In this document: positions 1-64,000 of the stretch, one piece after another
Layout of the letters: every line of letters begins with the position of its first letter
Numbering within the stretch: the first letter of the stretch is position 1
IMG/VR virus record: IMGVR_UViG_3300029841_000009
Coordinates: 1 to 64,000 of that record
Origin: a virus
Lineage: Duplodnaviria > Heunggongvirae > Uroviricota > Caudoviricetes
DNA length: 64,000 nt
Reading direction: 5' to 3' (one strand)
Translations under genes and position numbers: made by a program
Notes under the pieces: generated by a model
Databases searched by the model: none
What the model saw: the letters and a program-made list of their open reading frames with translations, nothing else
What the model was told of the DNA's origin: nothing

Positions 1-46
1 AAAACGAGTATTTTTAGTCATCCTGTTTACCTCTTTCTCAGGAAGT

Positions 47-2815
47 TTAGTCTCCAGGATTCCCGGGGCGGTTCAATGGCCCAAGAATACCGGATCTATC
101 TATACCCTCAAGCACCAGCTTCTCTGGTGACCAGTCAACATTTTTCCCTTTCGATGCTTCTTTAAGCGCATAGACCAGTGAGCCAAGAGCAATCTGAAAT
201 GCAGTGCCATAATAAAATTGCGCAGTTCCTTCCTGTAACCCACCAAGTAGCGCACGGTTGTATGAAGCCGTTGTGAATGATTTAAACTGAAATATCGTTC
301 GCCCCATTGGAGTACTCGCCCATAAAGGTGTGTCACCAATACCGGGGGTGATGATAGTGTTATTAACGTCTTTCAGAACCGCTGACTGGAATACTCCGGC
401 AACGTACTGATCGTCCCATTTATCAAAGTTACCAATGTGCCATCCATCAATTACCTCACCATGTTTCTCGAACTCACTGCGAATACGCGCAGCCATATTG
501 TCGTTGATACCGAGTTTTGCCAGGCGGCGTGCAGGAAATGCACCGGACAAAATACCGTCTGAAATAACCATTCCGTTCATGGATTTGTTTATGTCATTAA
601 AGCGATCCATGAGTGTCAGCTTGCCGAAGGCATCAGTAATTCGCTCCATTCCGGCTTCGACTGCTGTTGTCCTGGAAGAGCTGTCAACAAGATCACCAAT
701 TGCACGAGAGCGTGAATGCAGTACAGTTTCCAGTCCGATACCCATCTTCAACATCTCTTCTTTGCTGGCCTTAAATGCCGGTGATTGGGATATCTGAGAA
801 GCATAGCCTTTCATGGTGTTACGGAAACCATTAACCATAACCCCTCTGGCCAGATCTGGAATAGCTGATACTGTCATTCCACCGAGTTTGGTCGTGAAGT
901 TCACATCCCGCAGAAAAGCGCCAGCACGAACAAAAAACGAAGACGGGTCATCAGGCATACCATATGTACCAACAAGACGATCGCGTAATGCTGTTATGTC
1001 TCTGAGATCATTTGCTCTTGATTTTGAAAGTCTGGACTGTTCTTTCCGTAATTCCTTTTCGTACTTTCGCATTAATGAATCGAGTTTACCCTGAGGAACA
1101 ACTTCACCATTGCTCTCATAACGTGCTTTCAGATTTGCCACACTTTCGTCATATTTCGCCTTTATTTTTTCAGGCACTTCCCGTAACAGACTGTCATATT
1201 CGTCCTCAATTAATTGCAGACGCTCTGTCATAGTTCGTTTGCCAAATGTTCTCGTCAACTCAATTTCTGCTGCCGCTTCACGGATATGACGTTGTAGAAC
1301 GTAATTCACATCACTTTCGAGATAATCCCTGATAAGACTATCAGGCACATTTAATGTTCTTTCTTTCGTACTACCTGCGGCTTTTACAGAAAATACGCTG
1401 ACAAAATCCTGTGGAACCTTAGCACCAGTAATTTTATTAATTACGATATCCGCTGCAATTTCAGCATCCTCAGGATCCAGTGTTTTATTGCCTCTCGACC
1501 ACCAGTCAACCAAAATACGTCGAAATTTATCGCGTTCACTGATTATTTTTCCAACTTTATATATACGTGGGAAATAGCTTGCCTGGCCTAATGCTTTCAG
1601 TTCTTCATCTGGCGGCAATAAACCAAGCTTTTGCATTTCAACCTTCACCCGATTTAATACAGTTCGCATCGCCTGCGCCGTTTCCTGAACAACAGGATTA
1701 GCATGCACATCACCGCTTCGCATAGCATTCCCAACCTGCTGACGAAATGAATCAAAACTCATGTCACCACCATCAGCTTTATACTTTGCGTATGCCTGTT
1801 TATTTCCGACAACAACAGCAGCTTCTTCACGCTGCCATCCACGTGTACGGGTTTCTACAGCTACCGGTGTTTCAATCCCCCTTTCATTTCCTTTAAGGGT
1901 GAAATTATTTTCGGCTAACTCCAGCGTTGTTTTTCGCACTGTCTTGGACGGAGACTCCATTAACCTTGTCAAAGGAGTAAGATAGCTCCCTGCTTTCCAT
2001 GCAGCCTTTCCAACCACCCCACCGGAAACAGGGGTTAAATCATCCAGAGTCGCTGTATCAATTTTCATAGCACCAACACTACCACCATCAGAAAGCGAAG
2101 CGGCAGCCCTGTCAGTCACTGATGTAATGCTCATATTATCAAGAGCATCAGCAACCTCACGTGTGGCTGCAGCCCGGACGGATGGCGAAAGCGCAACACC
2201 AGCACTGGCAAACACGCCGCTCATTATCGCACCCGCTGCAACGTGAGCGGCACTTTCACCCCATGAGCGTGTTATTTGCTGATTATTCAGTACAACCTCG
2301 CTTAATGCAGTACCGGCAGCACCAATCGCAATCTGTGAGCCAATACGCGCCAGTGCCCCTCCTTGAGCACCTGGGATAAACATTGACGCAACAGTAACCG
2401 GGTCAAAAAGCATCGCTGTTGCACTGGCAATTCCACCAGCTAAGCCTGCTTCAGAGATAAAACGCCGATCTTCATTTTCATCATCTATCTGCTGCTTAAT
2501 CCACGCTGTTTCTTCTGGCGAGCGGGAACCTGCAAATTTCGCACCCCAGTATTCATAGCCGTGCAACTCATTTTTATCAGCATATGGGTTATAACCCTCG
2601 ACCGGTTCAAACTGTCTGGCAGGACGGAAAAAACCAGCCAGAATATTGTTCTGTCGTATTGCTGCGGCAAGCAATGAAGGCTCTTTTTGGCGAGGCTCAG
2701 GGTTCTTACCTTCTGGCGGATGCACATCAAAACTCTGTTCATCAGGTTCAGGAATGGCGCGACCAGCAGAAATAAATCCGTTATTGTTTGATTCAGATAC
2801 AGGATAGAACGGCAT
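47..2815 (-). CDS. large internal virion / ejection protein (T7 gp16-like position)
   Basis: 922-aa ORF at the distal end of the podovirus structural operon, with Gly/Ala-rich hydrophobic stretches; assignment is by size and position only. Confidence 0.45.
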   Translation of the reverse strand: MPFYPVSESNNNGFISAGRAIPEPDEQSFDVHPPEGKNPEPRQKEPSLLAAAIRQNNILAGFFRPARQFEPVEGYNPYADKNELHGYEYWGAKFAGSRSPEETAWIKQQIDDENEDRRFISEAGLAGGIASATAMLFDPVTVASMFIPGAQGGALARIGSQIAIGAAGTALSEVVLNNQQITRSWGESAAHVAAGAIMSGVFASAGVALSPSVRAAATREVADALDNMSITSVTDRAAASLSDGGSVGAMKIDTATLDDLTPVSGGVVGKAAWKAGSYLTPLTRLMESPSKTVRKTTLELAENNFTLKGNERGIETPVAVETRTRGWQREEAAVVVGNKQAYAKYKADGGDMSFDSFRQQVGNAMRSGDVHANPVVQETAQAMRTVLNRVKVEMQKLGLLPPDEELKALGQASYFPRIYKVGKIISERDKFRRILVDWWSRGNKTLDPEDAEIAADIVINKITGAKVPQDFVSVFSVKAAGSTKERTLNVPDSLIRDYLESDVNYVLQRHIREAAAEIELTRTFGKRTMTERLQLIEDEYDSLLREVPEKIKAKYDESVANLKARYESNGEVVPQGKLDSLMRKYEKELRKEQSRLSKSRANDLRDITALRDRLVGTYGMPDDPSSFFVRAGAFLRDVNFTTKLGGMTVSAIPDLARGVMVNGFRNTMKGYASQISQSPAFKASKEEMLKMGIGLETVLHSRSRAIGDLVDSSSRTTAVEAGMERITDAFGKLTLMDRFNDINKSMNGMVISDGILSGAFPARRLAKLGINDNMAARIRSEFEKHGEVIDGWHIGNFDKWDDQYVAGVFQSAVLKDVNNTIITPGIGDTPLWASTPMGRTIFQFKSFTTASYNRALLGGLQEGTAQFYYGTAFQIALGSLVYALKEASKGKNVDWSPEKLVLEGIDRSGILGPLNRPGNPGD

Positions 2816-5523
2816 TATTTAGATCCCCACGAAAAGTAATCTTTAAATTTGTCCATACGTTCGTTATGCAGGCGCTGATACTGCTCATCCAGAGCACGAT
2901 GCTTGTCTTTGAAGTTTTGTATAGCCTGTCCACGCATAATTTCTTCCTGCTCGTGCTGCTCCCGTTCCTGCTGCATTTTCTTATAAGGTTCCCAATCTTC
3001 TAGTGATGGCCCCCAGCGCATCAGTCTTCCATGCTTGTCATAAAATAAATCATCCCTCGTAATACCATCTTTATCTTTTGTTCTGATCACAACTGAATAA
3101 AGCTTATCTCTCGGAGTTGATAAATCAGGAACAAGAATCAACTCACCTCCAACCAGTGAGCGTGGTGTATTCAGTCCCAATGCACCAGCCTCAGTTGAAG
3201 GTCGGTTAAATGAAGGAGCTGGTTTATGCAAGTCATCGCCATACATGATTTTTTCTTTTTCAGCTTTCCATTGCGCTGCAATCCAGCCTGACGGCCCATA
3301 TTGATAAAGCGCCTCCGGTGCATATTTCATAAACTGTGCTTCCCCGTTGACCTCGCTGATACTCCAGGTGCGGGCTATCTGCTGGTTGGTCATTTGCTTC
3401 GCTACGTCAGCGTTACCACCAGCAAGGCGATAGTTAACGTCATACAGCATCTGATAGTCATTGCGAAAGAGCGCTGCTTCCGGCGTCTGGTCATCCGCAG
3501 ACGGATCCCAGCGAAGCCAATGAGCCATATTGCTGACAGCAGAATTGGCTGCGCTGTCACGCTCTTTTTTGTATTCTCTTGTACTCTGAACAGATGAGAG
3601 CTGCGCCCTTAGTGCATCTGTCTGGTTGTATGTCTTACTCTGCGCTTCCACAATAGCAGCATCAGAAGACATCCCTGCATCAGTTAGTTGCTTAACAGTC
3701 AGATAAAAACCCTGCATATCCTTCGGCATATTTCCAATAGATGCATTGTCTGTTTCATATAACCGACTAAACAGTTCCGCCGCATTTTTAACCACTTCCT
3801 GATTGCTGGATCGGGATACTGCTGAAAGCTGCGTGATGACCTGCGAAGGCATTATGCCAGTCTGAGCCACAAGCCGAACAACCCCATCATGAGTGGAGGC
3901 ATCATTAATACGAAAGTTCTGCGCCATTTCTGTGTAATCAGCAGCTTTCTGCATTGACTTGTTGCTTGGGTCTAATTTTTCACCTATTGTCAGCGCCTCA
4001 TTGAATCTGCGTGAATCCCGTTGCGCCTGAATTGCTTCATTTGATCTCTGAAGCAATGCAGACAATTTTCCGTAAGCATCGAGTTTTAACGCATAGTGAG
4101 GATCGTTAACCTCAGGCTTCACTTTCTGCATTTCTTCTTGCTGCTGAGAAGGAGGCAAATACTGAATTGCCTGGAATATTCTCGCGTTATCAATCGCTAT
4201 ATCCAGTTGATTGATTATTTTATCTGCGTTTTTTCCATACCCCCTGATGATGGTCTCCTGAGCCGGTATATAATCTGGAACCTCACCGTTATATAGCTGG
4301 GCCATGGTGTTATTAATAGCTGGCTCAAGCTGTTCTAATATTAACTTCCTTTGCTTTTCTATCTGACTATTAGCAAGGTTATCTATTTGATAAATAGTCA
4401 GCGGATCCATTCCAGTTTTATTTTTTCTATATCGGGAAAGCCACCCTTGTGTTTCTGATGGAAGATTTCGGATAAATTCTTCTTCTGATATTTCACCTTT
4501 ACGCGGATCACCGACTTTGGCGATCAGTTTATCCACGTTACCCATCCCCCAGTTATATGCTGCTCCGGTCAATATTTCTGAGCCGTACTTACCATACAGT
4601 TGATTTACATAGTCACTGGCAAGCATTTCATGCTGTTGTTCGTCCGTAGGGTTGTATTCAACGCCACGTTTGGCCGCCAGTTCTTTCCCTGTGCCCGGCA
4701 TTAACTGGTATTTCCCCTGGGCCCTCTCTCCAGAAGATGTTTTCGGTCCTTCAAGAATACTACCATCAGGATTAAAGTGACGATCACCTGATTCAACAAG
4801 GCGTATGGCACGCATGTCCATGCCTCCAGAATCATTTTTCTGAAACTGACCATTTAACCATCCTTCCGGGTTAGCAGCGGCATAATTCTTCGCCCGCATT
4901 TCTGTGGCACTGCGATCATCACTTTCTATTTCTTCCAGAATGCGTTCTTGTGACCATCCCCTGGCTGCTCCATATCTGGCAATGGCTACCATTCTGGAAT
5001 TTCTGGCTAAAGTGGCAGTTTGCGGGTCATTCCAGGCATCCGCTTCATTTTGTATCCATAATTTTCTCGTTGCCTGATATTGCTCATCTTCATAGGCATT
5101 TGTCTGCCCTATCTCATGTCTGAGAACTCCAGTACTGAACTGAATTTTCTGTGTTCTGGCTTGTTGCAAAAACATATTTCTTGCTGCTTCATCAGTCAAT
5201 GAAGCAGCTATTTCTTCCACATCCTGATCAAATCCAGATATGTACTCTTGCCCCTTACCAATCGCATTTTTGCCTTGTTGTGCATAAAAACCGGTTTGAG
5301 GGTTATAAAGACGTTCATTGCTGCGCTGATTAAGCTGAAGTATGGCATCCTGAGACAATGCAACATTCGCTTTCTGCCTGGCTTCACCATATGCCACCGC
5401 ATACTGATCTGCGACATTCGCCAGCACCTGACCTGCTTGAGGAACATCGAAGATCTGAAAACCACCGGTTTGCACACCACGACTTTGCACCTGGCGTCCG
5501 GATGTAGTAGGAACAACAGGCAT
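2815..5523 (-). CDS. internal virion protein with lytic transglycosylase (SLT) domain
   Basis: 902 aa; motifs SGERAQGKYQLMPGT ... AYNWG match the E-S / GLMQ / AYNAG pattern of family 1 lytic transglycosylases; start overlaps the upstream stop. Confidence 0.65.
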   Translation of the reverse strand: MPVVPTTSGRQVQSRGVQTGGFQIFDVPQAGQVLANVADQYAVAYGEARQKANVALSQDAILQLNQRSNERLYNPQTGFYAQQGKNAIGKGQEYISGFDQDVEEIAASLTDEAARNMFLQQARTQKIQFSTGVLRHEIGQTNAYEDEQYQATRKLWIQNEADAWNDPQTATLARNSRMVAIARYGAARGWSQERILEEIESDDRSATEMRAKNYAAANPEGWLNGQFQKNDSGGMDMRAIRLVESGDRHFNPDGSILEGPKTSSGERAQGKYQLMPGTGKELAAKRGVEYNPTDEQQHEMLASDYVNQLYGKYGSEILTGAAYNWGMGNVDKLIAKVGDPRKGEISEEEFIRNLPSETQGWLSRYRKNKTGMDPLTIYQIDNLANSQIEKQRKLILEQLEPAINNTMAQLYNGEVPDYIPAQETIIRGYGKNADKIINQLDIAIDNARIFQAIQYLPPSQQQEEMQKVKPEVNDPHYALKLDAYGKLSALLQRSNEAIQAQRDSRRFNEALTIGEKLDPSNKSMQKAADYTEMAQNFRINDASTHDGVVRLVAQTGIMPSQVITQLSAVSRSSNQEVVKNAAELFSRLYETDNASIGNMPKDMQGFYLTVKQLTDAGMSSDAAIVEAQSKTYNQTDALRAQLSSVQSTREYKKERDSAANSAVSNMAHWLRWDPSADDQTPEAALFRNDYQMLYDVNYRLAGGNADVAKQMTNQQIARTWSISEVNGEAQFMKYAPEALYQYGPSGWIAAQWKAEKEKIMYGDDLHKPAPSFNRPSTEAGALGLNTPRSLVGGELILVPDLSTPRDKLYSVVIRTKDKDGITRDDLFYDKHGRLMRWGPSLEDWEPYKKMQQEREQHEQEEIMRGQAIQNFKDKHRALDEQYQRLHNERMDKFKDYFSWGSK

Positions 5524-6089
5524 CAGTAACCTCCTATTTTGAATCGGGAGTCAGAATTCATAAAACCTGAGTTAGATAACATTGGCGTGTTTCCTTGCTT
5601 ACTAATCGGATTGATACTTCCGCTACCCAACTTATATGCACCGTATGCTTTTAGTGGTGCCGTTAACAAAGTGCTGGTCATCGATGATTTAGCAGCCGAC
5701 TGAGCAGCAGCCCCCTGTGCCTGAGCATTCATTCCCTGAACCTGATACCCATATGCCTCACGCTGAGCATTATTCACTGTCGTTAACGCATCAAGAGTGC
5801 CGAACTGAGCATTATCCGCAAAAACGTCAAGAGCTGTTCCGCTACTTAATTCCGCACCGGTAGCCCCCATAGTGGCCGCCGCAGTGCCTGAGCGTTGACG
5901 CATTTCACGACGACGCTGATCCGCTTCAATATTCCCACGATTGATTGAATCCTGTGCCTGAGCTTCAGCAATTTCAGCATTCCGATCAGCTATGGCTGAC
6001 TGGTATTTTGCCTGCTTGCTCTGGCTGTACATTGACGCGGCTGTGGATGCCACTGTGACGGCAACCAAAGCGATGGCTGGGTTACACAT
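5523..6089 (-). CDS. small virion protein, Ala/Gln-rich with N-terminal hydrophobic segment
   Basis: 188 aa, low-complexity A/Q-rich, hydrophobic N-terminus (AIALVAVTVASTAAS); sits among the internal virion protein genes. Confidence 0.4.
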   Translation of the reverse strand: MCNPAIALVAVTVASTAASMYSQSKQAKYQSAIADRNAEIAEAQAQDSINRGNIEADQRRREMRQRSGTAAATMGATGAELSSGTALDVFADNAQFGTLDALTTVNNAQREAYGYQVQGMNAQAQGAAAQSAAKSSMTSTLLTAPLKAYGAYKLGSGSINPISKQGNTPMLSNSGFMNSDSRFKIGGY

Positions 6090-6553
6090 TATTTTCTCTC
6101 CATGTGAAATCTGTGGAAATTAAGACCAAGAGCACCATAAGGCGCGGCTTCTTCAAGCCTGAATCCAAGCCAGTGCAGCCATGCTTTGGCAACATGGTTT
6201 CGCTCGTCGACATAGTTTTCCAGGCGCGGATAAACTGCCAGCATCTGCTGCAATACAGGGCGGCAGTGGCGAAGAAATGTCTTCTGATATTTTTCGATAC
6301 GGCTGGTTCCGACCAGCCAGGGCGTACCATTGCCACCGATCATTGACGCCGGAGATACGCCAAACATGGTTACCAGTTCTCCGTTCGCGAACCCTGACCA
6401 GGCCATAGTCGCAGTGCGCAGACCAACACGCAGCGCATCTTTGGTAGTCATCAGCGATACCGCATACAGTTCGTCAATATCAGCCTGACGAACATCCGGC
6501 AAAATCATCTGAAGATGCTCTTCGGTTGCGGGAATAATTTGAACATCGATCAT
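6089..6553 (-). CDS. hypothetical virion-module protein
   Basis: 154-aa ORF, translationally coupled inside the structural operon; no recognisable motif. Confidence 0.35.
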   Translation of the reverse strand: MIDVQIIPATEEHLQMILPDVRQADIDELYAVSLMTTKDALRVGLRTATMAWSGFANGELVTMFGVSPASMIGGNGTPWLVGTSRIEKYQKTFLRHCRPVLQQMLAVYPRLENYVDERNHVAKAWLHWLGFRLEEAAPYGALGLNFHRFHMERK

Positions 6554-9024
6554 CAGAATCCCCCAACAGTAAGGCGAGGAATAACGGCAAGAACAGACAG
6601 CGGCAACGGATCAAGCTGACGGATTTTTACACGTCCGTTTTTGCCCCAGTTACTGTCCAGTTTCACTTCTACTTTTCCGGTAGCATCATCAACAGGATCA
6701 TCGTAGAACTCGAATTCACGCTGTGGATATTCGTACCATTTACCGCCGGGCGTAGTCGCCCAGATGCCGCGACTGGCATTCACAACCAGAGTAACGGACG
6801 GGATCACCTGTTTTTTGTCCAGCAGCGTTTCCTGTCCGTTAATGTTGATATCCAGTGTTTCGAATTCAGCAGTTATTGGCAGGCCGATGTGCACTACAGC
6901 CCCCGGTGATTCCAGCGTGACGGCACCTCCGGAAACCACTTTCTGTGGTTCCACGTTCGCATCAGAGAGAATGTTTACGGTCTGGCCTTCAAGATGAGAC
7001 AGGCCTCCAAATGTCCGGCGCGCCATCTGCCAGTTCGTGGTGGCCACATTCCTGAGGGATGGCGGGACGTTCCTGTTAGCACGAACCACTACAGCGGTAT
7101 TGCTGGTTACAGAAATAATGTCGCAACGTAATTCTTTTGACACCTCATCGCCAGTATCAGGATCAGTTCCGGTATAAGGGAACTGTAGTTGCGCGCCGAC
7201 ATCACTACTGGTGAAGTACGCACCACCAGAAACACTGATTGTATATTCCGCGCGGTAATCCCATTCGCCAGAACCACCAGTGATGATCATCGTTCTGTCA
7301 GACGTATTTCTTCCATCATAGCTAAGGCCAGAATCAACAAAGAAAGCATCTTCATCGCTGGTAAATAAACGGCTGGACAGTCGCTCGATGTATCTCACTG
7401 TTTGCCCGTTAACGGTTCGGTTAACGACGAAATACACCGCATCTTCATTGCCTTCGCTGATACTGCATGTGCTTTCATATTTTCCGGTACTGGATTGTGG
7501 TGCCCATGCAAAAACCTGCTGATCACGCAAATAGGTCATCACCAGTAATTTACCGTCATCACGGATGCAGAAGGCGCTGGAGTAAGGGACTATTGAGAAG
7601 CACCAGTCAACAATGCTGTGCTTCTGAAAAAGATGATTGGCAAGGATAGTAAGGTCGTTCCCCTGATAGCCGTCAACATCGAATGAGTAGGCCAGATCAC
7701 GGACAACACTGCCTTTCTCCTGGACGAACAGAGCAATATTCGCCACGGCAATTGGTGGGACATTGCTCGAGCCATTTGATCCCTGAGAGCTGAATGCAAA
7801 TGATGATGGGGTAAGCACTTTGTTCTGGTCGCCAGTGATGACGTACTCACCTCCGGAAGTCAGCGCCACCAGCGAACCAACATCAATCAGGTGGCGGATC
7901 TCATTAACCTGACGCCCGGCATAGGTGTAGATAATTCTGTCGTCATCCTGCGTAGGATTGCTTTTGCCAAAATCCTTATAATCCCCGGTACGGCTGGCCC
8001 AGATAGTCTGAGGAAACGCAGTCGATGCGGCGAAGTAAAGACGTTGTTGATAATAAACAACAGTGCCAGGATAACCATTAACACTGTTCCAGGCATATTT
8101 AGCCCATTTATAGCTGGCATTATCCTCGCCAACTACCTGCGAAGGGATATAGGAAATCACCTCGGCAGTTGCAGTAGTTCCATTTGCAGCAGAGATACGG
8201 GCAATGCCAAAACCACTGTGCAGATACTCCCACTCAATGCCGGTATCATCATCACCGGATCCGCCCCAGCCATCCCATGATGTGCCTTCTGTATGCGAAG
8301 GGCGCAAAGTGCCTGTTTTGCCTACTGTAACGGCGCGATAGTAGTTACTGTCTGCACGGCGAATATCGCCAATTGACGTACTCTTACTGGTTTCCCATAC
8401 CGGCACAGAATCCACTGCAGGCTGTTCCAGATAGAACAATTTGCCTACCTGCTCCGCGCCAAAAATAGAGGCGCTTGCCGTTAACGTAATTGTCCCGGTG
8501 CTGGCGCTGGCATAAACCGTCACTGACTCGTCAATATTGATATCTTCAAATGGTCCGTTCTTCGTTACCACATCAACCAGTTGCCAGTTGTCATGCGCAT
8601 AGCGACGCAACTCTTTCGGCGGGTATGCCGGATGAACAAGCGTAAGCACGTCGGCGCTTTGCGTGAATTTAATTCGGAACAGATCGGCTTCAGTATATGG
8701 CGTGGCAATTTCATAAATAACATTGCTGCTGTTCAGCACCAACGCACCATCTTTGATAACGCGCATGTACTGGTGTCCGAACTCCAGAGCATAGGTCTGA
8801 ACCGTCGAGAACTGGAACGGGATCAGGCGGCATTTCCGATTTGGGTATTTGGCGGCACCGACAAAACGCGTACCTGGTCGATTCTCAACGCCGCCATACT
8901 GCCGCACGATAAAGTTATCGCACTTGCGCAATGCCACCTGGTACTTCGCCATGTCAATACGCCCGTACAACGACGGTCCAATCTCACCACCGGCAAAGCT
9001 GGGCTGGATCCAACTGATAGCCAT
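6553..9024 (-). CDS. tail tubular protein B-like (nozzle)
   Basis: 823 aa, immediately downstream of the adaptor-like gene as in the T7 gp11-gp12 order; size and position based. Confidence 0.45.
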   Translation of the reverse strand: MAISWIQPSFAGGEIGPSLYGRIDMAKYQVALRKCDNFIVRQYGGVENRPGTRFVGAAKYPNRKCRLIPFQFSTVQTYALEFGHQYMRVIKDGALVLNSSNVIYEIATPYTEADLFRIKFTQSADVLTLVHPAYPPKELRRYAHDNWQLVDVVTKNGPFEDINIDESVTVYASASTGTITLTASASIFGAEQVGKLFYLEQPAVDSVPVWETSKSTSIGDIRRADSNYYRAVTVGKTGTLRPSHTEGTSWDGWGGSGDDDTGIEWEYLHSGFGIARISAANGTTATAEVISYIPSQVVGEDNASYKWAKYAWNSVNGYPGTVVYYQQRLYFAASTAFPQTIWASRTGDYKDFGKSNPTQDDDRIIYTYAGRQVNEIRHLIDVGSLVALTSGGEYVITGDQNKVLTPSSFAFSSQGSNGSSNVPPIAVANIALFVQEKGSVVRDLAYSFDVDGYQGNDLTILANHLFQKHSIVDWCFSIVPYSSAFCIRDDGKLLVMTYLRDQQVFAWAPQSSTGKYESTCSISEGNEDAVYFVVNRTVNGQTVRYIERLSSRLFTSDEDAFFVDSGLSYDGRNTSDRTMIITGGSGEWDYRAEYTISVSGGAYFTSSDVGAQLQFPYTGTDPDTGDEVSKELRCDIISVTSNTAVVVRANRNVPPSLRNVATTNWQMARRTFGGLSHLEGQTVNILSDANVEPQKVVSGGAVTLESPGAVVHIGLPITAEFETLDININGQETLLDKKQVIPSVTLVVNASRGIWATTPGGKWYEYPQREFEFYDDPVDDATGKVEVKLDSNWGKNGRVKIRQLDPLPLSVLAVIPRLTVGGF

Positions 9025-9629
9025 CAGGACAACCTCGCAATGGTAAACTCGTCAACCGGTGGCTGTGGTTCCTGTGATTCATTCTGGCTATGCGAGCCAG
9101 CACTAAGAATCACGCGATTGTACATATTGAGAGCAAATGTACCGAGATCCGCATTCCCAGTCAGCGCCATGTTAATGGCTGCCGCAAGACGCCAGGCCAG
9201 CGCCTCCATAAAAATGGCATCAAACATGTTTACATCTGAAACGCGAGAGACATACTTGAGCCATGCCTGCGGCTGGTCTGTGTAGATCAATTTTCCTGTT
9301 CCGTTGGTGTCTGCACCAACTTCGTACTGAACGCGCATTGCTGCTGTTGGATTGCGTACACCAGGAAGCATAATTTCAGTAATGCGCAGACAATCTGACG
9401 GGTACTGGTACGCATATTCCCAGTCAGGCGGTGGATTGCTCGTATCTGCAAGCGCCACGCGTTTGGTAGCAAAGTTCCAGTCAAAATCAGAAAGCACAGC
9501 ATCACGGCAGGCCTCAAAGTGCAGCGAACATTCCCCCGCTTCCTTGCTGGCTTCCGTCAGGCTGTTAATGCTGCGGCTGTTGCCAATATTGGACAGCGCA
9601 CGATTGCAGATCTCTACTACAGAGGCCAT
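9024..9629 (-). CDS. tail tubular protein A-like (adaptor)
   Basis: 201 aa; N-terminal pattern (ICNRALSNIG...SLTEASKEAG...WNF) resembles the architecture of T7 gp11, recalled from memory. Confidence 0.4.
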   Translation of the reverse strand: MASVVEICNRALSNIGNSRSINSLTEASKEAGECSLHFEACRDAVLSDFDWNFATKRVALADTSNPPPDWEYAYQYPSDCLRITEIMLPGVRNPTAAMRVQYEVGADTNGTGKLIYTDQPQAWLKYVSRVSDVNMFDAIFMEALAWRLAAAINMALTGNADLGTFALNMYNRVILSAGSHSQNESQEPQPPVDEFTIARLS

Positions 9630-9650
9630 AAGTTTCTATACTCCTGCAAT

Positions 9651-9672
9651 AAAGGGGCCGAAGCCCCTTGTC
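9651..9672 (-). terminator. intra-operon rho-independent terminator / attenuator
   Basis: GC hairpin AAGGGGCTTCGGCCCCTT followed by TTTATT on the minus strand, between two structural genes. Confidence 0.4.
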
Positions 9673-9685
9673 TGATTCGCGAGGC

Positions 9686-10030
9686 TTACACGCCCAGTTC
9701 TTTACGCTTATCTGCGATCTTCTCGCGTAGCGTTTCGGCTTTGGCGTTATGGTGTGGCTTCTCGTTAAAGAGCAATTCGTACTCTTCACGGAGCTTATCC
9801 AGTTCACCATCATCTGACACATCGTTGATGATTTTGGTGCTGGTTGCTGCCATTGACACCTTTCCTGCAACTTTTGCTTTTGCCTGTCTGGCTGCATCGT
9901 TAACAGGTTCCAGTGCGCTACCAGGCTCACCTTCGTATTCGATTTCTGCCCCCTCCGGCCACAGAGTGTTATGGATATGAGAGAGGCGCAGAACGCGGTA
10001 TCTTGGTTTCTCACCTGACATCGATATCAC
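9686..10030 (-). CDS. hypothetical protein
   Basis: 114-aa ORF in the head module, charged C-terminus. Confidence 0.35.
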   Translation of the reverse strand: MISMSGEKPRYRVLRLSHIHNTLWPEGAEIEYEGEPGSALEPVNDAARQAKAKVAGKVSMAATSTKIINDVSDDGELDKLREEYELLFNEKPHHNAKAETLREKIADKRKELGV

Positions 10031-10031
10031 C

Positions 10032-10469
10032 TTAACCAGTTACTTTTGAGCGGATCGGGTACGGCGTATTGGCATCAACATCCAGACTGATACCCGCAGT
10101 GAATTTGCCAGCCGTTAGTGGGCCAGTTGCGACGGAGTAGTTAACACGCAGATATCGCTGAACACCGGCAGGCACCTTTGCAGAAACAACTCGTTTACCT
10201 GCTGTCAGGGCGGTCTTTGCCAGTGCGCCACTATCATAAATAGTGGTCCATGAGCTGTTATTCTCACTCGTCTGCAACTGGATGTTTACAGTTGCATCAC
10301 CGCTTGCCGCGGCGGCTGCGTTAACCAGCGCCCAAAACTCAAGCGGGTAACCCACGCCGATATCACGACGTTTTCCGTCAATTGGACCGAGATCGATTAC
10401 GTCAGTAGAAGCCGCGGTATTCGTAACCGCCTGAGCTTCGGAGAACATCAACAGTTTGTCGGTGATCAT
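10032..10469 (-). CDS. hypothetical virion protein (possible capsid accessory)
   Basis: 145 aa, directly downstream of the capsid gene; Ala/Thr-rich, beta-rich-looking composition. Confidence 0.35.
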   Translation of the reverse strand: MITDKLLMFSEAQAVTNTAASTDVIDLGPIDGKRRDIGVGYPLEFWALVNAAAAASGDATVNIQLQTSENNSSWTTIYDSGALAKTALTAGKRVVSAKVPAGVQRYLRVNYSVATGPLTAGKFTAGISLDVDANTPYPIRSKVTG

Positions 10470-10520
10470 CTTCTTTCTCCATTAGTGGGTCTGTTACGAC
10501 CCACAGGTTAATAACAGGCG

Positions 10521-11513
10521 TTACACCACGCGGGCTTCTGTTTCCAGAAGCGCATCAGTTTCACGGATTGGTACACCACGGAATGAAGTCCACCACTCGC
10601 CTTCAGTCTCTTTTACGCTGATAGCCAGAGATGTTTTCTCCAGAGATTGCAGATCAAGAGCCTGGCCTACAGTGCGGTTCATGTAGAACACCGGGCGGCC
10701 CATGCCACGGTTTGGAATGCGATGTAGTGCTTTAACCATCAACTTCGCAATATTTGCGGCAGAGGATGGTTCTGAAATATTGCTGACATCGATGTTTGCA
10801 ATGCGAACAACATAACGCCAGTCACGCAGAGCAAGTCCGTTATCCCATTTGTAATGGGTGCGATAGCCTTCGTACTTGCCGCCATTAGCATCTTCCAGTG
10901 TCACCTGGCCTTTATCTTCCATCTGGATGCCAGCCTTCTGCCCTTTCGGGAAGATGCCATGCACGGTGTTTTCGCCCCACACCACTAACCAGATTGAGGT
11001 GTTATCTGTACCCGTGCCACCAGCATCAATGATGTTCTGAGCATTACCCGCAGACAGGCTGGAATAGCGGGAGGACAGTCCCATAAACTGCTGAGGGTTA
11101 ACGCTGGAATCACCATAAAACAGCGTCTGCGCCATCTGCTGATTCATCGCTTCAATAAATGCGCGGTCTTCAGACAGGCGGAATTCGGCGGTATTGCCGT
11201 TCAGATCAGCCAGTGACTTATCGACTTCCGCATAGGTTTCCAGCATGCCAACGGAATCGGTTACCTGCACTGTGGTTGATTTGCTTGGCTGTACGCCATA
11301 GTTCAGCAAACGCCAGGTAGCTGAAGGTAAACCAGAACGAATGGTGGTTCGGTGTCCGGTAGGAAGGTTCCCTTCGACAAAAGGCATATCCTGAAGGATC
11401 GGGTTAGTTTGACCGAGAAGCTCGATAATCTTATCGACTTTCCCGTTTGGATCGACGCGCTTACCCCAGTCAGCCAGCGTTAGCGCAGTTAAGCCTTTAA
11501 CAGCCATTGTCAT
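10521..11513 (-). CDS. major capsid protein
   Basis: 330 aa, follows the scaffold gene in the portal-scaffold-capsid order typical of T7/epsilon15-like podoviruses. Confidence 0.6.
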   Translation of the reverse strand: MTMAVKGLTALTLADWGKRVDPNGKVDKIIELLGQTNPILQDMPFVEGNLPTGHRTTIRSGLPSATWRLLNYGVQPSKSTTVQVTDSVGMLETYAEVDKSLADLNGNTAEFRLSEDRAFIEAMNQQMAQTLFYGDSSVNPQQFMGLSSRYSSLSAGNAQNIIDAGGTGTDNTSIWLVVWGENTVHGIFPKGQKAGIQMEDKGQVTLEDANGGKYEGYRTHYKWDNGLALRDWRYVVRIANIDVSNISEPSSAANIAKLMVKALHRIPNRGMGRPVFYMNRTVGQALDLQSLEKTSLAISVKETEGEWWTSFRGVPIRETDALLETEARVV

Positions 11514-11521
11514 TTCCTCTC

Positions 11522-12223
11522 TTATTTGCCATAGAGCACTTCGGCCGCACTACGCTGGCCTTCATTACCACCGGTGACCATGCCATCTTCAGACATCGCC
11601 TTTCCGATTTTCACGAACGTTTTGACCAGATCAGGGTGATTACCCAGCCCGGTGGTGTTCAGATATTCTTTGAGTTCAGGTGTCCCGAACTGGTCAAGCG
11701 CACGCTGTGCGGCGCTAAGGTTAGAAATCAACTTGTCGCCACCGATTTCTTTGTCGGCTTTTACATCCGCTGCCCACTGCTCGGTTGTTTTCTGCCAGGC
11801 TTCTGCCTGGCGCTGCTGAACACCTGCCAGAATCTTCGGATAAGCATCAACCAGCTTTTGCGCTTGCTCGTTGGTCAGGTTTAGTTCTCGCGCCACCGGC
11901 TCGAATTCCTTCAACGCTTCTGTATCCAGCTCTACGCCTTCGGCAGCCTGAAACTCGTACTTTTCAGGCGCACCCTCTGGTTTATCGCCGTCCTTTTTTT
12001 CATCCTGCTTATCGTTTTCAGGCTTTTTGTCATCAGCAGGTTTATCGCCATCAGCAACAGGTTGTGGCTTATCACCTTCCTGTTGTGATGGATCACCAAC
12101 TGGAGCAGGGTTATCACCTGCAGGCGCTGACGGTTCTGACGCAGCCGGAGCTGCTCCACCATCGACTGGTTGCTCATTGCAAAGACGGCGATACAGCAAA
12201 CGCTCAAATAAATTCATGATCAC
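11522..12223 (-). CDS. scaffolding protein
   Basis: 233 aa, highly acidic with a Pro/Asp/Lys-rich low-complexity N-terminal half; lies between portal and capsid. Confidence 0.55.
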   Translation of the reverse strand: MIMNLFERLLYRRLCNEQPVDGGAAPAASEPSAPAGDNPAPVGDPSQQEGDKPQPVADGDKPADDKKPENDKQDEKKDGDKPEGAPEKYEFQAAEGVELDTEALKEFEPVARELNLTNEQAQKLVDAYPKILAGVQQRQAEAWQKTTEQWAADVKADKEIGGDKLISNLSAAQRALDQFGTPELKEYLNTTGLGNHPDLVKTFVKIGKAMSEDGMVTGGNEGQRSAAEVLYGK

Positions 12224-12516
12224 TCCTGTTCACTGGCCTCTTTGGCCATCTTCAAATACTGTTCAGGGCAATGCGCCATAACGCGCTGAAACAGTTCCAG
12301 CGCCAGATTGCGTTGCCCCTCATTAAATGCCATTGCCATAGCGTCCATCGGTGAGATAGCGGAAAACACACGGCCTTTCTCCAGCACCGACCAGACAACG
12401 CGACGCCCCTGTTCACTGCTCATGACAAAGCGAATGTCATCAATTTCACGCTGTGCCATGTCACGTTGCTTACGGGCGTTTTCTTCTTTCAGTTGATCAT
12501 CTTCGTAATCTGTCAT
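12220..12516 (-). CDS. hypothetical protein
   Basis: 98-aa ORF overlapping the portal stop and scaffold start (translational coupling). Confidence 0.4.
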   Translation of the reverse strand: MTDYEDDQLKEENARKQRDMAQREIDDIRFVMSSEQGRRVVWSVLEKGRVFSAISPMDAMAMAFNEGQRNLALELFQRVMAHCPEQYLKMAKEASEQE

Positions 12517-14192
12517 TGTGATTGCCCACCCTGACCACTAACTGCATTCGCCATAGCTGACAAAACACTCGGATCCGAAGTTTTAGCTTCGCTTAGCGTC
12601 TTGGCACCCTGTGCCGCCGCCATCCCCATCGCCATCATTTGTTGCTGCTGTTGTTGCTGTGCCCGTTGCTGGCGAGCCTGCTCAACCTGTTCCTGCGGAA
12701 CAATGACGGTTGGAGACACTCCGGACATATCAGCGAATGCATCGATCGCCTGATCAACGTTGAGTTTGTCGAGAGCTTCTGGTTTCGCTTGCGCAAGTTG
12801 ACCAATGAAGTTAACCGTGGACGCCAGACTGGACAGGCCGATAGACTTCTGCGCCTGAGCCATGACGGAAATGTATTCGACCTTCAGGGGCATACCTTCC
12901 ATCACGTCTGGCGGTGGCGGCAGCATGTTTTTACGCACCATCATCGAGAAAGAGCGGTCAATGAGAGGATTAAGACATTCGTCGTTCAGACGCTCCAGAA
13001 CCGGCCCCAACATCAGAAGTTTTTCTTCTTTCATTTCGATCACCGCTTCAACAGGCATCGAGCGGGTATTGATGTTCTGCAACATCATGAACAGATCGAC
13101 AAAGTAGGCGCTGTTAATGATTTGACGAGTGTCCTGAATGTCTGCCACCAAATCTGCTGTACTGGGGTTAACCAGATAAGCAGGCCTGAAACCATCCTGA
13201 CCAGTAATCTGATCGATATACGTGATGTCGCCAGGAAGAAGGGAGGCACGCTGATTCTTGAGGGAAGTCGGAGCAACCATCGGCGGATTGGTGGCTTTAT
13301 CAATCAACTGCGACTTGCGCTTCTGGAGAAGCTGCAATGCCTTAACAGGTCCAAGCGCCAGCATACCCGGGCATGATGATCCATAAACATCTTCGCCGTT
13401 AACTTCCCAGCGCGGGGCCATAATTGGAAACTCATCGAATCCGGACTCACGCAACAACTTGTCGTTATCGCCACCAACCTCGTAATAAACCGATTTGAAT
13501 GGCTTGTTCTTGCTATCCAGCTTCGATGTATCGCGGTCAATGTTCGGGTAAACCGAATGCATCACTTCAATCCACTTCTCGTAGGTTCCGCTTTCCCACA
13601 TGCTTTTTACGGATTCGCTGACGTTATTTAGCCCGAACTCCTGAACAAGCTGACGAACAGTCATAGAGAACTTGCGAAAACAGGTGTCCACACTGCCACG
13701 AGGTGAGTTAGCCAGGTAGTAACTGCCTATCGGGAATGGCATTGTGCGAATGATGTCCTCGTCATCCTCCAGCACTGCCATTGCACCAGTGCTGTATGTG
13801 CCGAGGCTTCCGTATAACTGCGGCAGCGACTGATAGAGATTCGACTTATTGAACATATCGTTCATGCGGTTCTGCACCGCCTCAAGCCACAACTTAACAG
13901 GGCCATAATCCATCATTTCAGGATCTGGCGTAGCCAGGCGAAACCACGGACGCGCGGGGCTTGTGATGCCTGACATCATGCCGCTGGCGAGAGTGCGCGC
14001 CGCCATAGTCCCGGTCGAATCAATAATGCGTGTATTGCGTCGATCGTTACGGTTGACCTCAGAAGTCAGAAAGCGGGAACCACGCGGGTTGATGTAATCA
14101 CTCAACTCGCGCCAGTGCGGCTCGAACGACTGACGCTCGCTTTCAAGTTGTGCGAACTGTTTGTTCAATCGCTCTTTAGTTGTTTCCGCCAT
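12513..14192 (-). CDS. portal (head-tail connector) protein
   Basis: 559 aa, first large gene after the terminase; GGAG ribosome-binding site upstream of the ATG; Gln-rich C-terminus; size matches podovirus portals. Confidence 0.65.
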   Translation of the reverse strand: MAETTKERLNKQFAQLESERQSFEPHWRELSDYINPRGSRFLTSEVNRNDRRNTRIIDSTGTMAARTLASGMMSGITSPARPWFRLATPDPEMMDYGPVKLWLEAVQNRMNDMFNKSNLYQSLPQLYGSLGTYSTGAMAVLEDDEDIIRTMPFPIGSYYLANSPRGSVDTCFRKFSMTVRQLVQEFGLNNVSESVKSMWESGTYEKWIEVMHSVYPNIDRDTSKLDSKNKPFKSVYYEVGGDNDKLLRESGFDEFPIMAPRWEVNGEDVYGSSCPGMLALGPVKALQLLQKRKSQLIDKATNPPMVAPTSLKNQRASLLPGDITYIDQITGQDGFRPAYLVNPSTADLVADIQDTRQIINSAYFVDLFMMLQNINTRSMPVEAVIEMKEEKLLMLGPVLERLNDECLNPLIDRSFSMMVRKNMLPPPPDVMEGMPLKVEYISVMAQAQKSIGLSSLASTVNFIGQLAQAKPEALDKLNVDQAIDAFADMSGVSPTVIVPQEQVEQARQQRAQQQQQQQMMAMGMAAAQGAKTLSEAKTSDPSVLSAMANAVSGQGGQSQ

Positions 14193-14206
14193 TTCAATGA
14201 CTCCGG

Positions 14207-14413
14207 TTACTGACCAAGCAGCGTTTTACCGCTGGTATTAGCGGTTGATGTGTCGCCCTGAGAACCGGTAAGCAGCGTAGAACTACGACCAGCAGCAGCG
14301 CGACGGCGACGAGTTTCTTCGTCGCGGGCATCAACAACGGCGGCATCCTGCTCCTGTGGTGCTGCCTGAACTTCTGGTGTTGCAGGCACTGATGGTGAGC
14401 TACCCATGCACAT
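14207..14413 (-). CDS. small low-complexity ORF upstream of portal
   Basis: 68-aa Ala/Thr/Gln-rich ORF; weak coding evidence. Confidence 0.2.
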   Translation of the reverse strand: MCMGSSPSVPATPEVQAAPQEQDAAVVDARDEETRRRRAAAGRSSTLLTGSQGDTSTANTSGKTLLGQ

Positions 14414-14840
14414 ATCAATGACTCCGTACGCAATTAAATTATTACCAATTTAACCACATATGATTTATTTATCGTAGATAGTTGACATTTAACGCACAAA
14501 TTATTACCTTTCAGGTAACCAAAGAATTCATTCCGGTTACTAACCTGACTGGCTTGTCGTTAAATTGAACAGGTGGAGTGAGCTTTTATTTTGAGCAGTA
14601 CGGCGTATGGCACATGCGCCGATAGCGGTCTGGATACGTTTAAGGGGCACCCTCCCTGGCTGTGGCAAACGAACCAGGTAGCCGGAATGTGCAAGTCGAG
14701 CGGTTTTATTCCGCGCACGGGGATTCACCATCCCGGCGATTCGGTGTGACGCCTCGGAAGAGACGAGGGTACAACGATGAGAGCATTTATGGAGCCGCGA
14801 CAAAGTGTGGCGCCTTAACAGGCTAAGTGCTCTCAGCGTT

Positions 14841-14917
14841 GTGGCATTAGCTCAGTCGGACAGAGCAACCGCCTTCTAAGCGGTTGGTCGCAGGTTCGAA
14901 TCCTGCATGCCACGCCA
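14841..14917 (+). tRNA. tRNA-Arg (anticodon UCU), CCA-encoded
   Basis: Cloverleaf traced by hand: acceptor GTGGCAT/ATGCCAC, D-arm GCTC/GAGC, anticodon stem ACCGC/GCGGT with loop CTTCTAA, T-arm GCAGG-TTCGAAT-CCTGC, discriminator G and CCA; closely resembles E. coli argU. Confidence 0.85.
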
Positions 14918-15115
14918 GAATCACGCCTAAGGACCGTGATGCCAGAAGTTCCAGGTGCTTGGCGGTGATGGTTTCCCTTGAAGGACTATCACCACCCTTT
15001 TTACAGCAGGACGCCATTGCGATGACTTCATGCTGTAAACCAGTACAGCCACGGAAGGCATAACTCATTGCTTCCAGTTCGCCCGATTCGCCGGGCATTT
15101 TTTTAAGGTGAGATT

Positions 15116-15487
15116 ATGAACGACCAGCAAATCGAAAAAGAAATCGTTGAGAAAGGCAAAACGGCACCGCGCGTTACGCCAGACCATATCGAAGGCATTA
15201 TTGCTCAGGAGGCATATTTCACAGCAGAAGATGGTGCCTTTGGCAAAGCCATAAAAGAGAAACATACTGGCGGAGAGGTAAACTACCAGCCGCACGAATC
15301 ACTTTCTCTGCTGACGTTCTGCGTCCTGGTGCTGCGCAACGGCTTCACCGTCACCGGAGAGAGCGCCTGTGCAAGCCCGGAAAACTTTGATGCGGAAATT
15401 GGTCGGAAGATTGCCCGGCAGAATGCTGTAAACAAAATCTGGATGCTCGAAGGTTACTTGCTGAAGCAGAAGCTAAGCGAGCAATAA
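15116..15487 (+). CDS. conserved hypothetical phage protein (moron, same strand as tRNA)
   Basis: 123-aa ORF on the opposite strand to the flanking structural operon; followed by a hairpin plus T-run. Confidence 0.5.
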   Translation: MNDQQIEKEIVEKGKTAPRVTPDHIEGIIAQEAYFTAEDGAFGKAIKEKHTGGEVNYQPHESLSLLTFCVLVLRNGFTVTGESACASPENFDAEIGRKIARQNAVNKIWMLEGYLLKQKLSEQ

Positions 15488-15504
15488 CGCCGTGACATGT
15501 CACA

Positions 15505-15537
15505 ATCAGCCAGCCTATGAGCTGGCTTTGTTTTATC
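15505..15537 (+). terminator. rho-independent terminator
   Basis: Hairpin AGCCAGC-CTATGA-GCTGGCT followed by TTGTTTTAT just after the 123-aa ORF. Confidence 0.4.
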
Positions 15538-15577
15538 CTCACCAGAGGATATCAGCAGCATTATCCCATCCAGCGGA

Positions 15578-17053
15578 TTAAGCATAGGGATCGTAATCTG
15601 TGATGGCTTTGCCTTGCTGGTTCTGCTGCCCGGGAATTCGCAGACGCTTCGACACAGGGAACGCAAACGTCAGCAGTAGCGCATCGCCTTTACCAGGAGA
15701 ACGCCCAAGTCGCTCTTTGATATCTTCCTTCGGTTCGATAACGATTTTACCGTCCACGCGAACTTTGTACTCTGCCGTCGACAGGTCGTCCGCTGTTTCC
15801 TGGTCATCCAGCATGCCGCCGAGCCTCAGCCATGTCTTGCATGAGTTGAACATCTCCCCACGCTTGTTGAGCATCTGCGGGTCAGTAGACGCGCCACCGA
15901 ACGGAACAAGTTGCCATGTACGACCCCAGCCGTCACCGATTGACTTCAAACCGGTTCCGTAACCGAAGTCGATGAACACCGCGTCAGCCTGATACTGGTC
16001 TTCAAAGTCAGCGATACGCTTCGCCATAATCAGATCGTCGGTAGTCTTGTTGCCAGTCCACAGCACCTTACTGTGTAGCCCCTGCCGCAGGTATATCACC
16101 GCGTCATCAACGCCTGAATATGCCGGGTCAACACCGATTATCACCGGAGCATGTGCAACCTGCGCAGCGGTTACCACCCGTTTCATTGCCTCGTCAGTAA
16201 GACCGGTAGGGATAAACTGCAATTCAGATGCATCAGGGAATATGCCACGCACACGGATTTTAACGAAGTCGCTATCTTCCCCGTAGTCATCAACCCATTT
16301 CTGCAACTGCTGTTTGTTGGTGCCTTCCACCGTCCTGCTGTCAATCTGCGCAGTTTTCCAGCGGTGTTTGTATTTGCGGAAACATTCACGGAAACGCCCG
16401 GTGTTACGTGTAGGGTTTCCGAAAGCCACCCAGATAATCTCAGTGTCTTCGTCCGTTAGCGCACCCTCGGCAACTTCCCACACCAGATCCGCAATGTTCG
16501 ACGCTTCATCAAATACCACAATGATGCGTTTACGCTCGTTGTGTAGTCCGGCGAATGCCTCAGTGTTGTGCTCAGACCAGGGGATTGCGTCAGCTCGCCA
16601 CCGCTTGTCGTGCCCAGGGTCATTGCTGTACATCGCGGTAGCGGTACAGGTAAACCAGTCTTTCGTGATAGCAAGGTTTGACCACTTGATAATTTCCGGC
16701 CAGGTCTTCGTTCGTAGCTGGTTGTCGGTGTTGGCGGTCACCACGACCTTACAATCCTCGCAAGTGGACATGCCCCAGTTGATCAGCATTGAGATGAATG
16801 CGGATTTACCAATACCGTGACCAGAAGCACGTGCCAGCATAAGCGGCTGATATCGCGTCTCTGGATTCTGCAGGTGATCACGTATCTCTCGGAACGCATC
16901 AGCCTGCCACTGACGTGGGCCGGTGGCATGTGCCAGTTCAGTCCCCTCTTCCCCCCATGGGAACGCATAGAGGGCATAGCCAAGCGGATCGTGAGTGAAC
17001 CCTGCAATATCCTCGATTAACTGCTCTTCAGGAGATAACGCTGTATCTGTCAC
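15578..17053 (-). CDS. terL: terminase large subunit
   Basis: 491 aa; Walker A-like GHGIGKS, Walker B-like VVFDEAS, C-terminal nuclease-like region; overlaps the small-subunit gene. Confidence 0.8.
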   Translation of the reverse strand: MTDTALSPEEQLIEDIAGFTHDPLGYALYAFPWGEEGTELAHATGPRQWQADAFREIRDHLQNPETRYQPLMLARASGHGIGKSAFISMLINWGMSTCEDCKVVVTANTDNQLRTKTWPEIIKWSNLAITKDWFTCTATAMYSNDPGHDKRWRADAIPWSEHNTEAFAGLHNERKRIIVVFDEASNIADLVWEVAEGALTDEDTEIIWVAFGNPTRNTGRFRECFRKYKHRWKTAQIDSRTVEGTNKQQLQKWVDDYGEDSDFVKIRVRGIFPDASELQFIPTGLTDEAMKRVVTAAQVAHAPVIIGVDPAYSGVDDAVIYLRQGLHSKVLWTGNKTTDDLIMAKRIADFEDQYQADAVFIDFGYGTGLKSIGDGWGRTWQLVPFGGASTDPQMLNKRGEMFNSCKTWLRLGGMLDDQETADDLSTAEYKVRVDGKIVIEPKEDIKERLGRSPGKGDALLLTFAFPVSKRLRIPGQQNQQGKAITDYDPYA

Positions 17054-17727
17054 TGATTGCCATCCTGACGTTCTTTCAGTCTCTTCCTGGCTGCCGCTAT
17101 GCGATCAGCAATTGTCACATTCACATTAACATCCAGGCGTTCTTTGAATGCGTTGACGTCGACGTGCTTACCAATCAGTTCGAGGTTCTTCACCTTGTCA
17201 GGCCATTTAATTTTTTTGAGGATGCCAACCAGCTCTTTCTCGTCTCCACGGCCTTCGAACATGTCGGCCAGTTCGAAACCTGTCAGGTACTGCCGCCAGA
17301 CCTTAGGCCATTCCGAGACCGGCTTGATGCTCATATCGTCGTTGAGAATGTCAATCACGTCCATCTGGTCGATCTCCACCAGGCGCATGAGAACGTAATC
17401 AGCACTGACGCGCATTCGTTTGTTGCGCTCCTCCATCAACTCGGCAATCCGTTTCTGAATGCGTTCATCGCGCATCATGACACTGGCTTTAACTGCCGCT
17501 GTATTTGGGGAGAATCCTGCATTAATCGCAGCCTGAGTCTGGTTTTCAGGCGTTTTGATGTATGACTGGCAATAAGCCTCCTGCATTGCTGTTAGTGGCT
17601 TAAATTGCGTTGATTTGCGTTTATAGGTTTTAGGTTCAGCAGGCATCATAACCACCGTGGTAATAGTTACCGTTGTGGTAATAGTACCATGCAAAATAAA
17701 GCCGCCATAGTTGGCGGCAGTATTCAA
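17050..17727 (-). CDS. terS: terminase small subunit
   Basis: Motif QEAYCQSYIKTPENQTQAAINAGFSPNTAAVKAS typical of small terminase DNA-binding domains; true start may be the internal Met (MMPAEP). Confidence 0.6.
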   Translation of the reverse strand: MNTAANYGGFILHGTITTTVTITTVVMMPAEPKTYKRKSTQFKPLTAMQEAYCQSYIKTPENQTQAAINAGFSPNTAAVKASVMMRDERIQKRIAELMEERNKRMRVSADYVLMRLVEIDQMDVIDILNDDMSIKPVSEWPKVWRQYLTGFELADMFEGRGDEKELVGILKKIKWPDKVKNLELIGKHVDVNAFKERLDVNVNVTIADRIAAARKRLKERQDGNQ

Positions 17728-17767
17728 AACCCATCAAATTCATCATGCATAACCCACTCGTGACATG

Positions 17768-18121
17768 TCACAATATTAATTTCGTTTCATGCCAGCCTTT
17801 AGTCACCCAGCATTGCGAGTCACCATTACACGGGCATGAATTCACAGGAACTCTCTCGCCGCACTTACCGCAACGTTTTCTGCTGATCGATTTTATACGC
17901 CCGTGCACGCGCGCATCATCCTGGCGGATCAGTAACGCTATATACTCACCAAATTCGTAAGGCGCACGCCCGGGGCGACGTGTGGCACAGTTACGCTCCA
18001 GCATTTCAATTTCCTGAGCATCAAGCACAATCTCCAGCTTACGCACACCAGATGCAGCTTGTCTGGCTCTCTGAGCGGCTTTGCGCTCTGCTGCTGCCTT
18101 AGCCATTACCATATCCACCAA
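17768..18121 (-). CDS. hypothetical protein with Cys-rich C-terminus
   Basis: 117 aa, TTG start in the track; C-terminal CGKCGERVPVNSCPCNGDSQC looks like a zinc-ribbon. Confidence 0.35.
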   Translation of the reverse strand: MVDMVMAKAAAERKAAQRARQAASGVRKLEIVLDAQEIEMLERNCATRRPGRAPYEFGEYIALLIRQDDARVHGRIKSISRKRCGKCGERVPVNSCPCNGDSQCWVTKGWHETKLIL

Positions 18122-18191
18122 ACTTCACCAGACATGATTCTCGCAATCACTATCATCACCAAAGTGATAATCACAACTTTAACTGGCGGCA

Positions 18192-18569
18192 TCATTCACC
18201 ATCCTGCTCCGGCGGTTCTGGCAGCGGCATCCAGTGGGTTACCTCCTTGAGATACAGGTCTTCGCCACCACCGTCATCCCAAGTGGGCTTGCCATCATTA
18301 AACCAGTCGCCATATACGCCGACCTGAGTGTTGGGGATGCTTGGTGGGTAGTTGTTTTTAAAGTCAGCAGCTAACACATAGCATTGTCGCTCTCCCATTT
18401 CTGGCATTCGTTCACTACAGCTTATCCAACTCTCCGGAGTTACCGGAGAGTTGCCAGCCTCATACGCCACACGCATCCAGTGCATAAGCGTTTCAGTGCT
18501 CACACAGCCGCAATCAACATCAATTTTGCCGTGCTGCTGTTCCAGCCATTGCTCAAGCGTAGTGCTCAT
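18192..18569 (-). CDS. DUF551-like phage protein
   Basis: 125 aa; C-terminal VTHWMPLPEPP motif recalled as characteristic of DUF551. Confidence 0.45.
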   Translation of the reverse strand: MSTTLEQWLEQQHGKIDVDCGCVSTETLMHWMRVAYEAGNSPVTPESWISCSERMPEMGERQCYVLAADFKNNYPPSIPNTQVGVYGDWFNDGKPTWDDGGGEDLYLKEVTHWMPLPEPPEQDGE

Positions 18570-18799
18570 TTTTCATCCCCCCGATGATGCCATCTGCATC
18601 GCATCTCATAACACCCCCACTCAACACGAAAACCACATAGCCTGTGCAGATCCACCCACTTCTGCGCCATCGCTGGCGACGTGTAAATCACAGTGAATGC
18701 GTTATCTTCGTTGTCGATTTGCGTAAACGTCACTTTGTACAACAACCCACCGTCGACACATGCTGTGTTCAACGATTTATTGCTAATACCCTCAATCAT
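18566..18799 (-). CDS. hypothetical protein
   Basis: 77-aa ORF, 4-nt overlap with neighbours. Confidence 0.35.
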   Translation of the reverse strand: MIEGISNKSLNTACVDGGLLYKVTFTQIDNEDNAFTVIYTSPAMAQKWVDLHRLCGFRVEWGCYEMRCRWHHRGDEK

Positions 18800-19443
18800 T
18801 CGTACTCACCCCCCGCTGTTTTGAATTTGATCTCCGCTGCCTGCAATGCGTGTTCGACGTCGAAGCGGTCCAGCCATCCACCAAAGTGGTGCGGCATCAT
18901 TACCACCCGCTCACCGCTATTTATTGGGTGGCCCATACGGGGTTCGTAGCCGTCCGGTAACTCGACTTCCCGCGCTTCCAGTTCTGCTATGCGCTTCTCT
19001 GATGCTTCAAGTAACGCCTGCTTATCGCGTAGCGCTTCTTCCAGTTCAGCAACATGGCACTCACTATCAATAAGGTTGTTCTCTGCGGCTTCCAGCTCAA
19101 CACGCAGCTTCCCTACCGTTAGCGCAATATCCTCGTTCTCTTGGTCGCGGCGTTTGATGTATTGCTGGTTTCTTTCCCGTTCATCCAACAATGCCAGCAC
19201 GGTAACTGGATTGGCTGCGGCGATGAATTCAGCATTGGCCTGCTGTTCCATTTGGAAATCTTCATCGAAACCGCTTTCAGGATGCGCTCCTTCAATTCTG
19301 CAAATGGGAAGATATCCAACAACTTCACGATGAATTAGCGCATCACCAGCATCAAATCTCTCCTCTCCATATTCTAGCGACCACACACCACACGTTGCTT
19401 TTTCTGCCTTAGCACGCAGTGCCTGGTAATTAATTTCGCTCAC
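18796..19443 (-). CDS. Ead/Ea22-like protein
   Basis: N-terminus SEINYQALRAKAE and coiled-coil middle; GTG start preceded by AGGAGG. Confidence 0.6.
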   Translation of the reverse strand: MSEINYQALRAKAEKATCGVWSLEYGEERFDAGDALIHREVVGYLPICRIEGAHPESGFDEDFQMEQQANAEFIAAANPVTVLALLDERERNQQYIKRRDQENEDIALTVGKLRVELEAAENNLIDSECHVAELEEALRDKQALLEASEKRIAELEAREVELPDGYEPRMGHPINSGERVVMMPHHFGGWLDRFDVEHALQAAEIKFKTAGGEYE

Positions 19444-19684
19444 TGGCTGCCTCCTGCTTTTCTGCCTTCAACACCATGCGAGAACCATCATCCAGCTCCC
19501 ACACTATCTCACCACCTTCAGCCATGACCAGTTGCCACACCAATTGAGCAGCCTCATTGGTAACATCACGACCTGGATCATTGCCAACGCGCATACGTCC
19601 ACCTTCAACATCGCGCATTTTTGCCAGCATGATAGTTTTTGATAGCGGTGAAAAACCAAGCTGTAGTCGTGCTGAATTACTCAC
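19430..19684 (-). CDS. hypothetical protein (probable GTG start)
   Basis: Track ORF 19430..19717; AGGAGG-N6-GTG at codon 12 suggests the real start at 19684; the junction sequence is shared with the neighbouring Ea22-like genes. Confidence 0.35.
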   Translation of the reverse strand: MSNSARLQLGFSPLSKTIMLAKMRDVEGGRMRVGNDPGRDVTNEAAQLVWQLVMAEGGEIVWELDDGSRMVLKAEKQEAASERN

Positions 19685-20277
19685 TGGTTGCCTCCTTTGC
19701 GAAGCTGTTCCGCCCATTCTTCAAGGGATTTCTCCGCATATTCACCGGACAGGCCATCAATCGGATGCGCTTCATTAACCAACTCTTCTTTCGCTGACAA
19801 AATCATGCGTGTAACGTCGAAAACTTCACGCAAAGACTTATTGATAAATCCGTGATTGAACGCAGCAGCAAGACGGCTGGCGGTATAGTTAATCCCCTCG
19901 TTGCGTGCTTCCGCACGAATTTCAGCCAGAAAAGCATCGGTAGCTGGAGTTTCGCTGTGGTGTAGGGCATCATTGATAATCATTGCAGCAACACCAGCCT
20001 GCCCTGCATCCGTGACCGACACATGCTCAAGAGTTACGGCCATTGCGTGTTTCAGTCCGTCGTTCTCCACCACCAGCGCAGCGAGATTAGTCTCATACTC
20101 CGCAATTCGGCACATAGCATCGATATTTGTGTCCTCCAGCCGCTTAATTTCATCCAGTAGCGCCAGCACAACCTGCGGTGTGACCTTCATACGAAACGCG
20201 AGCAATTTTTGCGGCGTTGCCACGACTTTTATTGCTTCTGCTGCCTCACGCAGTGCCTGGTAATTAATTTCGCTCAC
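19681..20277 (-). CDS. Ead/Ea22-like protein (second paralog)
   Basis: Track ORF 19681..20307; AGGAGG-N6-GTG start at 20277 gives the N-terminus SEINYQALREAAE, paralogous to 18796..19443. Confidence 0.55.
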   Translation of the reverse strand: MSEINYQALREAAEAIKVVATPQKLLAFRMKVTPQVVLALLDEIKRLEDTNIDAMCRIAEYETNLAALVVENDGLKHAMAVTLEHVSVTDAGQAGVAAMIINDALHHSETPATDAFLAEIRAEARNEGINYTASRLAAAFNHGFINKSLREVFDVTRMILSAKEELVNEAHPIDGLSGEYAEKSLEEWAEQLRKGGNQ

Positions 20278-21034
20278 TGGTTGCCTCCTGAATACGCTTA
20301 AACTCAATTACCCATACCCACGGGTTAGATAGCCAGTTCTCTTGCCCGTAAATACCGCGCCAGATATCACCAAAGCCAACGCGATAAACAGCTTCCGGCG
20401 GTGTAATCTTGTACGTCGCCGGAGATGCGCCTTCCGCTTTAGCATCTGCCTCGCTCATGTCATGCAGCCGTTCCACACGCACGTCGGTAATTTCCAGCAA
20501 AATACGCGAAGCCCAGCGCGGCATGTGAATTGATGGACACCACCCGCCATCAAACTTTTCATTCACAGTGTGAGGTTTCCAGTCGGCATCATCGGGTATC
20601 GACCACAGGCCGTAATCACCAGGCTTTTGCTCGCAACTGGCCCGATAAATCCTTGCTGCGTTCTTCTCATCGCCACGACAAAGGTTGTCGTTCCAGTCCA
20701 CACTGCAACCATCCTCATTGCCTAATATCGCCCACGCTTCACGGACCCATATGCGATCACCAACGTTACCGAACGGACATAAACCATGTTCAGGTGCATC
20801 CATAACGTGGGTATAGACACCATTGCGTTTCTTTGTCGGTTTACGGATAACCAGGCAGTTATCGGCCCTGACATTTTTTACAGGTCGGCGAGTCTGCGTC
20901 TTCCTGCCTTCGAGGATGGCCCTGACCATCGCATCATTAAAAATCATGCCGCGCTCTTTCATCTTGCTCACTTCAACTCCTCCCGACGACGTTCCTGAAG
21001 CTCTAGCATTGCTGCTCGGAAATCCTGCCACCAT
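20264..21034 (-). CDS. hypothetical phage protein (possible ASCH/PUA-like fold)
   Basis: 256 aa; MVRAILEGRKTQTRR resembles the GxKxxExR N-terminal motif of ASCH domains; start may be an internal Met. Confidence 0.35.
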   Translation of the reverse strand: MVAGFPSSNARASGTSSGGVEVSKMKERGMIFNDAMVRAILEGRKTQTRRPVKNVRADNCLVIRKPTKKRNGVYTHVMDAPEHGLCPFGNVGDRIWVREAWAILGNEDGCSVDWNDNLCRGDEKNAARIYRASCEQKPGDYGLWSIPDDADWKPHTVNEKFDGGWCPSIHMPRWASRILLEITDVRVERLHDMSEADAKAEGASPATYKITPPEAVYRVGFGDIWRGIYGQENWLSNPWVWVIEFKRIQEATSERN

Positions 21035-21333
21035 TCCTCATCTGCAACGGGGGTGTTCCGCTCCAGCACCTTGTCCGCATCGGAGATCAGGTTTGCCAGA
21101 CTCTTGTCTGAAATCTTCGTTACCGGAGTCGTTGGTTGCTCAACCTGCCCGATAGGTTTTATCGTGCTCAAAAGGAGGCGACGGCGGGAAAGTGGTGCCC
21201 CACAACGACGGCCATCTTCCTTGCGATATGTTTCTTTCGGACCAACACACCAGGTTGTCGGCGTCTCGCGCAACTTCACTTTTTTCTCACCATCATTGGT
21301 AATGATTATTCCGGTATGGGTTTTGATGCTCAT
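20968..21333 (-). CDS. hypothetical protein
   Basis: 121-aa basic ORF; overlaps the upstream ORF in another frame, so the start is uncertain. Confidence 0.3.
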   Translation of the reverse strand: MSIKTHTGIIITNDGEKKVKLRETPTTWCVGPKETYRKEDGRRCGAPLSRRRLLLSTIKPIGQVEQPTTPVTKISDKSLANLISDADKVLERNTPVADEEWWQDFRAAMLELQERRREELK

Positions 21334-21632
21334 GCCACAGCCCCTCTCAACGGCTTAACTTTGGCTAATAAGGTGTTAAACAACATGGAGTTAGGATTCA
21401 TGCCAAATGGCAATTCCGGTTTAGCGGAGTAGTACAGGCAACCATTTATTTTCCTGGTTGTTATCTGTCCTTCGGCAACCATGCTTCTCAGTCTGCAACG
21501 CATAGAGTTCTGCGACACACCAATGTGCTCCGCGATTACGTCCACTTTTGAACATGGGTGATCGGTCAGGAAATTAATCACATCTTGGGGGTTAATAATT
21601 TTGCGTTTCATTGTCGAGGCGTCCTTATACAT
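21330..21632 (-). CDS. small hypothetical protein (possible DNA-binding)
   Basis: 100 aa; likely start at the internal Met (MKRKII, about 21611) with an AAGGA ribosome-binding site; a hairpin terminator and AT-rich motif lie upstream. Confidence 0.4.
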   Translation of the reverse strand: MYKDASTMKRKIINPQDVINFLTDHPCSKVDVIAEHIGVSQNSMRCRLRSMVAEGQITTRKINGCLYYSAKPELPFGMNPNSMLFNTLLAKVKPLRGAVA

Positions 21633-21688
21633 TTATATAAATATATAATTCTATATACGGCGGGAGACATCCCGCCGTAGGCTTACTG

Positions 21689-22756
21689 TCAGGCTTTCAA
21701 TAGCGATTCTTTCAGATATCGGGCATCAGCCAGGGCATTTGGAGTAATCTTGCGAACCCATGCATTACGGGTTGGACTCCACTTAAAGGCGCGTGATTTA
21801 AGCAGCGAACGAATGTTTGCCTCTGGTTTGCCAGGGAAATAAAACAGGATGCGGTTATCCTCTGGATCTATCTCCATAGAAAAGTCGTCGTATTCTTCGC
21901 GCTGTGCTCCTGTTACAGACTTGACCGATTCAAGCTCCTTAATACGGCTCTGTAGTCGTTTGATCTCGGCGTTATTGTTGCTCAGTGCGTATGAAGGGAA
22001 TCCGATGTGCCCACAGAAATCTCCGGCCAGTAACTCTTTGGCTTCGCTTTCTGTAAACCTGAGATCGATTAATGCAGAAAGCTGCTGTAATTGGTCTTTT
22101 TTGTATTTGCGAATGGCCTTATTTGCGGCCTTCATTTTGACGTGTGACTTCATGCAGCCTTGCAGCTTACGAAGCAACTTAAATAGCGCATCAGGATCAT
22201 CAGACGAAATTCCATTACGACCAACACCTGCGGCTTTGCTCTCGTAGTGTGATGCTTTACTTTCGCATTCAACAAACGCTTTTCTTAATAACGCATCAGC
22301 TTTAGACAAACGGCGGCGATGGCCTTTCGCGCTATAATGGTCAACTAAAATCGGCTGGCCTAACGGGATCACATCCAACAGGTCATGCGCTCGCTTATGC
22401 GCTACCGCACCTTCTTTTCTGGCTTTTTCTGCACGAGCAATATATCGGGCAAGACGCGCGTTCTGGCGTTCCTGATAGGTGTTTACGTAATCATCTCCGC
22501 GCTGCTGCTGTTCAAGCCATGCTTTGCGCAGATCTTCTGTTACGTCCACCAGCTCCGCAGGGATACAACCAGTTTGGGCTTCATAAGAGTAACCATCCTC
22601 ATAGATACGCCCATCATCTTCAACAAAGAAAAAGGTTTCGTGCTCATCGCTTTTGACCATACGACCATTAACATGGCGTAATAGGTAGCCAGTATCAGTG
22701 CTTAACAGGCTGTTAGGGTTGTTGATCCAGTCAGAAATAATTACTTGTTTATTCAT
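21689..22756 (-). CDS. conserved hypothetical protein
   Basis: 355-aa ORF driven by promoter-leader repeat copy A; followed by hairpin CGGCGGGA-N4-TCCCGCCG. Confidence 0.5.
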   Translation of the reverse strand: MNKQVIISDWINNPNSLLSTDTGYLLRHVNGRMVKSDEHETFFFVEDDGRIYEDGYSYEAQTGCIPAELVDVTEDLRKAWLEQQQRGDDYVNTYQERQNARLARYIARAEKARKEGAVAHKRAHDLLDVIPLGQPILVDHYSAKGHRRRLSKADALLRKAFVECESKASHYESKAAGVGRNGISSDDPDALFKLLRKLQGCMKSHVKMKAANKAIRKYKKDQLQQLSALIDLRFTESEAKELLAGDFCGHIGFPSYALSNNNAEIKRLQSRIKELESVKSVTGAQREEYDDFSMEIDPEDNRILFYFPGKPEANIRSLLKSRAFKWSPTRNAWVRKITPNALADARYLKESLLKA

Positions 22757-22870
22757 CAGATTTCTCCGGTTTAACCAGGGCGGGTATCGCTCGGTTTCGG
22801 GTATAACCTTAGGAAATTTTTTCCCACCTGTAAAGCACTTTTTATATAAATCTATAATTATATATTTATA
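22757..22870 (-). repeat. promoter-leader repeat, copy A (TTTACA-17-TATGGT with shared 5' leader)
   Basis: About 110 bp nearly identical to 32755-32870 and 63334-63449; lies immediately 5' of the 21689..22756 start. Confidence 0.7.
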
Positions 22871-22925
22871 GATTTTCGATGTTCCCGATGTCTACACACC
22901 ATCAAAACAGCTCAAAATGACACTT

Positions 22926-23303
22926 TTACTCTCTTCGCTTTTTCAAATAGTCGACAACATACGCCCTGGCTTTTGCCAGCTTCCGGCGATACTGTCTGAG
23001 GCTAAGAGAAAGGGCGTGGGCTTTATCAATATGCGGTGCATTTATGTCGAGGCCCCGAATCTCCCACGCCCCGTATTCAATTCGGACAACCAGCGCCGCA
23101 GTCTCATCAACTACCGTGAGGGCCGTCACCGCTCCCTCTATACTGGTTTCCAGTGAGTCATTTGGTGCGCCGCCCCCTCCGGTAAACTGGCAGCGCGTAA
23201 CCATCATCATTTCTAACATCGACGCGAAACCGCTACGGGCGTTGCAGCCATTGCGCACCCACAGCGCCCATAGCTCAAACAAGCTATCCAGATCGCGTCT
23301 CAC
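22926..23303 (-). CDS. hypothetical phage regulatory-region protein
   Basis: 125-aa ORF; no motif recognised. Confidence 0.35.
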   Translation of the reverse strand: MRRDLDSLFELWALWVRNGCNARSGFASMLEMMMVTRCQFTGGGGAPNDSLETSIEGAVTALTVVDETAALVVRIEYGAWEIRGLDINAPHIDKAHALSLSLRQYRRKLAKARAYVVDYLKKRRE

Positions 23304-23306
23304 TGT

Positions 23307-23639
23307 TCAGATCTCCCGTATCGTGACGGGATAAAGCGCCTCTACCTGCTTTTTCTTCATGATGTAGACGTCTGTTCGCACACCTTTAGTGTCGACACAA
23401 TCAATCGTCCCATCGTCATAAAACACCATGAAATCAAGTTTATAAACGACACCACCTGGCAGATGAAAAGGCACCTGCATAAGAAACGTCACAACGCGGC
23501 CAGCTTTTCTCAGTAGCTTCAGTTCGCAGTAGTAATCAGCCTCTTTTTTGCTATCAAAAGAGATATCATCGACAACAGTTTTTTTATTGCCGTATTTGCT
23601 TTTCCTGGTCGCTGGTTTGCGAAAGCCGGTATATCTCAT
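23307..23639 (-). CDS. DUF1064-like phage protein
   Basis: 110 aa; pattern YGNKKT...FDSKKEADYY...VPFHLPGG recalled as DUF1064, common in phage replication modules. Confidence 0.45.
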   Translation of the reverse strand: MRYTGFRKPATRKSKYGNKKTVVDDISFDSKKEADYYCELKLLRKAGRVVTFLMQVPFHLPGGVVYKLDFMVFYDDGTIDCVDTKGVRTDVYIMKKKQVEALYPVTIREI

Positions 23640-24040
23640 TTGGTATCCCCTGGTACTTCACCAAGACTAAGATCAAACCCAATTTCGTCTTTAACTGACT
23701 GCGGCAACAGCTCCCACGTCTGCGCACACAAAAATTCATCGGTGCCATAACGCTCAACAAAGCGAGCACAATTACTCAGGGGAGGGTGACGAACGGCAAT
23801 ATGCGGAGGCACGCGCCCACCACCAGGCACAACACCGCGATGATGTGGTGCGCACAACCCAAAGCTATGGAAGTGGCAATTCTCATCAACGCTGCCGTAA
23901 TCAGGATCGTGATGTAGCTCCGTCCACAGCTCTGGATTCTCAATTTCACGGCCATCAATAATGCAAGCTATGCAACCCACGTGAGTGAGCACCGCTTGTA
24001 TATAAAGTTTCTCTTTCTTCGTTGGTGTACGTCCGTTCAT
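23636..24040 (-). CDS. Cys/His-rich protein (NinG/HNH-like putative nuclease)
   Basis: 134 aa with CIAC ... HHD ... CHFHSFGLCAPHH metal-binding-like motifs. Confidence 0.35.
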   Translation of the reverse strand: MNGRTPTKKEKLYIQAVLTHVGCIACIIDGREIENPELWTELHHDPDYGSVDENCHFHSFGLCAPHHRGVVPGGGRVPPHIAVRHPPLSNCARFVERYGTDEFLCAQTWELLPQSVKDEIGFDLSLGEVPGDTK

Positions 24041-24273
24041 CAGCGCCCCTTACCATTGATAAAGAGGTTGAACTCGTTGATTAACTGGACATACATGCTT
24101 CTGGCCGCGTAGTTCTTTGCCAGCTCTTTACGGGATGAGATCCCGCAAAACTCACGCAGAATCACAGAGGCCTCAGAACTGTTTGAAACGTTCTTCCCTG
24201 TTTTACTGGTCAGAAAGCGCCAGAATTGGGGATTCTGGCAATGCATCGCAGCACCGCGAACATAACTACTCAT
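24040..24273 (-). CDS. hypothetical protein
   Basis: 77-aa ORF, 4-nt overlaps with both neighbours. Confidence 0.35.
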   Translation of the reverse strand: MSSYVRGAAMHCQNPQFWRFLTSKTGKNVSNSSEASVILREFCGISSRKELAKNYAARSMYVQLINEFNLFINGKGR

Positions 24274-24785
24274 TGATGGCCCCCGTCATTTCTGGTGCTT
24301 TTCACCGTGCGGCTTCTTAAAAACCTGCCATCACGAACAACAGACACTTCTCGTTTACCCAACCTCATTTCACGGCGGTAACATTCAGAAAATGCCTCGT
24401 CCGGCATCATATAAATGCGACGCTTCGCCTCCGTATCCAGAAGGGAACGGCTTGGGGTTACATATAAAAACGACTCATCAATAGGGACAAAACCACGAGC
24501 AAGAATTGCTGGCAGAATGCCAGGAAGAACGCAGAAAACAGCTCCACGATGCAGCAACATCTGGTACTCCATGACCTCCGTTATCCCCGTGACTACTGTT
24601 ACGGTGTCACGTCTGTTACGGCTGGCAACCAGTCGCTGCACACGTCCAATTTTCTGATCTACAGATAGATGTTTGCTATCGTTATCAATATGATCGATAG
24701 CAAATCCTTTAATCGTTTGATCAAGGTAGTGCACCACCTTCGATTGAATCTGGTGATTATCACCAAAGAAGGCCAGAATCATCAT
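24270..24785 (-). CDS. hypothetical early-region protein
   Basis: 171-aa ORF coupled to the Cro-like gene. Confidence 0.4.
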   Translation of the reverse strand: MMILAFFGDNHQIQSKVVHYLDQTIKGFAIDHIDNDSKHLSVDQKIGRVQRLVASRNRRDTVTVVTGITEVMEYQMLLHRGAVFCVLPGILPAILARGFVPIDESFLYVTPSRSLLDTEAKRRIYMMPDEAFSECYRREMRLGKREVSVVRDGRFLRSRTVKSTRNDGGHQ

Positions 24786-25276
24786 TCCTCAAGCCTCCCA
24801 AGTGCTGAACGCCGGGCGTTGCTAATCTCCTTATGAATCAGCTCGATATCGCTGGAATCTTTATTCTTAAGCTCCAGCACGGTAATCGCATCACGAACCT
24901 CTGAAACGGTTACGTGTGAGTGTTTCCAGCGAGCAATGAATCGCGGACCGCGTAGATTGCAACGCTCCGCAGGCATCCCCAACTCAGAGAAAACCGCTTT
25001 CAGCCTTGATAAGCAGTTAACAGGGAGATTCCCTTTGATCTTGTTCTGCCGAACCGATGTGCCATCGCTACGCTGGCGCTGACGTTCGGCAAAATCTGCC
25101 GCCCATTGCTGGACGTTAATCCGGCCTTCCGAATACGCCACCAGCAGCGTCAGGTTATCCGCACGAGGGAATCTCTCGAAGCGATACCAGGCACCAATCA
25201 GTGATGACGTAAAGCCAAACTTTCTGGCAACACCAATTTGGCCTCCATTTTCGTCAACCCACTCCTGAAAGGTCAT
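24782..25276 (-). CDS. Cro/YdaS-like HTH regulator with C-terminal extension
   Basis: 164 aa, divergent from the CI gene; N-terminal helix-turn-helix-like segment (GVARKFGFTSSLIGAWYRFERFP). Confidence 0.5.
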   Translation of the reverse strand: MTFQEWVDENGGQIGVARKFGFTSSLIGAWYRFERFPRADNLTLLVAYSEGRINVQQWAADFAERQRQRSDGTSVRQNKIKGNLPVNCLSRLKAVFSELGMPAERCNLRGPRFIARWKHSHVTVSEVRDAITVLELKNKDSSDIELIHKEISNARRSALGRLEE

Positions 25277-25289
25277 TTAACGAACTCCA

Positions 25290-25415
25290 GTTAAAACCAC
25301 GATATGTGGTATTAAAACCACATATCGTGAGTTTTTCAATGGGCAAAACAAAAAATAACCTTCTATTTGTGGTCCACCTCTCGTCTTACCATGTGAAAAC
25401 CACTAAATGTGGTAA
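25290..25415. promoter_or_regulatory. divergent operator/promoter region (OR/OL-like) with ACCAC-N5-GTGGT operators
   Basis: ACCACGATATGTGGT (perfect palindrome), ACCACATATCGTGAG and ACCACTAAATGTGGT between the Cro-like and CI genes. Confidence 0.6.
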
Positions 25416-25450
25416 TGTATAAATAACCCACCATTCACGATTGATGAGAC

Positions 25451-26107
25451 ATGAAAAGCAACGACGAGAACATCAAGAAAGAAATAGGTCTGCGCATTCA
25501 GACTCTACGGAAACAATCCGGCATGACTGCCGGAGATCTCCAGCAAGTCACTGGAATAGGCTTAAGCACCTTGCAGAACTATGAGGCCGGATTAAGACAA
25601 CCATCTATACCTGCCATCAAGAAAATCGCGCACGCCCTGAAAGCATCAGCGCCTTATATCGCGTGCTTAACAGATAACCCGTTCCCACCCCAGAATACTA
25701 ACGCTCCTGTTATTCCTGGGCTTGTAGCTATAAAAAATGACATAGCATCGCACGCCGGAGAAAAGCCAGTGCTGGCGATAGAACAGGAGATTCTACGAAG
25801 CAAGAACATCAACCCATCGTCTCTGTCAGTTCTCCAGAGCAACGATGAGTTAATGTCACCAACAATATCCCCTGGCTCCCAAGTCCTGATTGATACAGAC
25901 GATACAGAGATTCATGAGGGGATCTATGCCCTTGAAGACAGAAATGGCCTGGTTGTTTTGAGGCACTGTAGAGTCATACCGGGTGACAATGCTGTTATGC
26001 TGTCAACCGAAAGGGATGCTGAAATGAACACTAAGCATCTGAATAACGAGGAATTTAAGCGTTATAAAGTTCTGGGCCGCGTAGTTAGTGTTGTCAACTG
26101 GTTATGA
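25451..26107 (+). CDS. cI: CI-type repressor (HTH_XRE N-terminal domain plus S24 LexA-like autopeptidase domain)
   Basis: 218 aa; N-terminal HTH (LRKQSGMTAGDLQQVTGIGLSTLQNYEAG), C-terminal Ser/Lys dyad context (LMSPT ... RYKVLGRVV). Confidence 0.8.
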   Translation: MKSNDENIKKEIGLRIQTLRKQSGMTAGDLQQVTGIGLSTLQNYEAGLRQPSIPAIKKIAHALKASAPYIACLTDNPFPPQNTNAPVIPGLVAIKNDIASHAGEKPVLAIEQEILRSKNINPSSLSVLQSNDELMSPTISPGSQVLIDTDDTEIHEGIYALEDRNGLVVLRHCRVIPGDNAVMLSTERDAEMNTKHLNNEEFKRYKVLGRVVSVVNWL

Positions 26108-26199
26108 TACACAGCACGGCGAAAGCCGTGCATTTCTACGCTCAAAAAAACCACATTTTGTGGTTTTGACAACATGTGAAAGTATAAAAGAGGCTACGC

Positions 26200-26574
26200 A
26201 TGGAATTACATACAGCCAATAAAAACGAAACTCTGATCACTGCTGGAATCGAAATCCAAGCGTTGAACATAGCGATTGAGTGTATGTTATGCCAAATCAT
26301 TGATAATGAGAAAGATATCGACTGGATATCATCTACCCTTCATCTTGCTTACGAGCAAAAAGCCTGCCTCAAAACAGCCTTACAATACGATGTGCCTTCT
26401 GTATCAAAGCTGTGCCAGTCATTGATGGCATATAACAGAGCTATCATTTCTGTATGCCTCATGATTCTCGATGAGAATACCCCTCTTAGCGACCGCTCAG
26501 AAGCAGCTCTAACCCTCTCACGTAAACAGCGACAGCTAGCAAATCAACTGATATCAACGATAGCTGACCTCTGA
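26200..26574 (+). CDS. hypothetical protein downstream of cI
   Basis: 124-aa ORF preceded by an ACCACATTTTGTGGT operator-like palindrome; followed by a hairpin. Confidence 0.4.
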   Translation: MELHTANKNETLITAGIEIQALNIAIECMLCQIIDNEKDIDWISSTLHLAYEQKACLKTALQYDVPSVSKLCQSLMAYNRAIISVCLMILDENTPLSDRSEAALTLSRKQRQLANQLISTIADL

Positions 26575-26577
26575 CTG

Positions 26578-26600
26578 CAAGCGGGCTAACGCCCGCTTAT
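26578..26600 (+). terminator. hairpin terminator
   Basis: AAGCGGGC-TAAC-GCCCGCTT followed by an A/T-rich run. Confidence 0.4.
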
Positions 26601-26705
26601 ATGATTATAGATTTATATAATTATATAAAACGCTTTTCATCCGCCAAAAAGTTGGTTATGCTTACCTCGTTCTATAAATATAGATTTATAGAATTATATA
26701 ACCAA
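26585..26705. repeat. AT-rich iteron-like repeats upstream of parA (candidate centromere / par operator)
   Basis: Repeated TATAGATTTATA(T/G)AATTATATAA units; a further copy lies at 27377-27420 between the two par genes. Confidence 0.45.
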
Positions 26706-26709
26706 ACAC

Positions 26710-27378
26710 ATGGAGTCTCGACAAATGACTATCTCTGTAGGTATTTTCAACGGAAAAGGCGGCGTAACCAAATCAACAATTGCCCGTGCTTTAGCAGTTG
26801 CTTATGCAAAGGCTGGCTGGAATGTATGCCTGATCGATATGGATGTGCTTAACGGAACGGTAACGCGTTGGGTACAACGCAGAATGGCCAACAATATCGA
26901 ACCAGCAATCGCGGCGCAGCCGTGCGGCACACCATCACAAGTCCAGAAAATCATCGAATCAGAAGTATACGACCTGGTTATCGTCGATGGCGGTGCCTAC
27001 GCATCTGAATCAGTACCGAAGCTCTCTGAATTTCTGGATATGGTTATTTTGCCAACCAGATTCTCTACCGATGACCTGGAAACCACCGTTAACACAGCTC
27101 ACGGCATCGTTAAAAAGGGTGTACCAATCAAGAAAATTTGCATGGTGTTTTCCGGCGCGGCTGAAAACGAAGCTGACTATATTGAAGCCCAAGAGTACCT
27201 GGCTAATACGCCATACTTTGTTGTCGATAAGTACATTCCCCACAAGCCAGCTCTGAGCAAAGCTCAGGATAAGGGCTTAAGCCTTATTGAGTGCTCATAC
27301 GTTGCGCCACGCAAAAAGGCAGACGATGTTATCCAGGGGATTATCAATCAGCTTGAGGCTCTGACTACTGCCGCGTAA
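26710..27378 (+). CDS. parA: ParA-family partition ATPase (small type Ib-like)
   Basis: Deviant Walker A GKGGVTKST near the N-terminus, about 220 aa with no N-terminal HTH; the start may be the second ATG (26725) preceded by GGAG. Confidence 0.8.
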   Translation: MESRQMTISVGIFNGKGGVTKSTIARALAVAYAKAGWNVCLIDMDVLNGTVTRWVQRRMANNIEPAIAAQPCGTPSQVQKIIESEVYDLVIVDGGAYASESVPKLSEFLDMVILPTRFSTDDLETTVNTAHGIVKKGVPIKKICMVFSGAAENEADYIEAQEYLANTPYFVVDKYIPHKPALSKAQDKGLSLIECSYVAPRKKADDVIQGIINQLEALTTAA

Positions 27379-27421
27379 TATATAATTATAGTTTTATAGA
27401 TTTATATAAAAGGGGATACAC

Positions 27422-27670
27422 ATGGCCGCACCATCAAAACCACCGAAAAAGAACAGCAAAGGCGTACCGCCATCAATCGAACAACCGCAGGTTTTCGACC
27501 CGACTGAAACGCCGACCAGAACCAAATCAGGTGGGGCACAAATGGCGTTTAACGTCGACCCTGAATTTAAACGCGAGTACAAAACGTTCGCCAGCTCAAT
27601 GGATATGTCATTGAAAGAAGTGCTGACAAAATCTTTTGAGTTACTCAAGGCTCAATACAACCAGAAGTAA
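27422..27670 (+). CDS. ribbon-helix-helix ParG-like partition / centromere-binding protein
   Basis: 82 aa, disordered basic N-terminus then MAFNVDPEFKREYKTFASSMDMSLKEVLTKSF (beta strand plus helices), immediately downstream of parA. Confidence 0.55.
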   Translation: MAAPSKPPKKNSKGVPPSIEQPQVFDPTETPTRTKSGGAQMAFNVDPEFKREYKTFASSMDMSLKEVLTKSFELLKAQYNQK

Positions 27671-27699
27671 GAGAAGGTGACGGCCTCCAGCGCCAACTG

Positions 27700-27882
27700 T
27701 TGGCCGTCGCGACACAACAAGGGGAATTTGTTATGTCCGAGCAACAATATACACGGTTACTGAAAACTCGTCTAACCGACCTCAAACGGCTGCAAGCTGG
27801 TTGCTTATTTGCCCTGCTATCTACCAGGCCAGAATGGGTACGTGAAGCAGTTCTGAAAGGTTTAATGCGCTCCAGCGTTTAA
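27700..27882 (+). CDS. small hypothetical protein
   Basis: 60-aa ORF (likely start MSEQQY) ahead of a strong hairpin. Confidence 0.3.
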   Translation: MAVATQQGEFVMSEQQYTRLLKTRLTDLKRLQAGCLFALLSTRPEWVREAVLKGLMRSSV

Positions 27883-27894
27883 ATTCAACCATAA

Positions 27895-27925
27895 AAAAGG
27901 CCCCCGAAGGGGCCTAATCGCTACT
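27895..27925. terminator. bidirectional hairpin terminator
   Basis: AGGCCCC-GAAG-GGGCCT with an A-run 5' on plus (T-run on minus). Confidence 0.5.
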
Positions 27926-28043
27926 TGCTGCTAATGTTTATCGTCACATTCAGAGCGTTATCAGTAATCTTCCAACCCTCCCCATGTGGCGTAAACAAAG
28001 CTCCAGTAACAACGATAAAAATACACATACAGTATTTTTTCAT
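27921..28043 (-). CDS. small hydrophobic peptide (about 40 aa)
   Basis: Internal Met of track ORF 27921..28103 gives MKKYCMCIFIVVTGALFTPHGEGWKITDNALNVTINISSK; ends at the terminator hairpin. Confidence 0.35.
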   Translation of the reverse strand: MKKYCMCIFIVVTGALFTPHGEGWKITDNALNVTINISSK

Positions 28044-28539
28044 TGTATGGCCCTTACAGGCCGTTTCACGGCATCCCCACCGACGAAAACAACGCGAGAG
28101 CAAGCACGGCTGCTTGTGCTTGCATGTACGGCAACGGAGAATCCTCCCCTAAAGTCGGTGCCCGGGTGCGAATCGGCGGGAAGGTCCACAGGTATTTTAC
28201 GATTATTTTAAGATTAGTTATAGGAAAGAAATTAAACGAAAAAACTCGTTTATTTTCACAAAATCAGTAACCTACCCACAATCTGTGAGTTTGCAGGCAC
28301 AACAAGAACCACAATTTTATGAAGCATAATAGTGGACTATTATTACCTTTTGGGTAAAATTAACTTGCTGCTTGTGCTTGCGTGGTTGTTTATACAACAA
28401 CGTAATGCTGAAAGGACCGCGAATCCGATCAGCACGAAAGAACCGTCCTCAATAGGGCGGTTTTTTTGTTTCTGCCTACCAATAAACCCACACTATGTGG
28501 TTGTCTCTGTTAAAATCCCGCCGTATTGACATAAATGCG

Positions 28540-28640
28540 CCATTGGTGGACACTTTCCGAGCCGTAGCAAAATCTACGGTCGGGATTGGAACCCCGATAA
28601 TCATCATGGCGCATACCGCGTTAGCGGTTTTTTTATGCGT
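28540..28640 (+). ncRNA. candidate structured regulatory RNA upstream of the antirepressor operon (immI/c4-like antisense RNA)
   Basis: ORF-free; successive hairpins (CCGTAG-caaaat-CTACGG; CGGG-ATTGGAA-CCCG) ending in ACCGC-GTTA-GCGGT plus T7; loop ATTGGAA is complementary to the downstream loop GTTCCAAC. Confidence 0.35.
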
Positions 28641-28799
28641 AAAGCACTGCTACACCCAAATTATGGTGGGGCGTGCGGGGGAGTCGTAAGACTCGCCGGA
28701 TTCCATGGTGACCGGTAGTTCCAACCCTGTACGTCTCACCACCCAATGATTGGAACCAGACGGTGGTGAGTATCCTTAACCTTTAAGGGAACTATCACC

Positions 28800-28991
28800 A
28801 TGACAAACCTACCCCATGACTATTACGTCAACCTCGTAAAGATCCTTCTCAAGAAAGCCTCATACGCCGATAAATTCCGCCTGGCTGAAATCATCGAGCG
28901 CGAAGCTATGCGCATCGCCAGCAACGATAACGCTGTTTCTGTCGCAAAAATCTCCCTCGTAACCAAAGTAGTTATGGGAGGTGCAAAATGA
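28800..28991 (+). CDS. small ORF translationally coupled to the antirepressor (icd-like position)
   Basis: 63 aa; stop overlaps the antirepressor ATG. Confidence 0.4.
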   Translation: MTNLPHDYYVNLVKILLKKASYADKFRLAEIIEREAMRIASNDNAVSVAKISLVTKVVMGGAK

Positions 28992-30169
28992 AAACGCTTC
29001 CGACCGTTAACACCCTACAGCCTATCCTGCATAACCAGCTCCCCGTTATCACTACTGAACTACTGGCGCAATTGTATGGAACCGAGCGCCAACGTCTGAC
29101 AAACAATTTCAATAGAAACAAGGAACGTTTTATAGAAGGTAAACACTTTTTTAGGATAGAAGGTAAAGAGTTACGAGAGTTGAAGAACAAAAACTCTTTA
29201 AGAGTTCCTGTGAGAGTAGTTAACGAACCATCTTTAAGAGGGTTACAAATTCCCCCGAAAGTTCGCTCCCTCATCCTCTGGACAGAACGCGGGGCTGCAC
29301 GTCACGCCAAAATGCTTGAAACTAACCAAGCGTGGGATGTGTTCGAACGGCTGGAAGACAGCTACTTCAACCAGAACGCACAAACGGCCGCGACCGTAAC
29401 CGTCTCACCAAACAATGCTCGTGAGGTTGTCGATACGCTCAACGCCAAACCAATGTATTACGTTAAGGTGTGCAACAACGAGCCACTCACAACCTCAGCC
29501 GATGTTGCCCAAGCATTCAGCACCACAAACAATTCCATCGTTATGGCCATCGATGCGTTACGCATTCCTCGCACGGCTGCGGCGCGTCACTTCTTTAAAG
29601 AACAACGACCGCTGGAAGGAAGCGACCGCGAAATAACAATCTATCGCATGACAAAAGACGGATTTACCTTGCTCATGGAAAGTATCGACGGTCCAGGCGT
29701 GAAGGATATCAAGCTGGCCTACATTGAAGCCTTTAACGCTATCAGCAGCGTGTTAAAGGCAGAATACGAGCGAATGCTATACAACCGACTGTATCAGGAA
29801 ACAAAGATTATCCGAACGGCAACAGAACATCATCGGCTATTAACGGAACCAAACTACCGCAAGACACTAATCAAAGAGTTTGACAAGGCGACGGAGAAAA
29901 CTAAAGCGGCACTAAATCTACCAACAATGACTAAAGATGATGTGATATCAGCCTTACTTCTTGATCTGCTCAGAAACGCCAGAGCACTTATCAGTTTTGA
30001 CGAAAACCTGAATCCTCAGCTCAAGCTACTACCACCGACAGGCAAAGTAGTCGACCAAGCAGATCACAACAGCATACTCAGCGTACTGGATGCAAACCTG
30101 CCAGCCAGGACACTACAGGAGCTGATAAAAATATCTGCGGATAAACTGGCCGCAGGTGCAAAACCATAA
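28988..30169 (+). CDS. ant: phage antirepressor (AntA/ORF6N-like N-terminal domain)
   Basis: 393 aa; N-terminal VITTELLAQLYGTERQRLTNNFNRNKERFIEGKHFFRIEGKELREL resembles antirepressor N-domains; sits downstream of the RNA-like region. Confidence 0.55.
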   Translation: MKTLPTVNTLQPILHNQLPVITTELLAQLYGTERQRLTNNFNRNKERFIEGKHFFRIEGKELRELKNKNSLRVPVRVVNEPSLRGLQIPPKVRSLILWTERGAARHAKMLETNQAWDVFERLEDSYFNQNAQTAATVTVSPNNAREVVDTLNAKPMYYVKVCNNEPLTTSADVAQAFSTTNNSIVMAIDALRIPRTAAARHFFKEQRPLEGSDREITIYRMTKDGFTLLMESIDGPGVKDIKLAYIEAFNAISSVLKAEYERMLYNRLYQETKIIRTATEHHRLLTEPNYRKTLIKEFDKATEKTKAALNLPTMTKDDVISALLLDLLRNARALISFDENLNPQLKLLPPTGKVVDQADHNSILSVLDANLPARTLQELIKISADKLAAGAKP

Positions 30170-30203
30170 AACAAAGCGCCCGATTTGGGCGCTTCTTCAA
30201 TTC

Positions 30204-30839
30204 TTAATATTTCGGTGTAATCAGTAGCGATACATGCCCTGATTTGTCACGAGAAACGTAATACTCGCCTCTCTTAGTCTTGAACTCAGCTTTCTGCATA
30301 TCTGATTTAACAATCTGCTCTAACTGCGCAATCACGGTGTCTCTTTCACTTGACGCATCCAAGACTTCAACTGCTACGGCCATAGAAAGCAAGGAATCAG
30401 AGTTAGGCTTGGATACTCGCCATAATAACTCAGAAATCTTCCCATCCTTATCAACTCTAGCCCGACCGTTAACAGATGAGTTGATGGCAAATTCAACGGT
30501 GTTATTACCTTGTTTAACAGACTTAATTCTTATAGTGGAGGTGGCTTTTCCTGATGTAACGATGCCTTCAAGGTCATCATTATATAACTGCTTAAACTTA
30601 TCTACGGTCACACCATCAAAAGCAGCTCCGGTAGTAGCCGCAGTGTTGGAGTCTTCTGGGATCAAGGTCACAGCCGCAAGAGTATTAACAACTACAAAAG
30701 TAGCAATCCCGAGAAAGCCACTCACTAAAACAGCTTTGAACTTACCACCAGAAGACGAGGCACATTGTTTCCGATATGCGCCACGAACTACGAAGAAACA
30801 CAAAATCAGGCTAATAATAAACGCCACCAGCATCCCCAT
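30204..30839 (-). CDS. membrane protein (two N-terminal transmembrane helices), unknown function
   Basis: 211 aa; hydrophobic segments LVAFIISLILCFFVV and VLVSGFLGIATFVVV followed by a soluble domain; convergent with ant. Confidence 0.45.
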   Translation of the reverse strand: MGMLVAFIISLILCFFVVRGAYRKQCASSSGGKFKAVLVSGFLGIATFVVVNTLAAVTLIPEDSNTAATTGAAFDGVTVDKFKQLYNDDLEGIVTSGKATSTIRIKSVKQGNNTVEFAINSSVNGRARVDKDGKISELLWRVSKPNSDSLLSMAVAVEVLDASSERDTVIAQLEQIVKSDMQKAEFKTKRGEYYVSRDKSGHVSLLITPKY

Positions 30840-31399
30840 AGAAATCTCCTTTTAGATATAAGGGTAAAGCAATATCGTATTAGATCTTCCTTAAGACACA
30901 ACCCCCCCTCCCCCCATACAGGGTGCCCTTTACCGGAGTTCCGGCCCCTTCTCAAAAGCATCAAAAAAAGCTCGAGATCGAGTACCGGAACTCATGCCAC
31001 CAGATAGCTCCACATCGTTTCCAATGCTTCGCCGCCGTGTGCGCCCTGTGGCCCACAATCATGCCATTGGTCGTCTGATATACCTTCTTCTGCTCATTGA
31101 GCACAGGCGAGTTGTCGCACTCCTGCCTTTCTCAGACTCGACTTAGTTTAGATCGCTGTTCCTGGCTTGCGTCAGCACACTTTCCCCTTGTACGCATACC
31201 CGCGCGCCACTTCGCCCAAAAACACCGAACCCAACGAAGTAGCAAAGACAACGACGCGAGCGTGAGTCTGAAACGTGCACCAGTAAAAAAGGGGTTGCAG
31301 GCGCAAAAAGATTTGATTATCTTTAGACGCAAGAAAGCCGCCCCAATCAAGAGGTGTCTTTTTAAATCCAGCCTACCAAGCAAGATTTAAATTTCAGAC

Positions 31400-31432
31400 T
31401 GAAAACCGCCCGGCAAGGCGGTTTTTGTCTTT
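31400..31432 (+). terminator. rho-independent terminator
   Basis: AAACCGCC-CGGCAA-GGCGGTTT followed by TTGTCTTT, at the end of an ORF-poor stretch. Confidence 0.45.
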
Positions 31433-31474
31433 CTGGCGCTTACATTACACCACCAGAAAACGATCCGTAAAGGA

Positions 31475-31747
31475 TCATTTGATCCCTTGTTCCAATTCTG
31501 CCGACACTTTAACCTTTTCCCATACAAGGGTTTGCAGCCTTAACAGAATCGCATCTTTATCAAGGTGTGAAAGATCCTTAACCATATCGTCAAACGACAG
31601 AACGCGAATGGCCATCTCAATGACCCTCGGCGGCTCCCCCTTCTCATATCGCTTATATGTAGCCAACGATATCCCAAACTCTTCGGCTGCTCGCTCCTGC
31701 GTCCAGTTCATCCCACGACGCCATAATTTCAATTCGTAACCCGTCAT
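31475..31747 (-). CDS. HTH XRE-family transcriptional regulator
   Basis: 90 aa with LKLWRRGMNWTQERAAEEFGISLATYKRYEKG helix-turn-helix. Confidence 0.55.
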   Translation of the reverse strand: MTGYELKLWRRGMNWTQERAAEEFGISLATYKRYEKGEPPRVIEMAIRVLSFDDMVKDLSHLDKDAILLRLQTLVWEKVKVSAELEQGIK

Positions 31748-31848
31748 TACATCCTCTACCTTTCCCTAGATATTCAATAAATTAGACATAGCCACTCACG
31801 ACAAAATAAGATGTATTAACAATCCAATCTTTAGGCTTTAGGTAAAAA

Positions 31849-32274
31849 ATGAGTTCATCTGCTTTTGTCACCGTGGTCACTGGTGTAAGTGTTTTTGTTC
31901 TAGGCCAACTCATCGTCAAAGGAGCTATTGAGCCTTACATTTCATTCAGGGAACAACTAGGGAAAATATCCAATCTGTTATTATGTAACCAAGCAAAAAT
32001 AGTGAATCCTAGCTCGAACTTAAAGCCAGAAATCATTCATGATCTAAAAGATTCCGCAGCACAGTTAATGGCAAAATATTCCACTTTACCTTTCTATATC
32101 AAAAAGTTACATATCGGCTTTCGTCTTGTTCCATCAGCCACCGAGATTCTTGGGGCAGCTCGAAATTTGAACTATATAGCGTCAATACATGAAGGTAAGA
32201 CTGGGGAGAATCCATCTAAGCATCTCGAAGAGATTGGCCATATGCTCAAAATACCAACTACCTATTCAAGCTAA
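31849..32274 (+). CDS. membrane-anchored hypothetical protein
   Basis: 141 aa; N-terminal transmembrane helix (FVTVVTGVSVFVLGQLIV); divergent from the HTH gene. Confidence 0.4.
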   Translation: MSSSAFVTVVTGVSVFVLGQLIVKGAIEPYISFREQLGKISNLLLCNQAKIVNPSSNLKPEIIHDLKDSAAQLMAKYSTLPFYIKKLHIGFRLVPSATEILGAARNLNYIASIHEGKTGENPSKHLEEIGHMLKIPTTYSS

Positions 32275-32376
32275 CCCAATGTAAGTTATCGGCTTGCCCC
32301 ACAATAAGTTATCTATCTTCAAACGCCCCTATATTAACACTCGCAAAGTGTCAAAATGACACTTTGCGCATTGTGT

Positions 32377-32757
32377 TTACTTAACGAGGAATAAAAATGG
32401 TTTATCGTTCGGCGGTGTACTCGGGGCTGGCTCGCTTTTGCTCATACGATCAGTGTACCAGGCCAGCTCCTTGTCAAAGTAAGCCTGATTAAAATAGGCC
32501 ATGAATGTGGTTTCAAATCCATAACGACCGCTAATACGCAGCATCTGATTGCCGTTCTCTGTTTCCAGATATACCTGGGCACGTTCCTGATTCTCCTTCA
32601 GCCAAGTTAAAGCCTCGTCGCACGAGGACACACGATACTCATCATCGTAGCCGTCATCGATGCGGCTTGAAGAAGAACGGCAAATCACGCCAACAGAACC
32701 AGCCAGGATAGTTTGAATTTTAAGGAAAGCGTTTTTGCGGATTTTAATCATGCTCAT
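32377..32757 (-). CDS. hypothetical protein (cargo of promoter-leader repeat copy B)
   Basis: 126-aa ORF starting right at the repeat. Confidence 0.45.
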   Translation of the reverse strand: MSMIKIRKNAFLKIQTILAGSVGVICRSSSSRIDDGYDDEYRVSSCDEALTWLKENQERAQVYLETENGNQMLRISGRYGFETTFMAYFNQAYFDKELAWYTDRMSKSEPAPSTPPNDKPFLFLVK

Positions 32758-32870
32758 CGGGTTATCTCCGGTTTAACCAGGGCGGGTATCGCTCGGTTTC
32801 GGGTATAACCATAGGAAATTTTTTCCCACCTGTAAAGCACTTTTATATAAATCTATAATTATATAATTCT
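32755..32870 (-). repeat. promoter-leader repeat, copy B
   Basis: Nearly identical to 63334-63449 and about 95 percent to 22757-22870; contains TTTACA-17nt-TATGGT and a GGAGA ribosome-binding site. Confidence 0.7.
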
Positions 32871-32919
32871 ATGAGCACAAAAAAGCCCCTTTGCAACAGG
32901 GGCTTATCATTCGTTCTGA

Positions 32920-33219
32920 TCAGATGTTAAACGCTATTCGTTTTCCTGTGGGAAGCTCAACATCCAGGCTTAATTTGCCTCCCATAGCTTCAACGTAACG
33001 CTTTAATGTCGCCAGCTTTAAATCATTTCCGCGCTGCTCCAGCTTTGTTACTGCTGGCTGGCTTATACCCATCGCCTCAGCAACCTGCTTTTGTGATAAC
33101 TGGAGTTCTTCACGCATCATCTGCAAGCCGACCTCAAGAATCATCTCATCTGCCATTTCTTTAATTCGCGCCTGGCTTTCCGGTAAACGGCTGGCAATCA
33201 CCTCATCTAATGTTCTCAT
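32920..33219 (-). CDS. higA: HigA-like antitoxin (HTH XRE)
   Basis: 99 aa with helix-turn-helix LSQKQVAEAMGISQPAVTKLEQ; immediately downstream of, and coupled to, the toxin gene. Confidence 0.6.
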   Translation of the reverse strand: MRTLDEVIASRLPESQARIKEMADEMILEVGLQMMREELQLSQKQVAEAMGISQPAVTKLEQRGNDLKLATLKRYVEAMGGKLSLDVELPTGKRIAFNI

Positions 33220-33572
33220 TACTTGCTCTCCAGTGTGTTCAGATGTGCTGCAAACTCATCCTCAGCTATACGCACCAGTTTTTTATAAAACCGCTTATCG
33301 TTACTTTTGTCTCCTGCACAAAGAACGATAGCCCGGCGAATCGGATCGAACGCATAAAAGGCTCTTATCGGACGGCCAGAAAACTGAACGCGAAGCTCTT
33401 TCATATTTTTGTACCGAGAACCTTTTACGGTATCGGCATATGGCCTGGGTAACTCAGGTCCGTAAACCTGTAGCTTTTTCAAATCAGCCAAAACCTTTTC
33501 CTGAAGAGCGTCTTCTTGCTCATTTAGCCAGCCGTCAAATCGCTGGCTAAAAAGTACCGTCCACATGCTCAA
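33219..33572 (-). CDS. higB: HigB/RelE-family toxin (Gp49-like addiction module killer)
   Basis: 117 aa; ELRVQFSGRPIRAFYAFDPIRRAIVLCAGDKSNDK matches the conserved core of this toxin family; toxin-first gene order; TATAACCTGT-type palindromes upstream. Confidence 0.65.
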   Translation of the reverse strand: MSMWTVLFSQRFDGWLNEQEDALQEKVLADLKKLQVYGPELPRPYADTVKGSRYKNMKELRVQFSGRPIRAFYAFDPIRRAIVLCAGDKSNDKRFYKKLVRIAEDEFAAHLNTLESK

Positions 33573-33810
33573 TCCTATAACCTGTAGTTTATATCACTAA
33601 CTATATAACCTGTGAGTTATAATTTCAAGAAAAACGGGGCCATTTAACATAATGGACGTTATCGGCACCACCGGATCACCGTTCATTGTCGGATCTAAAA
33701 AATCCGCTCAAAAGATCATGTTTTCCTGGGCGTTTTCCACCGTTTTTTATGTTGCTTATTTGTTAATGAAATCTCGTTTTCAGTTTCGCCTCATTTTCGA
33801 CGCGAAAGCC

Positions 33811-34101
33811 CTATTTTTGTGACTTTACTCCTGGCATATGGACTTCCCAGCGACGAATCCCCATAGCTGCGCAAAAATCAGCCACATAATTCAATCCCGC
33901 CCATTCGCGGATACCACCACGGGCTTTTTCAATGAAAACGGCAATCCCTTTTTTATTGAGAGCAAAAAGCCGCCAGCTTTTTGTCACTTCGTCCTGGGTA
34001 GCCACAACACAAGTGAAAGCTCCCATGCGATACAGGTCCAAGAACTCTTTGCGTGTTTTGCGTACAAGTTCCATAACAAACCTCATATTTGCATGTTTCA
34101 A
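33811..34101 (-). CDS. hypothetical protein (downstream partner of a two-gene module)
   Basis: 96 aa; 4-nt overlap with the upstream gene. Confidence 0.4.
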   Translation of the reverse strand: MKHANMRFVMELVRKTRKEFLDLYRMGAFTCVVATQDEVTKSWRLFALNKKGIAVFIEKARGGIREWAGLNYVADFCAAMGIRRWEVHMPGVKSQK

Positions 34102-34397
34102 ACATCTGTTTTGTTATCAATGAAGATTAACCCTAACCCAGCGAAGTAACACAGCAGCGCCCAGGCTGCATACGGAATGCTGGATCTGGATGTGGACTCC
34201 TTTAACATCTGCCAGTTGCGAACATTGCGACTATCTTTTAAGCCTAGTTTTTTGGCTAACTGCGAGCCGCTCATTCCGGTCAGGCCAATGACTGCCCGAA
34301 CTTCTCCACATGTAGGAGATTCCCATTCATCCGCTTTTTTTAAACAAGCCGGATTCAACATTTTTAAAACAGTATCTTTATCCATAACCATCTCCAT
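34098..34397 (-). CDS. HTH-like protein with C-terminal hydrophobic helix
   Basis: 99 aa; helix-turn-helix-like GLTGMSGSQLAKKLGL and C-terminal transmembrane-like AAWALLCYFAGLGLIF. Confidence 0.4.
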   Translation of the reverse strand: MEMVMDKDTVLKMLNPACLKKADEWESPTCGEVRAVIGLTGMSGSQLAKKLGLKDSRNVRNWQMLKESTSRSSIPYAAWALLCYFAGLGLIFIDNKTDV

Positions 34398-34779
34398 TTA
34401 TTATATCTACGATGATAGGAAATCTTTTCCTATGTGGCAATAGAAATTTACTACATTGCGTATAAGACAAGTTTTCTATGTCTAATAGGAAATGATGTTT
34501 CTTACATTTTATCGCGTTCTGATGGCTACTGTGTGCGTATTTATCGACGTTTATTGATAAGGCTCGCCCCTTCCTCCTGCAAAGCCCGGCCGTAGGCCTT
34601 ATTTCGGCCTTATATAAATTGATTTTGTATAGTTCGAAACGTGCCGTTTCGAAAAGGATGATCAGGCTGCTCCATGCCTCCGGCAAGTGCCGGAGGAGGT
34701 ATATTTGAGCGTAGCGACTCGAACCGGCGCGAGCTTTAGCTCGCTGCAAGGGCGAACATATTCACAGGCAAAGCCTGTG

Positions 34780-35028
34780 TAAGTTAAATAAAGAAAGTCT
34801 TAATAAAAGAAAGTGATTTTGCATTTATTTGTTTAGTGCATCTATTATAAAAAACCATTTGCATATACATATCAGAACTGTGGATAACTTTATTAGCCGA
34901 TGCCTGTAAAGGCGATATTTTTGCTGTGTTCAGGTTTAGAGAAAATTAATTTAGATTGTTTTTTGAACAGATATTTTATTGCGACGTAGATAATCCTCCG
35001 GTAAAACCGGATTCATCATTCAGGTGGG
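34780..35028. other. putative plasmid origin (oriR-like): AT-rich region with a DnaA box downstream of repA
   Basis: TGTGGATAA (DnaA box) at about 34879-34887 roughly 150 bp downstream of the repA stop; AT-rich, ORF-free, several palindromes. Confidence 0.45.
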
Positions 35029-35877
35029 TTAATGTTGGAGTGATTTCCAGGTCTTTCTTAACCTGTTATAACGCTGCTCAACGAGGGATCGTAAATATGC
35101 AAGGTCAGCACCAGGATACATGCCATCAGCAAATTCCTGACTAACCTCTCTGGTGATTTGATGACGAAGTTCGGCCTCTCCCTTTTCCCGAACAAGACGC
35201 GCAGCTCTCTCCGCTGCTTTCTGTTTTGCCTTTATCTCTCTGGCCGTCTTCCTCTGACGCCATACATTCTCCATCTGCTCCTGAATAACAATACGCTTAT
35301 AATCAGCCTCCGTTATCGCTTTTTTAAGCCGTTCGCTATTCTTCGCATTGAAGTAATTAAGTTTCTGGCTAACCGCACGTCTCCATGCTTGTTCAGTAAT
35401 ACCAACGGTTTCCAGCAGTTGATCACGAATCTCTATTTTCGCTGGCCAATACTGTTTATTCACCCGATCCCAGCGACGTTCATAATCAATAAAACCTAAC
35501 GCTTTCAGTTGCGACAACGCCCTTGTACAGCGCGTTATAGACTTGTTCCCAGCTTCGGATACGGTAGACAGGCCGCAAAAATCAGCCAACGCCTCAGCAC
35601 TAGCCAGAACCCGCTTAGAAATGATGTTTACATGGTGCAAAATCGCAGCGATCACAGCATTAATCGCCCGACGACGATGCTCGTTTATCCGGCGCTTCCG
35701 CTCTGACGGTTGATTAACGTAGAACGCAACCTCACACGTAAGATCACGCCCATTAATGCGCTGTAAAGCATCAGATAACACCAGCGGCAGCTTGTGCGTA
35801 TGGTGCTTTGGAGGCTGGAACTCCGGCGACAAATTACAAACGTAAGCTGAACGTAGAGACGGCATTGGTCTATCCAT
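35029..35877 (-). CDS. repA: IncFII-type replication initiator RepA (RepA1-like)
   Basis: 282 aa from the internal Met (MDRPMPSLR); SITRCTRALSQLKALGFIDYE and an Arg/Lys-rich C-terminus closely match R100/R1 RepA1 as recalled from memory. Confidence 0.75.
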   Translation of the reverse strand: MDRPMPSLRSAYVCNLSPEFQPPKHHTHKLPLVLSDALQRINGRDLTCEVAFYVNQPSERKRRINEHRRRAINAVIAAILHHVNIISKRVLASAEALADFCGLSTVSEAGNKSITRCTRALSQLKALGFIDYERRWDRVNKQYWPAKIEIRDQLLETVGITEQAWRRAVSQKLNYFNAKNSERLKKAITEADYKRIVIQEQMENVWRQRKTAREIKAKQKAAERAARLVREKGEAELRHQITREVSQEFADGMYPGADLAYLRSLVEQRYNRLRKTWKSLQH

Positions 35878-35964
35878 ATGTTCGCTCTTGCGTCCACGGA
35901 AAACCAACGTATAATGGGAGTTGTCGAGGCGCCCATGGATTGTTGTTGTTGGTTTTCCGTGGAT

Positions 35965-36005
35965 GTCGCAAGAAGCCCGCAGATTTATCTGCGGGCTTTT
36001 TGTTT
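35965..36005 (+). terminator. rho-independent terminator on the strand antisense to the repA leader (CopA-like antisense RNA 3' end)
   Basis: AAGCCCGCAGA-TTTA-TCTGCGGGCTT followed by TTTTGTTT about 100 nt upstream of the repA start, on the opposite strand. Confidence 0.45.
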
Positions 36006-36372
36006 CCATATCTGGTCACTTTCCAACCAGACACCCACAATCATAACCACGTTACGTGGTTTTAAGAGAACTCTACCACAACACTTTCGGTCATGCACGA
36101 AGTCTCTCACTGATCGAACGATAATCCACCAGTAAAAGGATCTAAATTGGATCTCGTTTTGCGAGCATCATACTACTGGCCTAACTCCAGTCAATGATTC
36201 CCAGCCAGAAACCTGCGGTAAACTCATCGTTCAGCAATATGCTGTCCGGCTTCAAAGATAAGGTGACATCATCCCTTAACAGCGCGGCCAGCTCCGTTAA
36301 AGGGTTGTTTTGACTTAATGCAAAACCGCTAATAAACATATTGGCGGTTTTGTTCCTTAAATCATCTTGCCT

Positions 36373-36948
36373 TTACACTAATTCTGGCCATTCGATATCA
36401 GGGGCATTTTCCGGCTGAACGCGATTCAGTAGCACACGGTATTTTTTCCAGTGTGTCAGGCTTAACTTTTCTTCCTCGGTAGCCATATCTAAATCGACAG
36501 CATCCTGCAGAGTGGCAATAATTTCACCTGCATATGCAATCAGCTCTTTCTTCTGAGAGTCAGCCGCTCTGACAAGCGCATCACGCTCTGCATTCTCATC
36601 ATTCACCCACGCATTGCCGTTCCATTTCTGATAATCCCCCTCCGGGGAAATGGCTGTCACGTCTGGAGGTAATACGCCAAGTTCAGAAATATAAATGGCT
36701 GCTCCCGTTTTCGTTTCATAGACGGTCTTTCCGCGATGGTCTTCCATCAGTTCCCATTTCATTTCATCTGCATTGAAAACGGCTGCATAACCCGCCGGAA
36801 TATCAGGCGGTGCAATATCTGTACTGTTTGCAGGCAGGCCAGTATACGGTGGGATATATGCGTCACTTTCGCCAATAAATTCATTGGTTCCATCAAGTAA
36901 ATTGAAAACGCGGATAGTTTGTGCTTCTGCACTCATTCTGAAAGCCAT
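36373..36948 (-). CDS. tfa: tail fiber assembly protein (lambda Tfa-like chaperone)
   Basis: 191 aa; MAFRMS...NEFIGE...[22 protein letters not shown]...[11 protein letters not shown]...APDIEWP matches lambda Tfa nearly residue for residue in conserved blocks. Confidence 0.85.
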
Positions 36949-39752
36949 TATGCAAGCCTCACAATATAGTTAAATGCGATGTTTTTGACGGTGTTTTCGG
37001 TATTACCCGTAGCATTTACCGTGATGGTGTGTCCGTGCGCACCTAATGCTACAGTGTGTGCATGGGCACCAATACCTACAGTGTGGTTATGCTGACCAAT
37101 ATCCACCGTATGGGCGTGCGCTCCGGCGGTGCTGGACACCTGATTGTTTCCTGAAGCCTGTACACGCTGTTTTCCACCGACAGAGTCGCCGCCATAAACA
37201 CCACCGACAGTGTGCGTATGATTGCCCGTATTGTTCGTTGATTTTGTGCCATGATTAAACGTACTGACCGTCTTCGTGCCGTAATCAAACGAACTGGTTG
37301 TTTTCGTTCCCAAATCCGTATTTGACGCACTGGCACTGTGAGTATGCGATTTAATCCCGTCCTGTTCCTGTGACAATACGGCACGCCCACTGGCGGGTTT
37401 GCCCTTGATTGTCCAGCCGCGCATATCTGGAATAACACCAGAAGGATAGGCTATAGCCAGTTTCGGATATGCTGCCTTATCAAACGTCTGCCCCTGCATA
37501 ATTGCATAGCCCGCAGGTGGTGTATCTGATGGCCACGGCAACGGAACACCTGGCGGAAATGCTTCAATATTTGCCGAGCCGTCAAATTTTACGCCGTTAA
37601 TTGTCCTTGCCGTTTTCAGCTTTGTAGCTGTAGCCGCATTGCCGGACAGTTCACCAGAAAGACCACCGCTGAATGTCTGTTTCGCCGCCCATGTCTGAGC
37701 TTCGTCGATAATTGGCACACGTCTTGTCGTGATCGTGCGGCTTCCCGGATTTCCTGAAATACGCACCATAAAAAAGCGGTAATTCGCTTTACTTACAGTG
37801 CTGCGCCATACATGCATTGAGCGCCCCGTACCGGAATCATCACTCGGACCAACTGCGATGTTTATCAGGTTGCCATCAATGACGCCCCAGTCCATACCGT
37901 CGGGAATGTTGGTCATGTTATCAAGCCGAACGGTTATCAGACTGCCCGGCACAAAGTCGTGGGTCTGCCAGTCCAGGCTGGTGAGCTTTGCCACTGCACC
38001 GCCGATACCCAGATTCAGGGGAAGTGAATACGAGGTGTAGACTTCCCGCCATTCGCTCCATGAGCTGCCGGTAAAAACGCGCTCAAACGTGCGACCTTTA
38101 AGGGTTGTACCTGTTCCGGCAGTTGTATAACGCTGCCATACGTTAACACCATCAAAGCGCCTCAACACTTCCAGAATACCGAGGACTGTCACGCCGTTTC
38201 CGTCCAGTATTGGACCATTGGTCGCTTTACCTGTAACGCTGTAAATACCTGGTGAAGTCACATCATTCAAATCCCCGTCGTAATAACGACTCTCTGACTG
38301 ATGACCGACTCTTAACCACGGTTCCCACTGCGGATTTGATGCATCCCAGCTTGCCGCAAGGCAGCGGACATACATATTTCCACGGCGAGTGGTATAACGT
38401 TGCGTTCTTCCATAATTCCCGCCTTCGAGGATCTCAAGCGTCCCCTGAGCAAAGCCGCCTTCCTCTGGATAATTGCGTTCATATGAAGCTATAGCCGAGC
38501 TACTGTTACGCCATAAACCAAGATGCTCGGCGGCTCCAAGCGTATTCAGGTCTATAGTCGTACTCAAAGGGCGGGTAGCAGATTGAGTGTGACGCCATAC
38601 GCCCCACGGACCATCAGTGCCATTCCACTTACTGGCGAGTTTACGCATGTATACATTGCCGTCTCCCGTGGTAAAGCGTTGAGTACCTGCAAAATTGCCG
38701 GCAGCAAAAACCTCAAGCACACCGACAGCATTATCTTCCGGGAAATTTTTCTCCAGTGTTGCGTTAGTTGAGGTAGCTTTAGACCAGATCCCCAGATAAG
38801 CCTTAACGGGACCAAATGTATTCAGGTCGGCATCAACCGGCATTTCGCCATTGTTTTTCATAAACGTCAGGCTAGTAACGCCAACATTGTCCAGAAAAGC
38901 TGATTTATCCTGGATATCTGCACCGTTCTGATTTTTCGCCAGACGTGAATTTGCGTTGTCATTTGCTGCCTTGACCGCTTTTGGCGTTGCCGCCTGCGTT
39001 TCAGACGTACTGTTAGTGGCACTACTGAGCTGAACAATCCCTTTTCGCGCCGTGGTAGCGTCCTGTGCGGTGTATTTAGCGTTAGCCAGGTCATATGCAG
39101 CCTTAACAGCCTTAGGCGTCGCTGCGAGCTTTTCAGACGTGCTATTGGTGGCATTACTGAGTTGAACAATGCCTTTTGATGTTAAAGTTGCATCAGGATG
39201 ATTACGTGATTGCTCATGTTTTACAATAGCTTGCTTAAGCCGCTTTGCTGAAACAGCCAGGGAATCATCTGTACCTGCATCAATTTCTTGTTCATTAGCA
39301 AATCTTGCTACTCCAACAACAGTTTCGGTTGCGGGAGGGTTAATAAACTCAACATCACCAAATGTAATGTTTTTAGTATCAAGATTTTTAATTGCTATAT
39401 CACTTGATATTAAAGCAATTGTAGAAGATGCTTTATTTATTATTACTTGTTCTTGCGAGTATACAGCAAACAATGTTCCTTTATTTGTATACAAACCTAT
39501 TGTATGGACAACATACTCATCTTTACTATCATCCTTCGCAGTTACATGAATGGTATCAGGAGAAACGACTTTGCCTCCTATTGTGGTAAGTCGCTTTATT
39601 TCATCTGTTATTTTTGTTTGTGTGGTTGATGTGGCATAATATCTACTACCTAAACCAACAGAAACGATCTCAACTTTATTTGTTCCAGTCTTGTTGGCAT
39701 TAACCAGCGCCTTACGCCCGGCGTCAGTCATCGTAAATAATAATTTACTCAC
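36948..39752 (-). CDS. tail fiber protein (receptor-binding)
   Basis: 934 aa; two tandem about 35-aa fiber repeats (GIVQLS[NS][17 protein letters not shown]), three tandem about 80-aa domains, C-terminal HxH-rich region ending [11 protein letters not shown]. Confidence 0.7.
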
Positions 39753-39782
39753 GCTTAATTCCTTGGATTAACAAATCGCAAA

Positions 39783-40364
39783 TTAGCACTCACCAATTAA
39801 TCGTACATAAGACACAGGCTGGAAAGCACCGACAATACCAACACCACCTGAAACATTGGTTGCTTGCGAAAATGTAAATAGTGTTCTTGCCGACTTTGCA
39901 CTCTTGATACTTCTTAACGTATCCTCCAACATCTCTTTCGAAGGAACAGCACCATCAAAAGAGTTAATCGAAGCAACAATTGAGGCTGTATATGGTTCGC
40001 CAGGTGGTGATGTTTCAAACCATTCTGTTATGTTTACCTCTCCACCCAAGCTATTTACTACATCTTCAACCGCTGCCCTTGTACCCTTTATTCGCTTTGT
40101 TCGTATTATTGATTTAAAAACAGAACGCTTTAACGATACAGGCCAACTATCCCTCCATGTATCAGCATTCCATTGCCAAGCTAAATGATCGAGAACAACT
40201 GAGTCCAGGTTATCAACAACGCTATATATTTCTGTCTTATATATTAAATTGTTAATTGCTTGTAGTTCATCATCAATAGCTTTCGACATAGCTATCACGT
40301 TGGGATCGCTAGCTAAGTTAGGAGGTAAAACATCCAACAAGCTAACATTAAAGATATCAGCCAT
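39783..40364 (-). CDS. baseplate protein (P2 gpI-like)
   Basis: 193 aa, between the gpJ-like and fiber genes. Confidence 0.45.
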   Translation of the reverse strand: MADIFNVSLLDVLPPNLASDPNVIAMSKAIDDELQAINNLIYKTEIYSVVDNLDSVVLDHLAWQWNADTWRDSWPVSLKRSVFKSIIRTKRIKGTRAAVEDVVNSLGGEVNITEWFETSPPGEPYTASIVASINSFDGAVPSKEMLEDTLRSIKSAKSARTLFTFSQATNVSGGVGIVGAFQPVSYVRLIGEC

Positions 40365-41481
40365 CCTCTAACCCCGCATACTGGCAATTTATATTTCTCT
40401 CTCTGGCGACCTGTGTCTCTCCAACCACATTAAAAACAGGACTTGATATTTCTAATCTTTTAGCCCCAGCATTTTTTAAACGTTGAATAATTTCATCTGG
40501 ATTTATATCTCTTCCCATAACCGAACGTTGCCATTGTTTATACTCATCAATAGCTTTCTCAACCTCACTTTGAATTAAAGTTGTTCTGTTTTTGTCCGAT
40601 GAGTTAATCCAGTATTTAATTATTATATCGTATTCAATGCTCTCTGGTTTCTTAACAAGAACTTTATCTGTGAATGGTCGAATATTAGTTGCAGAGAGAA
40701 CGCTATTTATCTGCTCTAATAGTTCATCAGAAGGTATATCTCCGTTCTCTAACAAAGAACGGATTTCTACAATTCCGGGCGATGGTGTATATACATTCAC
40801 ATCTTTTATATTCTGATTGGCTGTTCTTGTCCAATATTTATAAGAATCCTCCGGCCCTGCTGTAGACAGTTTTTCCGGCGACAGTTTTATTCTTTCAGCA
40901 TAATTATCATCTGACTCCGTATCAGCACCAGAATTAGATGTTGTTACATTCCTTACTCTGGAAACATACGGCAACGGAGTCACCAACTCATTTATTTGCC
41001 CTGGTAAAAAGCCATTCCCAGATAAACCAGGTATAACAGCATATCCTGAGACTGTACCAACTGTTTTCCCAGCAGGTATTTCCAACAAAATATCTGTTTG
41101 GAAAATAACACCATTTCCAGTTGAAACTTGAGTGCCAGCAGGTATTGTATATATCCCCGATAATTTTGTTGACAGATTAAACTCAAATGTAGTCAAGGCA
41201 GATTGAGCTTCCAGCCTAGGCGTATCCGTCAGATAGCCTATATGGTCGAGATATTCACCTTCACCATATGTAAGAAGGTTTTGTTTTGCAGAAAAATCGA
41301 TAGCTTTTCTTTGCTGTATAATAATCTCACACAATGATAAGATGAATAATCTACGTGGATCAGCAGGTGCTAATGTTTCACCTGTTATACTCTCAAAAGC
41401 CCTGATTGAACGAGTTGTTATATCAGTCGGGTTAGAATCTGCGAAAGTAATATCTGGCAAACCACCACGCGGCAACGTCAT
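40357..41481 (-). CDS. baseplate wedge protein (P2 gpJ-like)
   Basis: 374 aa, follows the gp25-like gene; size and order match the Baseplate_J family. Confidence 0.5.
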   Translation of the reverse strand: MTLPRGGLPDITFADSNPTDITTRSIRAFESITGETLAPADPRRLFILSLCEIIIQQRKAIDFSAKQNLLTYGEGEYLDHIGYLTDTPRLEAQSALTTFEFNLSTKLSGIYTIPAGTQVSTGNGVIFQTDILLEIPAGKTVGTVSGYAVIPGLSGNGFLPGQINELVTPLPYVSRVRNVTTSNSGADTESDDNYAERIKLSPEKLSTAGPEDSYKYWTRTANQNIKDVNVYTPSPGIVEIRSLLENGDIPSDELLEQINSVLSATNIRPFTDKVLVKKPESIEYDIIIKYWINSSDKNRTTLIQSEVEKAIDEYKQWQRSVMGRDINPDEIIQRLKNAGAKRLEISSPVFNVVGETQVARERNINCQYAGLEDG

Positions 41482-41798
41482 TCTCTAACTCCTATCACAA
41501 GTTTTGGCCTAATAAAACCATCAGAAACGTCCGTTCTTTCAAAAGTAACAGAATGGATAATCGCTCTAGGCTCAAACTCACTAATTTTTTGAATTATTTC
41601 TCGTGTTGCTGTAGCAATAAAAATTGGACTAGAGCTATCAACAAGACTTGAATTAATTCCTAATTTTCTGGCATATGGTACAGTGCCAATTTGAGTATTA
41701 ATAATAGTAGAGACATTTTGCAAAACTTCTTCTACAACTGTTTTGGGCGACCAATCAATCGAGTAAGAAGGTGATGATATGGTAAACGTATTATTCAT
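41478..41798 (-). CDS. baseplate wedge protein (GPW/gp25-like)
   Basis: 106 aa with an EPR motif (FEPRA) as in P2 gpW / T4 gp25. Confidence 0.55.
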   Translation of the reverse strand: MNNTFTISSPSYSIDWSPKTVVEEVLQNVSTIINTQIGTVPYARKLGINSSLVDSSSPIFIATATREIIQKISEFEPRAIIHSVTFERTDVSDGFIRPKLVIGVRE

Positions 41799-42262
41799 AA
41801 TAATTTACCTAACGCACTTCTAGTTTTTGACTCTATATTGCCAGCAATATCAACTAATGCTTCTTTCAGAGAGGTCTGTCCGACTTCCTGTAATTTAATG
41901 CCGACGATAATCACTCGTGGATTCCCAGTTGGACCGAAATAAGTCCATGATTCCTCTATATCTGTAATTATAAAATTACCAAAATACTGAATACCAATTA
42001 CAACAGGATTTACTTCCTGAATTGATTGCATTGTCCTAAGTAATGAAAGCGCAGCCAATGGAACAATGCCAAGTGTTGTATCCAACCGCATATTAAAACT
42101 AACTTCATCCAGATCTGGACCTATATCCTCCAGAACAGGTTTAAGCCCAATAACATCATGGCGCGCTACACGACGCTTTGACGTCCTTTTAAAATTGTTG
42201 AACGTATTCACCACTATTGATGAGGCAACAAAAGGCATTGTACCAAGCATACCCACAATCAT
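41795..42262 (-). CDS. hypothetical baseplate-module protein
   Basis: 155 aa, coupled between the spike and gp25-like genes. Confidence 0.35.
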   Translation of the reverse strand: MIVGMLGTMPFVASSIVVNTFNNFKRTSKRRVARHDVIGLKPVLEDIGPDLDEVSFNMRLDTTLGIVPLAALSLLRTMQSIQEVNPVVIGIQYFGNFIITDIEESWTYFGPTGNPRVIIVGIKLQEVGQTSLKEALVDIAGNIESKTRSALGKLL

Positions 42263-42879
42263 GCCTGAGCCTCCGTTGTCGGAGCGTATTCCCCCTGAGC
42301 TGTGTGATGGTGGCCTTTAGATTTAATCCCATCAACATCTATATCACCACCAACAACCTTAACATTCCCAGAAATTGTAGCTGCAACACCTCCAGCAGAA
42401 GATCCTTTCATTCCACCTTTGAAGGTTAGTAATCCTTCAACTGTAGCATTTCCGGTAATGATGGTTTCTGGAGCATCAATAGTTACGGTTCCTGTAGCCT
42501 TAATGGTTACATCTCCGACAGCATCAACAAGGAGTAAATTAGATTCTCTGTCTATCTCAATACGAGTTCCGTTATTAAATCTAATGACGCGTTTATTAAC
42601 AGTATTAGATGGCGGCTTCTGTGTTTCATCATAAAAACTACCAAGAATAAAACCTTGTTGCGGCCCCGCGGGATGAAAGATACACAAAACTTGCTCACCA
42701 ATATCTGGCATCCAGTAATCAGCATTCTTATCTGTATTTTTCACAATAACTGATAACTTTGCCGAAGTGACGCTATCCTGATCATCGAAAGTAACTCTTG
42801 CTGTAACATCACCATCATCAATATCAGAAACAACGCCAACTCTTATAGTCTGACGTAATAATGTTTCTAAATCATTCAT
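42259..42879 (-). CDS. baseplate spike protein (P2 gpV-like)
   Basis: 206 aa; IGEQVLCIF and a C-terminal beta-helix-like G-rich region with an HHH cluster, resembling P2 gpV. Confidence 0.65.
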   Translation of the reverse strand: MNDLETLLRQTIRVGVVSDIDDGDVTARVTFDDQDSVTSAKLSVIVKNTDKNADYWMPDIGEQVLCIFHPAGPQQGFILGSFYDETQKPPSNTVNKRVIRFNNGTRIEIDRESNLLLVDAVGDVTIKATGTVTIDAPETIITGNATVEGLLTFKGGMKGSSAGGVAATISGNVKVVGGDIDVDGIKSKGHHHTAQGEYAPTTEAQA

Positions 42880-42881
42880 AA

Positions 42882-43883
42882 TTAATACCCATTAATTACT
42901 CTTCGGACATCAATCGAGGTGGTATAACCACTAGTCCCAATTGAATGCACAGCTTTCGATATAAGATATTTTCCAGAAAATGAACCGAATCCCTCCAGAT
43001 TTATAGTTACACCAGCTACCAATCTGGTGTCTCCAACCAATACTAAAGATCCGGTATTTTGATATCTATTTTTAAGCCGCAAAGCAGCCTTTGCCTTACG
43101 TTTTGCTTCATCTAAATTAGCTACCAGTTTTCTTATCTTAAGATTCGACCCTTCTTCTACGGATGGATCTACCCAAGTATACGAAAGCGACTTTCTTTTT
43201 TTAGGTACGCGATATTTGCACGTGCAACTTTTATACAAATCTGTAGATTGTGTGCTAAAGCTATATCTGATTATCTCATCAATACCTAACGTAAGCGTAG
43301 CGATAGGATCTTTTTGCTCAAACATCTCTTGAGCAAATATTATTAATTGGCTATCAGTGACCTTTAACGACAACCCTTCATCCTGGCAAAGTCGATGGAG
43401 AAATTTTAAATCGCTTTCCTCCATTTGATCTTCACGCGCATAATATGGATTACTATCACCATCAATAAGAAACAACAGTTCAAGGTTAGCTAATTTAGCT
43501 ATAGAAGTTGCTATATCTTTAAGAGTTGTTTTTTCCCATGCATTACTTTTTAAATCACGTCTAATGCCTGATGAAACAGGAACAGAAACAGCAGTTACCT
43601 CAACCACAGAAGGTGGTCCAGAGCAAGTTATGCCATCTACCTGGAATTTCCCGCACTCAAGGACGATTTGATTTATAGGCTTAAAGCTCAAATCAATAAA
43701 ATCACCCTTTTTAGGTGTCCAGTCTCCAGACCATTTCCCATCATCATTTTTTAATATAATAGAAATATCATCGACCTGACCATCTTCATTATCTGTATAA
43801 GACATTGACAAAACATCAGGTGACATATGAGCGGTAATATTTACATTCTGATATATAACATCAAAAAGCGTTTTACGTAACAC
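42882..43883 (-). CDS. baseplate hub protein (P2 gpD / Mu gpP-like)
   Basis: 333 aa, position between the tail-X-like and spike genes. Confidence 0.45.
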   Translation of the reverse strand: MLRKTLFDVIYQNVNITAHMSPDVLSMSYTDNEDGQVDDISIILKNDDGKWSGDWTPKKGDFIDLSFKPINQIVLECGKFQVDGITCSGPPSVVEVTAVSVPVSSGIRRDLKSNAWEKTTLKDIATSIAKLANLELLFLIDGDSNPYYAREDQMEESDLKFLHRLCQDEGLSLKVTDSQLIIFAQEMFEQKDPIATLTLGIDEIIRYSFSTQSTDLYKSCTCKYRVPKKRKSLSYTWVDPSVEEGSNLKIRKLVANLDEAKRKAKAALRLKNRYQNTGSLVLVGDTRLVAGVTINLEGFGSFSGKYLISKAVHSIGTSGYTTSIDVRRVINGY

Positions 43884-44091
43884 TATTGCGTCTCCACGGA
43901 GGAAAATTGTTTACTGATATTGGCATAACCGGAGCATCAGGAACTTTAAGAATAATTCCCGCAGAAAAAAGCACCGTAAAGCGGTGCTCAGTATTAGCAT
44001 CAATAAGAAGATAAGACAGGTACTCATTACCATACAACTTTAAAGCGATACTATCCCATGAGTCCCCTTGAACCGTTCTATAATCATCCAA
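43873..44091 (-). CDS. tail protein X-like (LysM-like)
   Basis: 72 aa; YRTVQGDSWDSIALKLYGN matches the LysM-like pattern of P2 gpX. Confidence 0.55.
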   Translation of the reverse strand: MDDYRTVQGDSWDSIALKLYGNEYLSYLLIDANTEHRFTVLFSAGIILKVPDAPVMPISVNNFPPWRRNSVT

Positions 44092-46876
44092 AACTTAATC
44101 TCCGTTGTTGGAACATATGAGCACTCAATTTCTTCTCAAAATCAGAATATCCCGCATCTAATGCTCTTTTAGCTGCCGCCTCAGTTTCCTTTGGTGAACC
44201 AGCCGGAAGATTGATTACAGGTGAATAGGTTATTCCACCAGTCACAGCGTTAACGTTCTGGCGAGGTCCAGAAGTCCCAGCGGCAGATATCCCGTGAGGT
44301 GATAAATTTGATTGCCCGAACTTGCTTGCTATTGCATTCTGTAAGCTGTTATTCCTGCTAACACCTGATGCCAGAGTAGTCATTATTGCACCACCTGACT
44401 TTGTTAGCTGTGAGAATGGACCTTTTTTCGCGTCAGAGAACGGTAAATACTCACGTACAGAAGAAAAAACGCCTTTCACTTCATTAATTAAAGCATTTGC
44501 TTTTGATTTTATCCCAGTGATTAACGTCTCAATTATTTTTGCGCCTGACTCACTCCAGTTTATTCCAGATAAATAAGTCGTTACAGATTGGAATGCTCTT
44601 ATAAAGAGTCCAACTGGTGAAAAACGCATAAAAACAGATACCAGTGTATCTATGATTTTCTTTCCTGTTTCGCTCCAGTTAATGCCAGAAAGGTAATTTG
44701 TTGTAATTTTAAATGCTTTAATTAAGAACGGAAGCGGAGACATCCATTTAAAAGCACTAATTAATGTACTGTAAATTCTTACTCCTGCCGAACTCCAGTT
44801 TATGTTGGAAAGATAATCCCATGCTTTACCAAACATAGATATAATCCATCCATTGAGGTCAAAGTTTAAGATAAAGTTTTTTATAGCCTCAAATGATTTA
44901 ACTGTATATTCCTTAACAGAAGGCCAAACTCTGACAGCATAATCTCTGATCTTATCCCAATTCTGATAGAGCAATATTCCTGCGGCAACCAGCGCAGATA
45001 TAGCCATCTGAATCCACCCGAAGGGTGTTAGCTTTGTCGCTACAGATAAAGCCAGCATAGCTACCCTACACGCTATAACCACACTTTTCATGGTTAGAAA
45101 CGCACCTGCCGCCATCACTATCTGAGACACAAAATTGGGGTTGTTAGCTACAAATTCACTAATTTTTGTAATCAGCGGAACCAAAACACTAAGCGCGGCA
45201 TTCAAAGCAGGTTGCAAGGCCTGACCAAAACTTAATGATGCATTGCTAGCCTGAATACGTAATTGTTTCAATCGCTCCGCATTATCTTTCGTTATGTTGG
45301 CAAAATCGCGGTCAATAACAGCACTTCCAGCTCCAAGAGATGTTGCTTTGATTCTCTGGTATTCCTTCCAGTTTTGAATCATCGGACGAACAAAGTTCTG
45401 AACCTGCATATCGCCAAATAGTTCACCAAGTAACTTCTGATCTCCGTTCTTAGTCATTTTCATGACAGAATGCATTGCAGCTTCGAATGGATTCTTCCCT
45501 TTTTTCTGCGCTGTTGTAACAATTTTATATAAATCTACACCGAAATTTTTCTTTGCTTTTTTTAGTGTTTCAGGGGAAAGTATTTTTGCCAAAAAGTTGT
45601 TCATATTATTAGCAGCCTCATCCGAAGTTGCAGCCCCCTTGCGAGCTATCTGCAAAGCTGCACCCATCGTCGCGGCTGCTTCTTTACCTCCCATTTTTAA
45701 TGCCTGGAACTGAGCACCAAGCACAGGAAGATTTTTGGCCATATCTTTAAATTCAAAGTTCCCCTCTTTCCCTGCCTGAACCAGAATCCCCATTGCAGAC
45801 TTCATTTGAGATGGATCAATCTTCAATGAGTCACTTAATGTAAATGATGCTTTCGAGACATCGAGGATATCAGAGCCAGTAGCTGTAGCTGTTCGCCCAA
45901 TAGTTAGTAGATTCGCCTGAGCCTCTTTATAATCCTGCCCAGCAGCGACGAGAAAACCCTGAGCGGCCTGAATATCAGATGCAAACTGGTTGGTAGCCGT
46001 TCCGGTAACAAGCATCGCCTGCCCCATCGCCTGAACTTCTTCCGGCTTCATATCTGCCGTAAGACCAATCATTTTGTTTTCACGATTGAAATTTGCTGCA
46101 TTGTTAGCAGCAGCAAATGCACCAGCCGCTACAGCACCAGTTTGTAATCCTGACCTTACAAGTTGACTCTTTGCCTCACCAAGATGCTCTCGCTTCAATT
46201 CACGCTGCCTTTCCAACGCGCGGTTTAACTCCTCCTGAGCACGTTTTACTGCAAGAACATTTTTCCGTGCTTCAGCCAACGCATTTTTATAGCTGTTAAT
46301 TTTATCAATACGTTGTTTTTCTAATGCCCGGTTAAGTTCCTCCTGCTGTTTTTTCACTTGCTGAACATTTGCTCTGGCTAAAGCCAAAGCCGTTCTGTAG
46401 CGGTTAACCTGCTCAACGCTACGGGCCTGAGCCTCACGATTACGATCAATGCTGGCTTTAAGCTCTTTCTCTCTTGAGGCCAAAGCTCTGGCAGATGTAT
46501 CAGCTCCCTGATAGGCAGACTTTAAAGCGGCCAGTTCTTCACGCTGAGAACGTAGTGATGCTCGTAAATTTGATGAATGTGTTTTTGCCTTCTCAAAGTC
46601 ACGAAGCATCGCTCTGGTTGGATTGGCCGTGTTTTTTATTTGCTTCTGTAACTCTTCAACGCGAGCGGCAGCTTTATGATATTCGAGGGCAGTCTGTCCA
46701 ACCTTTACTTTTACAGATTGTAGCTTTTGAATTTCCCCATGTTCTTTCGTTAACCCAGCAAGCTCTGCATTTAATTTAGCAACAGCCTGATTAGCTGTAG
46801 TAAAACTTTTGGGGAGAGAGGCGGCAACTTTGCCGCCAATTTCAAAAGCCAGCTTAAAGTTCTTATTGCTGGCCAT
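44084..46876 (-). CDS. tail tape measure protein
   Basis: 930 aa; long coiled-coil N-terminal half, hydrophobic central segments, downstream of the chaperone frameshift pair. Confidence 0.75.
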   Translation of the reverse strand: MASNKNFKLAFEIGGKVAASLPKSFTTANQAVAKLNAELAGLTKEHGEIQKLQSVKVKVGQTALEYHKAAARVEELQKQIKNTANPTRAMLRDFEKAKTHSSNLRASLRSQREELAALKSAYQGADTSARALASREKELKASIDRNREAQARSVEQVNRYRTALALARANVQQVKKQQEELNRALEKQRIDKINSYKNALAEARKNVLAVKRAQEELNRALERQRELKREHLGEAKSQLVRSGLQTGAVAAGAFAAANNAANFNRENKMIGLTADMKPEEVQAMGQAMLVTGTATNQFASDIQAAQGFLVAAGQDYKEAQANLLTIGRTATATGSDILDVSKASFTLSDSLKIDPSQMKSAMGILVQAGKEGNFEFKDMAKNLPVLGAQFQALKMGGKEAAATMGAALQIARKGAATSDEAANNMNNFLAKILSPETLKKAKKNFGVDLYKIVTTAQKKGKNPFEAAMHSVMKMTKNGDQKLLGELFGDMQVQNFVRPMIQNWKEYQRIKATSLGAGSAVIDRDFANITKDNAERLKQLRIQASNASLSFGQALQPALNAALSVLVPLITKISEFVANNPNFVSQIVMAAGAFLTMKSVVIACRVAMLALSVATKLTPFGWIQMAISALVAAGILLYQNWDKIRDYAVRVWPSVKEYTVKSFEAIKNFILNFDLNGWIISMFGKAWDYLSNINWSSAGVRIYSTLISAFKWMSPLPFLIKAFKITTNYLSGINWSETGKKIIDTLVSVFMRFSPVGLFIRAFQSVTTYLSGINWSESGAKIIETLITGIKSKANALINEVKGVFSSVREYLPFSDAKKGPFSQLTKSGGAIMTTLASGVSRNNSLQNAIASKFGQSNLSPHGISAAGTSGPRQNVNAVTGGITYSPVINLPAGSPKETEAAAKRALDAGYSDFEKKLSAHMFQQRRLSFG

Positions 46877-46881
46877 TAGTA

Positions 46882-47064
46882 TTAATCCTCATTAAACACG
46901 TCAATCCATGCGACGATTCGCCTCAACCGAAGAGAAAGCCAGTAGGATATAGGTGTTGATTGAGATGATTGAGATAGAGAACTCGCGGCCCTCATTATTT
47001 GCTTATCAATAGGTTTTTGCTCATCAAAACCTACGAGAGCAAAAAATTCTGTACCTTTTGACAA
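46882..47064 (-). CDS. tail assembly chaperone, -1 frameshift extension
   Basis: Overlaps the 3' end of 47031..47312 in the -1 frame; slippery TTTTTTG at 47040-47046. Confidence 0.5.
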   Translation of the reverse strand: MSKGTEFFALVGFDEQKPIDKQIMRAASSLSQSSQSTPISYWLSLRLRRIVAWIDVFNED

Positions 47065-47312
47065 ACTTTAACAAAGTCTTTCGCTGGTAATCCATTCAGA
47101 TACTCTATTGGACGACCAATACAGCGAGCAGCCAAGGCTGCATGGACTTTATTATCAAGTGATGTTTGAACTGAAACATGCCCTTGAGATTGCAGTAAGT
47201 CCGATACCTCTAAAATATCACTGCCTTTTAGGTTGTCTAAATCAAGGTTGAGTTCAGTCACCGGCTCAAAGTCTTCAAAACGATATTCTTTACTTAATTT
47301 AACGGTTTCCAT
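47031..47312 (-). CDS. tail assembly chaperone
   Basis: 93 aa between the tube and tape measure genes; the ORF ends just after a slippery heptamer. Confidence 0.6.
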   Translation of the reverse strand: METVKLSKEYRFEDFEPVTELNLDLDNLKGSDILEVSDLLQSQGHVSVQTSLDNKVHAALAARCIGRPIEYLNGLPAKDFVKVCQKVQNFLLS

Positions 47313-47321
47313 TTTGTCACC

Positions 47322-47843
47322 TTATAAACCTAAATCATCACGAACGCTTTTTAATATATCTTCACCATCAAAGATACAAATAAAGTTCAACTTATCAATT
47401 TCCAGGACTTCTTTTCCATCAATAAATAATTTGATATAGAGAACTTCAAATTCATTCTCTGAATCAGTAGCCTTTGCCACCTGTAGCGAACCTAAATCCA
47501 GTTTTTTAGGGTTTAGCTTCATTGAAGCCCGAATAGGAACCGTTTTATATTTTCCTGTTCCTGCATCATAAACCTGCTGGCTACCGCGAAAATCTACCTG
47601 ATGCGATGAGGATAGAAATAATTTTGTACCAGCAGAGGTCAGAGTTCGCCATTTAAGAGAGACAGTCATTGGTTTGAAATGCCCCAGCGTTCCGCTCTCA
47701 AGCTCTCCAGCGATACCTGCACCACTAACAGTTTCTGTCATCATCTCAATTGATGGCAGCTTTGCGTCAGCAACACCGATAATACGGTTTCCTTCACCGT
47801 ATACTGTAAAGTTAATAAGTCTCTCAGGAATTTGATTGCTCAA
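47322..47843 (-). CDS. tail tube protein
   Basis: 173 aa immediately downstream of the sheath gene. Confidence 0.6.
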   Translation of the reverse strand: MSNQIPERLINFTVYGEGNRIIGVADAKLPSIEMMTETVSGAGIAGELESGTLGHFKPMTVSLKWRTLTSAGTKLFLSSSHQVDFRGSQQVYDAGTGKYKTVPIRASMKLNPKKLDLGSLQVAKATDSENEFEVLYIKLFIDGKEVLEIDKLNFICIFDGEDILKSVRDDLGL

Positions 47844-47859
47844 AGCAACCTCCTATTAT

Positions 47860-49323
47860 TTATTCAGAAAACAAGTTCAGCAGATAATCAGGATTATATT
47901 CCATGACGAACTCTATATCTCTGGCAGGTGAGAATGGTGTCATTTTTACATGGAATTTAACAATCCCGTCCATCAATGACGTAATCGTGTTTTCAGACTG
48001 ATCAAAGGTAACAACACCACCTGCAATATCCTGATTACCAGTGAGGCCGTTAAGCCAAATATTCGCACTAGTAACAATCGATTCAATTAATCGACGGTTT
48101 GCAGGATTGTCTATTTTTGACCAATGCGAAAGAATTAACGTATTACCCACCCAGTTAAACATACGTCGGCAAACACGAAATGCGTCTTTGGGGTCTGTAG
48201 ATGTTGGATAAATAGCATTACGGTTTCCCCATGATTTCCAACCATCAAAATTAAGGCTTGTTACAATCCCCTGTCCATTTAAGTAGTTTGCCTGGCTAAT
48301 GTTAAGCCATACCTCACTGCCATCTTTACGTACAGCACCGTCCATCTGTAGTTTTATATTTGACGGAGAACGTGATGGAATATCACCATACTGACTATCC
48401 AGCAAGCATGTTGCTGCAGCTAAATGGGTTGAGTGATGGTAAATATTGTCACCAAGTTTCACCATCGGCCAGCACACTGTCTGGTTAGCTGCCATATGAT
48501 TATTGTTCTGCTTCCATTCAGGAACAGCAGAATAATCACTGATAGTAGATTTATCAGTCGGCGCATCGGTGATAGCTTCTGCTTTGAACAATTCACTAAT
48601 CAGCGCAGCTTTAGCCGCCATTAGCTGGCCAACTTCACTATCAGAACTAAATCCAGGCGCAATCACTTGTCCAGGAACCAACTTGAAGCGGGGATACACA
48701 TCAGACAGTAACTCAAGCCCTGTATTGGCTTTAGTGTTGGAATCCACACCACCGATAATGTCATTTTTAGTTACGGCACCGGGATCAAGATGCGTATAAC
48801 TAACCTTAAGAGTAGCGTCTTTTTCGGTAATTTTTCCTCCGCTAATAGCGGTAATGACCGTATAGCCATTATCATCCAGCGCCAGCACATAATCGGTGTC
48901 AACCGTTAATCCTGCCGAATCACCATCTGCTTTTTTCACAACAACAGATTTATATAAGACACCATCGTTAGAGAGCGTACCTTTCCCGCCAGAAAGTTTT
49001 ACTACCTCATCAGGTACGTCTTTCTTATGCTTTGCTGGATCAAGCACATTAATAAATACAACTGGCGCAACACCATATATTCCAAATGCGACTTTAATTA
49101 CTTCGCTTAAAGTATATTTCTCGAAGTTTGTGCTATATCCTATTTTAGATACGGCCTCTGCGTATGTATAAGCAATGATAGGTTTATTTACCGCTGAGGC
49201 TGGATCTTCTAACTGATTAACAGGAGCTGTACCAAATGCGACAATCAACCCAGCACTAACTTGTACTGGAGGAGTTATAGATGTAGCCAGCTCAGATATA
49301 TAAATACCGTGGCGATATCCCAT
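47860..49323 (-). CDS. contractile tail sheath protein
   Basis: 487 aa, first gene of the sheath-tube-chaperone-tape measure block; size typical of P2 FI / Mu gpL. Confidence 0.65.
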   Translation of the reverse strand: MGYRHGIYISELATSITPPVQVSAGLIVAFGTAPVNQLEDPASAVNKPIIAYTYAEAVSKIGYSTNFEKYTLSEVIKVAFGIYGVAPVVFINVLDPAKHKKDVPDEVVKLSGGKGTLSNDGVLYKSVVVKKADGDSAGLTVDTDYVLALDDNGYTVITAISGGKITEKDATLKVSYTHLDPGAVTKNDIIGGVDSNTKANTGLELLSDVYPRFKLVPGQVIAPGFSSDSEVGQLMAAKAALISELFKAEAITDAPTDKSTISDYSAVPEWKQNNNHMAANQTVCWPMVKLGDNIYHHSTHLAAATCLLDSQYGDIPSRSPSNIKLQMDGAVRKDGSEVWLNISQANYLNGQGIVTSLNFDGWKSWGNRNAIYPTSTDPKDAFRVCRRMFNWVGNTLILSHWSKIDNPANRRLIESIVTSANIWLNGLTGNQDIAGGVVTFDQSENTITSLMDGIVKFHVKMTPFSPARDIEFVMEYNPDYLLNLFSE

Positions 49324-49613
49324 TATTTAATCTCCATGATAGAAGAAGAAACTCTAGAGTACATTACATACTCGACACTGGTTTTATCAGAAAGTCTTTT
49401 TTCTGCATCTGCAAAATCACTGGTTGCCACAAACAAACACTTTGCACCAGGAATATGTGATATTAATTTTTTACACTCTGGAGATAAACCATTCTTAAAT
49501 AGTTTATGCTTCAAAATTGAGAGTTGAGGGATTGTTGGTCCTATATATACAAATGTTTGAGCAACATCTTCCTTCTTTTCTATATCTTCTTTACTACTTT
49601 TCTTATTAGCCAT
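49323..49613 (-). CDS. hypothetical head-tail joining module protein
   Basis: 96-aa ORF. Confidence 0.35.
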   Translation of the reverse strand: MANKKSSKEDIEKKEDVAQTFVYIGPTIPQLSILKHKLFKNGLSPECKKLISHIPGAKCLFVATSDFADAEKRLSDKTSVEYVMYSRVSSSIMEIK

Positions 49614-50099
49614 TTAGATAAACTCCTGAGACTGAATATTCTGAGGCTTTAATACTAGCCACGTTCCAGTTGCTTCCGTTATCCAATATGGATATGGTTG
49701 ATCATCAAACATTCGCCATCTGATATCACCCTGAAAGAGAAATTTCTCTTCAAGTAAAGGCTTCTCCTGAAAATGAAACATCATCCTTTCAAGAAGAGCC
49801 ATTACCCATTCATATCCAGTATGGTCCTCACAAAAACCACCTAGAAGAAACTTAACCTTAACTTCATCCGTTTCAGGCTGCATTCCTCCTTCCGTGGGCC
49901 TGATAATCACATGAGGAAATTCTGGCGGTTTATCTGGAGATGGTTGTGATTTAGGAGGCAAGTACCCTTTAAATATTGTTGGAACAAACAATTTAATATC
50001 GCTGTCTGTTTCATCATAAGGAGGCCCCTGCACTAATAAATCATGGAAAACCTCATGTTCCAACCGATTTTTTATTGCATCTATCAAAAGATTAATCAA
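49614..50099 (-). CDS. hypothetical neck / tail completion protein
   Basis: 161-aa ORF between the head and tail modules. Confidence 0.35.
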   Translation of the reverse strand: MINLLIDAIKNRLEHEVFHDLLVQGPPYDETDSDIKLFVPTIFKGYLPPKSQPSPDKPPEFPHVIIRPTEGGMQPETDEVKVKFLLGGFCEDHTGYEWVMALLERMMFHFQEKPLLEEKFLFQGDIRWRMFDDQPYPYWITEATGTWLVLKPQNIQSQEFI

Positions 50100-50440
50100 A
50101 TCGGCATTCCTCTGTTAGTATTAACAGTGAGAGTTATTTCCAATACACCAACATTATCTGATACTTCATCAATAATATAATTTTTACCGTTGATTTTCAT
50201 TGACTGGTCTTTGACAGGGAGAACAGGAAAATCTTTTCTTGAAACAAATAATATTATTTGCCCCTGATTTATTCCCTCTGCAAACTCAGCATATGAGCGT
50301 TTATTCCGCTCATGAATAAGGTCTGTATCAATAACGGCAAGGATATCCTTGCCGTCTATGTTATATGTATCGGCAAACTCTTTTTCATTGAGGAATATTG
50401 CAGAAATATCTTGCGCTATAACCTCTTTGAAGGAGTTCAT
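50096..50440 (-). CDS. head-tail connector protein (lambda FII-like position)
   Basis: 114 aa, matches lambda gpFII in size and position. Confidence 0.4.
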   Translation of the reverse strand: MNSFKEVIAQDISAIFLNEKEFADTYNIDGKDILAVIDTDLIHERNKRSYAEFAEGINQGQIILFVSRKDFPVLPVKDQSMKINGKNYIIDEVSDNVGVLEITLTVNTNRGMPI

Positions 50441-50832
50441 TACTTCTTATTACCTTTTTTTTGCGTTGATTTTTTCGCATTACTGGTATCAGAAGTAGCT
50501 ACAGATTCAGATGAATCATCAGCAACCGTTTCCTCATTGCCGCCATCATCCTCAAACTCAACCTCGAATACACAGCTACCCGCCTCCGTTCGCGTAATCA
50601 ACCCCGCGTCCACAGCATCATTAACAGCAGATGCGTATCCATGCTCAAAAGCTAACTTAGCAGCATCATAGCCCCCGGCCGATGCCAAATCACCATCCTC
50701 TTCGGTGGCAATAGCATGTCCTGACGCAATCAGTTCGGCAATTCTGGAGTTATCCATTAGCCCATTAAGCAAACGGCCCGCTTTTAGCGAGCCGTGGCTT
50801 ATCGTATCAATGTTTTTAATCAGTCTGGCCAT
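50440..50832 (-). CDS. hypothetical head protein (lambda FI-like position)
   Basis: 130 aa with an acidic, low-complexity C-terminal half; follows the capsid gene. Confidence 0.35.
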   Translation of the reverse strand: MARLIKNIDTISHGSLKAGRLLNGLMDNSRIAELIASGHAIATEEDGDLASAGGYDAAKLAFEHGYASAVNDAVDAGLITRTEAGSCVFEVEFEDDGGNEETVADDSSESVATSDTSNAKKSTQKKGNKK

Positions 50833-51876
50833 TTAAACCACCTTAGCCACCAGATAGGCATCAGCCACACCAGGATTAGGCAGTGGAGATGACTTCATGG
50901 CAACATAACGGCCAGCCGGCTTACGAGTTACCCAGGTGTCTGGAACTCGTGGTGACTCAACAATCGTTAGAGTCTTTTCGGCGTCATCTACAAGCTCTAC
51001 AGCACCATACAGCATCGTTCCTCGACCAGGAGAGCCAAAGAGGATCTTATCTTCCGGTACTAATGGTTCTGGTTTTCCTGTTTTATCATTGCGAATAAGT
51101 TCGTCGTAACCATAAAAATCGACACCTTCAAGATTGCCATAATGAGTTACGCCTTCTTCTAACTCCTTAGGCTCAATATACCCAAGCTCTTTTCGGCGAT
51201 TATCAAGATATTTAGTTACTGCTTCATTTTTAACGAAAGCATCAACAACTTTTGCGCCCATTACGGCAACACGAGGTGTAAAACCTGAAGTTAGTGATAC
51301 CCGACGTTTCCAGTTGCGAACATTGACCAACGGATCTGATTTTGCAGCACTCCATAAATCATCACCTGTCAGTTCAAGATATGGTTTATCTCCTTCCTCT
51401 TCAGGCCAAAAATAAACTGTGTCATCCACACCTTCACCAACAATATCAACCTGCCCCGTAAACAAGACTTGTGCACACATCCATTCTTCACGGCGGTTAA
51501 CCATTTCATCAAGCTCAAGCAAATCTTTACCTAATTGCTCGGCGGCTCGTTCTGCTGGCGATTTTGCGTTGTAAATATTCTCACCCGGAAGCCTGTTTAA
51601 AAGCAGCTCTGCTGTTGTTACCAAATCAGGTGCAACAAGTGGTGGCTCCAGAGTTCTCGTTACAAAGCCGCGTCGCTCAACGGTTTTTGAGCCAAAACCT
51701 TTACCAACAAACGGAGCCATAGTACGGCCACCGCGAACAAAATCCAGATCAACTTTCTTTGTATTAAAGGTCTGAACACCAGGAAAAAAGGTACGAAGAA
51801 GAAAACGACGAGCCTTGAAATTCTGAATAACAGGCTCAAGCATTGTACGTCGTTCAAAAATATCAATATTCGGCAT
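50833..51876 (-). CDS. major capsid protein (lambda gpE-like)
   Basis: 347 aa; N-terminal FKARRFLLRTFFPGVQTF resembles the lambda gpE N-terminus; gene order W-B-C-D-E. Confidence 0.7.
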   Translation of the reverse strand: MPNIDIFERRTMLEPVIQNFKARRFLLRTFFPGVQTFNTKKVDLDFVRGGRTMAPFVGKGFGSKTVERRGFVTRTLEPPLVAPDLVTTAELLLNRLPGENIYNAKSPAERAAEQLGKDLLELDEMVNRREEWMCAQVLFTGQVDIVGEGVDDTVYFWPEEEGDKPYLELTGDDLWSAAKSDPLVNVRNWKRRVSLTSGFTPRVAVMGAKVVDAFVKNEAVTKYLDNRRKELGYIEPKELEEGVTHYGNLEGVDFYGYDELIRNDKTGKPEPLVPEDKILFGSPGRGTMLYGAVELVDDAEKTLTIVESPRVPDTWVTRKPAGRYVAMKSSPLPNPGVADAYLVAKVV

Positions 51877-51896
51877 AAAAATACGACCTCTTTATA

Positions 51897-52280
51897 TTAT
51901 GCAGATGGATTTTGTTGTGCGGTGTTAAGGAATATCCCAACCTTCCGGCAAGCCAGATATACATCGGCAATCTTTGCTGATTCAGGAAGGATAACCGCAT
52001 GTGCATTGAACATTCCGGTCAGCCATGCTGTTCCAACTTGCGCTGAATCAGTCGCATCAATACTGTGTTGAGCGATACAATACGGTTCTTTTGCCACCCC
52101 CTCACCAGAGAGATTTATTGGTGCTACAGTGACAACATTTGTTGTCTGATCAATACTGACAAAAGCAAGCAACTCACCTCGATTTACTTTACCGCTGGCA
52201 AGTTTAATACTTGTTGTAATTGCTGGCATACCACCAGAAATAATCAGATTATCTGGTTCAAATGAAAAAGACTCTCGCAT
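51897..52280 (-). CDS. head decoration protein (putative)
   Basis: 127 aa between the protease and capsid genes (lambda gpD position). Confidence 0.45.
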   Translation of the reverse strand: MRESFSFEPDNLIISGGMPAITTSIKLASGKVNRGELLAFVSIDQTTNVVTVAPINLSGEGVAKEPYCIAQHSIDATDSAQVGTAWLTGMFNAHAVILPESAKIADVYLACRKVGIFLNTAQQNPSA

Positions 52281-52289
52281 AAACTCACC

Positions 52290-53378
52290 TTAATTTTTAT
52301 CGCGGTTTTTAAATACTGACCCAATAACATTTTTTACTACTTCAGCTTGTTTATCTCCGTTGTTTTCTGGTTGATTAACATCAACTGAATCATTCACCTC
52401 ATTTGCGTCTTCTTGCCGTTGATTAAGAAAGTTTTTGTTACGCGCTCGCTCTGCATTCATAATTTCCAAAGCAAGTTCAGCCGCAGAAACTCCCGTTTTG
52501 AATTTTGCATTCTTAACCAGGTCGTCATGACCTGGAATCACGCTATTCTCGATTGTTTCAATGCGCTCGCGTTCTGATTTAACGCCCTCGTCTTTACCAG
52601 CATTAAAAACCTGATTGTATAATTCTGGATGTTTATTTTTTAATTCATCAAGAGTCACAACATCGTCCTCATTTTGTTCATTTAATTCAGTAGATAATTC
52701 ATTTTTATTTTGTGGCAACTTTGCGAGCGAATCAGGTAATTTTGAAAACCTTGATGCTTCAAAAGTTATTCCATTGAGCGAAAGCATCCCTTCCTTTATA
52801 GAAGCGGATAAGCGCATTGGTTTTTCAACTTCGTCAGCAAATCCAAGCTCTACAGCCTCTTCTGCATTTAGCCATGTTTCCTGATCCATTAGTTCAATTA
52901 ATTTATCCTCAGAAAGCCCTGTTTTCTCCTTATATGCAGATAAAATACTATCTCGTATCTTATCCATCATCTCAGCAATATCACGTAGTTCATCCGCATC
53001 ACCAGCAGCAAATGTCCACGGATTATGGATCATCATCATAGCATTAGATGGGATAACAACTTTATCACCTGCCATTGCAATAATGGTTGCAGCCGATGCA
53101 GCAATACCATCAATATAAACAGTAATATTAGCCTTATGACGTTTTAATGAAGAAAGAATAGCTTGAGCAGTAAAAACAGAACCACCATAACTATTAATTT
53201 TTACGTTGATAGCATTTGATGATATATCCTTTAATTTATTAACTATGTCAGAAGAAGAAACCTCATCAAATTCGCCAATATATCCGTAGATTAAAAGTTC
53301 AGCCGGAGAGTCATCTTCACCCGTGCTATTTTTTATTTCCCACCAATTAGGCATCATCTGTCTCCATATTTTGTTCAT
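52290..53378 (-). CDS. prohead protease / scaffold (ClpP/S49-like, lambda gpC-like)
   Basis: 362 aa; KINSYGGSVFTAQAIL...IDGIAASAATIIAMAGDKVV is typical of S49/ClpP-type prohead proteases; acidic C-terminal half. Confidence 0.7.
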   Translation of the reverse strand: MNKIWRQMMPNWWEIKNSTGEDDSPAELLIYGYIGEFDEVSSSDIVNKLKDISSNAINVKINSYGGSVFTAQAILSSLKRHKANITVYIDGIAASAATIIAMAGDKVVIPSNAMMMIHNPWTFAAGDADELRDIAEMMDKIRDSILSAYKEKTGLSEDKLIELMDQETWLNAEEAVELGFADEVEKPMRLSASIKEGMLSLNGITFEASRFSKLPDSLAKLPQNKNELSTELNEQNEDDVVTLDELKNKHPELYNQVFNAGKDEGVKSERERIETIENSVIPGHDDLVKNAKFKTGVSAAELALEIMNAERARNKNFLNQRQEDANEVNDSVDVNQPENNGDKQAEVVKNVIGSVFKNRDKN

Positions 53379-54921
53379 TTACCTCAGAAACAGGAGGCGT
53401 AATCAGCCCCAACTCACGGCGAGCATTCTCTTCTCTGCCACAAATTTGTGCGGTTTCTTCCCAGTTAAGACCTGACATTTCAGCCGCTTCCTTTTCACGG
53501 GTAGAGAATGTTTCCTCAACACGCAGTTTTGCAGCTTTGACTTCTTTAAGGGGATCTAATTGGCCTTGTGATGGGCCATACCATTGAGCGCCACTCCATG
53601 CAGCGCGATATTCAGGCCCATAAAAAAAACCAGGGGCAATAACACGACCTTTAGCAACGGCTTCGGCCAACCATTCCTCATAGATCGGTTGGCAAAATGA
53701 CTGAACCATCCAGTCACGTCGCATACGGAACATTTTCCAGGCTTCAAGTAATGCGGCCCTGCTTGCGCTATAACTTGCTGTAAAATGCTTTACCAAGAGT
53801 TCGTAAGGGAGTTCTAAAGCAGCCCCAATTTGACGGCATATGGCGACAACAAAACCATCAAATGCCGTATTTGGTCGCCCGGGATTTGCTGTATCTATCG
53901 ACTCACCTTCACCCAAACTTACTATGGAGCCATTCCCCATTTCTTGGGTGTTATCATCATGGTTATCGATCTGCTCGTACTGAGGGATACCCGATTCACC
54001 GACTGGTCCATCAGGAGCGTCTGTTTTAATAAAGACAGTAAACATCCCTGACACAACCGCAGCAACCAATTCAGCATCGGTGTATCGTCCTAACTGCTTC
54101 AATGCTTCAATAACAGGAGCAAGGACAGGAACGCCACGACGTTGCCCAGGCCTTTCAAAATCCTGCATGACATGCAGAATATTTCTTCTTCCTGTTTTAC
54201 TCCCATATGCGGGAATACGTTCCCACTTGCGGGTTACAAAACCAGAAGTCCCGGCTGGGTGATGTTTTGCAACCCAGTACGCCACAGGCTCGCTAAATTC
54301 ACCAACCTCTACGCCACCGTAAAGATTTGGTATAAAACGATCCTCTGGATTGCAAACACGATCACCTTCAATTAAATAGACGCACAAATCATATATAACA
54401 CCCTTACGCTTAATAACTGGTAGCGCAGCAAATATATCGCCAGATGTTAACGCAGATATTTGGACCAATGATTGCAATTGTCCAAAAGTACACATTCTTG
54501 ATGCATCACAATTTGGAGAATCAGCCCATAATCTAAACTCACGCTCAACATGCTTTTCCCATGCTCGCGCTTCTTCCTGCGTCATCCCCAAGAAATCGGC
54601 ATCAATGTTCGCATTTAGTTTTAAACCGGAACCAACAACGTTTGTCCTGATAGTTTTTATTGCGCCAACCGATAGCGGGTTTCCCATGAAGAGATCACGA
54701 GAACGCTCACGCAATTTATCTATATTTTTAACAATATCATCATCAGGAGAACCAGCTTTACTAAACCAACCCCTTAATGATTTTTTATGAGTGCTTGCAC
54801 CATGACGTGAATATCCAAGGTTATTAATACCTTCAAGTGCTTCTAACCGTTTTCTTGCCAAAGCTCGATTTAATGCCCTCTGAGGTGAAAACGGCGCAAT
54901 AACTCGATCAAGAATATTCAT
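53347..54921 (-). CDS. portal protein (lambda gpB-like)
   Basis: 524 aa between the gpW-like and protease genes. Confidence 0.7.
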   Translation of the reverse strand: MNILDRVIAPFSPQRALNRALARKRLEALEGINNLGYSRHGASTHKKSLRGWFSKAGSPDDDIVKNIDKLRERSRDLFMGNPLSVGAIKTIRTNVVGSGLKLNANIDADFLGMTQEEARAWEKHVEREFRLWADSPNCDASRMCTFGQLQSLVQISALTSGDIFAALPVIKRKGVIYDLCVYLIEGDRVCNPEDRFIPNLYGGVEVGEFSEPVAYWVAKHHPAGTSGFVTRKWERIPAYGSKTGRRNILHVMQDFERPGQRRGVPVLAPVIEALKQLGRYTDAELVAAVVSGMFTVFIKTDAPDGPVGESGIPQYEQIDNHDDNTQEMGNGSIVSLGEGESIDTANPGRPNTAFDGFVVAICRQIGAALELPYELLVKHFTASYSASRAALLEAWKMFRMRRDWMVQSFCQPIYEEWLAEAVAKGRVIAPGFFYGPEYRAAWSGAQWYGPSQGQLDPLKEVKAAKLRVEETFSTREKEAAEMSGLNWEETAQICGREENARRELGLITPPVSEVNEQNMETDDA

Positions 54922-55157
54922 AAATCTCTTATCACCACTCGTTTAATTCGTGGGCCTCGGCGTATACCTGCTGATAATCTTTCTACTTCATTACGCCAGT
55001 AATCCATCTCTTTTCTGACTTCTGATAAATCCGCACGAGTTAACTGCCGCGTACCAAATTTATATGACTGACCGCCAATAGCAATAGCGCGATATGCTTC
55101 CCGCCAGACAGATAACATCTCTCTGGCTTCAGTCAGAGAAAATGCTTCATTGTTCAT
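54918..55157 (-). CDS. head-tail joining protein gpW-like
   Basis: 79 aa; IGGQSYKFGTRQLTRADLSEVRKE ... RRGPR aligns with the pattern of lambda gpW. Confidence 0.6.
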   Translation of the reverse strand: MNNEAFSLTEAREMLSVWREAYRAIAIGGQSYKFGTRQLTRADLSEVRKEMDYWRNEVERLSAGIRRGPRIKRVVIRDL

Positions 55158-55168
55158 TTATATTTCCT

Positions 55169-57025
55169 CTATATGGTTACGCCTTTACTTATAACTCTAC
55201 GGCGTCTTCTACGTATACCTGACGAGTTCTGCACATACACATTACCTCGCATTTCCTGTTCGGCAAGCCAGTTAAAATTAGGGTTCAGAATTTCCATCGC
55301 GGCAGTTGCATAGTTACGGCAATCAAGAGGCTCGTTACGCTCGTAGACTTTCACCCACTTTTCTTTTGTCTGCCCATTTTTATATTCAAATATTTTCTTC
55401 TCTGATAATAATCCTTTAAAGTATTCGGTATCATATCCTCTGTCAGAATCTAATGGGAAATGCATATAACCAGGACCAGGATCATGTAGTTTAATTCTTG
55501 CCATGATGGTCCCTTTACCATCATCAACCCCCAAATTAAACAACATAGCACCCACACGGTTATTATTACTTGGCTTTCCTATAAATGGTAAACCTACCCC
55601 ACCACGCCCCCTGATAGAGTATATTCGCCTTGATTCTCTCGGCTTAGTAAAGCGATATACCTCTGTCGTAAAATGCCCACCAGAGTCAATACAAACGGAA
55701 GAAATCTGTAATTTTCGACCGTCACGGAATGACCAGCTACGGAGTAAGTATTCATCAAGTTGTTTCCAGACAACATCTTGTGCGGGATCACCTGGGAATA
55801 TTTTATATTCTATCCCCCATGACTCCTTACCTTTTCCCCAACCGACCAATTCACAAACTAAATACGTGTCCTGTACGTCAACACCAGCACTTAACAATAA
55901 AACATCATCTGGTAAAAACTCTTCAAACCTTATTCTGCGTTGCAACAAGTATTCAGGATCGATATCGTCTTTAGCATCCTCTTTCCATGGCTCACCCAGC
56001 TTAAGGTTAATAAACTCCATTAATCCATTTTTATCGCGGTTTCTGGTTGCTTCCGTAAATTCTTCAACCAGCTCTGACAATGCAACCCACGGGGAGTAAA
56101 GACTGTTAATATGAAAACCAACAATACCTTTAACTCCAGTATGTTCAGCTATCCATACCCCCTTCGCCAACCAATCAACGTCTGGTTTACCAGATCCGCG
56201 CATAATCCCGCCGCACTCACAGCACTCATATCTGGCCGTTTCCGGTAACGCCTCACCTGAATCGCTCTTATCCCATCTGACTTGCGACCATTTCATCACC
56301 TGCATGGTGCCACAACATGGGCAAGGAACATGGTAGTAACGCTGATCGGAGAGCTTAAACCACTTGTGGATTTTGCTCGTTTCCTCCAAAACAGGAGTAG
56401 AAACAAAAACTTTCTTACGATTATGAAAGTTGGTAGTACGCTGAATACCTAGTTTTAGTGGGTCGCCCTCCTGCGTCACACCGTAACGATCAATCTCATC
56501 AGCTAACAGTATTCGAATTGGCCTGGATGCAAGACCTGCTGGGGAATTAGCACCAACAAGTGCTATATATCCACCAGCGTAATGCTTCATACGTATAGTC
56601 GTGCTGGACTTTTTGGCTGCACCGCGCCCCTCTTTCCCTTCATGCAGCTTGTGTTTCAAACCAGGGGAATATTTGAACGTCGGATCAATACGCTCTTTTG
56701 AAAAAGCCTCAGCCGCCTCTACCGTTGGATAAATCATCAACTGAGGAGATGGCTCCTGATCTGCAAAGTAACCCATAACATTTAGCTGTAATTCGGATTT
56801 ACCAATTTGCGAGCTACATTGCATCACTACTGTTTCTGTATCAGCGTCACCAATAACATCCATTGGTTCACGCAAATATGGCACTCGGCTTGTACGCCAC
56901 GGCCCTGGCTCTGGAGACGTTCCCGGCGCTACATGACGATACTTATCAGCCCATTCGGAAACAGTTAGCCGTGATTTAGGGCGAAGCGCACGGAAAAAAG
57001 CGGTGCTCCATACTGTTTCGCCCAT
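55169..57025 (-). CDS. terL: terminase large subunit (lambda gpA-like)
   Basis: 618 aa; ATPase motifs (QIGKSE ... ILLADEIDRY) and a zinc-ribbon-like CPCCG ... CCECGG as in the GpA family. Confidence 0.8.
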   Translation of the reverse strand: MGETVWSTAFFRALRPKSRLTVSEWADKYRHVAPGTSPEPGPWRTSRVPYLREPMDVIGDADTETVVMQCSSQIGKSELQLNVMGYFADQEPSPQLMIYPTVEAAEAFSKERIDPTFKYSPGLKHKLHEGKEGRGAAKKSSTTIRMKHYAGGYIALVGANSPAGLASRPIRILLADEIDRYGVTQEGDPLKLGIQRTTNFHNRKKVFVSTPVLEETSKIHKWFKLSDQRYYHVPCPCCGTMQVMKWSQVRWDKSDSGEALPETARYECCECGGIMRGSGKPDVDWLAKGVWIAEHTGVKGIVGFHINSLYSPWVALSELVEEFTEATRNRDKNGLMEFINLKLGEPWKEDAKDDIDPEYLLQRRIRFEEFLPDDVLLLSAGVDVQDTYLVCELVGWGKGKESWGIEYKIFPGDPAQDVVWKQLDEYLLRSWSFRDGRKLQISSVCIDSGGHFTTEVYRFTKPRESRRIYSIRGRGGVGLPFIGKPSNNNRVGAMLFNLGVDDGKGTIMARIKLHDPGPGYMHFPLDSDRGYDTEYFKGLLSEKKIFEYKNGQTKEKWVKVYERNEPLDCRNYATAAMEILNPNFNWLAEQEMRGNVYVQNSSGIRRRRRRVISKGVTI

Positions 57026-57030
57026 GAGGT

Positions 57031-57591
57031 TTATTCTTCCTGCTTAATAAATCGGGATTCCTGGAGCGCCTGAAGCGCAAAATTAATCTCGTCTTCAATA
57101 ATGCGTTCGATCTCCCTGGCTGTTTTGCCTTCACAACGGGGAGCTGCTCTTGGAGCAATACTAAATAAGCGGCTACGCAATTCATTAGCTGCCAGAAATG
57201 CATCATCCCTGACCGCATCTTTAGCGATGAGAGAGCCTTCCTTTTCTTCAAATTCAAGGCGTTTCAGCTTTGCCTGATAAATTTTTTCTGCGGTCTTAGC
57301 CTTGTTGAATTGCACCGCAACACCGGAAGTACCACCAGCTAATCCGGCATCATCAGCGGGTAACTCTGGTTGTTCCGAAGATATCCCATGCCCTCTTTTT
57401 CCATTTTCAGCAGATACCTCACGACCAACCTGTCGGCTCGCTTCATAAGCCGCACTGGCTTTATCAAAATCCAGCTTGCCGCTTTTCAGCACTGGAATGC
57501 GACCGGAACGACAGAGCTTCGTAACCATTGCCGGAGAAATACCTTTCCGGCGAGCAAACTCTGACTTACTGACGATGGCCATTACTTGCAA
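57031..57591 (-). CDS. terS: terminase small subunit (HTH DNA-binding)
   Basis: 186 aa; N-terminal helix-turn-helix (SKSEFARRKGISPAMVTKLCRSGRIP) immediately upstream of terL. Confidence 0.6.
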   Translation of the reverse strand: MQVMAIVSKSEFARRKGISPAMVTKLCRSGRIPVLKSGKLDFDKASAAYEASRQVGREVSAENGKRGHGISSEQPELPADDAGLAGGTSGVAVQFNKAKTAEKIYQAKLKRLEFEEKEGSLIAKDAVRDDAFLAANELRSRLFSIAPRAAPRCEGKTAREIERIIEDEINFALQALQESRFIKQEE

Positions 57592-58172
57592 CCATTAGCA
57601 AGATACTGAACAAATCCCTCATGCGTTTCATGCGCGTCGTGGTACTGACGATAAACATCCAGCAACAATGCAATTTCCATATCCGTCGCGGGAATACGTT
57701 CTTTATCAATAGCCAGGTACTTAATTTGAACAACAGGGGAAGAATTATCGTCTTCTTCCTGCGGCTGTTCATCGCTTAACATTTCGTCAAGCTCTGCATC
57801 ATTAAACCCAAGCAGATCAATATCAAAATCATCATCCATTAACTCTTTGACTTCTTCGGCCAGAAGCTGCATATCCCAGCCAGCATTTAAGGCCAGCTTG
57901 TTATCTGCAATCCTGTAAGCCTTCTTCTGTTTTTCAGAAAGGTTACTCAACCGAATCGCCGGAACTTTATCCATTTCCAGAATTTCGGCTGCTGCAAGCC
58001 GACCATGCCCCGCAATCAGTTCATTCTTTTCATCGATCAGCACAGGATTAGTGAAACCGAACTCACGGATACTGTTCACCAACTGTTCAACCTGCTCATC
58101 TGAATGAGTCCGTGAATTTTTGGCGTATCTGAGCAGCTTACCGACTGGTAAATATTCGATTTTTAGAGCCAT
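57582..58172 (-). CDS. ParB-like nuclease N-terminal domain protein
   Basis: 196 aa; ParB/Srx-type motif ...NPVLIDEKNELIAGHGRLAAA...; paralog of 60839..61462. Confidence 0.6.
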   Translation of the reverse strand: MALKIEYLPVGKLLRYAKNSRTHSDEQVEQLVNSIREFGFTNPVLIDEKNELIAGHGRLAAAEILEMDKVPAIRLSNLSEKQKKAYRIADNKLALNAGWDMQLLAEEVKELMDDDFDIDLLGFNDAELDEMLSDEQPQEEDDNSSPVVQIKYLAIDKERIPATDMEIALLLDVYRQYHDAHETHEGFVQYLANGCK

Positions 58173-58729
58173 TTTTTAACCGCCATAACACAACAGGTTA
58201 AAGAAAACTGTTTAACTTATTGATACTAAAAGAGAAAAATGACGATCTTTTTACTCATAAAAAATCACACAAACCAGCATAATCATCTGATTTTATTAAG
58301 TTTTTATAAGTAAAAAGGATCTTGAGATGGTGTTTTGGTTAAAAGATTGGATGTATTTGCATGATTTATAACGATTTTTATCAGAACAACATCACATTGG
58401 TTAAAGATCTGCGCGTATCTTGATGATCTAAAAGAAAATTTTCTACTTTCTTTTTACCAGCACAAATACAGCAAAAAATCACGTTTTCCCGATATTTTTC
58501 AATGAGATGAGTAAATTTCTTTTACCGCAACTTTTAACCTAACTTTTTTCACGTTTAGCTAGCCGAACATCGGGGTTCGAATGACCCGCATCCAACGCTT
58601 TTGTCCAGAAGGACCCAATTCTGCCGGACGATGAAACGATGCTCGTGCACCCCCACAGACAGCCAGCGAGCGACGCTACAGAACACAGTGAATACACTCT
58701 GCATAACAACACCATCAACCACACGATGA

Positions 58730-59449
58730 TTAACGAGAGAAGGTCTTGGAAAGAATGTCATCAATAGCCTTTGTGACTTCATCAGCAAACGCATCCTCAC
58801 CAGCACGCAGCGCCACGCCATGCCAATCAAGACGCTGCGAATAGTTAGGTTGCTGGATAAACGTAAGGATCAACGTAGGACGCCGCCCAACGCGCTGCCA
58901 GACGCCTGGTTGAAGCGGGTTACTTGTACCAGGTCGAACAACAAAAAACTCCGTAGGCTTGCCCTGACGGCGATTTTGATGCGCATCTCGCTGAACTCTT
59001 AGGCCAGATAAGACCTGCTGTAATTGCCCCCGCGAAATATTCCCGTATTTGTCCAGCTTTGCGCCGGGACCAGGAGCAATCTGCCAGCCGTTAGGCAAAT
59101 ATCCACCAGCCCTTAGCGCCCCTTCTGAGCGTTTGTACTGTCGTTGGCCACCTTCGATTTGCGGAGTCAACGTTACAGGGGCTGGCGTTCCTCCCCATTC
59201 ACGAGCATACACAATGGCTGTAGGATCACTCTTCTTTGCGGCCAAAACGTAAGTAGAGTTCTGAATCCACGGCGTGGGCCTGTCAAATACCCGATTAATT
59301 TCATTCTTAATCGCAGCCTGAGAAGCCTTTGCCGTTCTGGTTGCCGCAAGCGCCATTGCGAACGGCAATTCGCGTTCTTCAAGGCGCTGGAGTTGTCGTT
59401 GAATATCCTGAGAAGAAAAATCCATCTTTATCTCAATTCTGTCAGCCAC
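58730..59449 (-). CDS. hypothetical protein
   Basis: 239-aa ORF between the ParB-like genes. Confidence 0.4.
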   Translation of the reverse strand: MADRIEIKMDFSSQDIQRQLQRLEERELPFAMALAATRTAKASQAAIKNEINRVFDRPTPWIQNSTYVLAAKKSDPTAIVYAREWGGTPAPVTLTPQIEGGQRQYKRSEGALRAGGYLPNGWQIAPGPGAKLDKYGNISRGQLQQVLSGLRVQRDAHQNRRQGKPTEFFVVRPGTSNPLQPGVWQRVGRRPTLILTFIQQPNYSQRLDWHGVALRAGEDAFADEVTKAIDDILSKTFSR

Positions 59450-59465
59450 CAGCGCCTCCTACACA

Positions 59466-60845
59466 CTACTTAATCAACGGCCGGAAAGCCGCCAGCACAT
59501 CATCAGATCGTCCGATTGTTGAACCACCAGGCAACGGCAACTCAAACTCAAAACGAACAGCTTTCTCCAGACTCGCCCAACTAAGGGAATCATCGTTAAT
59601 GACGTGCAAATACCAGCTCTTACAGTTGAATATTGACCGCTTAATCCTGAAACCATGTACACGACACAACTGCTTCACTTCCTCATCAGAGTGAAACTTC
59701 TGGTAAAACCAGTGCCCCTTCCGGTACAACGCGGTAAAACCGTCATGATCAATAAAATAAAGCCGGCTTTTGGAACTCGCCGCTTGTGTTTGCTTCAGGA
59801 CTGTTTCCAGTTCTCCACGGCTACGGCCAGAAAAGAATATTGACCCACCAGCTTTACACAGGCCTTTCAGAACCGTCAGAACGGACCATTCAGCCTCGAC
59901 ACTATCGACCGAGTTCAAAACGCTATCGCAAATCACGTAGTCGTAACGCCCTCGCGTTTTTAAGTCGTCCACCAGCGTATCAATCATCCGGTTTGTTGCG
60001 GCCCTATCCAGAGTGTTTCCAGCGCCCTTACGGCGGAAAAGCTCGAGATCATGCAGGTTATATCCCTTTGCCCTGAGCATTCGCGCGTAGTCTCCCTGCC
60101 CCGAACCAAAATCAATTCCTCTTGGCGTCTTGGCAATGATCGGGAGGATCAACGACTCATACAGATTTGATTTCAGGCTGCCACCATTACGCAACCGCAT
60201 AAGCTGCGCATACGTCTGGATGTATGTTGTTTTCTCCAGATGAGAATACTCAAATACACCATAAGTTTTATTCAGATAACTTTGGTATTTTTCCTTCTCA
60301 ACATCAGGGATCACAAACACCGTTAGCGGTGTGCGCGTCATTTTCGCTGCTAATGCATACTGAGCACAGTGAATAACCTCACCAGACTGAGTAGCAACAC
60401 AACCACCCCACGGACCATACTTGATAACCAGTTCCGCTATGTTCTTTCGAACATATGCCATTTTCGCGCGCATATTGCCTGAGATCTGGCTTGCCGATAC
60501 CTGAACAAAACCATGCTTATCTTCCAGACCGGACACCCTGCAACGCTCATCTCCGCTATCAAAATCCGTTCCGTTATGCAGTTGGTTAAACCGTACTTCG
60601 TCGTATACCGTCGTTTCACAGGGCAACACATACACCGCAGCACGCGTTATTCCCAACTTACGTAGCGCCTTCGTCCTTTGGTGTCCCGCCACCAGCAAAT
60701 CGCCGCGCACTATCAATGGCTTCACAAGCCCCAGCTCCCTGACGCTTTCCGCCAGCCTCGCAAGATCATCCTCACCGATAAAACGCGGGTTATATTCCGC
60801 GCCGCGTAGGTGCGTTATGTCGTAATTGAGGTGAAGCATCAGCAC
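59466..60845 (-). CDS. ParB-like N-terminal domain fused to a class I SAM-dependent methyltransferase
   Basis: 459 aa; N-terminal ParB motif (LIVRGDLLVAGHQRTKAL), C-terminal motif I IDFGSGQGDY and acidic post-I residues; no DPPY/NPPY motif, so the substrate is unclear. Confidence 0.6.
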   Translation of the reverse strand: MLMLHLNYDITHLRGAEYNPRFIGEDDLARLAESVRELGLVKPLIVRGDLLVAGHQRTKALRKLGITRAAVYVLPCETTVYDEVRFNQLHNGTDFDSGDERCRVSGLEDKHGFVQVSASQISGNMRAKMAYVRKNIAELVIKYGPWGGCVATQSGEVIHCAQYALAAKMTRTPLTVFVIPDVEKEKYQSYLNKTYGVFEYSHLEKTTYIQTYAQLMRLRNGGSLKSNLYESLILPIIAKTPRGIDFGSGQGDYARMLRAKGYNLHDLELFRRKGAGNTLDRAATNRMIDTLVDDLKTRGRYDYVICDSVLNSVDSVEAEWSVLTVLKGLCKAGGSIFFSGRSRGELETVLKQTQAASSKSRLYFIDHDGFTALYRKGHWFYQKFHSDEEVKQLCRVHGFRIKRSIFNCKSWYLHVINDDSLSWASLEKAVRFEFELPLPGGSTIGRSDDVLAAFRPLIK

Positions 60846-61462
60846 ACCTCCCCAGCCAGCAATGCGGATACAAATCCGATATAGCTGCCATTATCATCAA
60901 CATAACGAGACACCGCGCAGTCAAAACGATCCGCTTCCTCATCCGTTGCCGGGATTTTATGACCTCCAAATGACAGGTACTGAACTTTTACGCCTGATTT
61001 GGCCTCATCCTTCTCAAATGGGATATCCATACCCTCTGTGTCATCGTAGACTGCCGCACTCAATAAGTTATCCAGTTCGCGCTGAGTAAAACCAATTGAG
61101 TCCAGAGCAAAATCATCGGCCGCAAGATCTGCAAGCTCCGCGCTTAACAACTCTTCATCCCAACCAGCATTCAGCGGAATACGGTTGTCGGCCAGACGAT
61201 ATGCCTTCTTCTGATTCTCCGTTAGCCCAGCCAGAACAATGCAGGGAACATCATCCATCCCCAACTGAGTGGCCGCAGCAATTCGACCATGACCAGCAAT
61301 TACAACGTTGTTCTCGTCTATCAGGATCGGATTAGTCCATCCGTACTCCTGTATGCTGGCAACAATCTGATCTACCTGCTCCACGGAGTGTGTGCGAGCG
61401 TTCTTTTCATAACCAATCAACACAGAAAGTGGTAAAGAAACCACATTAAGATGTTTTGTCAT
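60839..61462 (-). CDS. ParB-like nuclease N-terminal domain protein
   Basis: 207 aa; ...NPILIDENNVVIAGHGRIAAA...; about 60 percent identical to 57582..58172 over the N-terminal domain. Confidence 0.6.
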   Translation of the reverse strand: MTKHLNVVSLPLSVLIGYEKNARTHSVEQVDQIVASIQEYGWTNPILIDENNVVIAGHGRIAAATQLGMDDVPCIVLAGLTENQKKAYRLADNRIPLNAGWDEELLSAELADLAADDFALDSIGFTQRELDNLLSAAVYDDTEGMDIPFEKDEAKSGVKVQYLSFGGHKIPATDEEADRFDCAVSRYVDDNGSYIGFVSALLAGEVC

Positions 61463-61696
61463 GCCGTTTATCCGCTAAAATCCCCTCGCTTGTGCAAGCA
61501 AGTGGGCCTCGGTTTGTATCCACGGCACCCTGTGGGTATGAATGACTGTCGTCAGGTCGCAACTGACGGCGGTCGCCCACCTTCCAGTAATAAAAAAGCC
61601 ACCAGCATTAACTCCACAGCGAGCAGGAGTTAATGAGGCAGCTTTGGTTTGCGCATTATCGCAGCCCCTGATTAGCACAAGAGCTGCTGTAATGCG

Positions 61697-62107
61697 TTAC
61701 GCAGGGATCAAACAGATGTGGCCGTTATTTACCTCAATACGGGAATATTCCGGCTTACCATCCACGATTCCGGTAATGACAAGTTCGCCATCAGGCGACC
61801 ATTCTTCTTTGTCGTCTTCAAGTACCGCGCCTTCTGGCAAATCAATACAGGCAAAAACAGGGCAGCCAGGATGACGTTTATCCTCCATCGCAATCAGCAT
61901 CGACTCACCGAACCACTCTGTGGTAGCACGGCCATCAGCCGCCTGATAGTGAATCAGATACTGGTTTTCGCCATTTGCATACTGAGCACGGGCTTGAACT
62001 TCTCCCCACTCTTCACTGATACGCATTGTTACCAGTTGGGATAATTCAAACTTAAACGGAACAGACTCTGCACCAATGGCAATCGGTTTATCTTCTTTCT
62101 TTTCCAT
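61697..62107 (-). CDS. hypothetical protein
   Basis: Internal Met (MEKKEDKP) with an AGGTGA ribosome-binding site, inside track ORF 61697..62176; a hairpin terminator lies upstream. Confidence 0.4.
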   Translation of the reverse strand: MEKKEDKPIAIGAESVPFKFELSQLVTMRISEEWGEVQARAQYANGENQYLIHYQAADGRATTEWFGESMLIAMEDKRHPGCPVFACIDLPEGAVLEDDKEEWSPDGELVITGIVDGKPEYSRIEVNNGHICLIPA

Positions 62108-62156
62108 AACATCACCTGAAAATAAAAAGCCCCGCGACACCGCGAGGCTGTAAGAG

Positions 62157-62309
62157 TTACTTTCGATATAAATCAAGGCGCATTTGCTCCCGCTTAAGCC
62201 GAAAAGCCCTCTGCGCCACTAAGATGCGCCACAGGACACCAGCGATAACCACCAGCGAGATACAAAAACACACGGCCACAACCATCAGAAAAATGCCAAC
62301 ACCATTCAT
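62157..62309 (-). CDS. small membrane protein (50 aa, not in ORF track)
   Basis: Hand translation gives MNGVGIFLMVVAVCFCISLVVIAGVLWRILVAQRAFRLKREQMRLDLYRK; ATGA start/stop overlap with the upstream 70-aa membrane ORF. Confidence 0.35.
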   Translation of the reverse strand: MNGVGIFLMVVAVCFCISLVVIAGVLWRILVAQRAFRLKREQMRLDLYRK

Positions 62310-62518
62310 GAAACTATCCATTCTTCAATGAATATCTCCAGTAATGTCAAGAGATACGCCGTCCCCAGCGCGGTTCCTACCGATATAGCTAAGACAAACC
62401 TCAAAGATAACGAGGTGTCTTTCGCTTTTCTCCAGACGTAAGCGCCAGCTAGAAATACCAACAAATCTCTTATTGGAAGCGGAAACCAGAACAAATCACT
62501 CGGCATAAGCACGATCAT
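62306..62518 (-). CDS. small membrane protein (70 aa, two predicted transmembrane segments)
   Basis: Hydrophobic segments LLVFLAGAYVW and FVLAISVGTALGTAYLLTLL. Confidence 0.4.
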   Translation of the reverse strand: MIVLMPSDLFWFPLPIRDLLVFLAGAYVWRKAKDTSLSLRFVLAISVGTALGTAYLLTLLEIFIEEWIVS

Positions 62519-62795
62519 CTTCCGCTGCTGATTTACATGCCGCAGTTACTGATATATTGATAACCGGTGCGCTAATCGTGATGGACGACGCTGTCGGTTG
62601 ACGCGATATAACTGAACGATGGCTATCAATGAAGTCCACAATCTCATTCAGGCACTCTTTAGCTGCCTCATCGTGACTTTTTCCGTATGCTTCATGGAGG
62701 ACTTTCATCCTCATCATTGCTCCGTCACATATAGTCGAAAGCGCGTAAAGCACATCACTAACCGCCATTTCTTTTTTGGTGCTTGTCGAAGGCAT
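62496..62795 (-). CDS. hypothetical protein
   Basis: 99-aa ORF preceded by a hairpin terminator of the upstream operon. Confidence 0.4.
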   Translation of the reverse strand: MPSTSTKKEMAVSDVLYALSTICDGAMMRMKVLHEAYGKSHDEAAKECLNEIVDFIDSHRSVISRQPTASSITISAPVINISVTAACKSAAEDDRAYAE

Positions 62796-62869
62796 CCCAT
62801 GTTCTCCTTTGTCTGGATGTAAAAAAGCCCCGGCAATTGCCGAGGCTCGTTGTTCGTTATCGTTACGGT

Positions 62870-63070
62870 TTAATGCTCGCGTCGTCCGGCGACAACTTCG
62901 GATTTGTATTTCAGGTCGCCCAGCAAGAATTGCAGTTTAAGCATCTTTGCCGCCGTGTAGTTCCCTGATTCCACAACCTCTTTCATGAGGTCATAAACGG
63001 CCGCTACATCATCAGCCAGGAACTCTTTGCGTTGCTGCTCAGTCGCACGTTTGAAGGAAATACGCATCAC
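62870..63070 (-). CDS. hypothetical protein (second gene of repeat-C cassette)
   Basis: 66 aa; ATGA overlap with the upstream gene; hairpin plus T-run downstream. Confidence 0.4.
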   Translation of the reverse strand: MMRISFKRATEQQRKEFLADDVAAVYDLMKEVVESGNYTAAKMLKLQFLLGDLKYKSEVVAGRREH

Positions 63071-63336
63071 TCATCATCTCCTGCCGCACATACAACCTCA
63101 CAAAAAAAATCAGCAGAATGTTTCTCCTTGAACGAATGACGCTCAAAACCGCACTCAATATCAGGCGCAAAAACATCCACCACATACGGTCTTTCAGAAT
63201 GTTTGTTTTCCCAACGATAAACCGTAGTGACGTTGAAATGTTTTAACGCTTCACGGAACTCAACGCTGCCAGTCAGGTTTTTTGAGGTCAGGTATTGCAG
63301 GAGGTTTTTTACTACTTCACGGTCTTGTACTTTCAT
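63067..63336 (-). CDS. hypothetical protein (first gene of repeat-C cassette)
   Basis: 89-aa ORF starting at the repeat. Confidence 0.45.
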   Translation of the reverse strand: MKVQDREVVKNLLQYLTSKNLTGSVEFREALKHFNVTTVYRWENKHSERPYVVDVFAPDIECGFERHSFKEKHSADFFCEVVCAAGDDE

Positions 63337-63449
63337 CGGGTTATCTCCGGTTTAACCAGGGCGGGTATCGCTCGGTTTCGGGTATAACCATAGGAAATTT
63401 TTTCCCACCTGTAAAGCACTTTTATATAAATCTATAATTATATAATTCT
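63334..63449 (-). repeat. promoter-leader repeat, copy C
   Basis: Nearly identical to copy B across about 115 bp including the start-codon context. Confidence 0.7.
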
Positions 63450-64000
63450 ATACCACTTGCCAGAGAGCATCATGCAACTGGATACTTCCATTGCACTGGT
63501 TGCCCCAGCCATGCCAACCATCAGGTAAATCACCGCGAGCAAACAGCTCAATACGAGGAACATCACCTAACAGCCTTACCAGCTTGTCACGAACCACATC
63601 AGGCTTCCGAGAATGCTCCAGACGAGGCGATGTAAACGACTGAATGATCCCCGCATCAAGGCGGGTCGGCAATTTGCCTTTTACCGCAAACAAGCAATCT
63701 TCACTGTTTGCACGAGTCATATGCCCCATCCCCATCACCAGCTTATCTGGTTGTCGGCTACCACATTTGTTCCATGTGAAGCCCTTCATGGTCATAAGCC
63801 TGAATCCCCATGCTTTCACCACCAGCAACGCTTCTTCTGGCTGAGTCGGAACCCACCACATGGCCAACAAACACGATTCAGGATTAGCAAGCTGCCAGAC
63901 AGGAATACGAGCAATATCCTCAGCTTTCATCGTTGGATACTTAAAACCAGCTCCACGATTCCCATCCTTACACTTATCTTTGTATTCCCAGGGGGGATCT
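63448..64000 (-). CDS. MT-A70-family N6-adenine DNA methyltransferase (5' end beyond window)
   Basis: Track ORF 63448..63930 stays open in frame to the window edge, where the upstream codons read DPPWEYKDK (the catalytic DPPW motif). Confidence 0.6.
   Translation of the reverse strand, partial: DPPWEYKDKCKDGNRGAGFKYPTMKAEDIARIPVWQLANPESCLLAMWWVPTQPEEALLVVKAWGFRLMTMKGFTWNKCGSRQPDKLVMGMGHMTRANSEDCLFAVKGKLPTRLDAGIIQSFTSPRLEHSRKPDVVRDKLVRLLGDVPRIELFARGDLPDGWHGWGNQCNGSIQLHDALWQVV

Follow-up and report, generated by a model that had tools for sequence, protein, structure and literature searches.

Partition and addiction genes

The window, i.e. the whole 64-kb stretch of DNA that was analysed, contains between 26,580 and 36,372 a segment with genes for partition, addiction, immunity, and replication. 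The first of these is a ParA-type ATPase, which is present, as the original prediction had it, and intact.

26597-26709, unstranded: AT-rich TATAGATTTATA-type motifs in an array around the promoter-like sequence TTGGTT-17-TATAAA that precedes parA; candidate for an operator or a centromere
26710-27378, plus strand: parA, small ParF-like (type Ib-like) partition ATPase (Pfam CbiA 1.7e-12, also ParA and MipZ)
27387-27406, unstranded: AT-rich motif, present twice more in the spacer that separates parA from the 82-aa gene
27422-27670, plus strand: 82-aa partner ORF directly 3′ of parA (PHROG 6024, function not assigned there)

The profile searches for ParA and for the initiator RepA (see below) matched both families. 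ParA has a PHROG ParA-like match (2e-39) and a deviant Walker A motif (GKGGVTKST), is 100% identical to the ParA of plasmid L002, and shows weak matches to ParF of TP228 in the PDB. In PGAP-annotated relatives, the gene starts at 26725 (217 aa). A ParG-type partner with a ribbon-helix-helix fold had been proposed; the 82-aa ORF does follow parA directly, but the fold is unproven, as the homology search yielded no match in Pfam, NCBIfam, or PDB sequences. In the AlphaFold model of the 82-aa protein, the N-terminal tail is basic and disordered and is followed by a short extended segment and two helices; Foldseek returned no matches to the model. The protein is a candidate centromere-binding adaptor. 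The TATAGATTTATA-type motif occurs 14 times, with 0.26 occurrences expected, and is spread over at least six promoter regions; its positions upstream of parA and in the spacer are the same in the Salmonella plasmid pAR-0407-1. ParA and its partner would segregate the copies of the element, the partner probably binding the AT-rich sites at the parA promoter.

Two putative addiction systems were found:

27893-28189, minus strand: ryfA/timP-like type I toxin mRNA (Rfam RF00126, 142 bits versus a gathering score of 80)
32920-33219, minus strand: HigA-like Xre/HTH antitoxin (Pfam HTH_3 3.9e-10, HTH_37)
33219-33572, minus strand: HigB-like toxin (PF05973, Gp49/RelE-ParE clan, 6.5e-23), upstream of its antitoxin

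The HigB/HigA-like pair had been predicted and was recovered with the toxin first; the toxin gene is annotated as higB2 in a Yersinia phage record. The ryfA-like RNA contains an ORF of 40 codons (28043->27921, MKKYCMCIFIVVTGALF...), and according to PMC7667032 ryfA and timP are the same gene. Both systems would penalise loss of the element.

Immunity genes

25451-26107, plus strand: CI-like repressor (Pfam HTH_3 4.5e-11), divergent from the early operon and just outside 26580-36372
28548-28634, plus strand: c4 a1/b1-target-like and IsrK-like RNA segment (RF01394, 70 bits versus 50; RF03163, 38 bits, a sub-gathering score)
28659-28746, plus strand: C4-type antisense RNA of the P1/P7 immI type (RF01695, 84 bits versus 45)
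28800-28991, plus strand: 63-aa ORF in the position of P1 icd (PHROG 7886, function not assigned there)
28988-30169, plus strand: antirepressor with ORF6N and Rha domains (Pfam ORF6N 2e-21, Phage_pRha 3.8e-12)

Judged from its sequence, the region holds an immI module of the P1 type, i.e. a C4 RNA, a small ORF, and an antirepressor. A perfect 9-nt complement of C4, GGTGGTGAG, lies at 28762-28770, immediately upstream of the 63-aa ORF, and the TGA stop codon of this ORF overlaps the ATG of the antirepressor gene (ATGA). The CI-like repressor, for which the Peptidase_S24 score of 20 bits is below the cutoff of 23.3, would hold lysogeny, and the module would gate the escape from it: the C4 antisense RNA may block translation of the small ORF, to which the ORF6N/Rha antirepressor is predicted to be translationally coupled. 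The antirepressor, the IsrK/C4 RNAs, and the ryfA-like RNA are additions to the original prediction.

Replication genes

34760-34887, minus strand: candidate origin core with a DnaA box (34879-34887), three ATGCA-containing blocks, an AT-rich stretch, and a CACAG-N7-CTGTG palindrome
35029-36009 as annotated, probably 35029-35865, minus strand: repA, IncFII-superfamily initiator (PF02387 IncFII_repA, 1.3e-43)
35922-36012, plus strand: predicted countertranscript to the repA leader, about 90 nt, with two stem-loops, the second of which is a terminator followed by a U-run

The initiator had been described as IncFII RepA1-like. By its profile matches, RepA belongs to the IncFII superfamily and, within it, to the "IncFII_LM" subfamily (NF040977, 231.5 bits, cutoff 70). 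A classical IncFII RepA1 was ruled out, with only 78.6 bits for TIGR03474 versus a cutoff of 446.9, and the Rfam sequence scan gave no CopA match. The probable translation start is Met49 at 35865, which is favoured because both profiles (PF02387 and NF040977) start aligning at about residue 57, the annotated length of the Salmonella homologue is 277 aa, and the upstream frame is disrupted by a 7-nt indel.

The DnaA box that had been noticed downstream of repA (TTATCCACA, minus strand) is the only perfect one in the 64 kb and lies 142 nt past the repA stop codon. Chance alone would give about 0.5 perfect boxes in 64 kb, and therefore the weight rests on the position of the box, not on the count. 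The offset of 142 nt is the same in pAR-0407-1, a 75%-identical relative, in which the origin core is much better conserved than the spacer after repA. A perfect TATAAT (35910-35915) lies by the countertranscript, the fold of which has a z-score of -5.2. In pAR-0407-1, the architecture of the countertranscript is the same, the terminator is identical, and the apical loop has diverged; the structure rests on these two diverged sequences, with no Rfam match. The predicted repA promoter (36194-36167) is deleted in the Salmonella relative, and the coupling of a leader ORF with repA, present in the window, is not kept there. RepA, made from about Met49, would start theta replication, with the origin 140-270 bp downstream of repA. 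The countertranscript would throttle RepA synthesis, and its variable apical loop may set copy control and incompatibility specificity.

Flanking regions and the joint

1-18966, minus strand: late region foreign to the phage-plasmid, from an epsilon15/BPP-1-like podophage (TerS, TerL, portal, capsid, Bbp16 cement, T7 gp14-like core, SLT protein)
18967-18993, unstranded: recombination joint inside an Ead/Ea22 gene (18796-19443)
19000-25276, minus strand: early operon of the phage-plasmid, encoding Ref nuclease, DUF1064, and DUF3560 proteins among others; at its end, accessory genes occupy a hypervariable slot (Ead/Ea22 twice, DUF7446)
30204-30839, minus strand: 211-aa protein with a hydrophobic N-terminus, a variable cargo gene that some relatives do not have
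31475-31747, minus strand: 90-aa HTH regulator (Pfam HTH_3 6.1e-7)
32754-32872, minus strand: 119-bp cassette (AT-rich motif, TTTACA-17-TATGGT, 5′-UTR, GGAG, ATG)
33811-34397, minus strand: two small conserved ORFs of 96 and 99 aa (87 and 95 aa in relatives), the second HTH-like according to PGAP
36373-64000, minus strand: the phage-plasmid's own late region, with every tested gene intact; tail part with tail fibre and assembly protein and P2-like baseplate, sheath, and tube; the rest with lambda-like head genes, TerL, three ParB/Srx-like proteins, and the start of an MT-A70 gene

The 119-bp cassette is repeated at 22752-22870 and 63333-63451 and gives the start to three different genes. Two virion modules had been thought to flank the maintenance genes. 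Virion genes are indeed found on both sides, but those within 1-18,993 are of another phage. Two epsilon15-like prophages (L016 and L018) match 16500-18993 at 99.88%, and L005, a contig of the same lineage as the phage-plasmid part, matches 18967-21500 at 99.92%. By these matches, the first 19 kb belong to an unrelated, integrative epsilon15-like podophage and stand apart from the phage-plasmid. Homologous recombination between the two elements is the most likely cause of the joint.

A family of phage-plasmids

From about 19 to 64 kb, the window is collinear, at 98-99% identity, with circular E. coli plasmids of 47-49 kb (ATCC 25922 has one) and with the genomes of three Yersinia myophages; the collinear stretch covers 44.3 kb of one 47.3-kb circle. 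The near-identical relatives are circular, non-mobilizable plasmids of 47-49 kb, and the 40 best-matching records, ATCC 25922 among them, are all plasmid records of 39-57 kb. Among 5,426 complete E. coli genomes, 71 have the repA-ori segment; of its 82 places in them, all are on plasmids and none is on a chromosome. For this reason, we regard the family as genuine phage-plasmids. The replicon was found in only 63 of 72,556 plasmid records, every one of them non-mobilizable and of about 44-50 kb. The exact RepA protein occurs in 1,914 collection blocks, none of which is on a contig of more than 200 kb. Contigs of 50-200 kb account for 32 of the blocks and include hybrids with lambda-like tail genes, with a second IncFII_repA and type IV secretion genes, and with Tn3-blaTEM insertions.

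No integrase had been seen in the 64 kb, and a tblastn search of the window with two tyrosine integrases, Hin, a resolvase, and Tn3 TnpA likewise found nothing below E = 0.1; full-length relatives carry no integrase or recombinase annotation. The lysis cassette of the phage-plasmid is outside the window. Taken together, the segment from 26.6 to 36.4 kb is very probably the maintenance and immunity segment of an enterobacterial phage-plasmid of about 47-49 kb, joined here to epsilon15-like late genes. The family, of about 48 kb, combines a lambda-like head with a P2-like contractile tail, is without integrase, and is widespread, being common in E. coli yet little described. As its plasmid records indicate, it is a phage kept as a low-copy plasmid. 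The proposal of a low-copy plasmid in lysogeny thus holds for the family, supported by the 82 plasmid places, the circular relatives, and the Yersinia myophages; this copy itself may be episomal, captured in a chromosome, or the product of a mis-assembly.

State of the present copy

Chromosomal capture is quite conceivable, and we rate it somewhat short of probable. A single homologous crossover between a circular phage-plasmid and a resident epsilon15-like prophage at shared Ead/Ea22 genes would produce a composite prophage in which the maintenance genes are passengers. Immediately to the right of the window, one would then find the missing 2.5 kb with the lysis cassette, a second hybrid Ead/Ea22 gene, and the prophage arm with DUF1064, P, DnaT, CI, and integrase. 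The left arm matches integrase-bearing, chromosomal prophages at 99.9% identity, and the phage-plasmid part is collinear round almost the whole circle, as a single crossover predicts. The original prediction had named an integrase and a chromosomal flank as the scenario that would speak against it, and in the same-lineage contig (99.9% over 18,967-21,500) an integrase and about 62 kb of chromosomal sequence by torS are indeed linked to the early operon and ParA; the window itself, however, shows no chromosomal gene. Phage-plasmids integrated beside resident prophages are known from the literature (PMC10879196; PMC11652158). Against capture stand the 0 of 82 chromosomal places of the replicon and the upper limit of 200 kb for contigs with the exact RepA. 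Moreover, 51 of 51 tested genes are full length without internal stops, and therefore the plasmid functions show no decay.

An episomal cointegrate of the phage-plasmid with a circular (excised or replicating) epsilon15-like genome is possible but doubtful. It would be a plasmid of about 88 kb, kept by RepA and ParA and too large to be packaged whole. For two E. coli strains, the epsilon15-like genome is also on record as a circular "plasmid" of 41,027 bp, the 32 RepA blocks on 50-200 kb contigs include hybrids, and cointegrates of phage-plasmids with phages have been discussed (PMC12977533). However, the junction matches no database record, and the window shows no direct sign of circularity. 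No counterpart of this molecule of at least 64 kb was found in the databases searched.

It is unlikely that the joint is an assembly chimera, in which a free phage-plasmid of about 48 kb and an epsilon15-like prophage of one genome were mis-joined at Ead/Ea22. The switch between two parental matches of about 99.9% is a 27-bp overlap in a repeat-like accessory gene family, a related 62-bp repeat is present twice nearby, and a collection of 153 billion gene positions does not contain the junction proteins. In contrast, at this very position the second, independent contig L005 connects the lineage with a different prophage context, and the Ead/Ea22 homology between the two element types, about 0.5 kb (L017), is ample for genuine RecA recombination.

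As to the element in general, the authors of a 2022 preprint, who deposited such genomes in partial form (vB_EcoM-613R2, vB_EcoM-473R2), did not take them for plasmid prophages, but a mere cryptic plasmid with defective phage remnants and no viable phage is highly improbable in view of the intact genes, the three complete, virion-derived genomes deposited as Yersinia myophages (TerL 100% identical; RepA, ParA, and HigB the same), and the extreme conservation across thousands of assemblies.

Comparison with known systems

The E. coli plasmids NZ_CP009073 (ATCC 25922, 48.5 kb), pN10e, p853EC2, and MS14385 plasmid 5, circular and of about 47-49 kb, and the Yersinia phages vB_YpM_39, vB_YpM_41, and vB_YpM_44 belong to the family of the phage-plasmid in the window. 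They share with it 97-99.4% identity over 26,580-36,372, gene order, RepA, ParA, HigBA, and virion genes, but none has the epsilon15-like late module. In many family members, but not in the window, a gene for a Hin-type invertase separates the tail-fibre genes from repA, and the cargo between ant and higA varies.

The plasmid prophages P1 and P7 are likewise myoviruses and low-copy plasmids without integrase. They share the immI logic (C4 antisense RNA, small ORF, translationally coupled antirepressor) and a Ref-family nuclease. P1 has an iteron-type RepA, a type Ia ParA/ParB-parS system, Cre-lox, Phd-Doc, and a genome of about 94 kb. In contrast, the 48-kb element in the window combines a RepA of the IncFII superfamily and its predicted countertranscript with a small ParF-like ParA, HigBA, and a timP-like toxin, and the virion genes are unrelated. 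With the antisense-controlled replicons of IncFII (R1/R100), IncL/M, and the I-complex, it has a RepA of PF02387 and NF040977 in common, as well as a countertranscript to the repA leader (predicted in the window) and an origin downstream of repA that starts with a DnaA box. The differences are that RepA fails the classical incFII_RepA equivalog, that CopA has no match and CopB is lacking, and that the arrangement with a leader peptide is not kept. At the nucleotide level, the replicon is limited to its own phage-plasmid family.

Type Ib partition systems (ParF/ParG of TP228; delta/omega of pSM19035) likewise have a ParA of about 217 aa without N-terminal DNA-binding domain, a very small partner with a disordered tail and helical C-terminus, and repeats upstream of parA. 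They differ from the window, where the partner has no detectable ribbon-helix-helix homology and the candidate motif is AT-rich and dispersed. P1-like phage-plasmids beside resident prophages (Pfeifer and Rocha 2024, PMC10879196) are similarly joined to integrative-prophage sequence and keep their replication and partition genes. They are of another family, and the joint in the window is placed to 27 bp inside an Ead/Ea22 gene; those cases are chromosomal, a location that is one of the readings for the present copy. Outside the family, the nearest TerL proteins (63-65% identity) are those of the Vibrio myophages X29, phi 2, Rostov 7, and vB_VpaM_XM1, which have different hosts.

A family of phage-plasmids in E. 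coli

About 60 circular E. coli plasmids of 44-50 kb, all non-mobilizable, share 97-99% identity with the maintenance region (26580-36372), as do three Yersinia phage genomes of 49 kb (vB_YpM_39, vB_YpM_41, and vB_YpM_44). The latter have the same backbone and were deposited as myophages; going by this record metadata, the genome would be packaged in infectious particles. Positions 19,671-64,000 of the window are collinear with a full circular relative of 47,288 bp, from its position 30,801 round to 28,239; 2.5 kb of this relative, corresponding to the lysis cassette, would fall past the right edge of the window. Compared with the same relative, all of the 51 tested genes (51/51) are full length and free of stops. 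A full virion gene set and plasmid replication and partition genes are found in one element, without an integrase. As had been predicted, the 64 kb contain no integrase, and no recombinase either: tblastn searches of the window with five queries from related loci (two tyrosine integrases, Hin, a resolvase, and a Tn3 transposase) gave no match.

The repA-ori segment was found in 71 of 5,426 complete E. coli genomes, among them several ATCC 25922 assemblies. All of its 82 places are on plasmids and none is chromosomal, and relatives are on record as circles of 47-49 kb, which bears out, for the family, the low-copy plasmid state that had been proposed. The exact RepA protein is present in 1,914 collection blocks, with contig sizes that peak at 20-50 kb and never exceed 200 kb. 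The ParB-like protein of the late operon, present in 5,772 blocks, has the same contig profile, with just two blocks of >200 kb. Replicon DNA was detected in 63 of 72,556 plasmid records, all of them from this family. The Yersinia phages have an identical TerL (100%); identity is 99.8% for two E. coli phages with partial records and does not exceed 65% outside the family, where Vibrio X29-like myophages are nearest.

The plasmid-only distribution, the intact genes, the collinear circular relatives, and the TerL identity with the Yersinia phages indicate that the family is a genuine phage-plasmid. It lies outside the ten typed phage-plasmid groups. Membership in the SSU5/pSLy3 or P1 groups was rejected because these consist of 72-134-kb siphoviruses or P1-type elements; a 48-kb circle wrapping round inside the 64-kb window was likewise rejected, as self-comparison revealed no long repeat.

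We found no paper describing the family in the literature on the Yersinia phages, on the ATCC 25922 plasmid as a phage-plasmid, or in catalogue listings. The partial E. coli records come from a preprint that did not identify them as plasmid prophages. This real and under-described family is common: about 1.3% of complete E. coli genomes have it, the quality-control strain ATCC 25922 among them, and thousands of assemblies encode its proteins. With its modules for replication, copy control, partition, addiction, and immunity mapped, the family can be recognised and tested.

The original prediction correctly recognised a phage-plasmid maintenance block. The ORFs it named (ParA, its partner, the HigBA-type pair, and RepA) and the DnaA box are present where it had placed them, the ribbon-helix-helix fold of the partner excepted. 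The proposed mechanism appears well supported by the assignment of its genes and RNAs and by their conservation between relatives.

Replication module and predicted copy control

35029-36009, minus strand, repA ORF (PF02387, 1.3e-43)
35,900-36,016, strand opposite to repA, folded segment with the predicted countertranscript (35,922-36,012)
34879-34887, DnaA box
about 34,760-34,887, candidate origin core

The IncFII RepA1-like initiator held up at the level of the superfamily. RepA matches PF02387 and passes the NCBIfam model NF040977 'RepA_IncFII_LM' (231.5 bits versus a cutoff of 70), but it is not a classical RepA1, its score being far below the cutoff of the classical IncFII equivalog TIGR03474 incFII_RepA (78.6 versus 446.9 bits). 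The replicon shares with classical IncFII (R1/R100) an origin downstream of repA that opens with a DnaA box. In contrast, a RepA1 orthologue and the CopA antisense RNA are absent; Rfam CopA gave no match at E <= 1. For CopB and a repA-coupled Tap leader peptide, the region upstream of repA showed only a 52-aa remnant ORF.

Both RepA profiles, PF02387 and NF040977, begin their alignment near residue 57. The replicon of the Salmonella relative pAR-0407-1 is 74.5% identical, and its RepA is annotated at 277 aa. A 7-nt indel in pAR-0407-1 breaks the reading frame upstream of RepA, with Met45 replaced and Met49 kept. Translation therefore probably starts at Met49, with the 48 codons before it belonging to the leader, and this comparison led us to reject the long 326-aa RepA as the true product. 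A 56-codon leader ORF ends 2 nt beyond an in-frame ATG in the window, an arrangement that is not conserved in pAR-0407-1 and is given no weight here. A candidate sigma-70 promoter for repA at 36194-36167 was discarded, as it is not conserved in pAR-0407-1.

The strand opposite the repA leader would form two stem-loops with a strong terminator at the end (fold z = -5.2), and has a perfect TATAAT at 35,910-35,915 as a candidate -10 of the countertranscript. pAR-0407-1 has the same terminator and -10 sequence as the window, and a diverged apical part of stem-loop 1; the predicted fold is shared, with about -41 kcal/mol for each RNA. A conserved terminator and -10 region together with a variable apical loop are characteristic of the copy-control countertranscripts of IncFII and I-complex replicons. 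By this analogy, the predicted RNA would behave as a copy-control countertranscript.

The DnaA box expected downstream of RepA is the sole perfect one in the 64 kb and lies 142 nt past the repA stop. The offset is also 142 nt in pAR-0407-1, and both boxes (TTATCCACA in the window, TTATTCACA in pAR-0407-1) fit TTWTNCACA. The approximately 130 bp after the box are far better conserved with pAR-0407-1 than the spacer between repA and the box, and hold ATGCA blocks, an AT-rich stretch, and a CACAG-N7-CTGTG palindrome. The conserved box and the block beyond it make this segment the candidate origin core.

Partition locus and a dispersed AT-rich motif

26710-27378, plus strand, parA (Pfam CbiA/ParA/MipZ; PHROG ParA-like family)
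27422-27670, following parA, ORF of the 82-aa partner

ParA has 217-222 aa, no N-terminal HTH, and a deviant Walker A motif (KGGVTKS). Its score is under the NF041546 cutoff, and among solved partition proteins, small ParF-type ATPases come closest to it (PDB ParF, E = 3e-4). A small Walker-type ParA without N-terminal HTH is common to this locus and to ParF/ParG (type Ib). Of the proposed ParA/ParG pair, ParA thus stands by Pfam, PHROG, and PDB, while all sequence and fold searches of the partner were negative: it has close homologues only, and gave no match in Pfam (E <= 10), NCBIfam, PDB phmmer, a PDB profile search, or, with the predicted model, Foldseek. In this model, residues 1-40 are disordered and basic, 41-46 are extended, and 47-59 and 62-81 form helices (helix pLDDT 74-89), a predicted topology that is compatible with a ParG-like ribbon-helix-helix monomer.

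The AT-rich motif TATAGATTTATA, with one mismatch allowed, has 14 occurrences versus 0.26 expected, confined to the phage-plasmid part of the window:

21626-21655, AT-rich motif
22845-22870, AT-rich motif
26606-26698, AT-rich motif
27387-27406, AT-rich motif
32846-32857, AT-rich motif
63425-63452, AT-rich motif

Arrays of the motif lie next to parA, at its promoter (26597-26709) and in the spacer between parA and the partner gene (27387-27406), as candidate centromere or operator repeats. The remaining sites are upstream of four leftward genes, and the motif scan of the window found none in the cI-cro intergenic region. pAR-0407-1, at 75% identity, has the motif at matching relative positions. 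Three of these upstream sites lie within copies of a 119-bp cassette (94-100% identity):

22752-22870, 119-bp cassette
32754-32872, 119-bp cassette
63333-63451, 119-bp cassette

Each copy comprises the motif, a promoter-like TTTACA-17-TATGGT, a 5′-UTR, a GGAG Shine-Dalgarno sequence, and an ATG, and the copies start three different genes, namely DUF3560, a 126-aa cargo gene, and the first gene of the ParB-like/terminase operon. On sequence grounds, the sites look like the regulon of one DNA-binding protein. The ParA partner is the obvious candidate binder, by analogy with omega of pSM19035.

Addiction and immunity modules

33219-33572, minus strand, toxin (Gp49/RelE-ParE, PF05973, 6.5e-23)
32920-33219, minus strand, antitoxin (Xre-HTH, HTH_3, 3.9e-10)
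27,893-28,189, minus strand, ryfA RNA (RF00126, 142 bits versus 80)
between ryfA and the antirepressor, C4 antisense RNA (RF01695, 84 bits versus 45)

The toxin gene is upstream of the antitoxin gene, as in HigBA. Pfam HigB proper is not among the Pfam matches of the toxin, and PDB gave no sequence match; the toxin-first order, the RelE/ParE-type toxin, and the HTH antitoxin confirm the proposed HigB/HigA-like pair. ryfA is the type I toxin gene timP (PMC7667032), and a 40-codon ORF in the window copy would encode a peptide whose N-terminus is hydrophobic. A divergent TimR-like repressor sRNA is suggested by a complementary seed of 17/18 nt (28367-28384) and a terminator at about 28449-28470; beyond the seed it has no support, the duplex energy of the whole RNA being no better than that of shuffles.

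In addition to C4, an IsrK-like/a1b1 segment (Rfam) is located between ryfA and the antirepressor gene. C4 has a perfect 9-nt b2-like complement directly upstream of a 63-aa ORF, as well as 7-nt a-like complements, and the stop of this ORF overlaps the start of the ORF6N/Rha antirepressor gene (ATGA). The immI locus of P1 consists of the C4 antisense RNA, a small ORF, and a coupled antirepressor. The layout in the window is the same; the likeness is one of architecture, and the family searches brought out no homology of the ORF to Icd or of the antirepressor to P1 Ant. The CI-like repressor (25451-26107) has an HTH, and its Peptidase_S24 score of 20 bits is under the Pfam threshold of 23.3, so that RecA-dependent self-cleavage is uncertain. 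The main path to induction may be the C4-controlled antirepressor.

Apparent fusion to an epsilon15-like late module

The two virion modules had been taken for one element. The left one (1-19 kb) turned out to consist of epsilon15-like prophage late genes: it matches chromosomal prophages and not the phage-plasmid, i.e. epsilon15/BPP-1-like podophages with their own integrase, e.g. beside guaA. Two such prophages (L016 and L018) are 99.88% identical to the window as far as 18,993, and L005, a contig of another assembly, is 99.92% identical from 18,967 on. As these matches meet, the parental switch is within a 27-bp overlap inside an Ead/Ea22 gene (18796-19443). A joint at 19,663-19,954 was abandoned because these closer parents place it at 18,967-18,993. 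A third prophage (L017) has the whole Ead/Ea22 gene at 98.9%, so that recombination could have used about 0.5 kb of shared sequence. The window copy, with at least 64 kb including the foreign prophage arm, is unusual in this one respect only, its fusion to a foreign late module.

Chromosomal capture of the phage-plasmid may explain the fusion, at a probability somewhat below even. Derivatives tied to chromosomes exist, since L005 (GCA_958321215.1, contig CATTCA010000026.1, 1-19635) links the early operon, CI, ParA, and the 82-aa gene to an AntA antirepressor gene and a lambda-type integrase, followed by chromosomal torS-yccM-gnsA-cspG; going by the contig coordinates, the chromosomal stretch next to torS is about 62 kb long. 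Identity between L005 and the window is 98.1% across 10.3 kb and 99.9% close to the joint, and the contig ends inside the ant gene. Integration beside resident prophages has been described for other phage-plasmid groups (PMC10879196, PMC11652158), as have phage-plasmid/phage cointegrates (PMC12977533). A cointegrate of ~88 kb is a possible, less probable origin of the window copy. Mis-assembly of the joint is improbable. The junction of the window is in no record of the collections searched (junction proteins by exact look-up, the junction string in species-representative genomes and viral contigs).

The full reading, i.e. a non-P1 phage-plasmid caught just after Ead/Ea22 recombination with a resident integrative prophage, plus a partner that acts as an omega-like global regulator, is doubtful as a whole. 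If it is true, the joint would represent a concrete route, resolved to 27 bp, that turns phage-plasmids into integrated or composite prophages. The partner would couple partition to phage expression via the AT-rich sites at the parA promoter and the parA-partner spacer, as well as at the promoters of the DUF3560 operon, the cargo gene, and the ParB-like/terminase operon. If the joint with an unrelated prophage is real, it illustrates the exchange of entire modules between phage-plasmids and integrative prophages via small accessory genes.

A tRNA gene (14841-14914, 73 bits) is inside the epsilon15-like late region, and a related prophage has an annotated tRNA-Arg at this place. Positions 1-24000 matched 3,553 plasmid records at high identity, mostly conjugative E. 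coli plasmids; some short segment of this region is very widespread on plasmids.

Accessory variation among relatives

Between DUF3560 and the holins, the family has a hypervariable slot for accessory genes, and PADLOC found no defence match among the cargo genes. Three contigs with the exact RepA (L009, L012, and L014) have a Tn3-family transposase, a resolvase, and a class A beta-lactamase within the cargo region, inserted between an HTH gene and the antirepressor gene. As relatives hold such Tn3-blaTEM insertions, the family acts as a resistance-gene vehicle. Two further contigs with the exact RepA are hybrids: in L010, a further IncFII_repA gene comes after HigBA, along with conjugation genes of the VirB type, and in L008, lambda-type tail genes (J, Lom, tail fibre) adjoin repA in place of the P2-like tail.

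In many relatives, the gene for a Hin-type DNA invertase separates repA from the tail-fibre assembly gene; at this place, the window (36010-36372) has the 52-aa remnant ORF (36181-36339). The tail-fibre tip and assembly protein of the window differ from those of the relatives (60-91% identity). Upstream of the terminase genes, three proteins with a ParB/Srx N-terminal domain are encoded, one of which has a weak methyltransferase match in the precomputed annotation:

57582-58172, ParB/Srx-like protein
59466-60845, ParB/Srx-like protein
60839-61462, ParB/Srx-like protein

These three late proteins are unrelated to the ParA system and may serve in packaging, anti-defence, or DNA modification. The relative pN10e (NZ_JBUBMA010000006.1, 16356-41887) has a tandem duplication of ~12.5 kb of head and tail genes, and the 94,204-bp record NZ_CP032086.1, from an ATCC 25922 assembly, has two copies of the replicon; both are probably multimers or assembly artefacts.

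Follow-up and report, generated by a model that had tools for sequence, protein, structure and literature searches.

Tandem 8-bp repeat arrays as likely partition sites of a ribbon-helix-helix protein in an E. coli phage-plasmid

Seven AT-rich repeat arrays, found in the 64,000-nucleotide stretch of DNA analysed here (the window), are likely the cognate sites of an 82-aa ribbon-helix-helix (RHH) protein encoded directly downstream of parA, and together with it they would form a type Ib partition system of a phage-plasmid. Since arrays are also present at three repeated phage promoters, the partition protein probably regulates phage genes as well. The element itself is an approximately 48-kb E. 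coli phage-plasmid with an IncFII-type RepA and a P2-like tail, which is present in 71 of 5426 complete E. coli genomes (about 1.3%), including the quality-control strain E. coli ATCC 25922 (plasmid NZ_CP009073.1). The current annotation of its par genes consists only of 'ParA family protein' and 'hypothetical protein', and no relevant paper on this family of phage-plasmids or its partition system came up in literature searches; phage vB_YpM_HQ103 is an unrelated 32-kb phage.

An earlier note on this DNA had described a recurring AT-rich motif clustered around parA and present at several other promoters, and had offered three explanations: a centromere, a common operator of the RHH protein, and AT tracts resembling UP elements. 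A motif search of the window bears out that the motif is real, and resolves it into exactly seven 32-bp arrays with over 90% A+T, each made of four tandem 8-bp units with the unit consensus TATAKAWT. Three arrays bracket parA and the 82-aa gene, three are located at a repeated promoter-leader cassette, and one follows a terminator:

S1: 21624-21655, minus strand, units TATAGAAT TATATATT TATATAAA TGTATAAG
S2: 22841-22872, minus strand, units TCTATAAA TATATAAT TATAGATT TATATAAA, in cassette 1
S3: 26598-26629, plus strand, units TATATGAT TATAGATT TATATAAT TATATAAA, 44.4 bits
S4: 26671-26702, plus strand, units TCTATAAA TATAGATT TATAGAAT TATATAAC, 41.3 bits
S5: 27379-27410, plus strand, units TATATAAT TATAGTTT TATAGATT TATATAAA, 43.1 bits
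S6: 32842-32873, minus strand, units CATAGAAT TATATAAT TATAGATT TATATAAA, in cassette 2
S7: 63421-63452, minus strand, units TATAGAAT TATATAAT TATAGATT TATATAAA, in cassette 3

The motif is far more frequent than AT-rich composition would predict. In particular, the 15-mer TATAGATTTATATAA occurs 11 times in the window with at most one mismatch, compared to 0.01 occurrences expected from shuffled sequences, and the skeleton (TATA-N4)x4, again with at most one mismatch, is found at only 7 places, compared to 0 expected. A weight matrix built solely from the par-locus arrays S3-S5, and then applied to the window, scores all seven arrays at 38.6-46.8 bits, the four dispersed arrays included, while the best score among the 38 other window tracts with at least 80% A+T is 14.2 bits. 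When 40-mers were generated at random with the dinucleotide composition of the arrays, 0.8% of trials attained 32 bits. Further, a scan for exact 22-mers across one genome per species returned only five chance matches, in AT-rich genomes.

At the par locus, the motif is tandemly repeated upstream of parA (S3 and S4) and between the two par genes (S5), as had been proposed, and the arrays are arranged around the following features:

Putative par promoter: 26634..26662, plus strand, -35 TTTTCA (26634-26639), 17-bp spacer, -10 TATGCT (26657-26662)
parA: 26725..27378, plus strand, 217-aa small Walker-type ATPase (a longer open reading frame starts at 26710)
Candidate centromere-binding protein, 82 aa: 27422..27670, plus strand, gene directly 3' of parA

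The putative par promoter, as read from the sequence, is positioned between two arrays: S3 ends 4 bp upstream of its -35, and S4 starts at about +1 and ends 9 nt before the parA GGAG. The third array, S5, starts directly after the parA stop codon and fills the intergenic space between parA and the RHH gene. A consensus promoter scan called neither the par promoter (8/12 matches) nor the cassette 1 promoter. The order of an array, a -35-like element, about 16-19 bp, a -10-like element, an array, a Shine-Dalgarno (SD) sequence and parA is kept in nine lineages with differing sequences, and it is this conserved geometry, not the consensus scan, that points to the putative par and cassette promoters. 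The ParA protein has a deviant Walker A motif (GKGGVTKST), is without an N-terminal HTH, and matches Pfam CbiA/ParA/MipZ. It aligns end to end with the NCBIfam model NF041546 'ParA family partition ATPase' (positions 2-200 of 203, E = 4e-22, a score below the curated cut-off), has weak PDB sequence matches to TP228 ParF (4dzz and 5u1g), and is annotated by PGAP as 'ParA family protein' in pP136-7.

The 82-aa protein combines a basic N-terminal tail of 40 residues (MAAPSKPPKKNSKGVPP...), predicted to be disordered, with a C-terminal RHH domain whose β-strand spans residues 40-46 (QMAFNVD) and whose helices span residues 47-59 and 64-80. By itself, the window protein has no direct match in Pfam (even at E-values up to 1), NCBIfam or the PDB sequences, a word-indexed protein search returned close homologues only, and the protein belongs to PHROG 6024, labelled 'unknown function'. 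Its family is more informative: 30 of 73 members match Pfam RHH_10, 19 of 73 match Antitox_RHH, and 5 of 73 match ParG, the latter weakly. A profile comparison of the family with TP228 ParG using hhalign gave an alignment across the RHH domain with a probability of 75% (E = 2.4e-5), and ParG (1p94) was the best sequence match of the family profile in the PDB, where an E-value of 0.088 indicates a remote link. Moreover, in an AlphaFold2 model of the protein, residues 41-80 have a pLDDT of 90-96. Foldseek placed solved RHH proteins at the top of its matches to the model (the PutA DNA-binding domain, CdbA, CopG, ParG, AmrZ and Arc), the best of them reaching target TM-scores of 0.7-0.86, with E-values of 0.3-2. 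Profile and model comparisons thus support an RHH fold that is remotely related to ParG. The window protein has no match to the Pfam ParG family (PF09274), and the nearest Pfam model for its relatives is RHH_10; it is probably a functional counterpart of ParG that falls outside the Pfam ParG family.

The remaining arrays are distant from the par locus. As the earlier note had observed, copies are found upstream of the -35 of three promoter-leader repeats, where S2, S6 and S7 end 5-6 bp upstream of that element:

Cassette 1: 22752..22872, minus strand, -35 TTTACA (22829-22834), -10 TAAGGT (22806-22811), ATG at 22756 of a 355-aa DUF3560 gene
Cassette 2: 32754..32873, minus strand, -35 TTTACA (32831-32836), -10 TATGGT (32808-32813), ATG at 32757
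Cassette 3: 63333..63452, minus strand, -35 TTTACA (63410-63415), -10 TATGGT (63387-63392), ATG at 63336

The spacer of cassette 1 carries the palindrome GGAAAAAATTTCC, and its leader lies between the -10 and the ATG. Cassette 2 leads into a 126-aa gene, after which comes a 90-aa HTH gene, and the 89-aa gene of cassette 3 heads a leftward operon that continues into ParB/Srx-methylase, packaging and virion genes. The copy reported beside a terminator is likewise present: S1 adjoins a hairpin at 21660-21680, and is located between it and the SD and start of a 93-aa MarR-like gene (21611..21330). Within the window, the dispersed arrays are upstream of a -35 and not over it, so that repression is not the sole possible outcome of their occupancy.

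The comparison across relatives covered 55 related loci, gathered with a ParA alignment, whose ParA proteins are 31-56% identical. An RHH-family open reading frame is directly downstream of parA in all 55 loci. In the non-coding DNA flanking the par genes, an offset of 8 is the best self-match in 41.3 of the 55 loci, compared to 4.8 of 55 in a coding-DNA control; the subgroup with an ATRV strand (5 loci) and at least two more loci (L035 and L144) have no 8-bp array. The sequence of the unit covaries with the predicted DNA-reading β-strand of the RHH protein. In particular, the strand NFK is paired with the unit TTC(G/T)TTA, NFR with TAACGC, GFK with TTAGCTAA, LLL(R/Q)L with ATATAAAT, and AFNV with TATAGATT. 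The NFN-strand lineages are heterogeneous and use two different units (TCTTTA or TTTAAAT), which excludes a simple one-to-one recognition code. Overall, across pairs with less than 50% helix identity, units are more similar when both outward-facing β-strand residues are shared (5.28 versus 4.05 of 8 positions, with 0 of 5000 permutations reaching the observed value), in a comparison matched for overall divergence from which shared ancestry is not fully removed.

Further, when longer flanks are read, nine lineages (L012, L013, L016, L014, L017, L160, L165, L170 and L173) prove to re-use their own unit at dispersed sites, many of which are upstream of or within homologous promoter cassettes. These sites bear on a more restricted reading, according to which function is confined to S3-S5, serving as the centromere and the par operator, whereas the dispersed copies either hitchhike on a duplicated promoter cassette or are sites for a nucleoid protein such as H-NS, the partition protein having no role there. 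TpA-rich DNA is a good H-NS substrate, and S2, S6 and S7 are part of a single 119-122-bp repeat (94-100% identical), which duplication could have spread. Within this genome, they accordingly cannot be counted as three separate occurrences, and the independence of their evidence comes from the comparison with other lineages. In four of the nine lineages (L012, L013, L016 and L160), however, the dispersed sites include homologous promoter-leader cassettes whose arrays consist of the unit type seen at that lineage's par locus, next to a promoter and leader that remain homologous, which requires a concerted change of par and cassette arrays; in L160, the cassette array overlaps the -35 and the spacer. 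Moreover, several lineages retain S1-type arrays, which are located outside of the cassette, and within the close family the TATA-N4 skeleton is kept at every site while the units vary. The restricted reading is accordingly improbable.

It is more improbable still that the arrays are the operators of another lineage-specific regulator, such as the CI-type repressor, a MarR-like or HTH protein from one of the cassette operons, or the 124-aa protein whose gene precedes parA. Several regulators are indeed encoded nearby, and the covariation of strand and unit could partly reflect the shared ancestry of whole genomes. However, the parA and RHH genes are the only genes common to all 55 loci, and the pair is flanked by arrays in unrelated genomic contexts (L014, L019, L022 and L160). 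The 124-aa protein was rejected as the binder because its gene is not conserved across the array-keeping lineages, and CI was rejected because it has palindromic operators of its own (ACCAC-N6-GTGGT, at 25290-25420 and 26146-26165). The geometry of the arrays also argues against this reading, as tandem 8-bp units are a known RHH arrangement, whereas HTH repressors typically use palindromes. Replication iterons were considered and rejected as well, as RepA is of the IncFII type and far from the arrays; IncFII-type replicons are not known to use iterons.

A last reading develops the third option of the earlier note: the arrays would be UP elements of a generic, A/T-rich kind, or stretches of curved DNA, boosting promoters via the RNA polymerase α subunit with no need for a dedicated protein. 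It draws on the A+T content of the arrays and on the position of four of the seven (S2, S3, S6 and S7, at about -41 to -72), but is insufficient and very unlikely: three arrays (S1, S4 and S5) lie elsewhere than upstream of a -35, the motif is absent from the 38 other AT-rich tracts, the arrays are strictly 8-bp periodic with exactly four units, the units covary with the RHH β-strand, and at the same spots relatives have GC-containing units instead of A/T tracts (TTCGTTAA, TAACGC, TTAGCTAA and units with a GTAC core). When unoccupied, the arrays may double as weak UP elements.

The centromere and shared-operator readings, taken together, are thus the ones that the RHH fold, the 55/55 synteny, the 8-bp periodicity, the strand-unit covariation and the dispersed re-use support. 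Of these properties, the covariation speaks for binding alone, and does so indirectly. The locus combines the elements of a type Ib system: a small Walker ParA, a downstream RHH adaptor with a flexible tail, and arrays by the operon that overlap the putative promoter. From these elements, we infer binding by the RHH protein, its stoichiometry, its centromere activity and its regulation of transcription, whether by repression or activation. In the proposed mechanism, each 8-bp unit would be read as a TATA core of 4 bp plus an A/T spacer of 4 bp, with the two-stranded β-sheet of one RHH dimer inserted into its major groove, and four dimers would cooperatively coat each 32-bp array. The Lys/Pro-rich N-terminal tails would then contact nucleoid-bound ParA-ATP and stimulate its ATPase activity, leading to the segregation of plasmid copies. 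At the par promoter, S3 (about -72 to -41) and S4 (about +1 to +32) would sandwich the promoter and confer autorepression; S5 adds a third block, so that S3-S5 would jointly form the centromere. The same protein would occupy S2, S6 and S7 in the three near-identical cassettes, and S1 between two genes of one cassette operon, making these four sites extra centromere-like sites, operators through which the expression of three phage operons would follow the amount of partition protein, or both.

A bolder extension, which we regard as possible but rather doubtful, is that the RHH protein is a copy-number-coupled second immunity factor that links partition to the lysis-lysogeny programme. In the plasmid-prophage state, the protein on the cassette arrays and S1 would hold the phage operons at a set level; after CI cleavage and runaway replication, the eight arrays on each new genome copy would titrate the protein, and the cassettes would be released or switched. 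Such a role would span a large, mostly environmental family of approximately 40-kb phage-plasmids, in which the homologous cassette is kept while the DNA 'address' and the β-strand are swapped together.

The analysis proposes a function for PHROG 6024 and for a small-protein family with over 100 representatives, and predicts the binding sites of an RHH family base by base. The natural table of β-strand residues and 8-bp units could also help in the design of RHH specificities. If the dispersed arrays are operators, the system would be an RHH-based phage-plasmid counterpart of pSM19035 omega and N15 SopB, and would bear on the choice between plasmid maintenance and lytic growth in phage-plasmids and on the incompatibility between co-resident ones.

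Known systems share different parts of this arrangement. The met-boxes of MetJ, the RHH repressor of E. coli, are tandem 8-bp units; an operator has 2-5 of them, and every unit is bound by a single RHH dimer that makes cooperative contacts with its neighbours. MetJ differs in being a chromosomal metabolic repressor with a corepressor, and has neither a ParA partner nor a centromere role. In phage-plasmid N15, the centromere sites are reportedly scattered through the genome near phage promoters, according to Grigoriev and Lobocka in 2001. The N15 SopAB system is of type Ia, with a large ParA containing an HTH, an HTH-type SopB and palindromic sopC-like sites, in contrast to the 217-aa ParA without an HTH, the 82-aa RHH adaptor and the tandem repeats of the window; only the dispersal of sites in a phage-plasmid is shared. 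The N15 partition system also affects phage gene expression, according to Ravin, Rech and Lane (2008) as cited in PMC11652158.

The omega protein of pSM19035 has parS arrays that overlap three promoter regions, and at least four contiguous repeats are needed to activate ParA (PMC9499535); with its arrays at the promoters of several operons, omega is a global regulator as well as a centromere-binding protein. Like the system of delta (the ParA) and omega, the window has an RHH partition protein with arrays adjoining the promoters of several separate operons (S2, S6 and S7, together with S3/S4), an arrangement that is conserved with lineage-specific units, and its arrays have exactly the four units that are omega's functional minimum for ParA activation. 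However, omega uses 7-bp units (WATCACW) in arrays of 7-10, compared to 8-bp units in arrays of four, and the hhalign comparison between omega and the 82-aa family is marginal (probability 20%), which places the window protein outside of omega homology and its heptad repeats. Their targets also differ, with copy control, par and toxin-antitoxin genes on a Gram-positive (Firmicutes) plasmid in one case, and three phage promoter cassettes on an E. coli phage-plasmid in the other.

The TP228 ParF-ParG-parH/OF system, a type Ib system from an E. coli plasmid, likewise consists of a small Walker ParA and a flexible-tail RHH protein of approximately 76-82 aa, with 8-bp periodic arrays upstream of the operon that in TP228 are both the centromere and the autoregulatory operator. 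At the centromere as well as at the operator, each ParG dimer binds one 4-bp box, and AT-rich spacers of 4 bp separate the boxes (PMC3130281). The TP228 box is ACTC and the window's is TATA, and TP228 has runs of 8 (OF) and 12 (parH) units, whereas the window has discrete blocks of four. Unlike TP228, the window further has an array inside the operon (S5) and four distant arrays, most of them by phage promoters, and its replicon is a phage-plasmid.

The segment 26585-27420 holds three 32-bp blocks (S3, S4 and S5), each consisting of four head-to-tail 8-bp units with the consensus TATAKAWT, and four further arrays lie elsewhere in the window. The seven arrays are:

21624-21655, minus strand, array S1, like S3-S5 in kind
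22841-22872, minus strand, array S2, like S3-S5 in kind
26598-26629, array S3, units TATATGAT TATAGATT TATATAAT TATATAAA
26671-26702, array S4, units TCTATAAA TATAGATT TATAGAAT TATATAAC
27379-27410, array S5, units TATATAAT TATAGTTT TATAGATT TATATAAA
32842-32873, minus strand, array S6, like S3-S5 in kind
63421-63452, minus strand, array S7, like S3-S5 in kind

The motif search across the window that the earlier note had proposed places the motif well above AT-rich background. In particular, the note's 15-mer has 11 occurrences when up to one mismatch is allowed, where 0.01 would be expected, and the skeleton (TATA-N4)x4 matches these seven places and no others, with an expectation of 0. A weight matrix trained on S3-S5 alone and then applied to all sites scores the seven arrays at 38.6-46.8 bits, whereas the best of 38 further tracts of 80% A+T or more reaches 14.2 bits. 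The motif is thus a genuine feature, which the AT-richness of intergenic DNA does not account for. A lone copy of about 1.5 units (TGTAGATTTATATAA; 45525-45539, minus strand), within the virion-gene region, scores far below the arrays and probably arose by chance.

The tandem copies described earlier upstream of parA (26725..27378, plus strand) and between the two par genes are S3, S4 and S5. A -35-like TTTTCA (26634-26639) starts 4 bp past the end of S3 and is separated by 17 bp from a -10-like TATGCT; together they form a putative par promoter, with S4 starting at about +1. The GGAG of parA lies 9 nt past the end of S4, the parA start is at 26725, and the space from parA to the 82-aa gene (27422..27670, plus strand) is taken up by S5. 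A simple promoter scan called neither this promoter nor that of cassette 1 (the promoter-leader repeat with S2), because they score 8/12. The par promoter is named because the order of array, -35-like hexamer, about 16-19 bp, -10-like hexamer, array, Shine-Dalgarno and parA is kept in nine lineages with differing sequences, and such conserved geometry is the basis for inferring both the par and the cassette 1 promoter.

Likewise, the copies placed upstream of the -35 at three promoter-leader repeats correspond to S2, S6 and S7, each of which lies 5-6 bp ahead of TTTACA-17 bp-TATGGT, with TAAGGT in the case of S2. Array, promoter and a leader of about 50 nt together make up a 119-122-bp repeat whose three copies, or cassettes, are 94-100% identical, and each leader runs up to the ATG of a different gene. 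The copy noted near a terminator at about 21630-21660 is S1, directly preceded by a hairpin and directly followed by the Shine-Dalgarno of a MarR-like gene.

Several other elements accompany the arrays. The 17-bp spacer of all three cassette promoters contains a 13-bp palindrome, GGAAAAAATTTCC (22812-22824, 32814-32826 and 63393-63405), with TAGGACTAAAAGTCCTA or similar at this position in relatives; it is probably an operator for a second regulator. The cassette leaders (minus strand; 63333-63388, 32754-32808 and 22752-22806) have a hairpin in which GUUAU pairs with AUAAC beside the Shine-Dalgarno (-13 kcal/mol, z -3.5), and match no Rfam family. Their motif, ...GGCC..GGCC..CCGGAG.t..CCCGATG, is seen in the related loci L012, L013, L016 and L160, and is detectable even where a contig's ParA is only 33% identical. 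S4 (before parA) and S1 (before the MarR-like gene), arrays without a downstream -35, are followed by the start context GGAG-yCTCGACAA(A)TG (26712-26727 and, on the minus strand, 21609-21626), which precedes unrelated genes and stays constant across lineages (L012, L013, L016, L017 and L021) while the arrays change.

ParA has 217 aa and a deviant Walker A motif (GKGGVTKST), matches Pfam CbiA/ParA/MipZ, aligns end to end with the NCBIfam 'ParA family partition ATPase' model under its cut-off, and has weak PDB matches to TP228 ParF. The 82-aa protein has no direct match among Pfam, NCBIfam or PDB sequences, and a word-indexed search returned close homologues only. When 1.8 billion representative proteins were scanned in full with HMMER, 105 relatives came up, almost all 60-95 aa long; among 73 aligned relatives, 30 match RHH_10 (ribbon-helix-helix), 19 Antitox_RHH and 5 ParG. 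The best PDB match of the family profile is ParG (1p94, E 0.088), and hhalign against ParG gives 75% probability, spanning exactly the RHH domain. AlphaFold2, run with a deep alignment, predicts an extended segment followed by two helices for residues 41-80 (pLDDT 90-96); the top Foldseek ranks are solved RHH proteins, including the PutA DNA-binding domain, CdbA, CopG, ParG, AmrZ and Arc, with best target TM-scores of 0.7-0.86 but weak E-values for this short domain. Residues 1-40 are basic, proline-rich and predicted to be disordered, resembling the flexible tail of ParG, and the protein appears to be a remote homologue of ParG.

ParA relatives with 31-56% identity, taken from genomes, metagenomes and viral contigs, yielded 55 usable loci, and in all 55 an RHH-family ORF lies directly 3′ of parA. 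In the non-coding DNA flanking these pairs, 8 bases is the best self-match offset in 41.3 of 55 loci, compared with 4.8 of 55 for a control inside parA. The unit varies by lineage: TTTAAATA in L012, ATATAAAT/ATATCTTT in L013 and L016, TTCGTTAA in L014, TTCTTTAA in L017, TTAGCGAA in L022, and TAACGC or TTAGCTAA elsewhere; in L019, four copies of nnnGTACA flank the RHH gene on both sides. No 8-bp array was seen in the ATRV-strand subgroup (5 loci) or in at least two further loci.

Moreover, the unit follows the residues of the predicted DNA-facing beta-strand: NFK goes with TTC(G/T)TTA in about a dozen loci, NFR with TAACGC, GFK with TTAGCTAA and LLL(R/Q)L with ATATAAAT. Among locus pairs whose helices are less than 50% identical, with matched divergence (0.32 vs 0.31) and phylogeny partly corrected, unit similarity is 5.28/8 in pairs sharing both outward-facing residues and 4.05/8 otherwise, a difference matched by 0 of 5000 label permutations. 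A clean strand-unit code was not found, the NFN group having two kinds of unit.

Further, dispersal was examined in about ten lineages with long flanks, and a matrix built from a lineage's own par arrays finds high-scoring copies elsewhere in that genome; these stand far above background in L013, L016, L014 and L017, and less far in L012. Dispersed copies also occur in very distant viral contigs (L160, L165, L170 and L173; ParA 33-39% identical to that of the window), and include homologous promoter-leader cassettes in L012, L013, L016 and L160. In the L160 cassette the array overlaps the promoter -35 and spacer, the classical position for a repressor. The cassettes conserve promoter and leader, and their arrays change in step with those of par; the shared change would be hard to explain without a single protein reading both.

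Binders other than the RHH protein seem unlikely on the comparative data, and the arrays flank the parA-RHH pair across otherwise unrelated genomic contexts. Two candidates were rejected: the CI-type repressor has palindromes of its own (ACCAC-N6-GTGGT), and array-keeping lineages do not conserve the ORF that precedes parA. These palindromes, likely CI operators, cluster at 25290-25420, where the CI-type repressor gene (25451-26107; encoding HTH plus S24 peptidase) and a leftward operon diverge, with a further one at 26146-26165 upstream of a 124-aa gene.

Downstream of the RHH gene, a small ORF (27734-27882, plus strand; MSEQQYTRLL...) has a GC-rich hairpin and CGACACAACAAGGGGAATTTGTTATG ahead of it; neither Pfam nor PHROG gives a match, and it may be a third par operon gene. 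In L012, L013, L016 and L021 the RHH gene is also followed by an ORF that shares these first residues and has the same hairpin and leader before it. Beyond it, Rfam matches (27893-28189, minus strand; 28561-28634 and 28659-28746, plus strand) identify three RNAs (ryfA-like, isrK-like and C4 antisense) that lie shortly before an ORF6N-domain gene (28988-30169, plus strand, a 393-aa ORF), whose counterpart in the reference plasmid pP136-7 is annotated by PGAP as ORF6N domain-containing protein. Together they look like a P1/P7-style ImmI immunity module beside the par operon.

The par region is shared at 98-100% identity with three 49-kb Yersinia phages and with 58 plasmids of Escherichia, Salmonella and Klebsiella, all non-mobilizable and about 47-52 kb in size; of 5426 complete E. 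coli genomes, 71 have it, almost always plasmid-borne. pP136-7 carries an IncFII-type RepA, a CI-type repressor, lysis genes, a RelE/ParE-family toxin with an adjacent HTH protein, and a complete head with a P2-like contractile tail: the element is a phage-plasmid. The 48-kb pP136-7 has eight arrays, the eighth (22827-22858 of its locus L002, outside the window) lying 3′ of the last lysis gene and 5′ of a tRNA gene. Within this close family single units drift (TATAGATT, TATATATT, TATATAAT, TATAGAAT), and the TATA-N4 skeleton is intact at every site. The 48,488-bp plasmid NZ_CP009073.1 of E. coli ATCC 25922, a common quality-control strain, belongs to the family (RHH gene 98% identical), making this strain a handy natural host for experiments.

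The window itself contains two complete virion gene sets, podovirus (1-19 kb) and P2-like myovirus (39-61 kb). Its left 19 kb (1-19400) matches, at about 97% identity, the virion-lysis module of the lambdoid podophage TL-2011b and O157 typing phages, has zero arrays, and joins the phage-plasmid backbone at ead/Ea22-like genes. This junction (~19400-20300) is absent from all complete E. coli RefSeq genomes, and could reflect a hybrid, a cointegrate or a misassembly.

The par locus is proposed to be a type Ib partition system. ParG binds as one dimer per 4-bp box, with 4-bp AT-rich spacers and cooperative coating, and its centromere and operator are arrays of one kind (PMC3130281); by analogy, one RHH dimer would occupy each 8-bp unit, giving four per array. 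S3-S5 together would form the centromere, and the sandwiching of the par promoter by S3 and S4 suggests autorepression. The four distant arrays (S1, S2, S6 and S7) would act as extra sites for partition, as operators controlling three phage operons, or in both roles. The binding, its stoichiometry, the centromere function and the direction of regulation are all inferred. No publication on this par system was found in the literature searched, and the RHH protein family and its predicted sites are previously unannotated.

The working mode would be similar to that of ParFG and delta/omega, although the 82-aa protein is not a member of Pfam ParG and the heptads of omega are not shared. For omega of pSM19035, ParA activation reportedly takes at least four contiguous repeats, and its parS sites overlap three promoter regions (PMC9499535), resembling the distant arrays. 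Their proposed role also resembles the effect of the Sop system on late gene expression in the phage-plasmid N15, as cited in PMC11652158, although N15 partition is type Ia and the window system is not of that kind. What sets the system apart is that arrays predicted to bind the partition protein keep their place at a phage promoter cassette shared across the family.

Follow-up and report, generated by a model that had tools for sequence, protein, structure and literature searches.

Evidence for an unannotated module of IsrK-like and C4 antisense RNAs preceding the antirepressor gene of an Escherichia coli phage-plasmid

Introduction

RNAs of the C4 family are cut from a longer precursor, by RNase P at the 5′ end, and persist as stable, trans-acting molecules of about 77 nt. 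The c4 RNA of phage P1 is a proven trans-acting repressor, and in P1 translational block and Rho-dependent polarity act together. The sar RNA of P22 is encoded on the strand opposite to its target, to which it is fully complementary. In P1 and P7, c4 blocks the ribosome-binding site of the ant mRNA and underlies heteroimmunity (review, PMC12197685), and the CI RNA of P4 is described as acting by termination through pairing with seqA and seqC (PMC4825925). For the Gifsy-1 prophage, the short IsrK RNA raises antirepressor translation more than 100-fold via pairing with the downstream region, and a processed RNA of approximately 80 nt (STnc1160) has been detected (PMC4825925). Hfq binding, activation of antirepressor translation in trans and partial read-through of the terminator are known only for this IsrK (PMC4825925). 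The model of its authors (Hershko-Shalev et al. 2016) consists of a structural switch in cis together with a 45-codon upstream ORF, with no trans-acting C4 (PMC4825925), and constitutive STnc1160 failed to relieve IsrK toxicity (PMC4825925). A 2025 review still treats IsrK and c4 as unrelated entries (PMC12197685).

Here we analyze the leader of an antirepressor gene within a window of 64,000 nt, the whole stretch of viral DNA under study. On the sequence evidence, this region holds a known phage control module that has escaped annotation, with an IsrK-like RNA placed ahead of a C4 RNA. We consider it probable that an immI-type RNA switch operates at the locus and silences the antirepressor of an approximately 48-kb E. 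coli phage-plasmid. The RNA elements, the putative promoter and the two downstream genes discussed below all lie on the plus strand.

Results

The Rfam C4 model (RF01695) matches positions 28659-28746 over its full length (model positions 1-87) at 84.3 bits (gathering score 45; E = 4e-15). A preliminary description of this DNA had proposed a same-transcript antisense RNA of the P1 c4 type for the small-ORF/antirepressor pair, and this central proposal is upheld by the match. Alignment to the annotated ends of P1 c4 predicts a mature RNA of 79 nt at 28665-28743. The C4 fold has a minimum free energy (MFE) of -44.3 kcal/mol (z = -4.57), with 0 of 200 shuffles folding as well, and both the MFE and centroid structures match the model, presenting a long basal stem, two hairpins, an exposed loop (b′) and a single-stranded joint (a′). 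Element b′ (CCAUGGUGA, 28703-28711) sits inside the hairpin-2 loop at 28700-28711, and a′ (GUUCCAA, 28718-28724) forms the joint. The complementary “loop” that had been placed near 28722 is therefore partly correct: GTTCCAAC is present at 28718-28725, but as the single-stranded joint of a multibranch RNA and not as a hairpin loop.

The Rfam isrK model (RF01394) matches 28561-28634 on the same strand, 25 nt before the C4 match, at 70.2 bits against a gathering score of 50. This RNA folds into two 5′ hairpins and a terminator hairpin (three in all) with a U7 tail, and the terminator at 28615-28634 is found both by terminator scan and by folding, in agreement with the consecutive hairpins and terminator first noticed in this stretch. 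Site a1 (UUGGAAC, 28586-28592) occupies the loop of hairpin 2, and b1 (UCAUCAUGG, 28601-28609) can pair with b′ over 9 bp including one G-U. The ATTGGAA loop described at about 28575 is confirmed along with its complementarity, although it lies some 10 nt away, at 28585-28591, where a hairpin of 4-5 bp holds it in its loop. The longer repeat GATTGGAACC has exactly two copies in the 64 kb (28584-28593 and 28748-28757), against a shuffle expectation of 0.21. The IsrK-like RNA is placed directly 5′ of the C4 RNA and the antirepressor gene and is complementary to the downstream RNA, an arrangement shared with Gifsy-1. An antisense RNA of 80-100 nt had been expected from 28540-28640. This stretch instead corresponds to the IsrK-like target mimic, and it is the C4 RNA at 28659-28746 that owns GTTCCAA.

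A third Rfam family, c4-a1b1 (RF03163), aligns to 28548-28600 with 38.2 bits and a local E-value of 4e-8; membership at the curated threshold of 46.7 bits was rejected, and the isrK model claims the same stretch. Since P1 itself scores 51 bits with c4-a1b1 and 35 bits with isrK, the two models describe one element. Judged from its sequence, 28561-28634 is the equivalent of the P1 a1/b1 region and of P4 seqA, and homology to Gifsy-1 IsrK suggests a terminated primary transcript that would counteract the antisense RNA.

Downstream of C4, the a2 hairpin (28735-28770) has a 9-bp stem (28735-28743 / 28762-28770) and carries a2 (UUGGAAC, 28750-28756) in its loop, so that the element reported to recur in the loop of an 8-bp stem just before the ribosome-binding site is recovered here as the second GATTGGAACC copy, with a stem one pair longer. 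The 5′ arm of this hairpin, CUCACCACC, also serves the C4 basal stem as its 3′ strand, and the two structures are consequently mutually exclusive in the unprocessed transcript. The arm sequence GGTGGTGA is invariant in 12 of 13 aligned loci, P1 being the exception. In the ribosome-binding region at 28785-28802, which serves the small ORF, a small hairpin encloses the Shine-Dalgarno sequence AAGGGA (28785-28790), and the AUG at 28800-28802 falls within b2 (UCACCAUG, 28795-28802). The a′ and a2 sites form 7 bp, and b′ and b2 form 8 bp including the AUG, with a duplex energy of -12.8 kcal/mol.

The 63-aa ORF (28800-28991) that starts here is a positional analogue of P1 icd. It matches phrog_7886 (E = 2e-46, unknown function), is a hypothetical protein in RefSeq relatives and has no Pfam match. 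We rejected it as an Icd homologue, as it gives no alignment to P1 Icd and the two belong to different PHROGs (7886 vs 1426). Its stop overlaps the start of the antirepressor gene (ATGA, 28988-28991), an overlap which suggests that the two are translationally coupled. The 393-aa antirepressor-type protein (28988-30169) has Pfam matches to ORF6N (2e-21, N-terminal) and Phage_pRha (3.8e-12) and matches many PHROG anti-repressor families; homology to P1 Ant1 was rejected (best E = 7). In the closest RefSeq plasmid no CDS is annotated in the leader, leaving a 1.1-kb “empty” gap, and to this extent the statement that the upstream region has no ORF stands, but mechanical ORFs of 30-64 aa do overlap it.

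The placement of b2 bears on whether a C4-family RNA would act here mainly as in P4, causing premature termination through seqA- and seqC-like pairing instead of blocking the ribosome. P4 does have an isrK-like and C4 tandem, its CI RNA is reported to act by termination through seqA and seqC (PMC4825925), and an intrinsic terminator separates a1/b1 from C4 at our locus. However, in each of the four alleles of the phage-plasmid family b2 lies on the start codon, and on or abutting the Shine-Dalgarno sequence in lambdoid relatives and P1, a placement which indicates translational control. Furthermore, our scan predicted no terminator-like site between C4 and the 63-aa ORF. We therefore regard a mainly P4-like action as improbable. 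The two modes need not be mutually exclusive, since translational block and Rho-dependent polarity are combined in P1.

Upstream of the IsrK-like RNA, the operator-like palindrome pointed out in the preliminary description was found by reading the sequence at 28488-28500 (CCACACTATGTGG, CCAC-N5-GTGG). CCAC-N5-GTGG has 8 exact sites in the 64-kb window against 0.59 expected. Copies at 25297 and 25400 and a near-copy at 25318 all lie just 5′ of the XRE/S24 prophage repressor gene (25451-26107), and a further copy at 26151 adjoins a TTGACA-N17-TATAAA promoter. The CCAC and GTGG arms are kept in 10 of 10 phage-plasmid family members, with variation in the palindrome center. It is plausible that this palindrome is a candidate operator of the XRE/S24 repressor. 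It ends 26 bp 5′ of the -35 hexamer of a putative promoter (TTGACA 28526-28531, a 17-nt spacer, GACACT 28549-28554), and lies clear of the predicted core promoter. Alignment brings this promoter into register with the TTGAC.../TATAxT promoters 5′ of isrK at Gifsy-1, P1 (P1c4) and other loci, from which we infer transcription starting near G28561. A simple consensus scan did not call the promoter at 28526-28554, whose -10 sequence, GACACT, is weak.

Covariation was assessed across 12 related loci, among them P1, Gifsy-1, APSE-2, Stx phages and Klebsiella phages. GER2, whose three a sites each have a 1-nt insertion (UUAGGAAC / GUUCCUAA), does not enter the formal count, but its a sites are likewise perfectly complementary. 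Whole-leader MAFFT alignment shifted a2 by one column in several rows, and the a sites were read in windows anchored on invariant flanks; likewise, we used site-level counts, as RNAduplex matrices of the C4 reader segments against the flanks were noisy from hairpin stems. Both a1-a′ and a′-a2 give 84 of 84 standard pairs, the 7-nt a′ being perfect everywhere, and compensatory changes on both sides are found at five of the seven a-site pairs across the 12 loci. The a-site covariation score is 0.80 against 0.19 for shuffled data (0 of 500 shuffles reach 0.80), and pairing falls to 21-48% once the partners are shifted against each other by 1-3 columns. At the b sites, cognate complementary runs average 7.9 for b1 (4.9 permuted) and 8.6 for b2 (5.8 permuted), with none of 20,000 permutations equaling the observed matching.

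These results address the suggestion that the leader contains a sar-like cis-antisense RNA from the opposite strand, or simply chance hairpins and complementarities in a non-coding spacer. The locus has a general resemblance to such a system, in that an antirepressor gene stands behind an untranslated hairpin region. The Rfam model scores together with the covariation rule out a chance origin. Moreover, of the two RNA types that had been suggested, covariance models return C4 (84.3 bits) and not sar, which gave no match at the gathering threshold or at E <= 1; no Rfam family beyond C4, isrK and c4-a1b1 reached a significant E-value in the region. A scan of 28500-28900 likewise revealed no promoter-like site on the minus strand. 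We therefore rejected a sar-type RNA, the P22 alternative of the preliminary description, and this reading as a whole is scarcely credible.

Folding of the full leader pairs a1/b1 with a′/b′ in cis (-98.3 kcal/mol, z = -4.68), and a local hairpin is predicted to close the ribosome-binding region also in the absence of C4. Both results would be expected if the locus were a cis switch only, in the style of Gifsy-1, with the C4-like stretch acting as an inhibitory structure of the mRNA and the IsrK-like RNA as the sole diffusible regulator that opens it, a model with experimental backing at the homologous Gifsy-1 locus (PMC4825925). Whole-molecule cofolding of C4 with either IsrK or the mRNA is only about 0.3 kcal/mol more favorable than folding the monomers separately. 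Taken by itself, MFE cofolding does not predict an interaction of C4 with either partner, and C4 binding would have to start as loop-loop kissing contacts, which lie outside MFE folding. However, a switch acting solely in cis leaves unexplained both the perfect co-variation of a2/b2 with a′/b′ and the position of b2 on the start codon. The 45-codon ORF needed by the Gifsy-1 model is also absent: a counterpart of orf45 running through the C4 sequence was sought and rejected, as the frame opening at the AUG at 28664 inside C4 closes after 8 codons. In addition, a processed species of about 80 nt is present in Gifsy-1 itself, and P1 c4 is known to repress in trans. We consider a cis-only mechanism unlikely, and favor an immI-type switch with a C4 RNA acting in trans.

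The tandem of isrK and C4 was found at the gathering threshold for both families in all ten further loci scored (YpM_41, Kp4865-1, PhiR12_1, GER2, Stx2_131990, ST512-KPC3phi13.3, APSE-2, phiSTEC1589, phi346 and Gifsy-1), and precedes antirepressors in many Stx-converting phages, in Salmonella and Klebsiella phages and in APSE-2. Ten near-identical 48-kb members of the phage-plasmid family carry at least four a/b allele combinations, every one of which is internally matched (a1 = a2 = complement of a′, with b1 and b2 matching b′), and b2 overlaps the start codon in 4/4 of these alleles. This pattern resembles the heteroimmunity of P1 and P7. The a allele UUGGAAC is common to the present element and an Stx1c prophage, and UUGGCGU to members of the phage-plasmid family and Gifsy-1. 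At least 80% of a 2-kb query was found in 71 of 5,426 complete genomes, and the family is common in clinical E. coli. The first 20 kb or so of the window match a chromosomal prophage; the idea that the window is a wrapped 48-kb circle was rejected, as it contains no long self-repeat.

Discussion

The family membership, structures and covarying complementarities of the two RNAs enable us to propose a model for control of the antirepressor, in which transcription, termination, processing and the direction of regulation are modeled on P1, P4 and Gifsy-1. In this model, a single promoter at about 28526-28554, with the upstream palindrome as a candidate repressor operator, drives a transcript from near 28561. 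The majority of transcripts would end at the terminator (28615-28634), yielding a 74-nt IsrK-like RNA, and read-through transcripts would hold C4 (28659-28746), whose excision would give a stable RNA of about 79 nt. This RNA would expose b′ in its hairpin loop and a′ in its single-stranded joint for pairing with b2 (28795-28802) and a2 (28750-28756) on the mRNA. Because b2 contains the start codon, such pairing would block translation of the 63-aa ORF, and because the antirepressor start overlaps the stop of that ORF (ATGA), antirepressor synthesis would drop with it; Rho-dependent polarity probably adds to the shut-off. The IsrK-like RNA, since it carries the target copies a1 and b1, may compete for C4, acting in cis when it is part of a read-through transcript and in trans when present as the separate short RNA. 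Whether the antirepressor is made would then depend on how the amounts of short RNA and C4 balance.

If this is correct, a module that is invisible in current annotation decides the quiescence of a plasmid-prophage, while the basic biology already established for P1 stays unchanged. We also raise, tentatively, the possibility that a and b are independently exchangeable specificity modules, which could link co-resident elements into a network of RNA immunity and cross-induction; this is speculative and on present evidence rather doubtful. Should one matching site suffice, the C4 and IsrK-like RNAs of a resident phage-plasmid could repress or derepress the antirepressors of co-resident prophages in trans. 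The targets of such cross-talk would include Shiga-toxin phages, and the network would span unrelated mobile elements.

One of the closest described systems is immI of P1 and P7, and the P1 record annotates Oc4, promoters, a1, b1, c4, a2, b2, icd and ant1 in the same element order as here. Both loci have a C4 family RNA (84 bits here, 69 bits in P1), recognition through two sites (a and b) with one copy upstream and one downstream, a downstream site on the ribosome-binding region, a small ORF overlapping the antirepressor start, a palindrome upstream that resembles a repressor operator, and recognition sequences that are allelic among close relatives. The sequences themselves differ, with a being UUGGAAC here and UUGACAG in P1, and b being UCACCAUG here and GUUAGUGA in P1. 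Likewise, b2 covers the start codon here and the Shine-Dalgarno sequence in P1, and the a1/b1 unit here amounts to an entire IsrK-type RNA that ends in a strong terminator (its isrK score is 70 bits, compared with 35 for P1). The proteins differ as well: the small ORF encodes a protein other than Icd, the antirepressor has no homology to Ant1, and the primary repressor is of the XRE/S24 type where P1 has C1.

The isrK-STnc1160/orf45-anrP locus of Gifsy-1 matches the same isrK and C4 models with equal spacing, shares the ORF6N-type N-terminus of the antirepressor (MKTLPTVNTLQPILHNQLPVITTELLAQ here, MTTQISVETLSPITHNQIPVITTELLAH in Gifsy-1) and agrees in the transcripts to be expected, a short terminated RNA and a read-through mRNA. 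However, its antirepressor gene follows b2 directly, whereas here a separate 63-aa ORF lies in between; its coupling orf45 runs through the C4 sequence, where our frame is shut after 8 codons; and its alleles differ (a = UUGGCGU, b′ = UCGGUGAU). The P4 immunity region resembles ours in its tandem of isrK-like (60.8 bits) and C4 (74.9 bits) elements and in a single processed RNA, CI, that pairs with sites both 5′ and 3′ of itself, but is without the downstream pair of small ORF and antirepressor. The locus would have in common with sar in immI of P22 the control of an antirepressor by antisense RNA at the ribosome-binding region, yet its own regulator and target share a strand and their complementarity is short and interrupted. 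Considered together, P1 c4, P4 CI and Gifsy-1 IsrK/STnc1160, systems that tend to be treated apart, represent a single RNA architecture whose two-site specificity code can be read, and of which the present locus appears to be a further example.

Results

The leader upstream of the antirepressor gene is an unannotated member of the C4/IsrK (immI-type) family, a kind of system already known, with recognition alleles of its own. An Rfam scan of the whole window at curated thresholds returned four matches, two of them within this region on the + strand: isrK (RF01394) at 28561-28634 (70.2 bits, gathering 50) and the C4 antisense RNA (RF01695) at 28659-28746 (84.3 bits, gathering 45). The second bears out the P1 c4-type family proposed in the preliminary description, whose observation is confirmed, but the roles of the RNAs are reversed: 28540-28640, put forward as the source of the antisense RNA, holds a putative promoter and a target-mimic RNA, and the antisense RNA lies further downstream. 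In a permissive scan c4-a1b1 (RF03163), described by Rfam as "a1, b1 targets of C4 antisense RNA", overlapped the isrK match at 28548-28600 with 38.2 bits, under its threshold of 46.7.

The C4 segment folds as the model structure, with two hairpins inside a long basal stem (-44.3 kcal/mol, z = -4.57). The terminator noticed earlier was found by terminator scan and fold as an intrinsic terminator at 28615-28634 (+), and a putative promoter (TTGACA-N17-GACACT, 28526-28554, +), whose -10 hexamer (GACACT) is weak, lines up with the promoters of isrK and c4 in relatives. Applying P1 nomenclature to the + strand, a' (GUUCCAA, 28718-28724) lies in the single-stranded joint of C4 and b' (CCAUGGUGA, 28703-28711) within its hairpin-2 loop. 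Upstream, a1 (UUGGAAC, 28586-28592) occupies the loop of IsrK hairpin 2 and b1 (UCAUCAUGG, 28601-28609) forms a 9-bp pairing with b', including one G-U; downstream, a2 (UUGGAAC, 28750-28756) lies in the loop of a 9-bp stem and b2 (UCACCAUG, 28795-28802) includes the AUG of a 63-aa ORF. The local a/b duplexes have energies between -9.6 and -12.8 kcal/mol. The complementary element GUUCCAAC is where it had been reported (28718-28725), and the AUUGGAA hairpin loop is present at 28585-28591, about 10 nt from its reported place. The second copy of GATTGGAACC before the ribosome-binding site does sit in a stem loop (28748-28757), although the stem (28735-28743/28762-28770) has 9 bp rather than 8; the 64 kb contain this 10-mer just twice (0.21 expected).

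The 63-aa ORF (28800-28991, +) shares an ATGA overlap with the gene for a 393-aa antirepressor-type protein (28988-30169, +) that carries an ORF6N and a Phage_pRha domain and matches many PHROG "anti-repressor" families. That the leader has no ORF holds for the closest annotated relative, which lacks a CDS for 1.1 kb across this region, but mechanical ORFs do overlap it.

An immI-type C4 model is the best-supported one; we infer its transcription, read-through and processing steps, the direction in which each regulatory effect works, and the dependence on Hfq. Transcription from the putative promoter would start near 28561; stopping at the terminator would yield a short IsrK-like RNA, and read-through would yield C4, processed to about 79 nt with ends predicted by alignment to P1 c4. 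Pairing of C4 with a2 and b2 would block initiation at the 63-aa ORF and also antirepressor synthesis, via the ATGA overlap and probably polarity, while the a1/b1 RNA would compete for C4. The weak -10, the almost zero gain from whole-molecule cofolding and a local hairpin predicted to close the ribosome-binding region even without C4 caution against overconfidence. The predicted fold of the full leader pairs a1/b1 in cis with a'/b' (-98.3 kcal/mol, z = -4.68) and corresponds to "structure A", which was shown to be translationally silent in Gifsy-1 (PMC4825925). A purely cis switch of the Gifsy type, in which such a fold would act without C4 in trans, nevertheless seems unlikely to us.

The palindrome reported at the upstream edge of the region is present (CCACACTATGTGG, 28488-28500), 26 bp upstream of the -35 hexamer and outside the core promoter; its arms are kept in 10/10 members of the related 48-kb phage-plasmid family and its centre varies. 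Exact CCAC-N5-GTGG copies number 8 in the window against 0.59 expected. Two (25297-25309 and 25400-25412) and a near-copy (25318-25330) lie directly upstream of the XRE/S24 repressor gene, and another (26151-26163) adjoins a TTGACA-N17-TATAAA promoter. Judged by sequence, the 28488-28500 copy is a plausible candidate operator, and the cluster near the repressor gene and two other promoters is likely the operator set of the prophage repressor.

Distant BLAST with the leader found 167 phage records. In 10/10 further loci scored with both models at the gathering threshold (vB_YpM_41, Kp4865-1, PhiR12_1, GER2, Stx2_131990, ST512-KPC3phi13.3, APSE-2, phiSTEC1589, phi346 and Gifsy-1), isrK is followed by C4 about 25 nt later; in Salmonella phage SW-37 C4 reaches the gathering threshold and the upstream unit is under that of isrK. 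The P1 a1/b1 region scores 51 bits with c4-a1b1 and 35 bits with isrK. The tandem recurs in P4 (isrK 60.8 bits, C4 74.9 bits), which together with the intrinsic terminator brings a P4-type termination mechanism into consideration; we hold this to be less probable still than the cis switch. Both are variants inside the same family, compatible with the immI-type C4 model. In two Stx-type lambdoid relatives, GER2 (locus L008, 2197-2280) and phiSTEC1589 (locus L012, 2510-2600), Rfam sRNA-Xcc1 matches (69-76 bits) follow the C4/antirepressor module at a distance of a few hundred bases.

Pairing between the sites is maintained across divergent sequences. With fixed windows anchored on invariant flanks in 12 loci carrying nine different a sequences, standard pairs fill 84/84 cells for both a1-a' and a'-a2, and at 5/7 positions both partners have changed. 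Covariation scores 0.80, compared with 0.19 in shuffles, none of 500 reaching 0.80, and sliding the partner by 1-3 columns lowers pairing to 21-48%. For the b site, where loop lengths vary, the longest complementary run between the hairpin-2 loop and the b1 or b2 region averaged 7.9 and 8.6 in cognate pairs, against 4.9 and 5.8 in permuted ones, a result equalled in 0/20,000 permutations.

Beyond about 22 kb, the window consists of a non-mobilizable E. coli phage-plasmid of about 48 kb, coding for RepA, ParA and an XRE/peptidase-S24 repressor. A 2-kb query is 97.8% identical to NZ_CP069971.1 and 94% to Yersinia phage vB_YpM_39, and 40-64 kb is 99% identical to several plasmids. Ten family members, diverging overall by a few percent, carry four a/b allele combinations, with a as UUGGAAC or UUGGCGU and the b' loop (as DNA) as ATTCCATGGTGA, GTATCATGATGA, TTCGTCATTGTGT or GTTTGTCATTGTG; in every one, b' is matched by both b1 and b2, and b2 spans the start codon. 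The window allele is shared with vB_YpM_39, and the b allele differs in the closest plasmid relative (97.8% identity). Such matched alleles are the pattern expected if these sites set immunity specificity, by analogy with P1 and P7 as summarised in PMC12197685.

Positions 1-20000 match structural genes of a chromosomal prophage present in thousands of E. coli genomes, and 22000-64000 match 48-kb phage-plasmids at 99%. Near 20-22 kb, two distinct replicons or records seem to be joined in the window. No long self-repeat was found in the window; a sequence of about 120 bp occurs three times on the phage-plasmid part (22752-22870, 32754-32872 and 63332-63452; 94-100% identity).

Beside the leader, a ryfA match (RF00126, 27893-28189, - strand, 142 bits), also present in vB_YpM_41, and a small hydrophobic minus-strand ORF within 27921-28103 (MKKYCMCIFIVVTGALFTPHGEGW...) suggest that the phage-plasmid carries a RyfA/TimP-like type I toxin. 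An unannotated sRNA-like unit follows at 28333-28468 (+), with a promoter-like TGGACT-N16-TAAAAT (28333-28360), a predicted RNA of about 100 nt (28367-28468) and a strong terminator (28441-28467). Among Rfam families the unit matched just RNAI in the permissive scan, and weakly (26.7 bits). The first 15 nt of the predicted RNA (GCTGCTTGTGCTTGC) recur as a direct repeat at 28109-28123, within the minus-strand ryfA locus. Complementarity of the RNA to the ryfA transcript would follow, which makes it a candidate antitoxin sRNA (TimR/RyfB-like).

Discussion

Two points alone give this locus wider interest: the series of four matched allele combinations within a single phage-plasmid family, and the three-way covariation linking P1, P4 and Gifsy-1. 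The P1 record annotates on one strand, in the order given, the operator Oc4, two promoters, a1, b1, the c4 RNA, a2, b2, icd and ant1; the window has the architecture of P1 immI, its 28488-28500 palindrome paralleling Oc4, but its recognition sequences differ. The position of icd is taken by the separate 63-aa ORF, which was considered as an Icd homologue and rejected, sequence comparison and PHROG assignment showing it to be unrelated.

Antirepressor translation in Gifsy-1 rises more than 100-fold when short IsrK acts in trans, and a processed RNA of about 80 nt (STnc1160) was detected downstream of IsrK (PMC4825925). The same paper likens IsrK to P4 seqA and leaves the P1 c4 work uncited, "bacteriophage P1" and "Citron" being absent from its text. 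It also reports that "orf45" is conserved in nucleotide but not in protein sequence, which fits the stretch being C4 RNA; the corresponding frame in the window stops after 8 codons. The orf45/STnc1160 region of Gifsy-1 (locus L014, 34131-34214, - strand) is a full-length Rfam C4 match (69 bits), and orf45 has its first AUG within the conserved C4 5' strand (AAUUAUGGUGGGG), so that what was published as an "ORF" has the same sequence as the C4 RNA.
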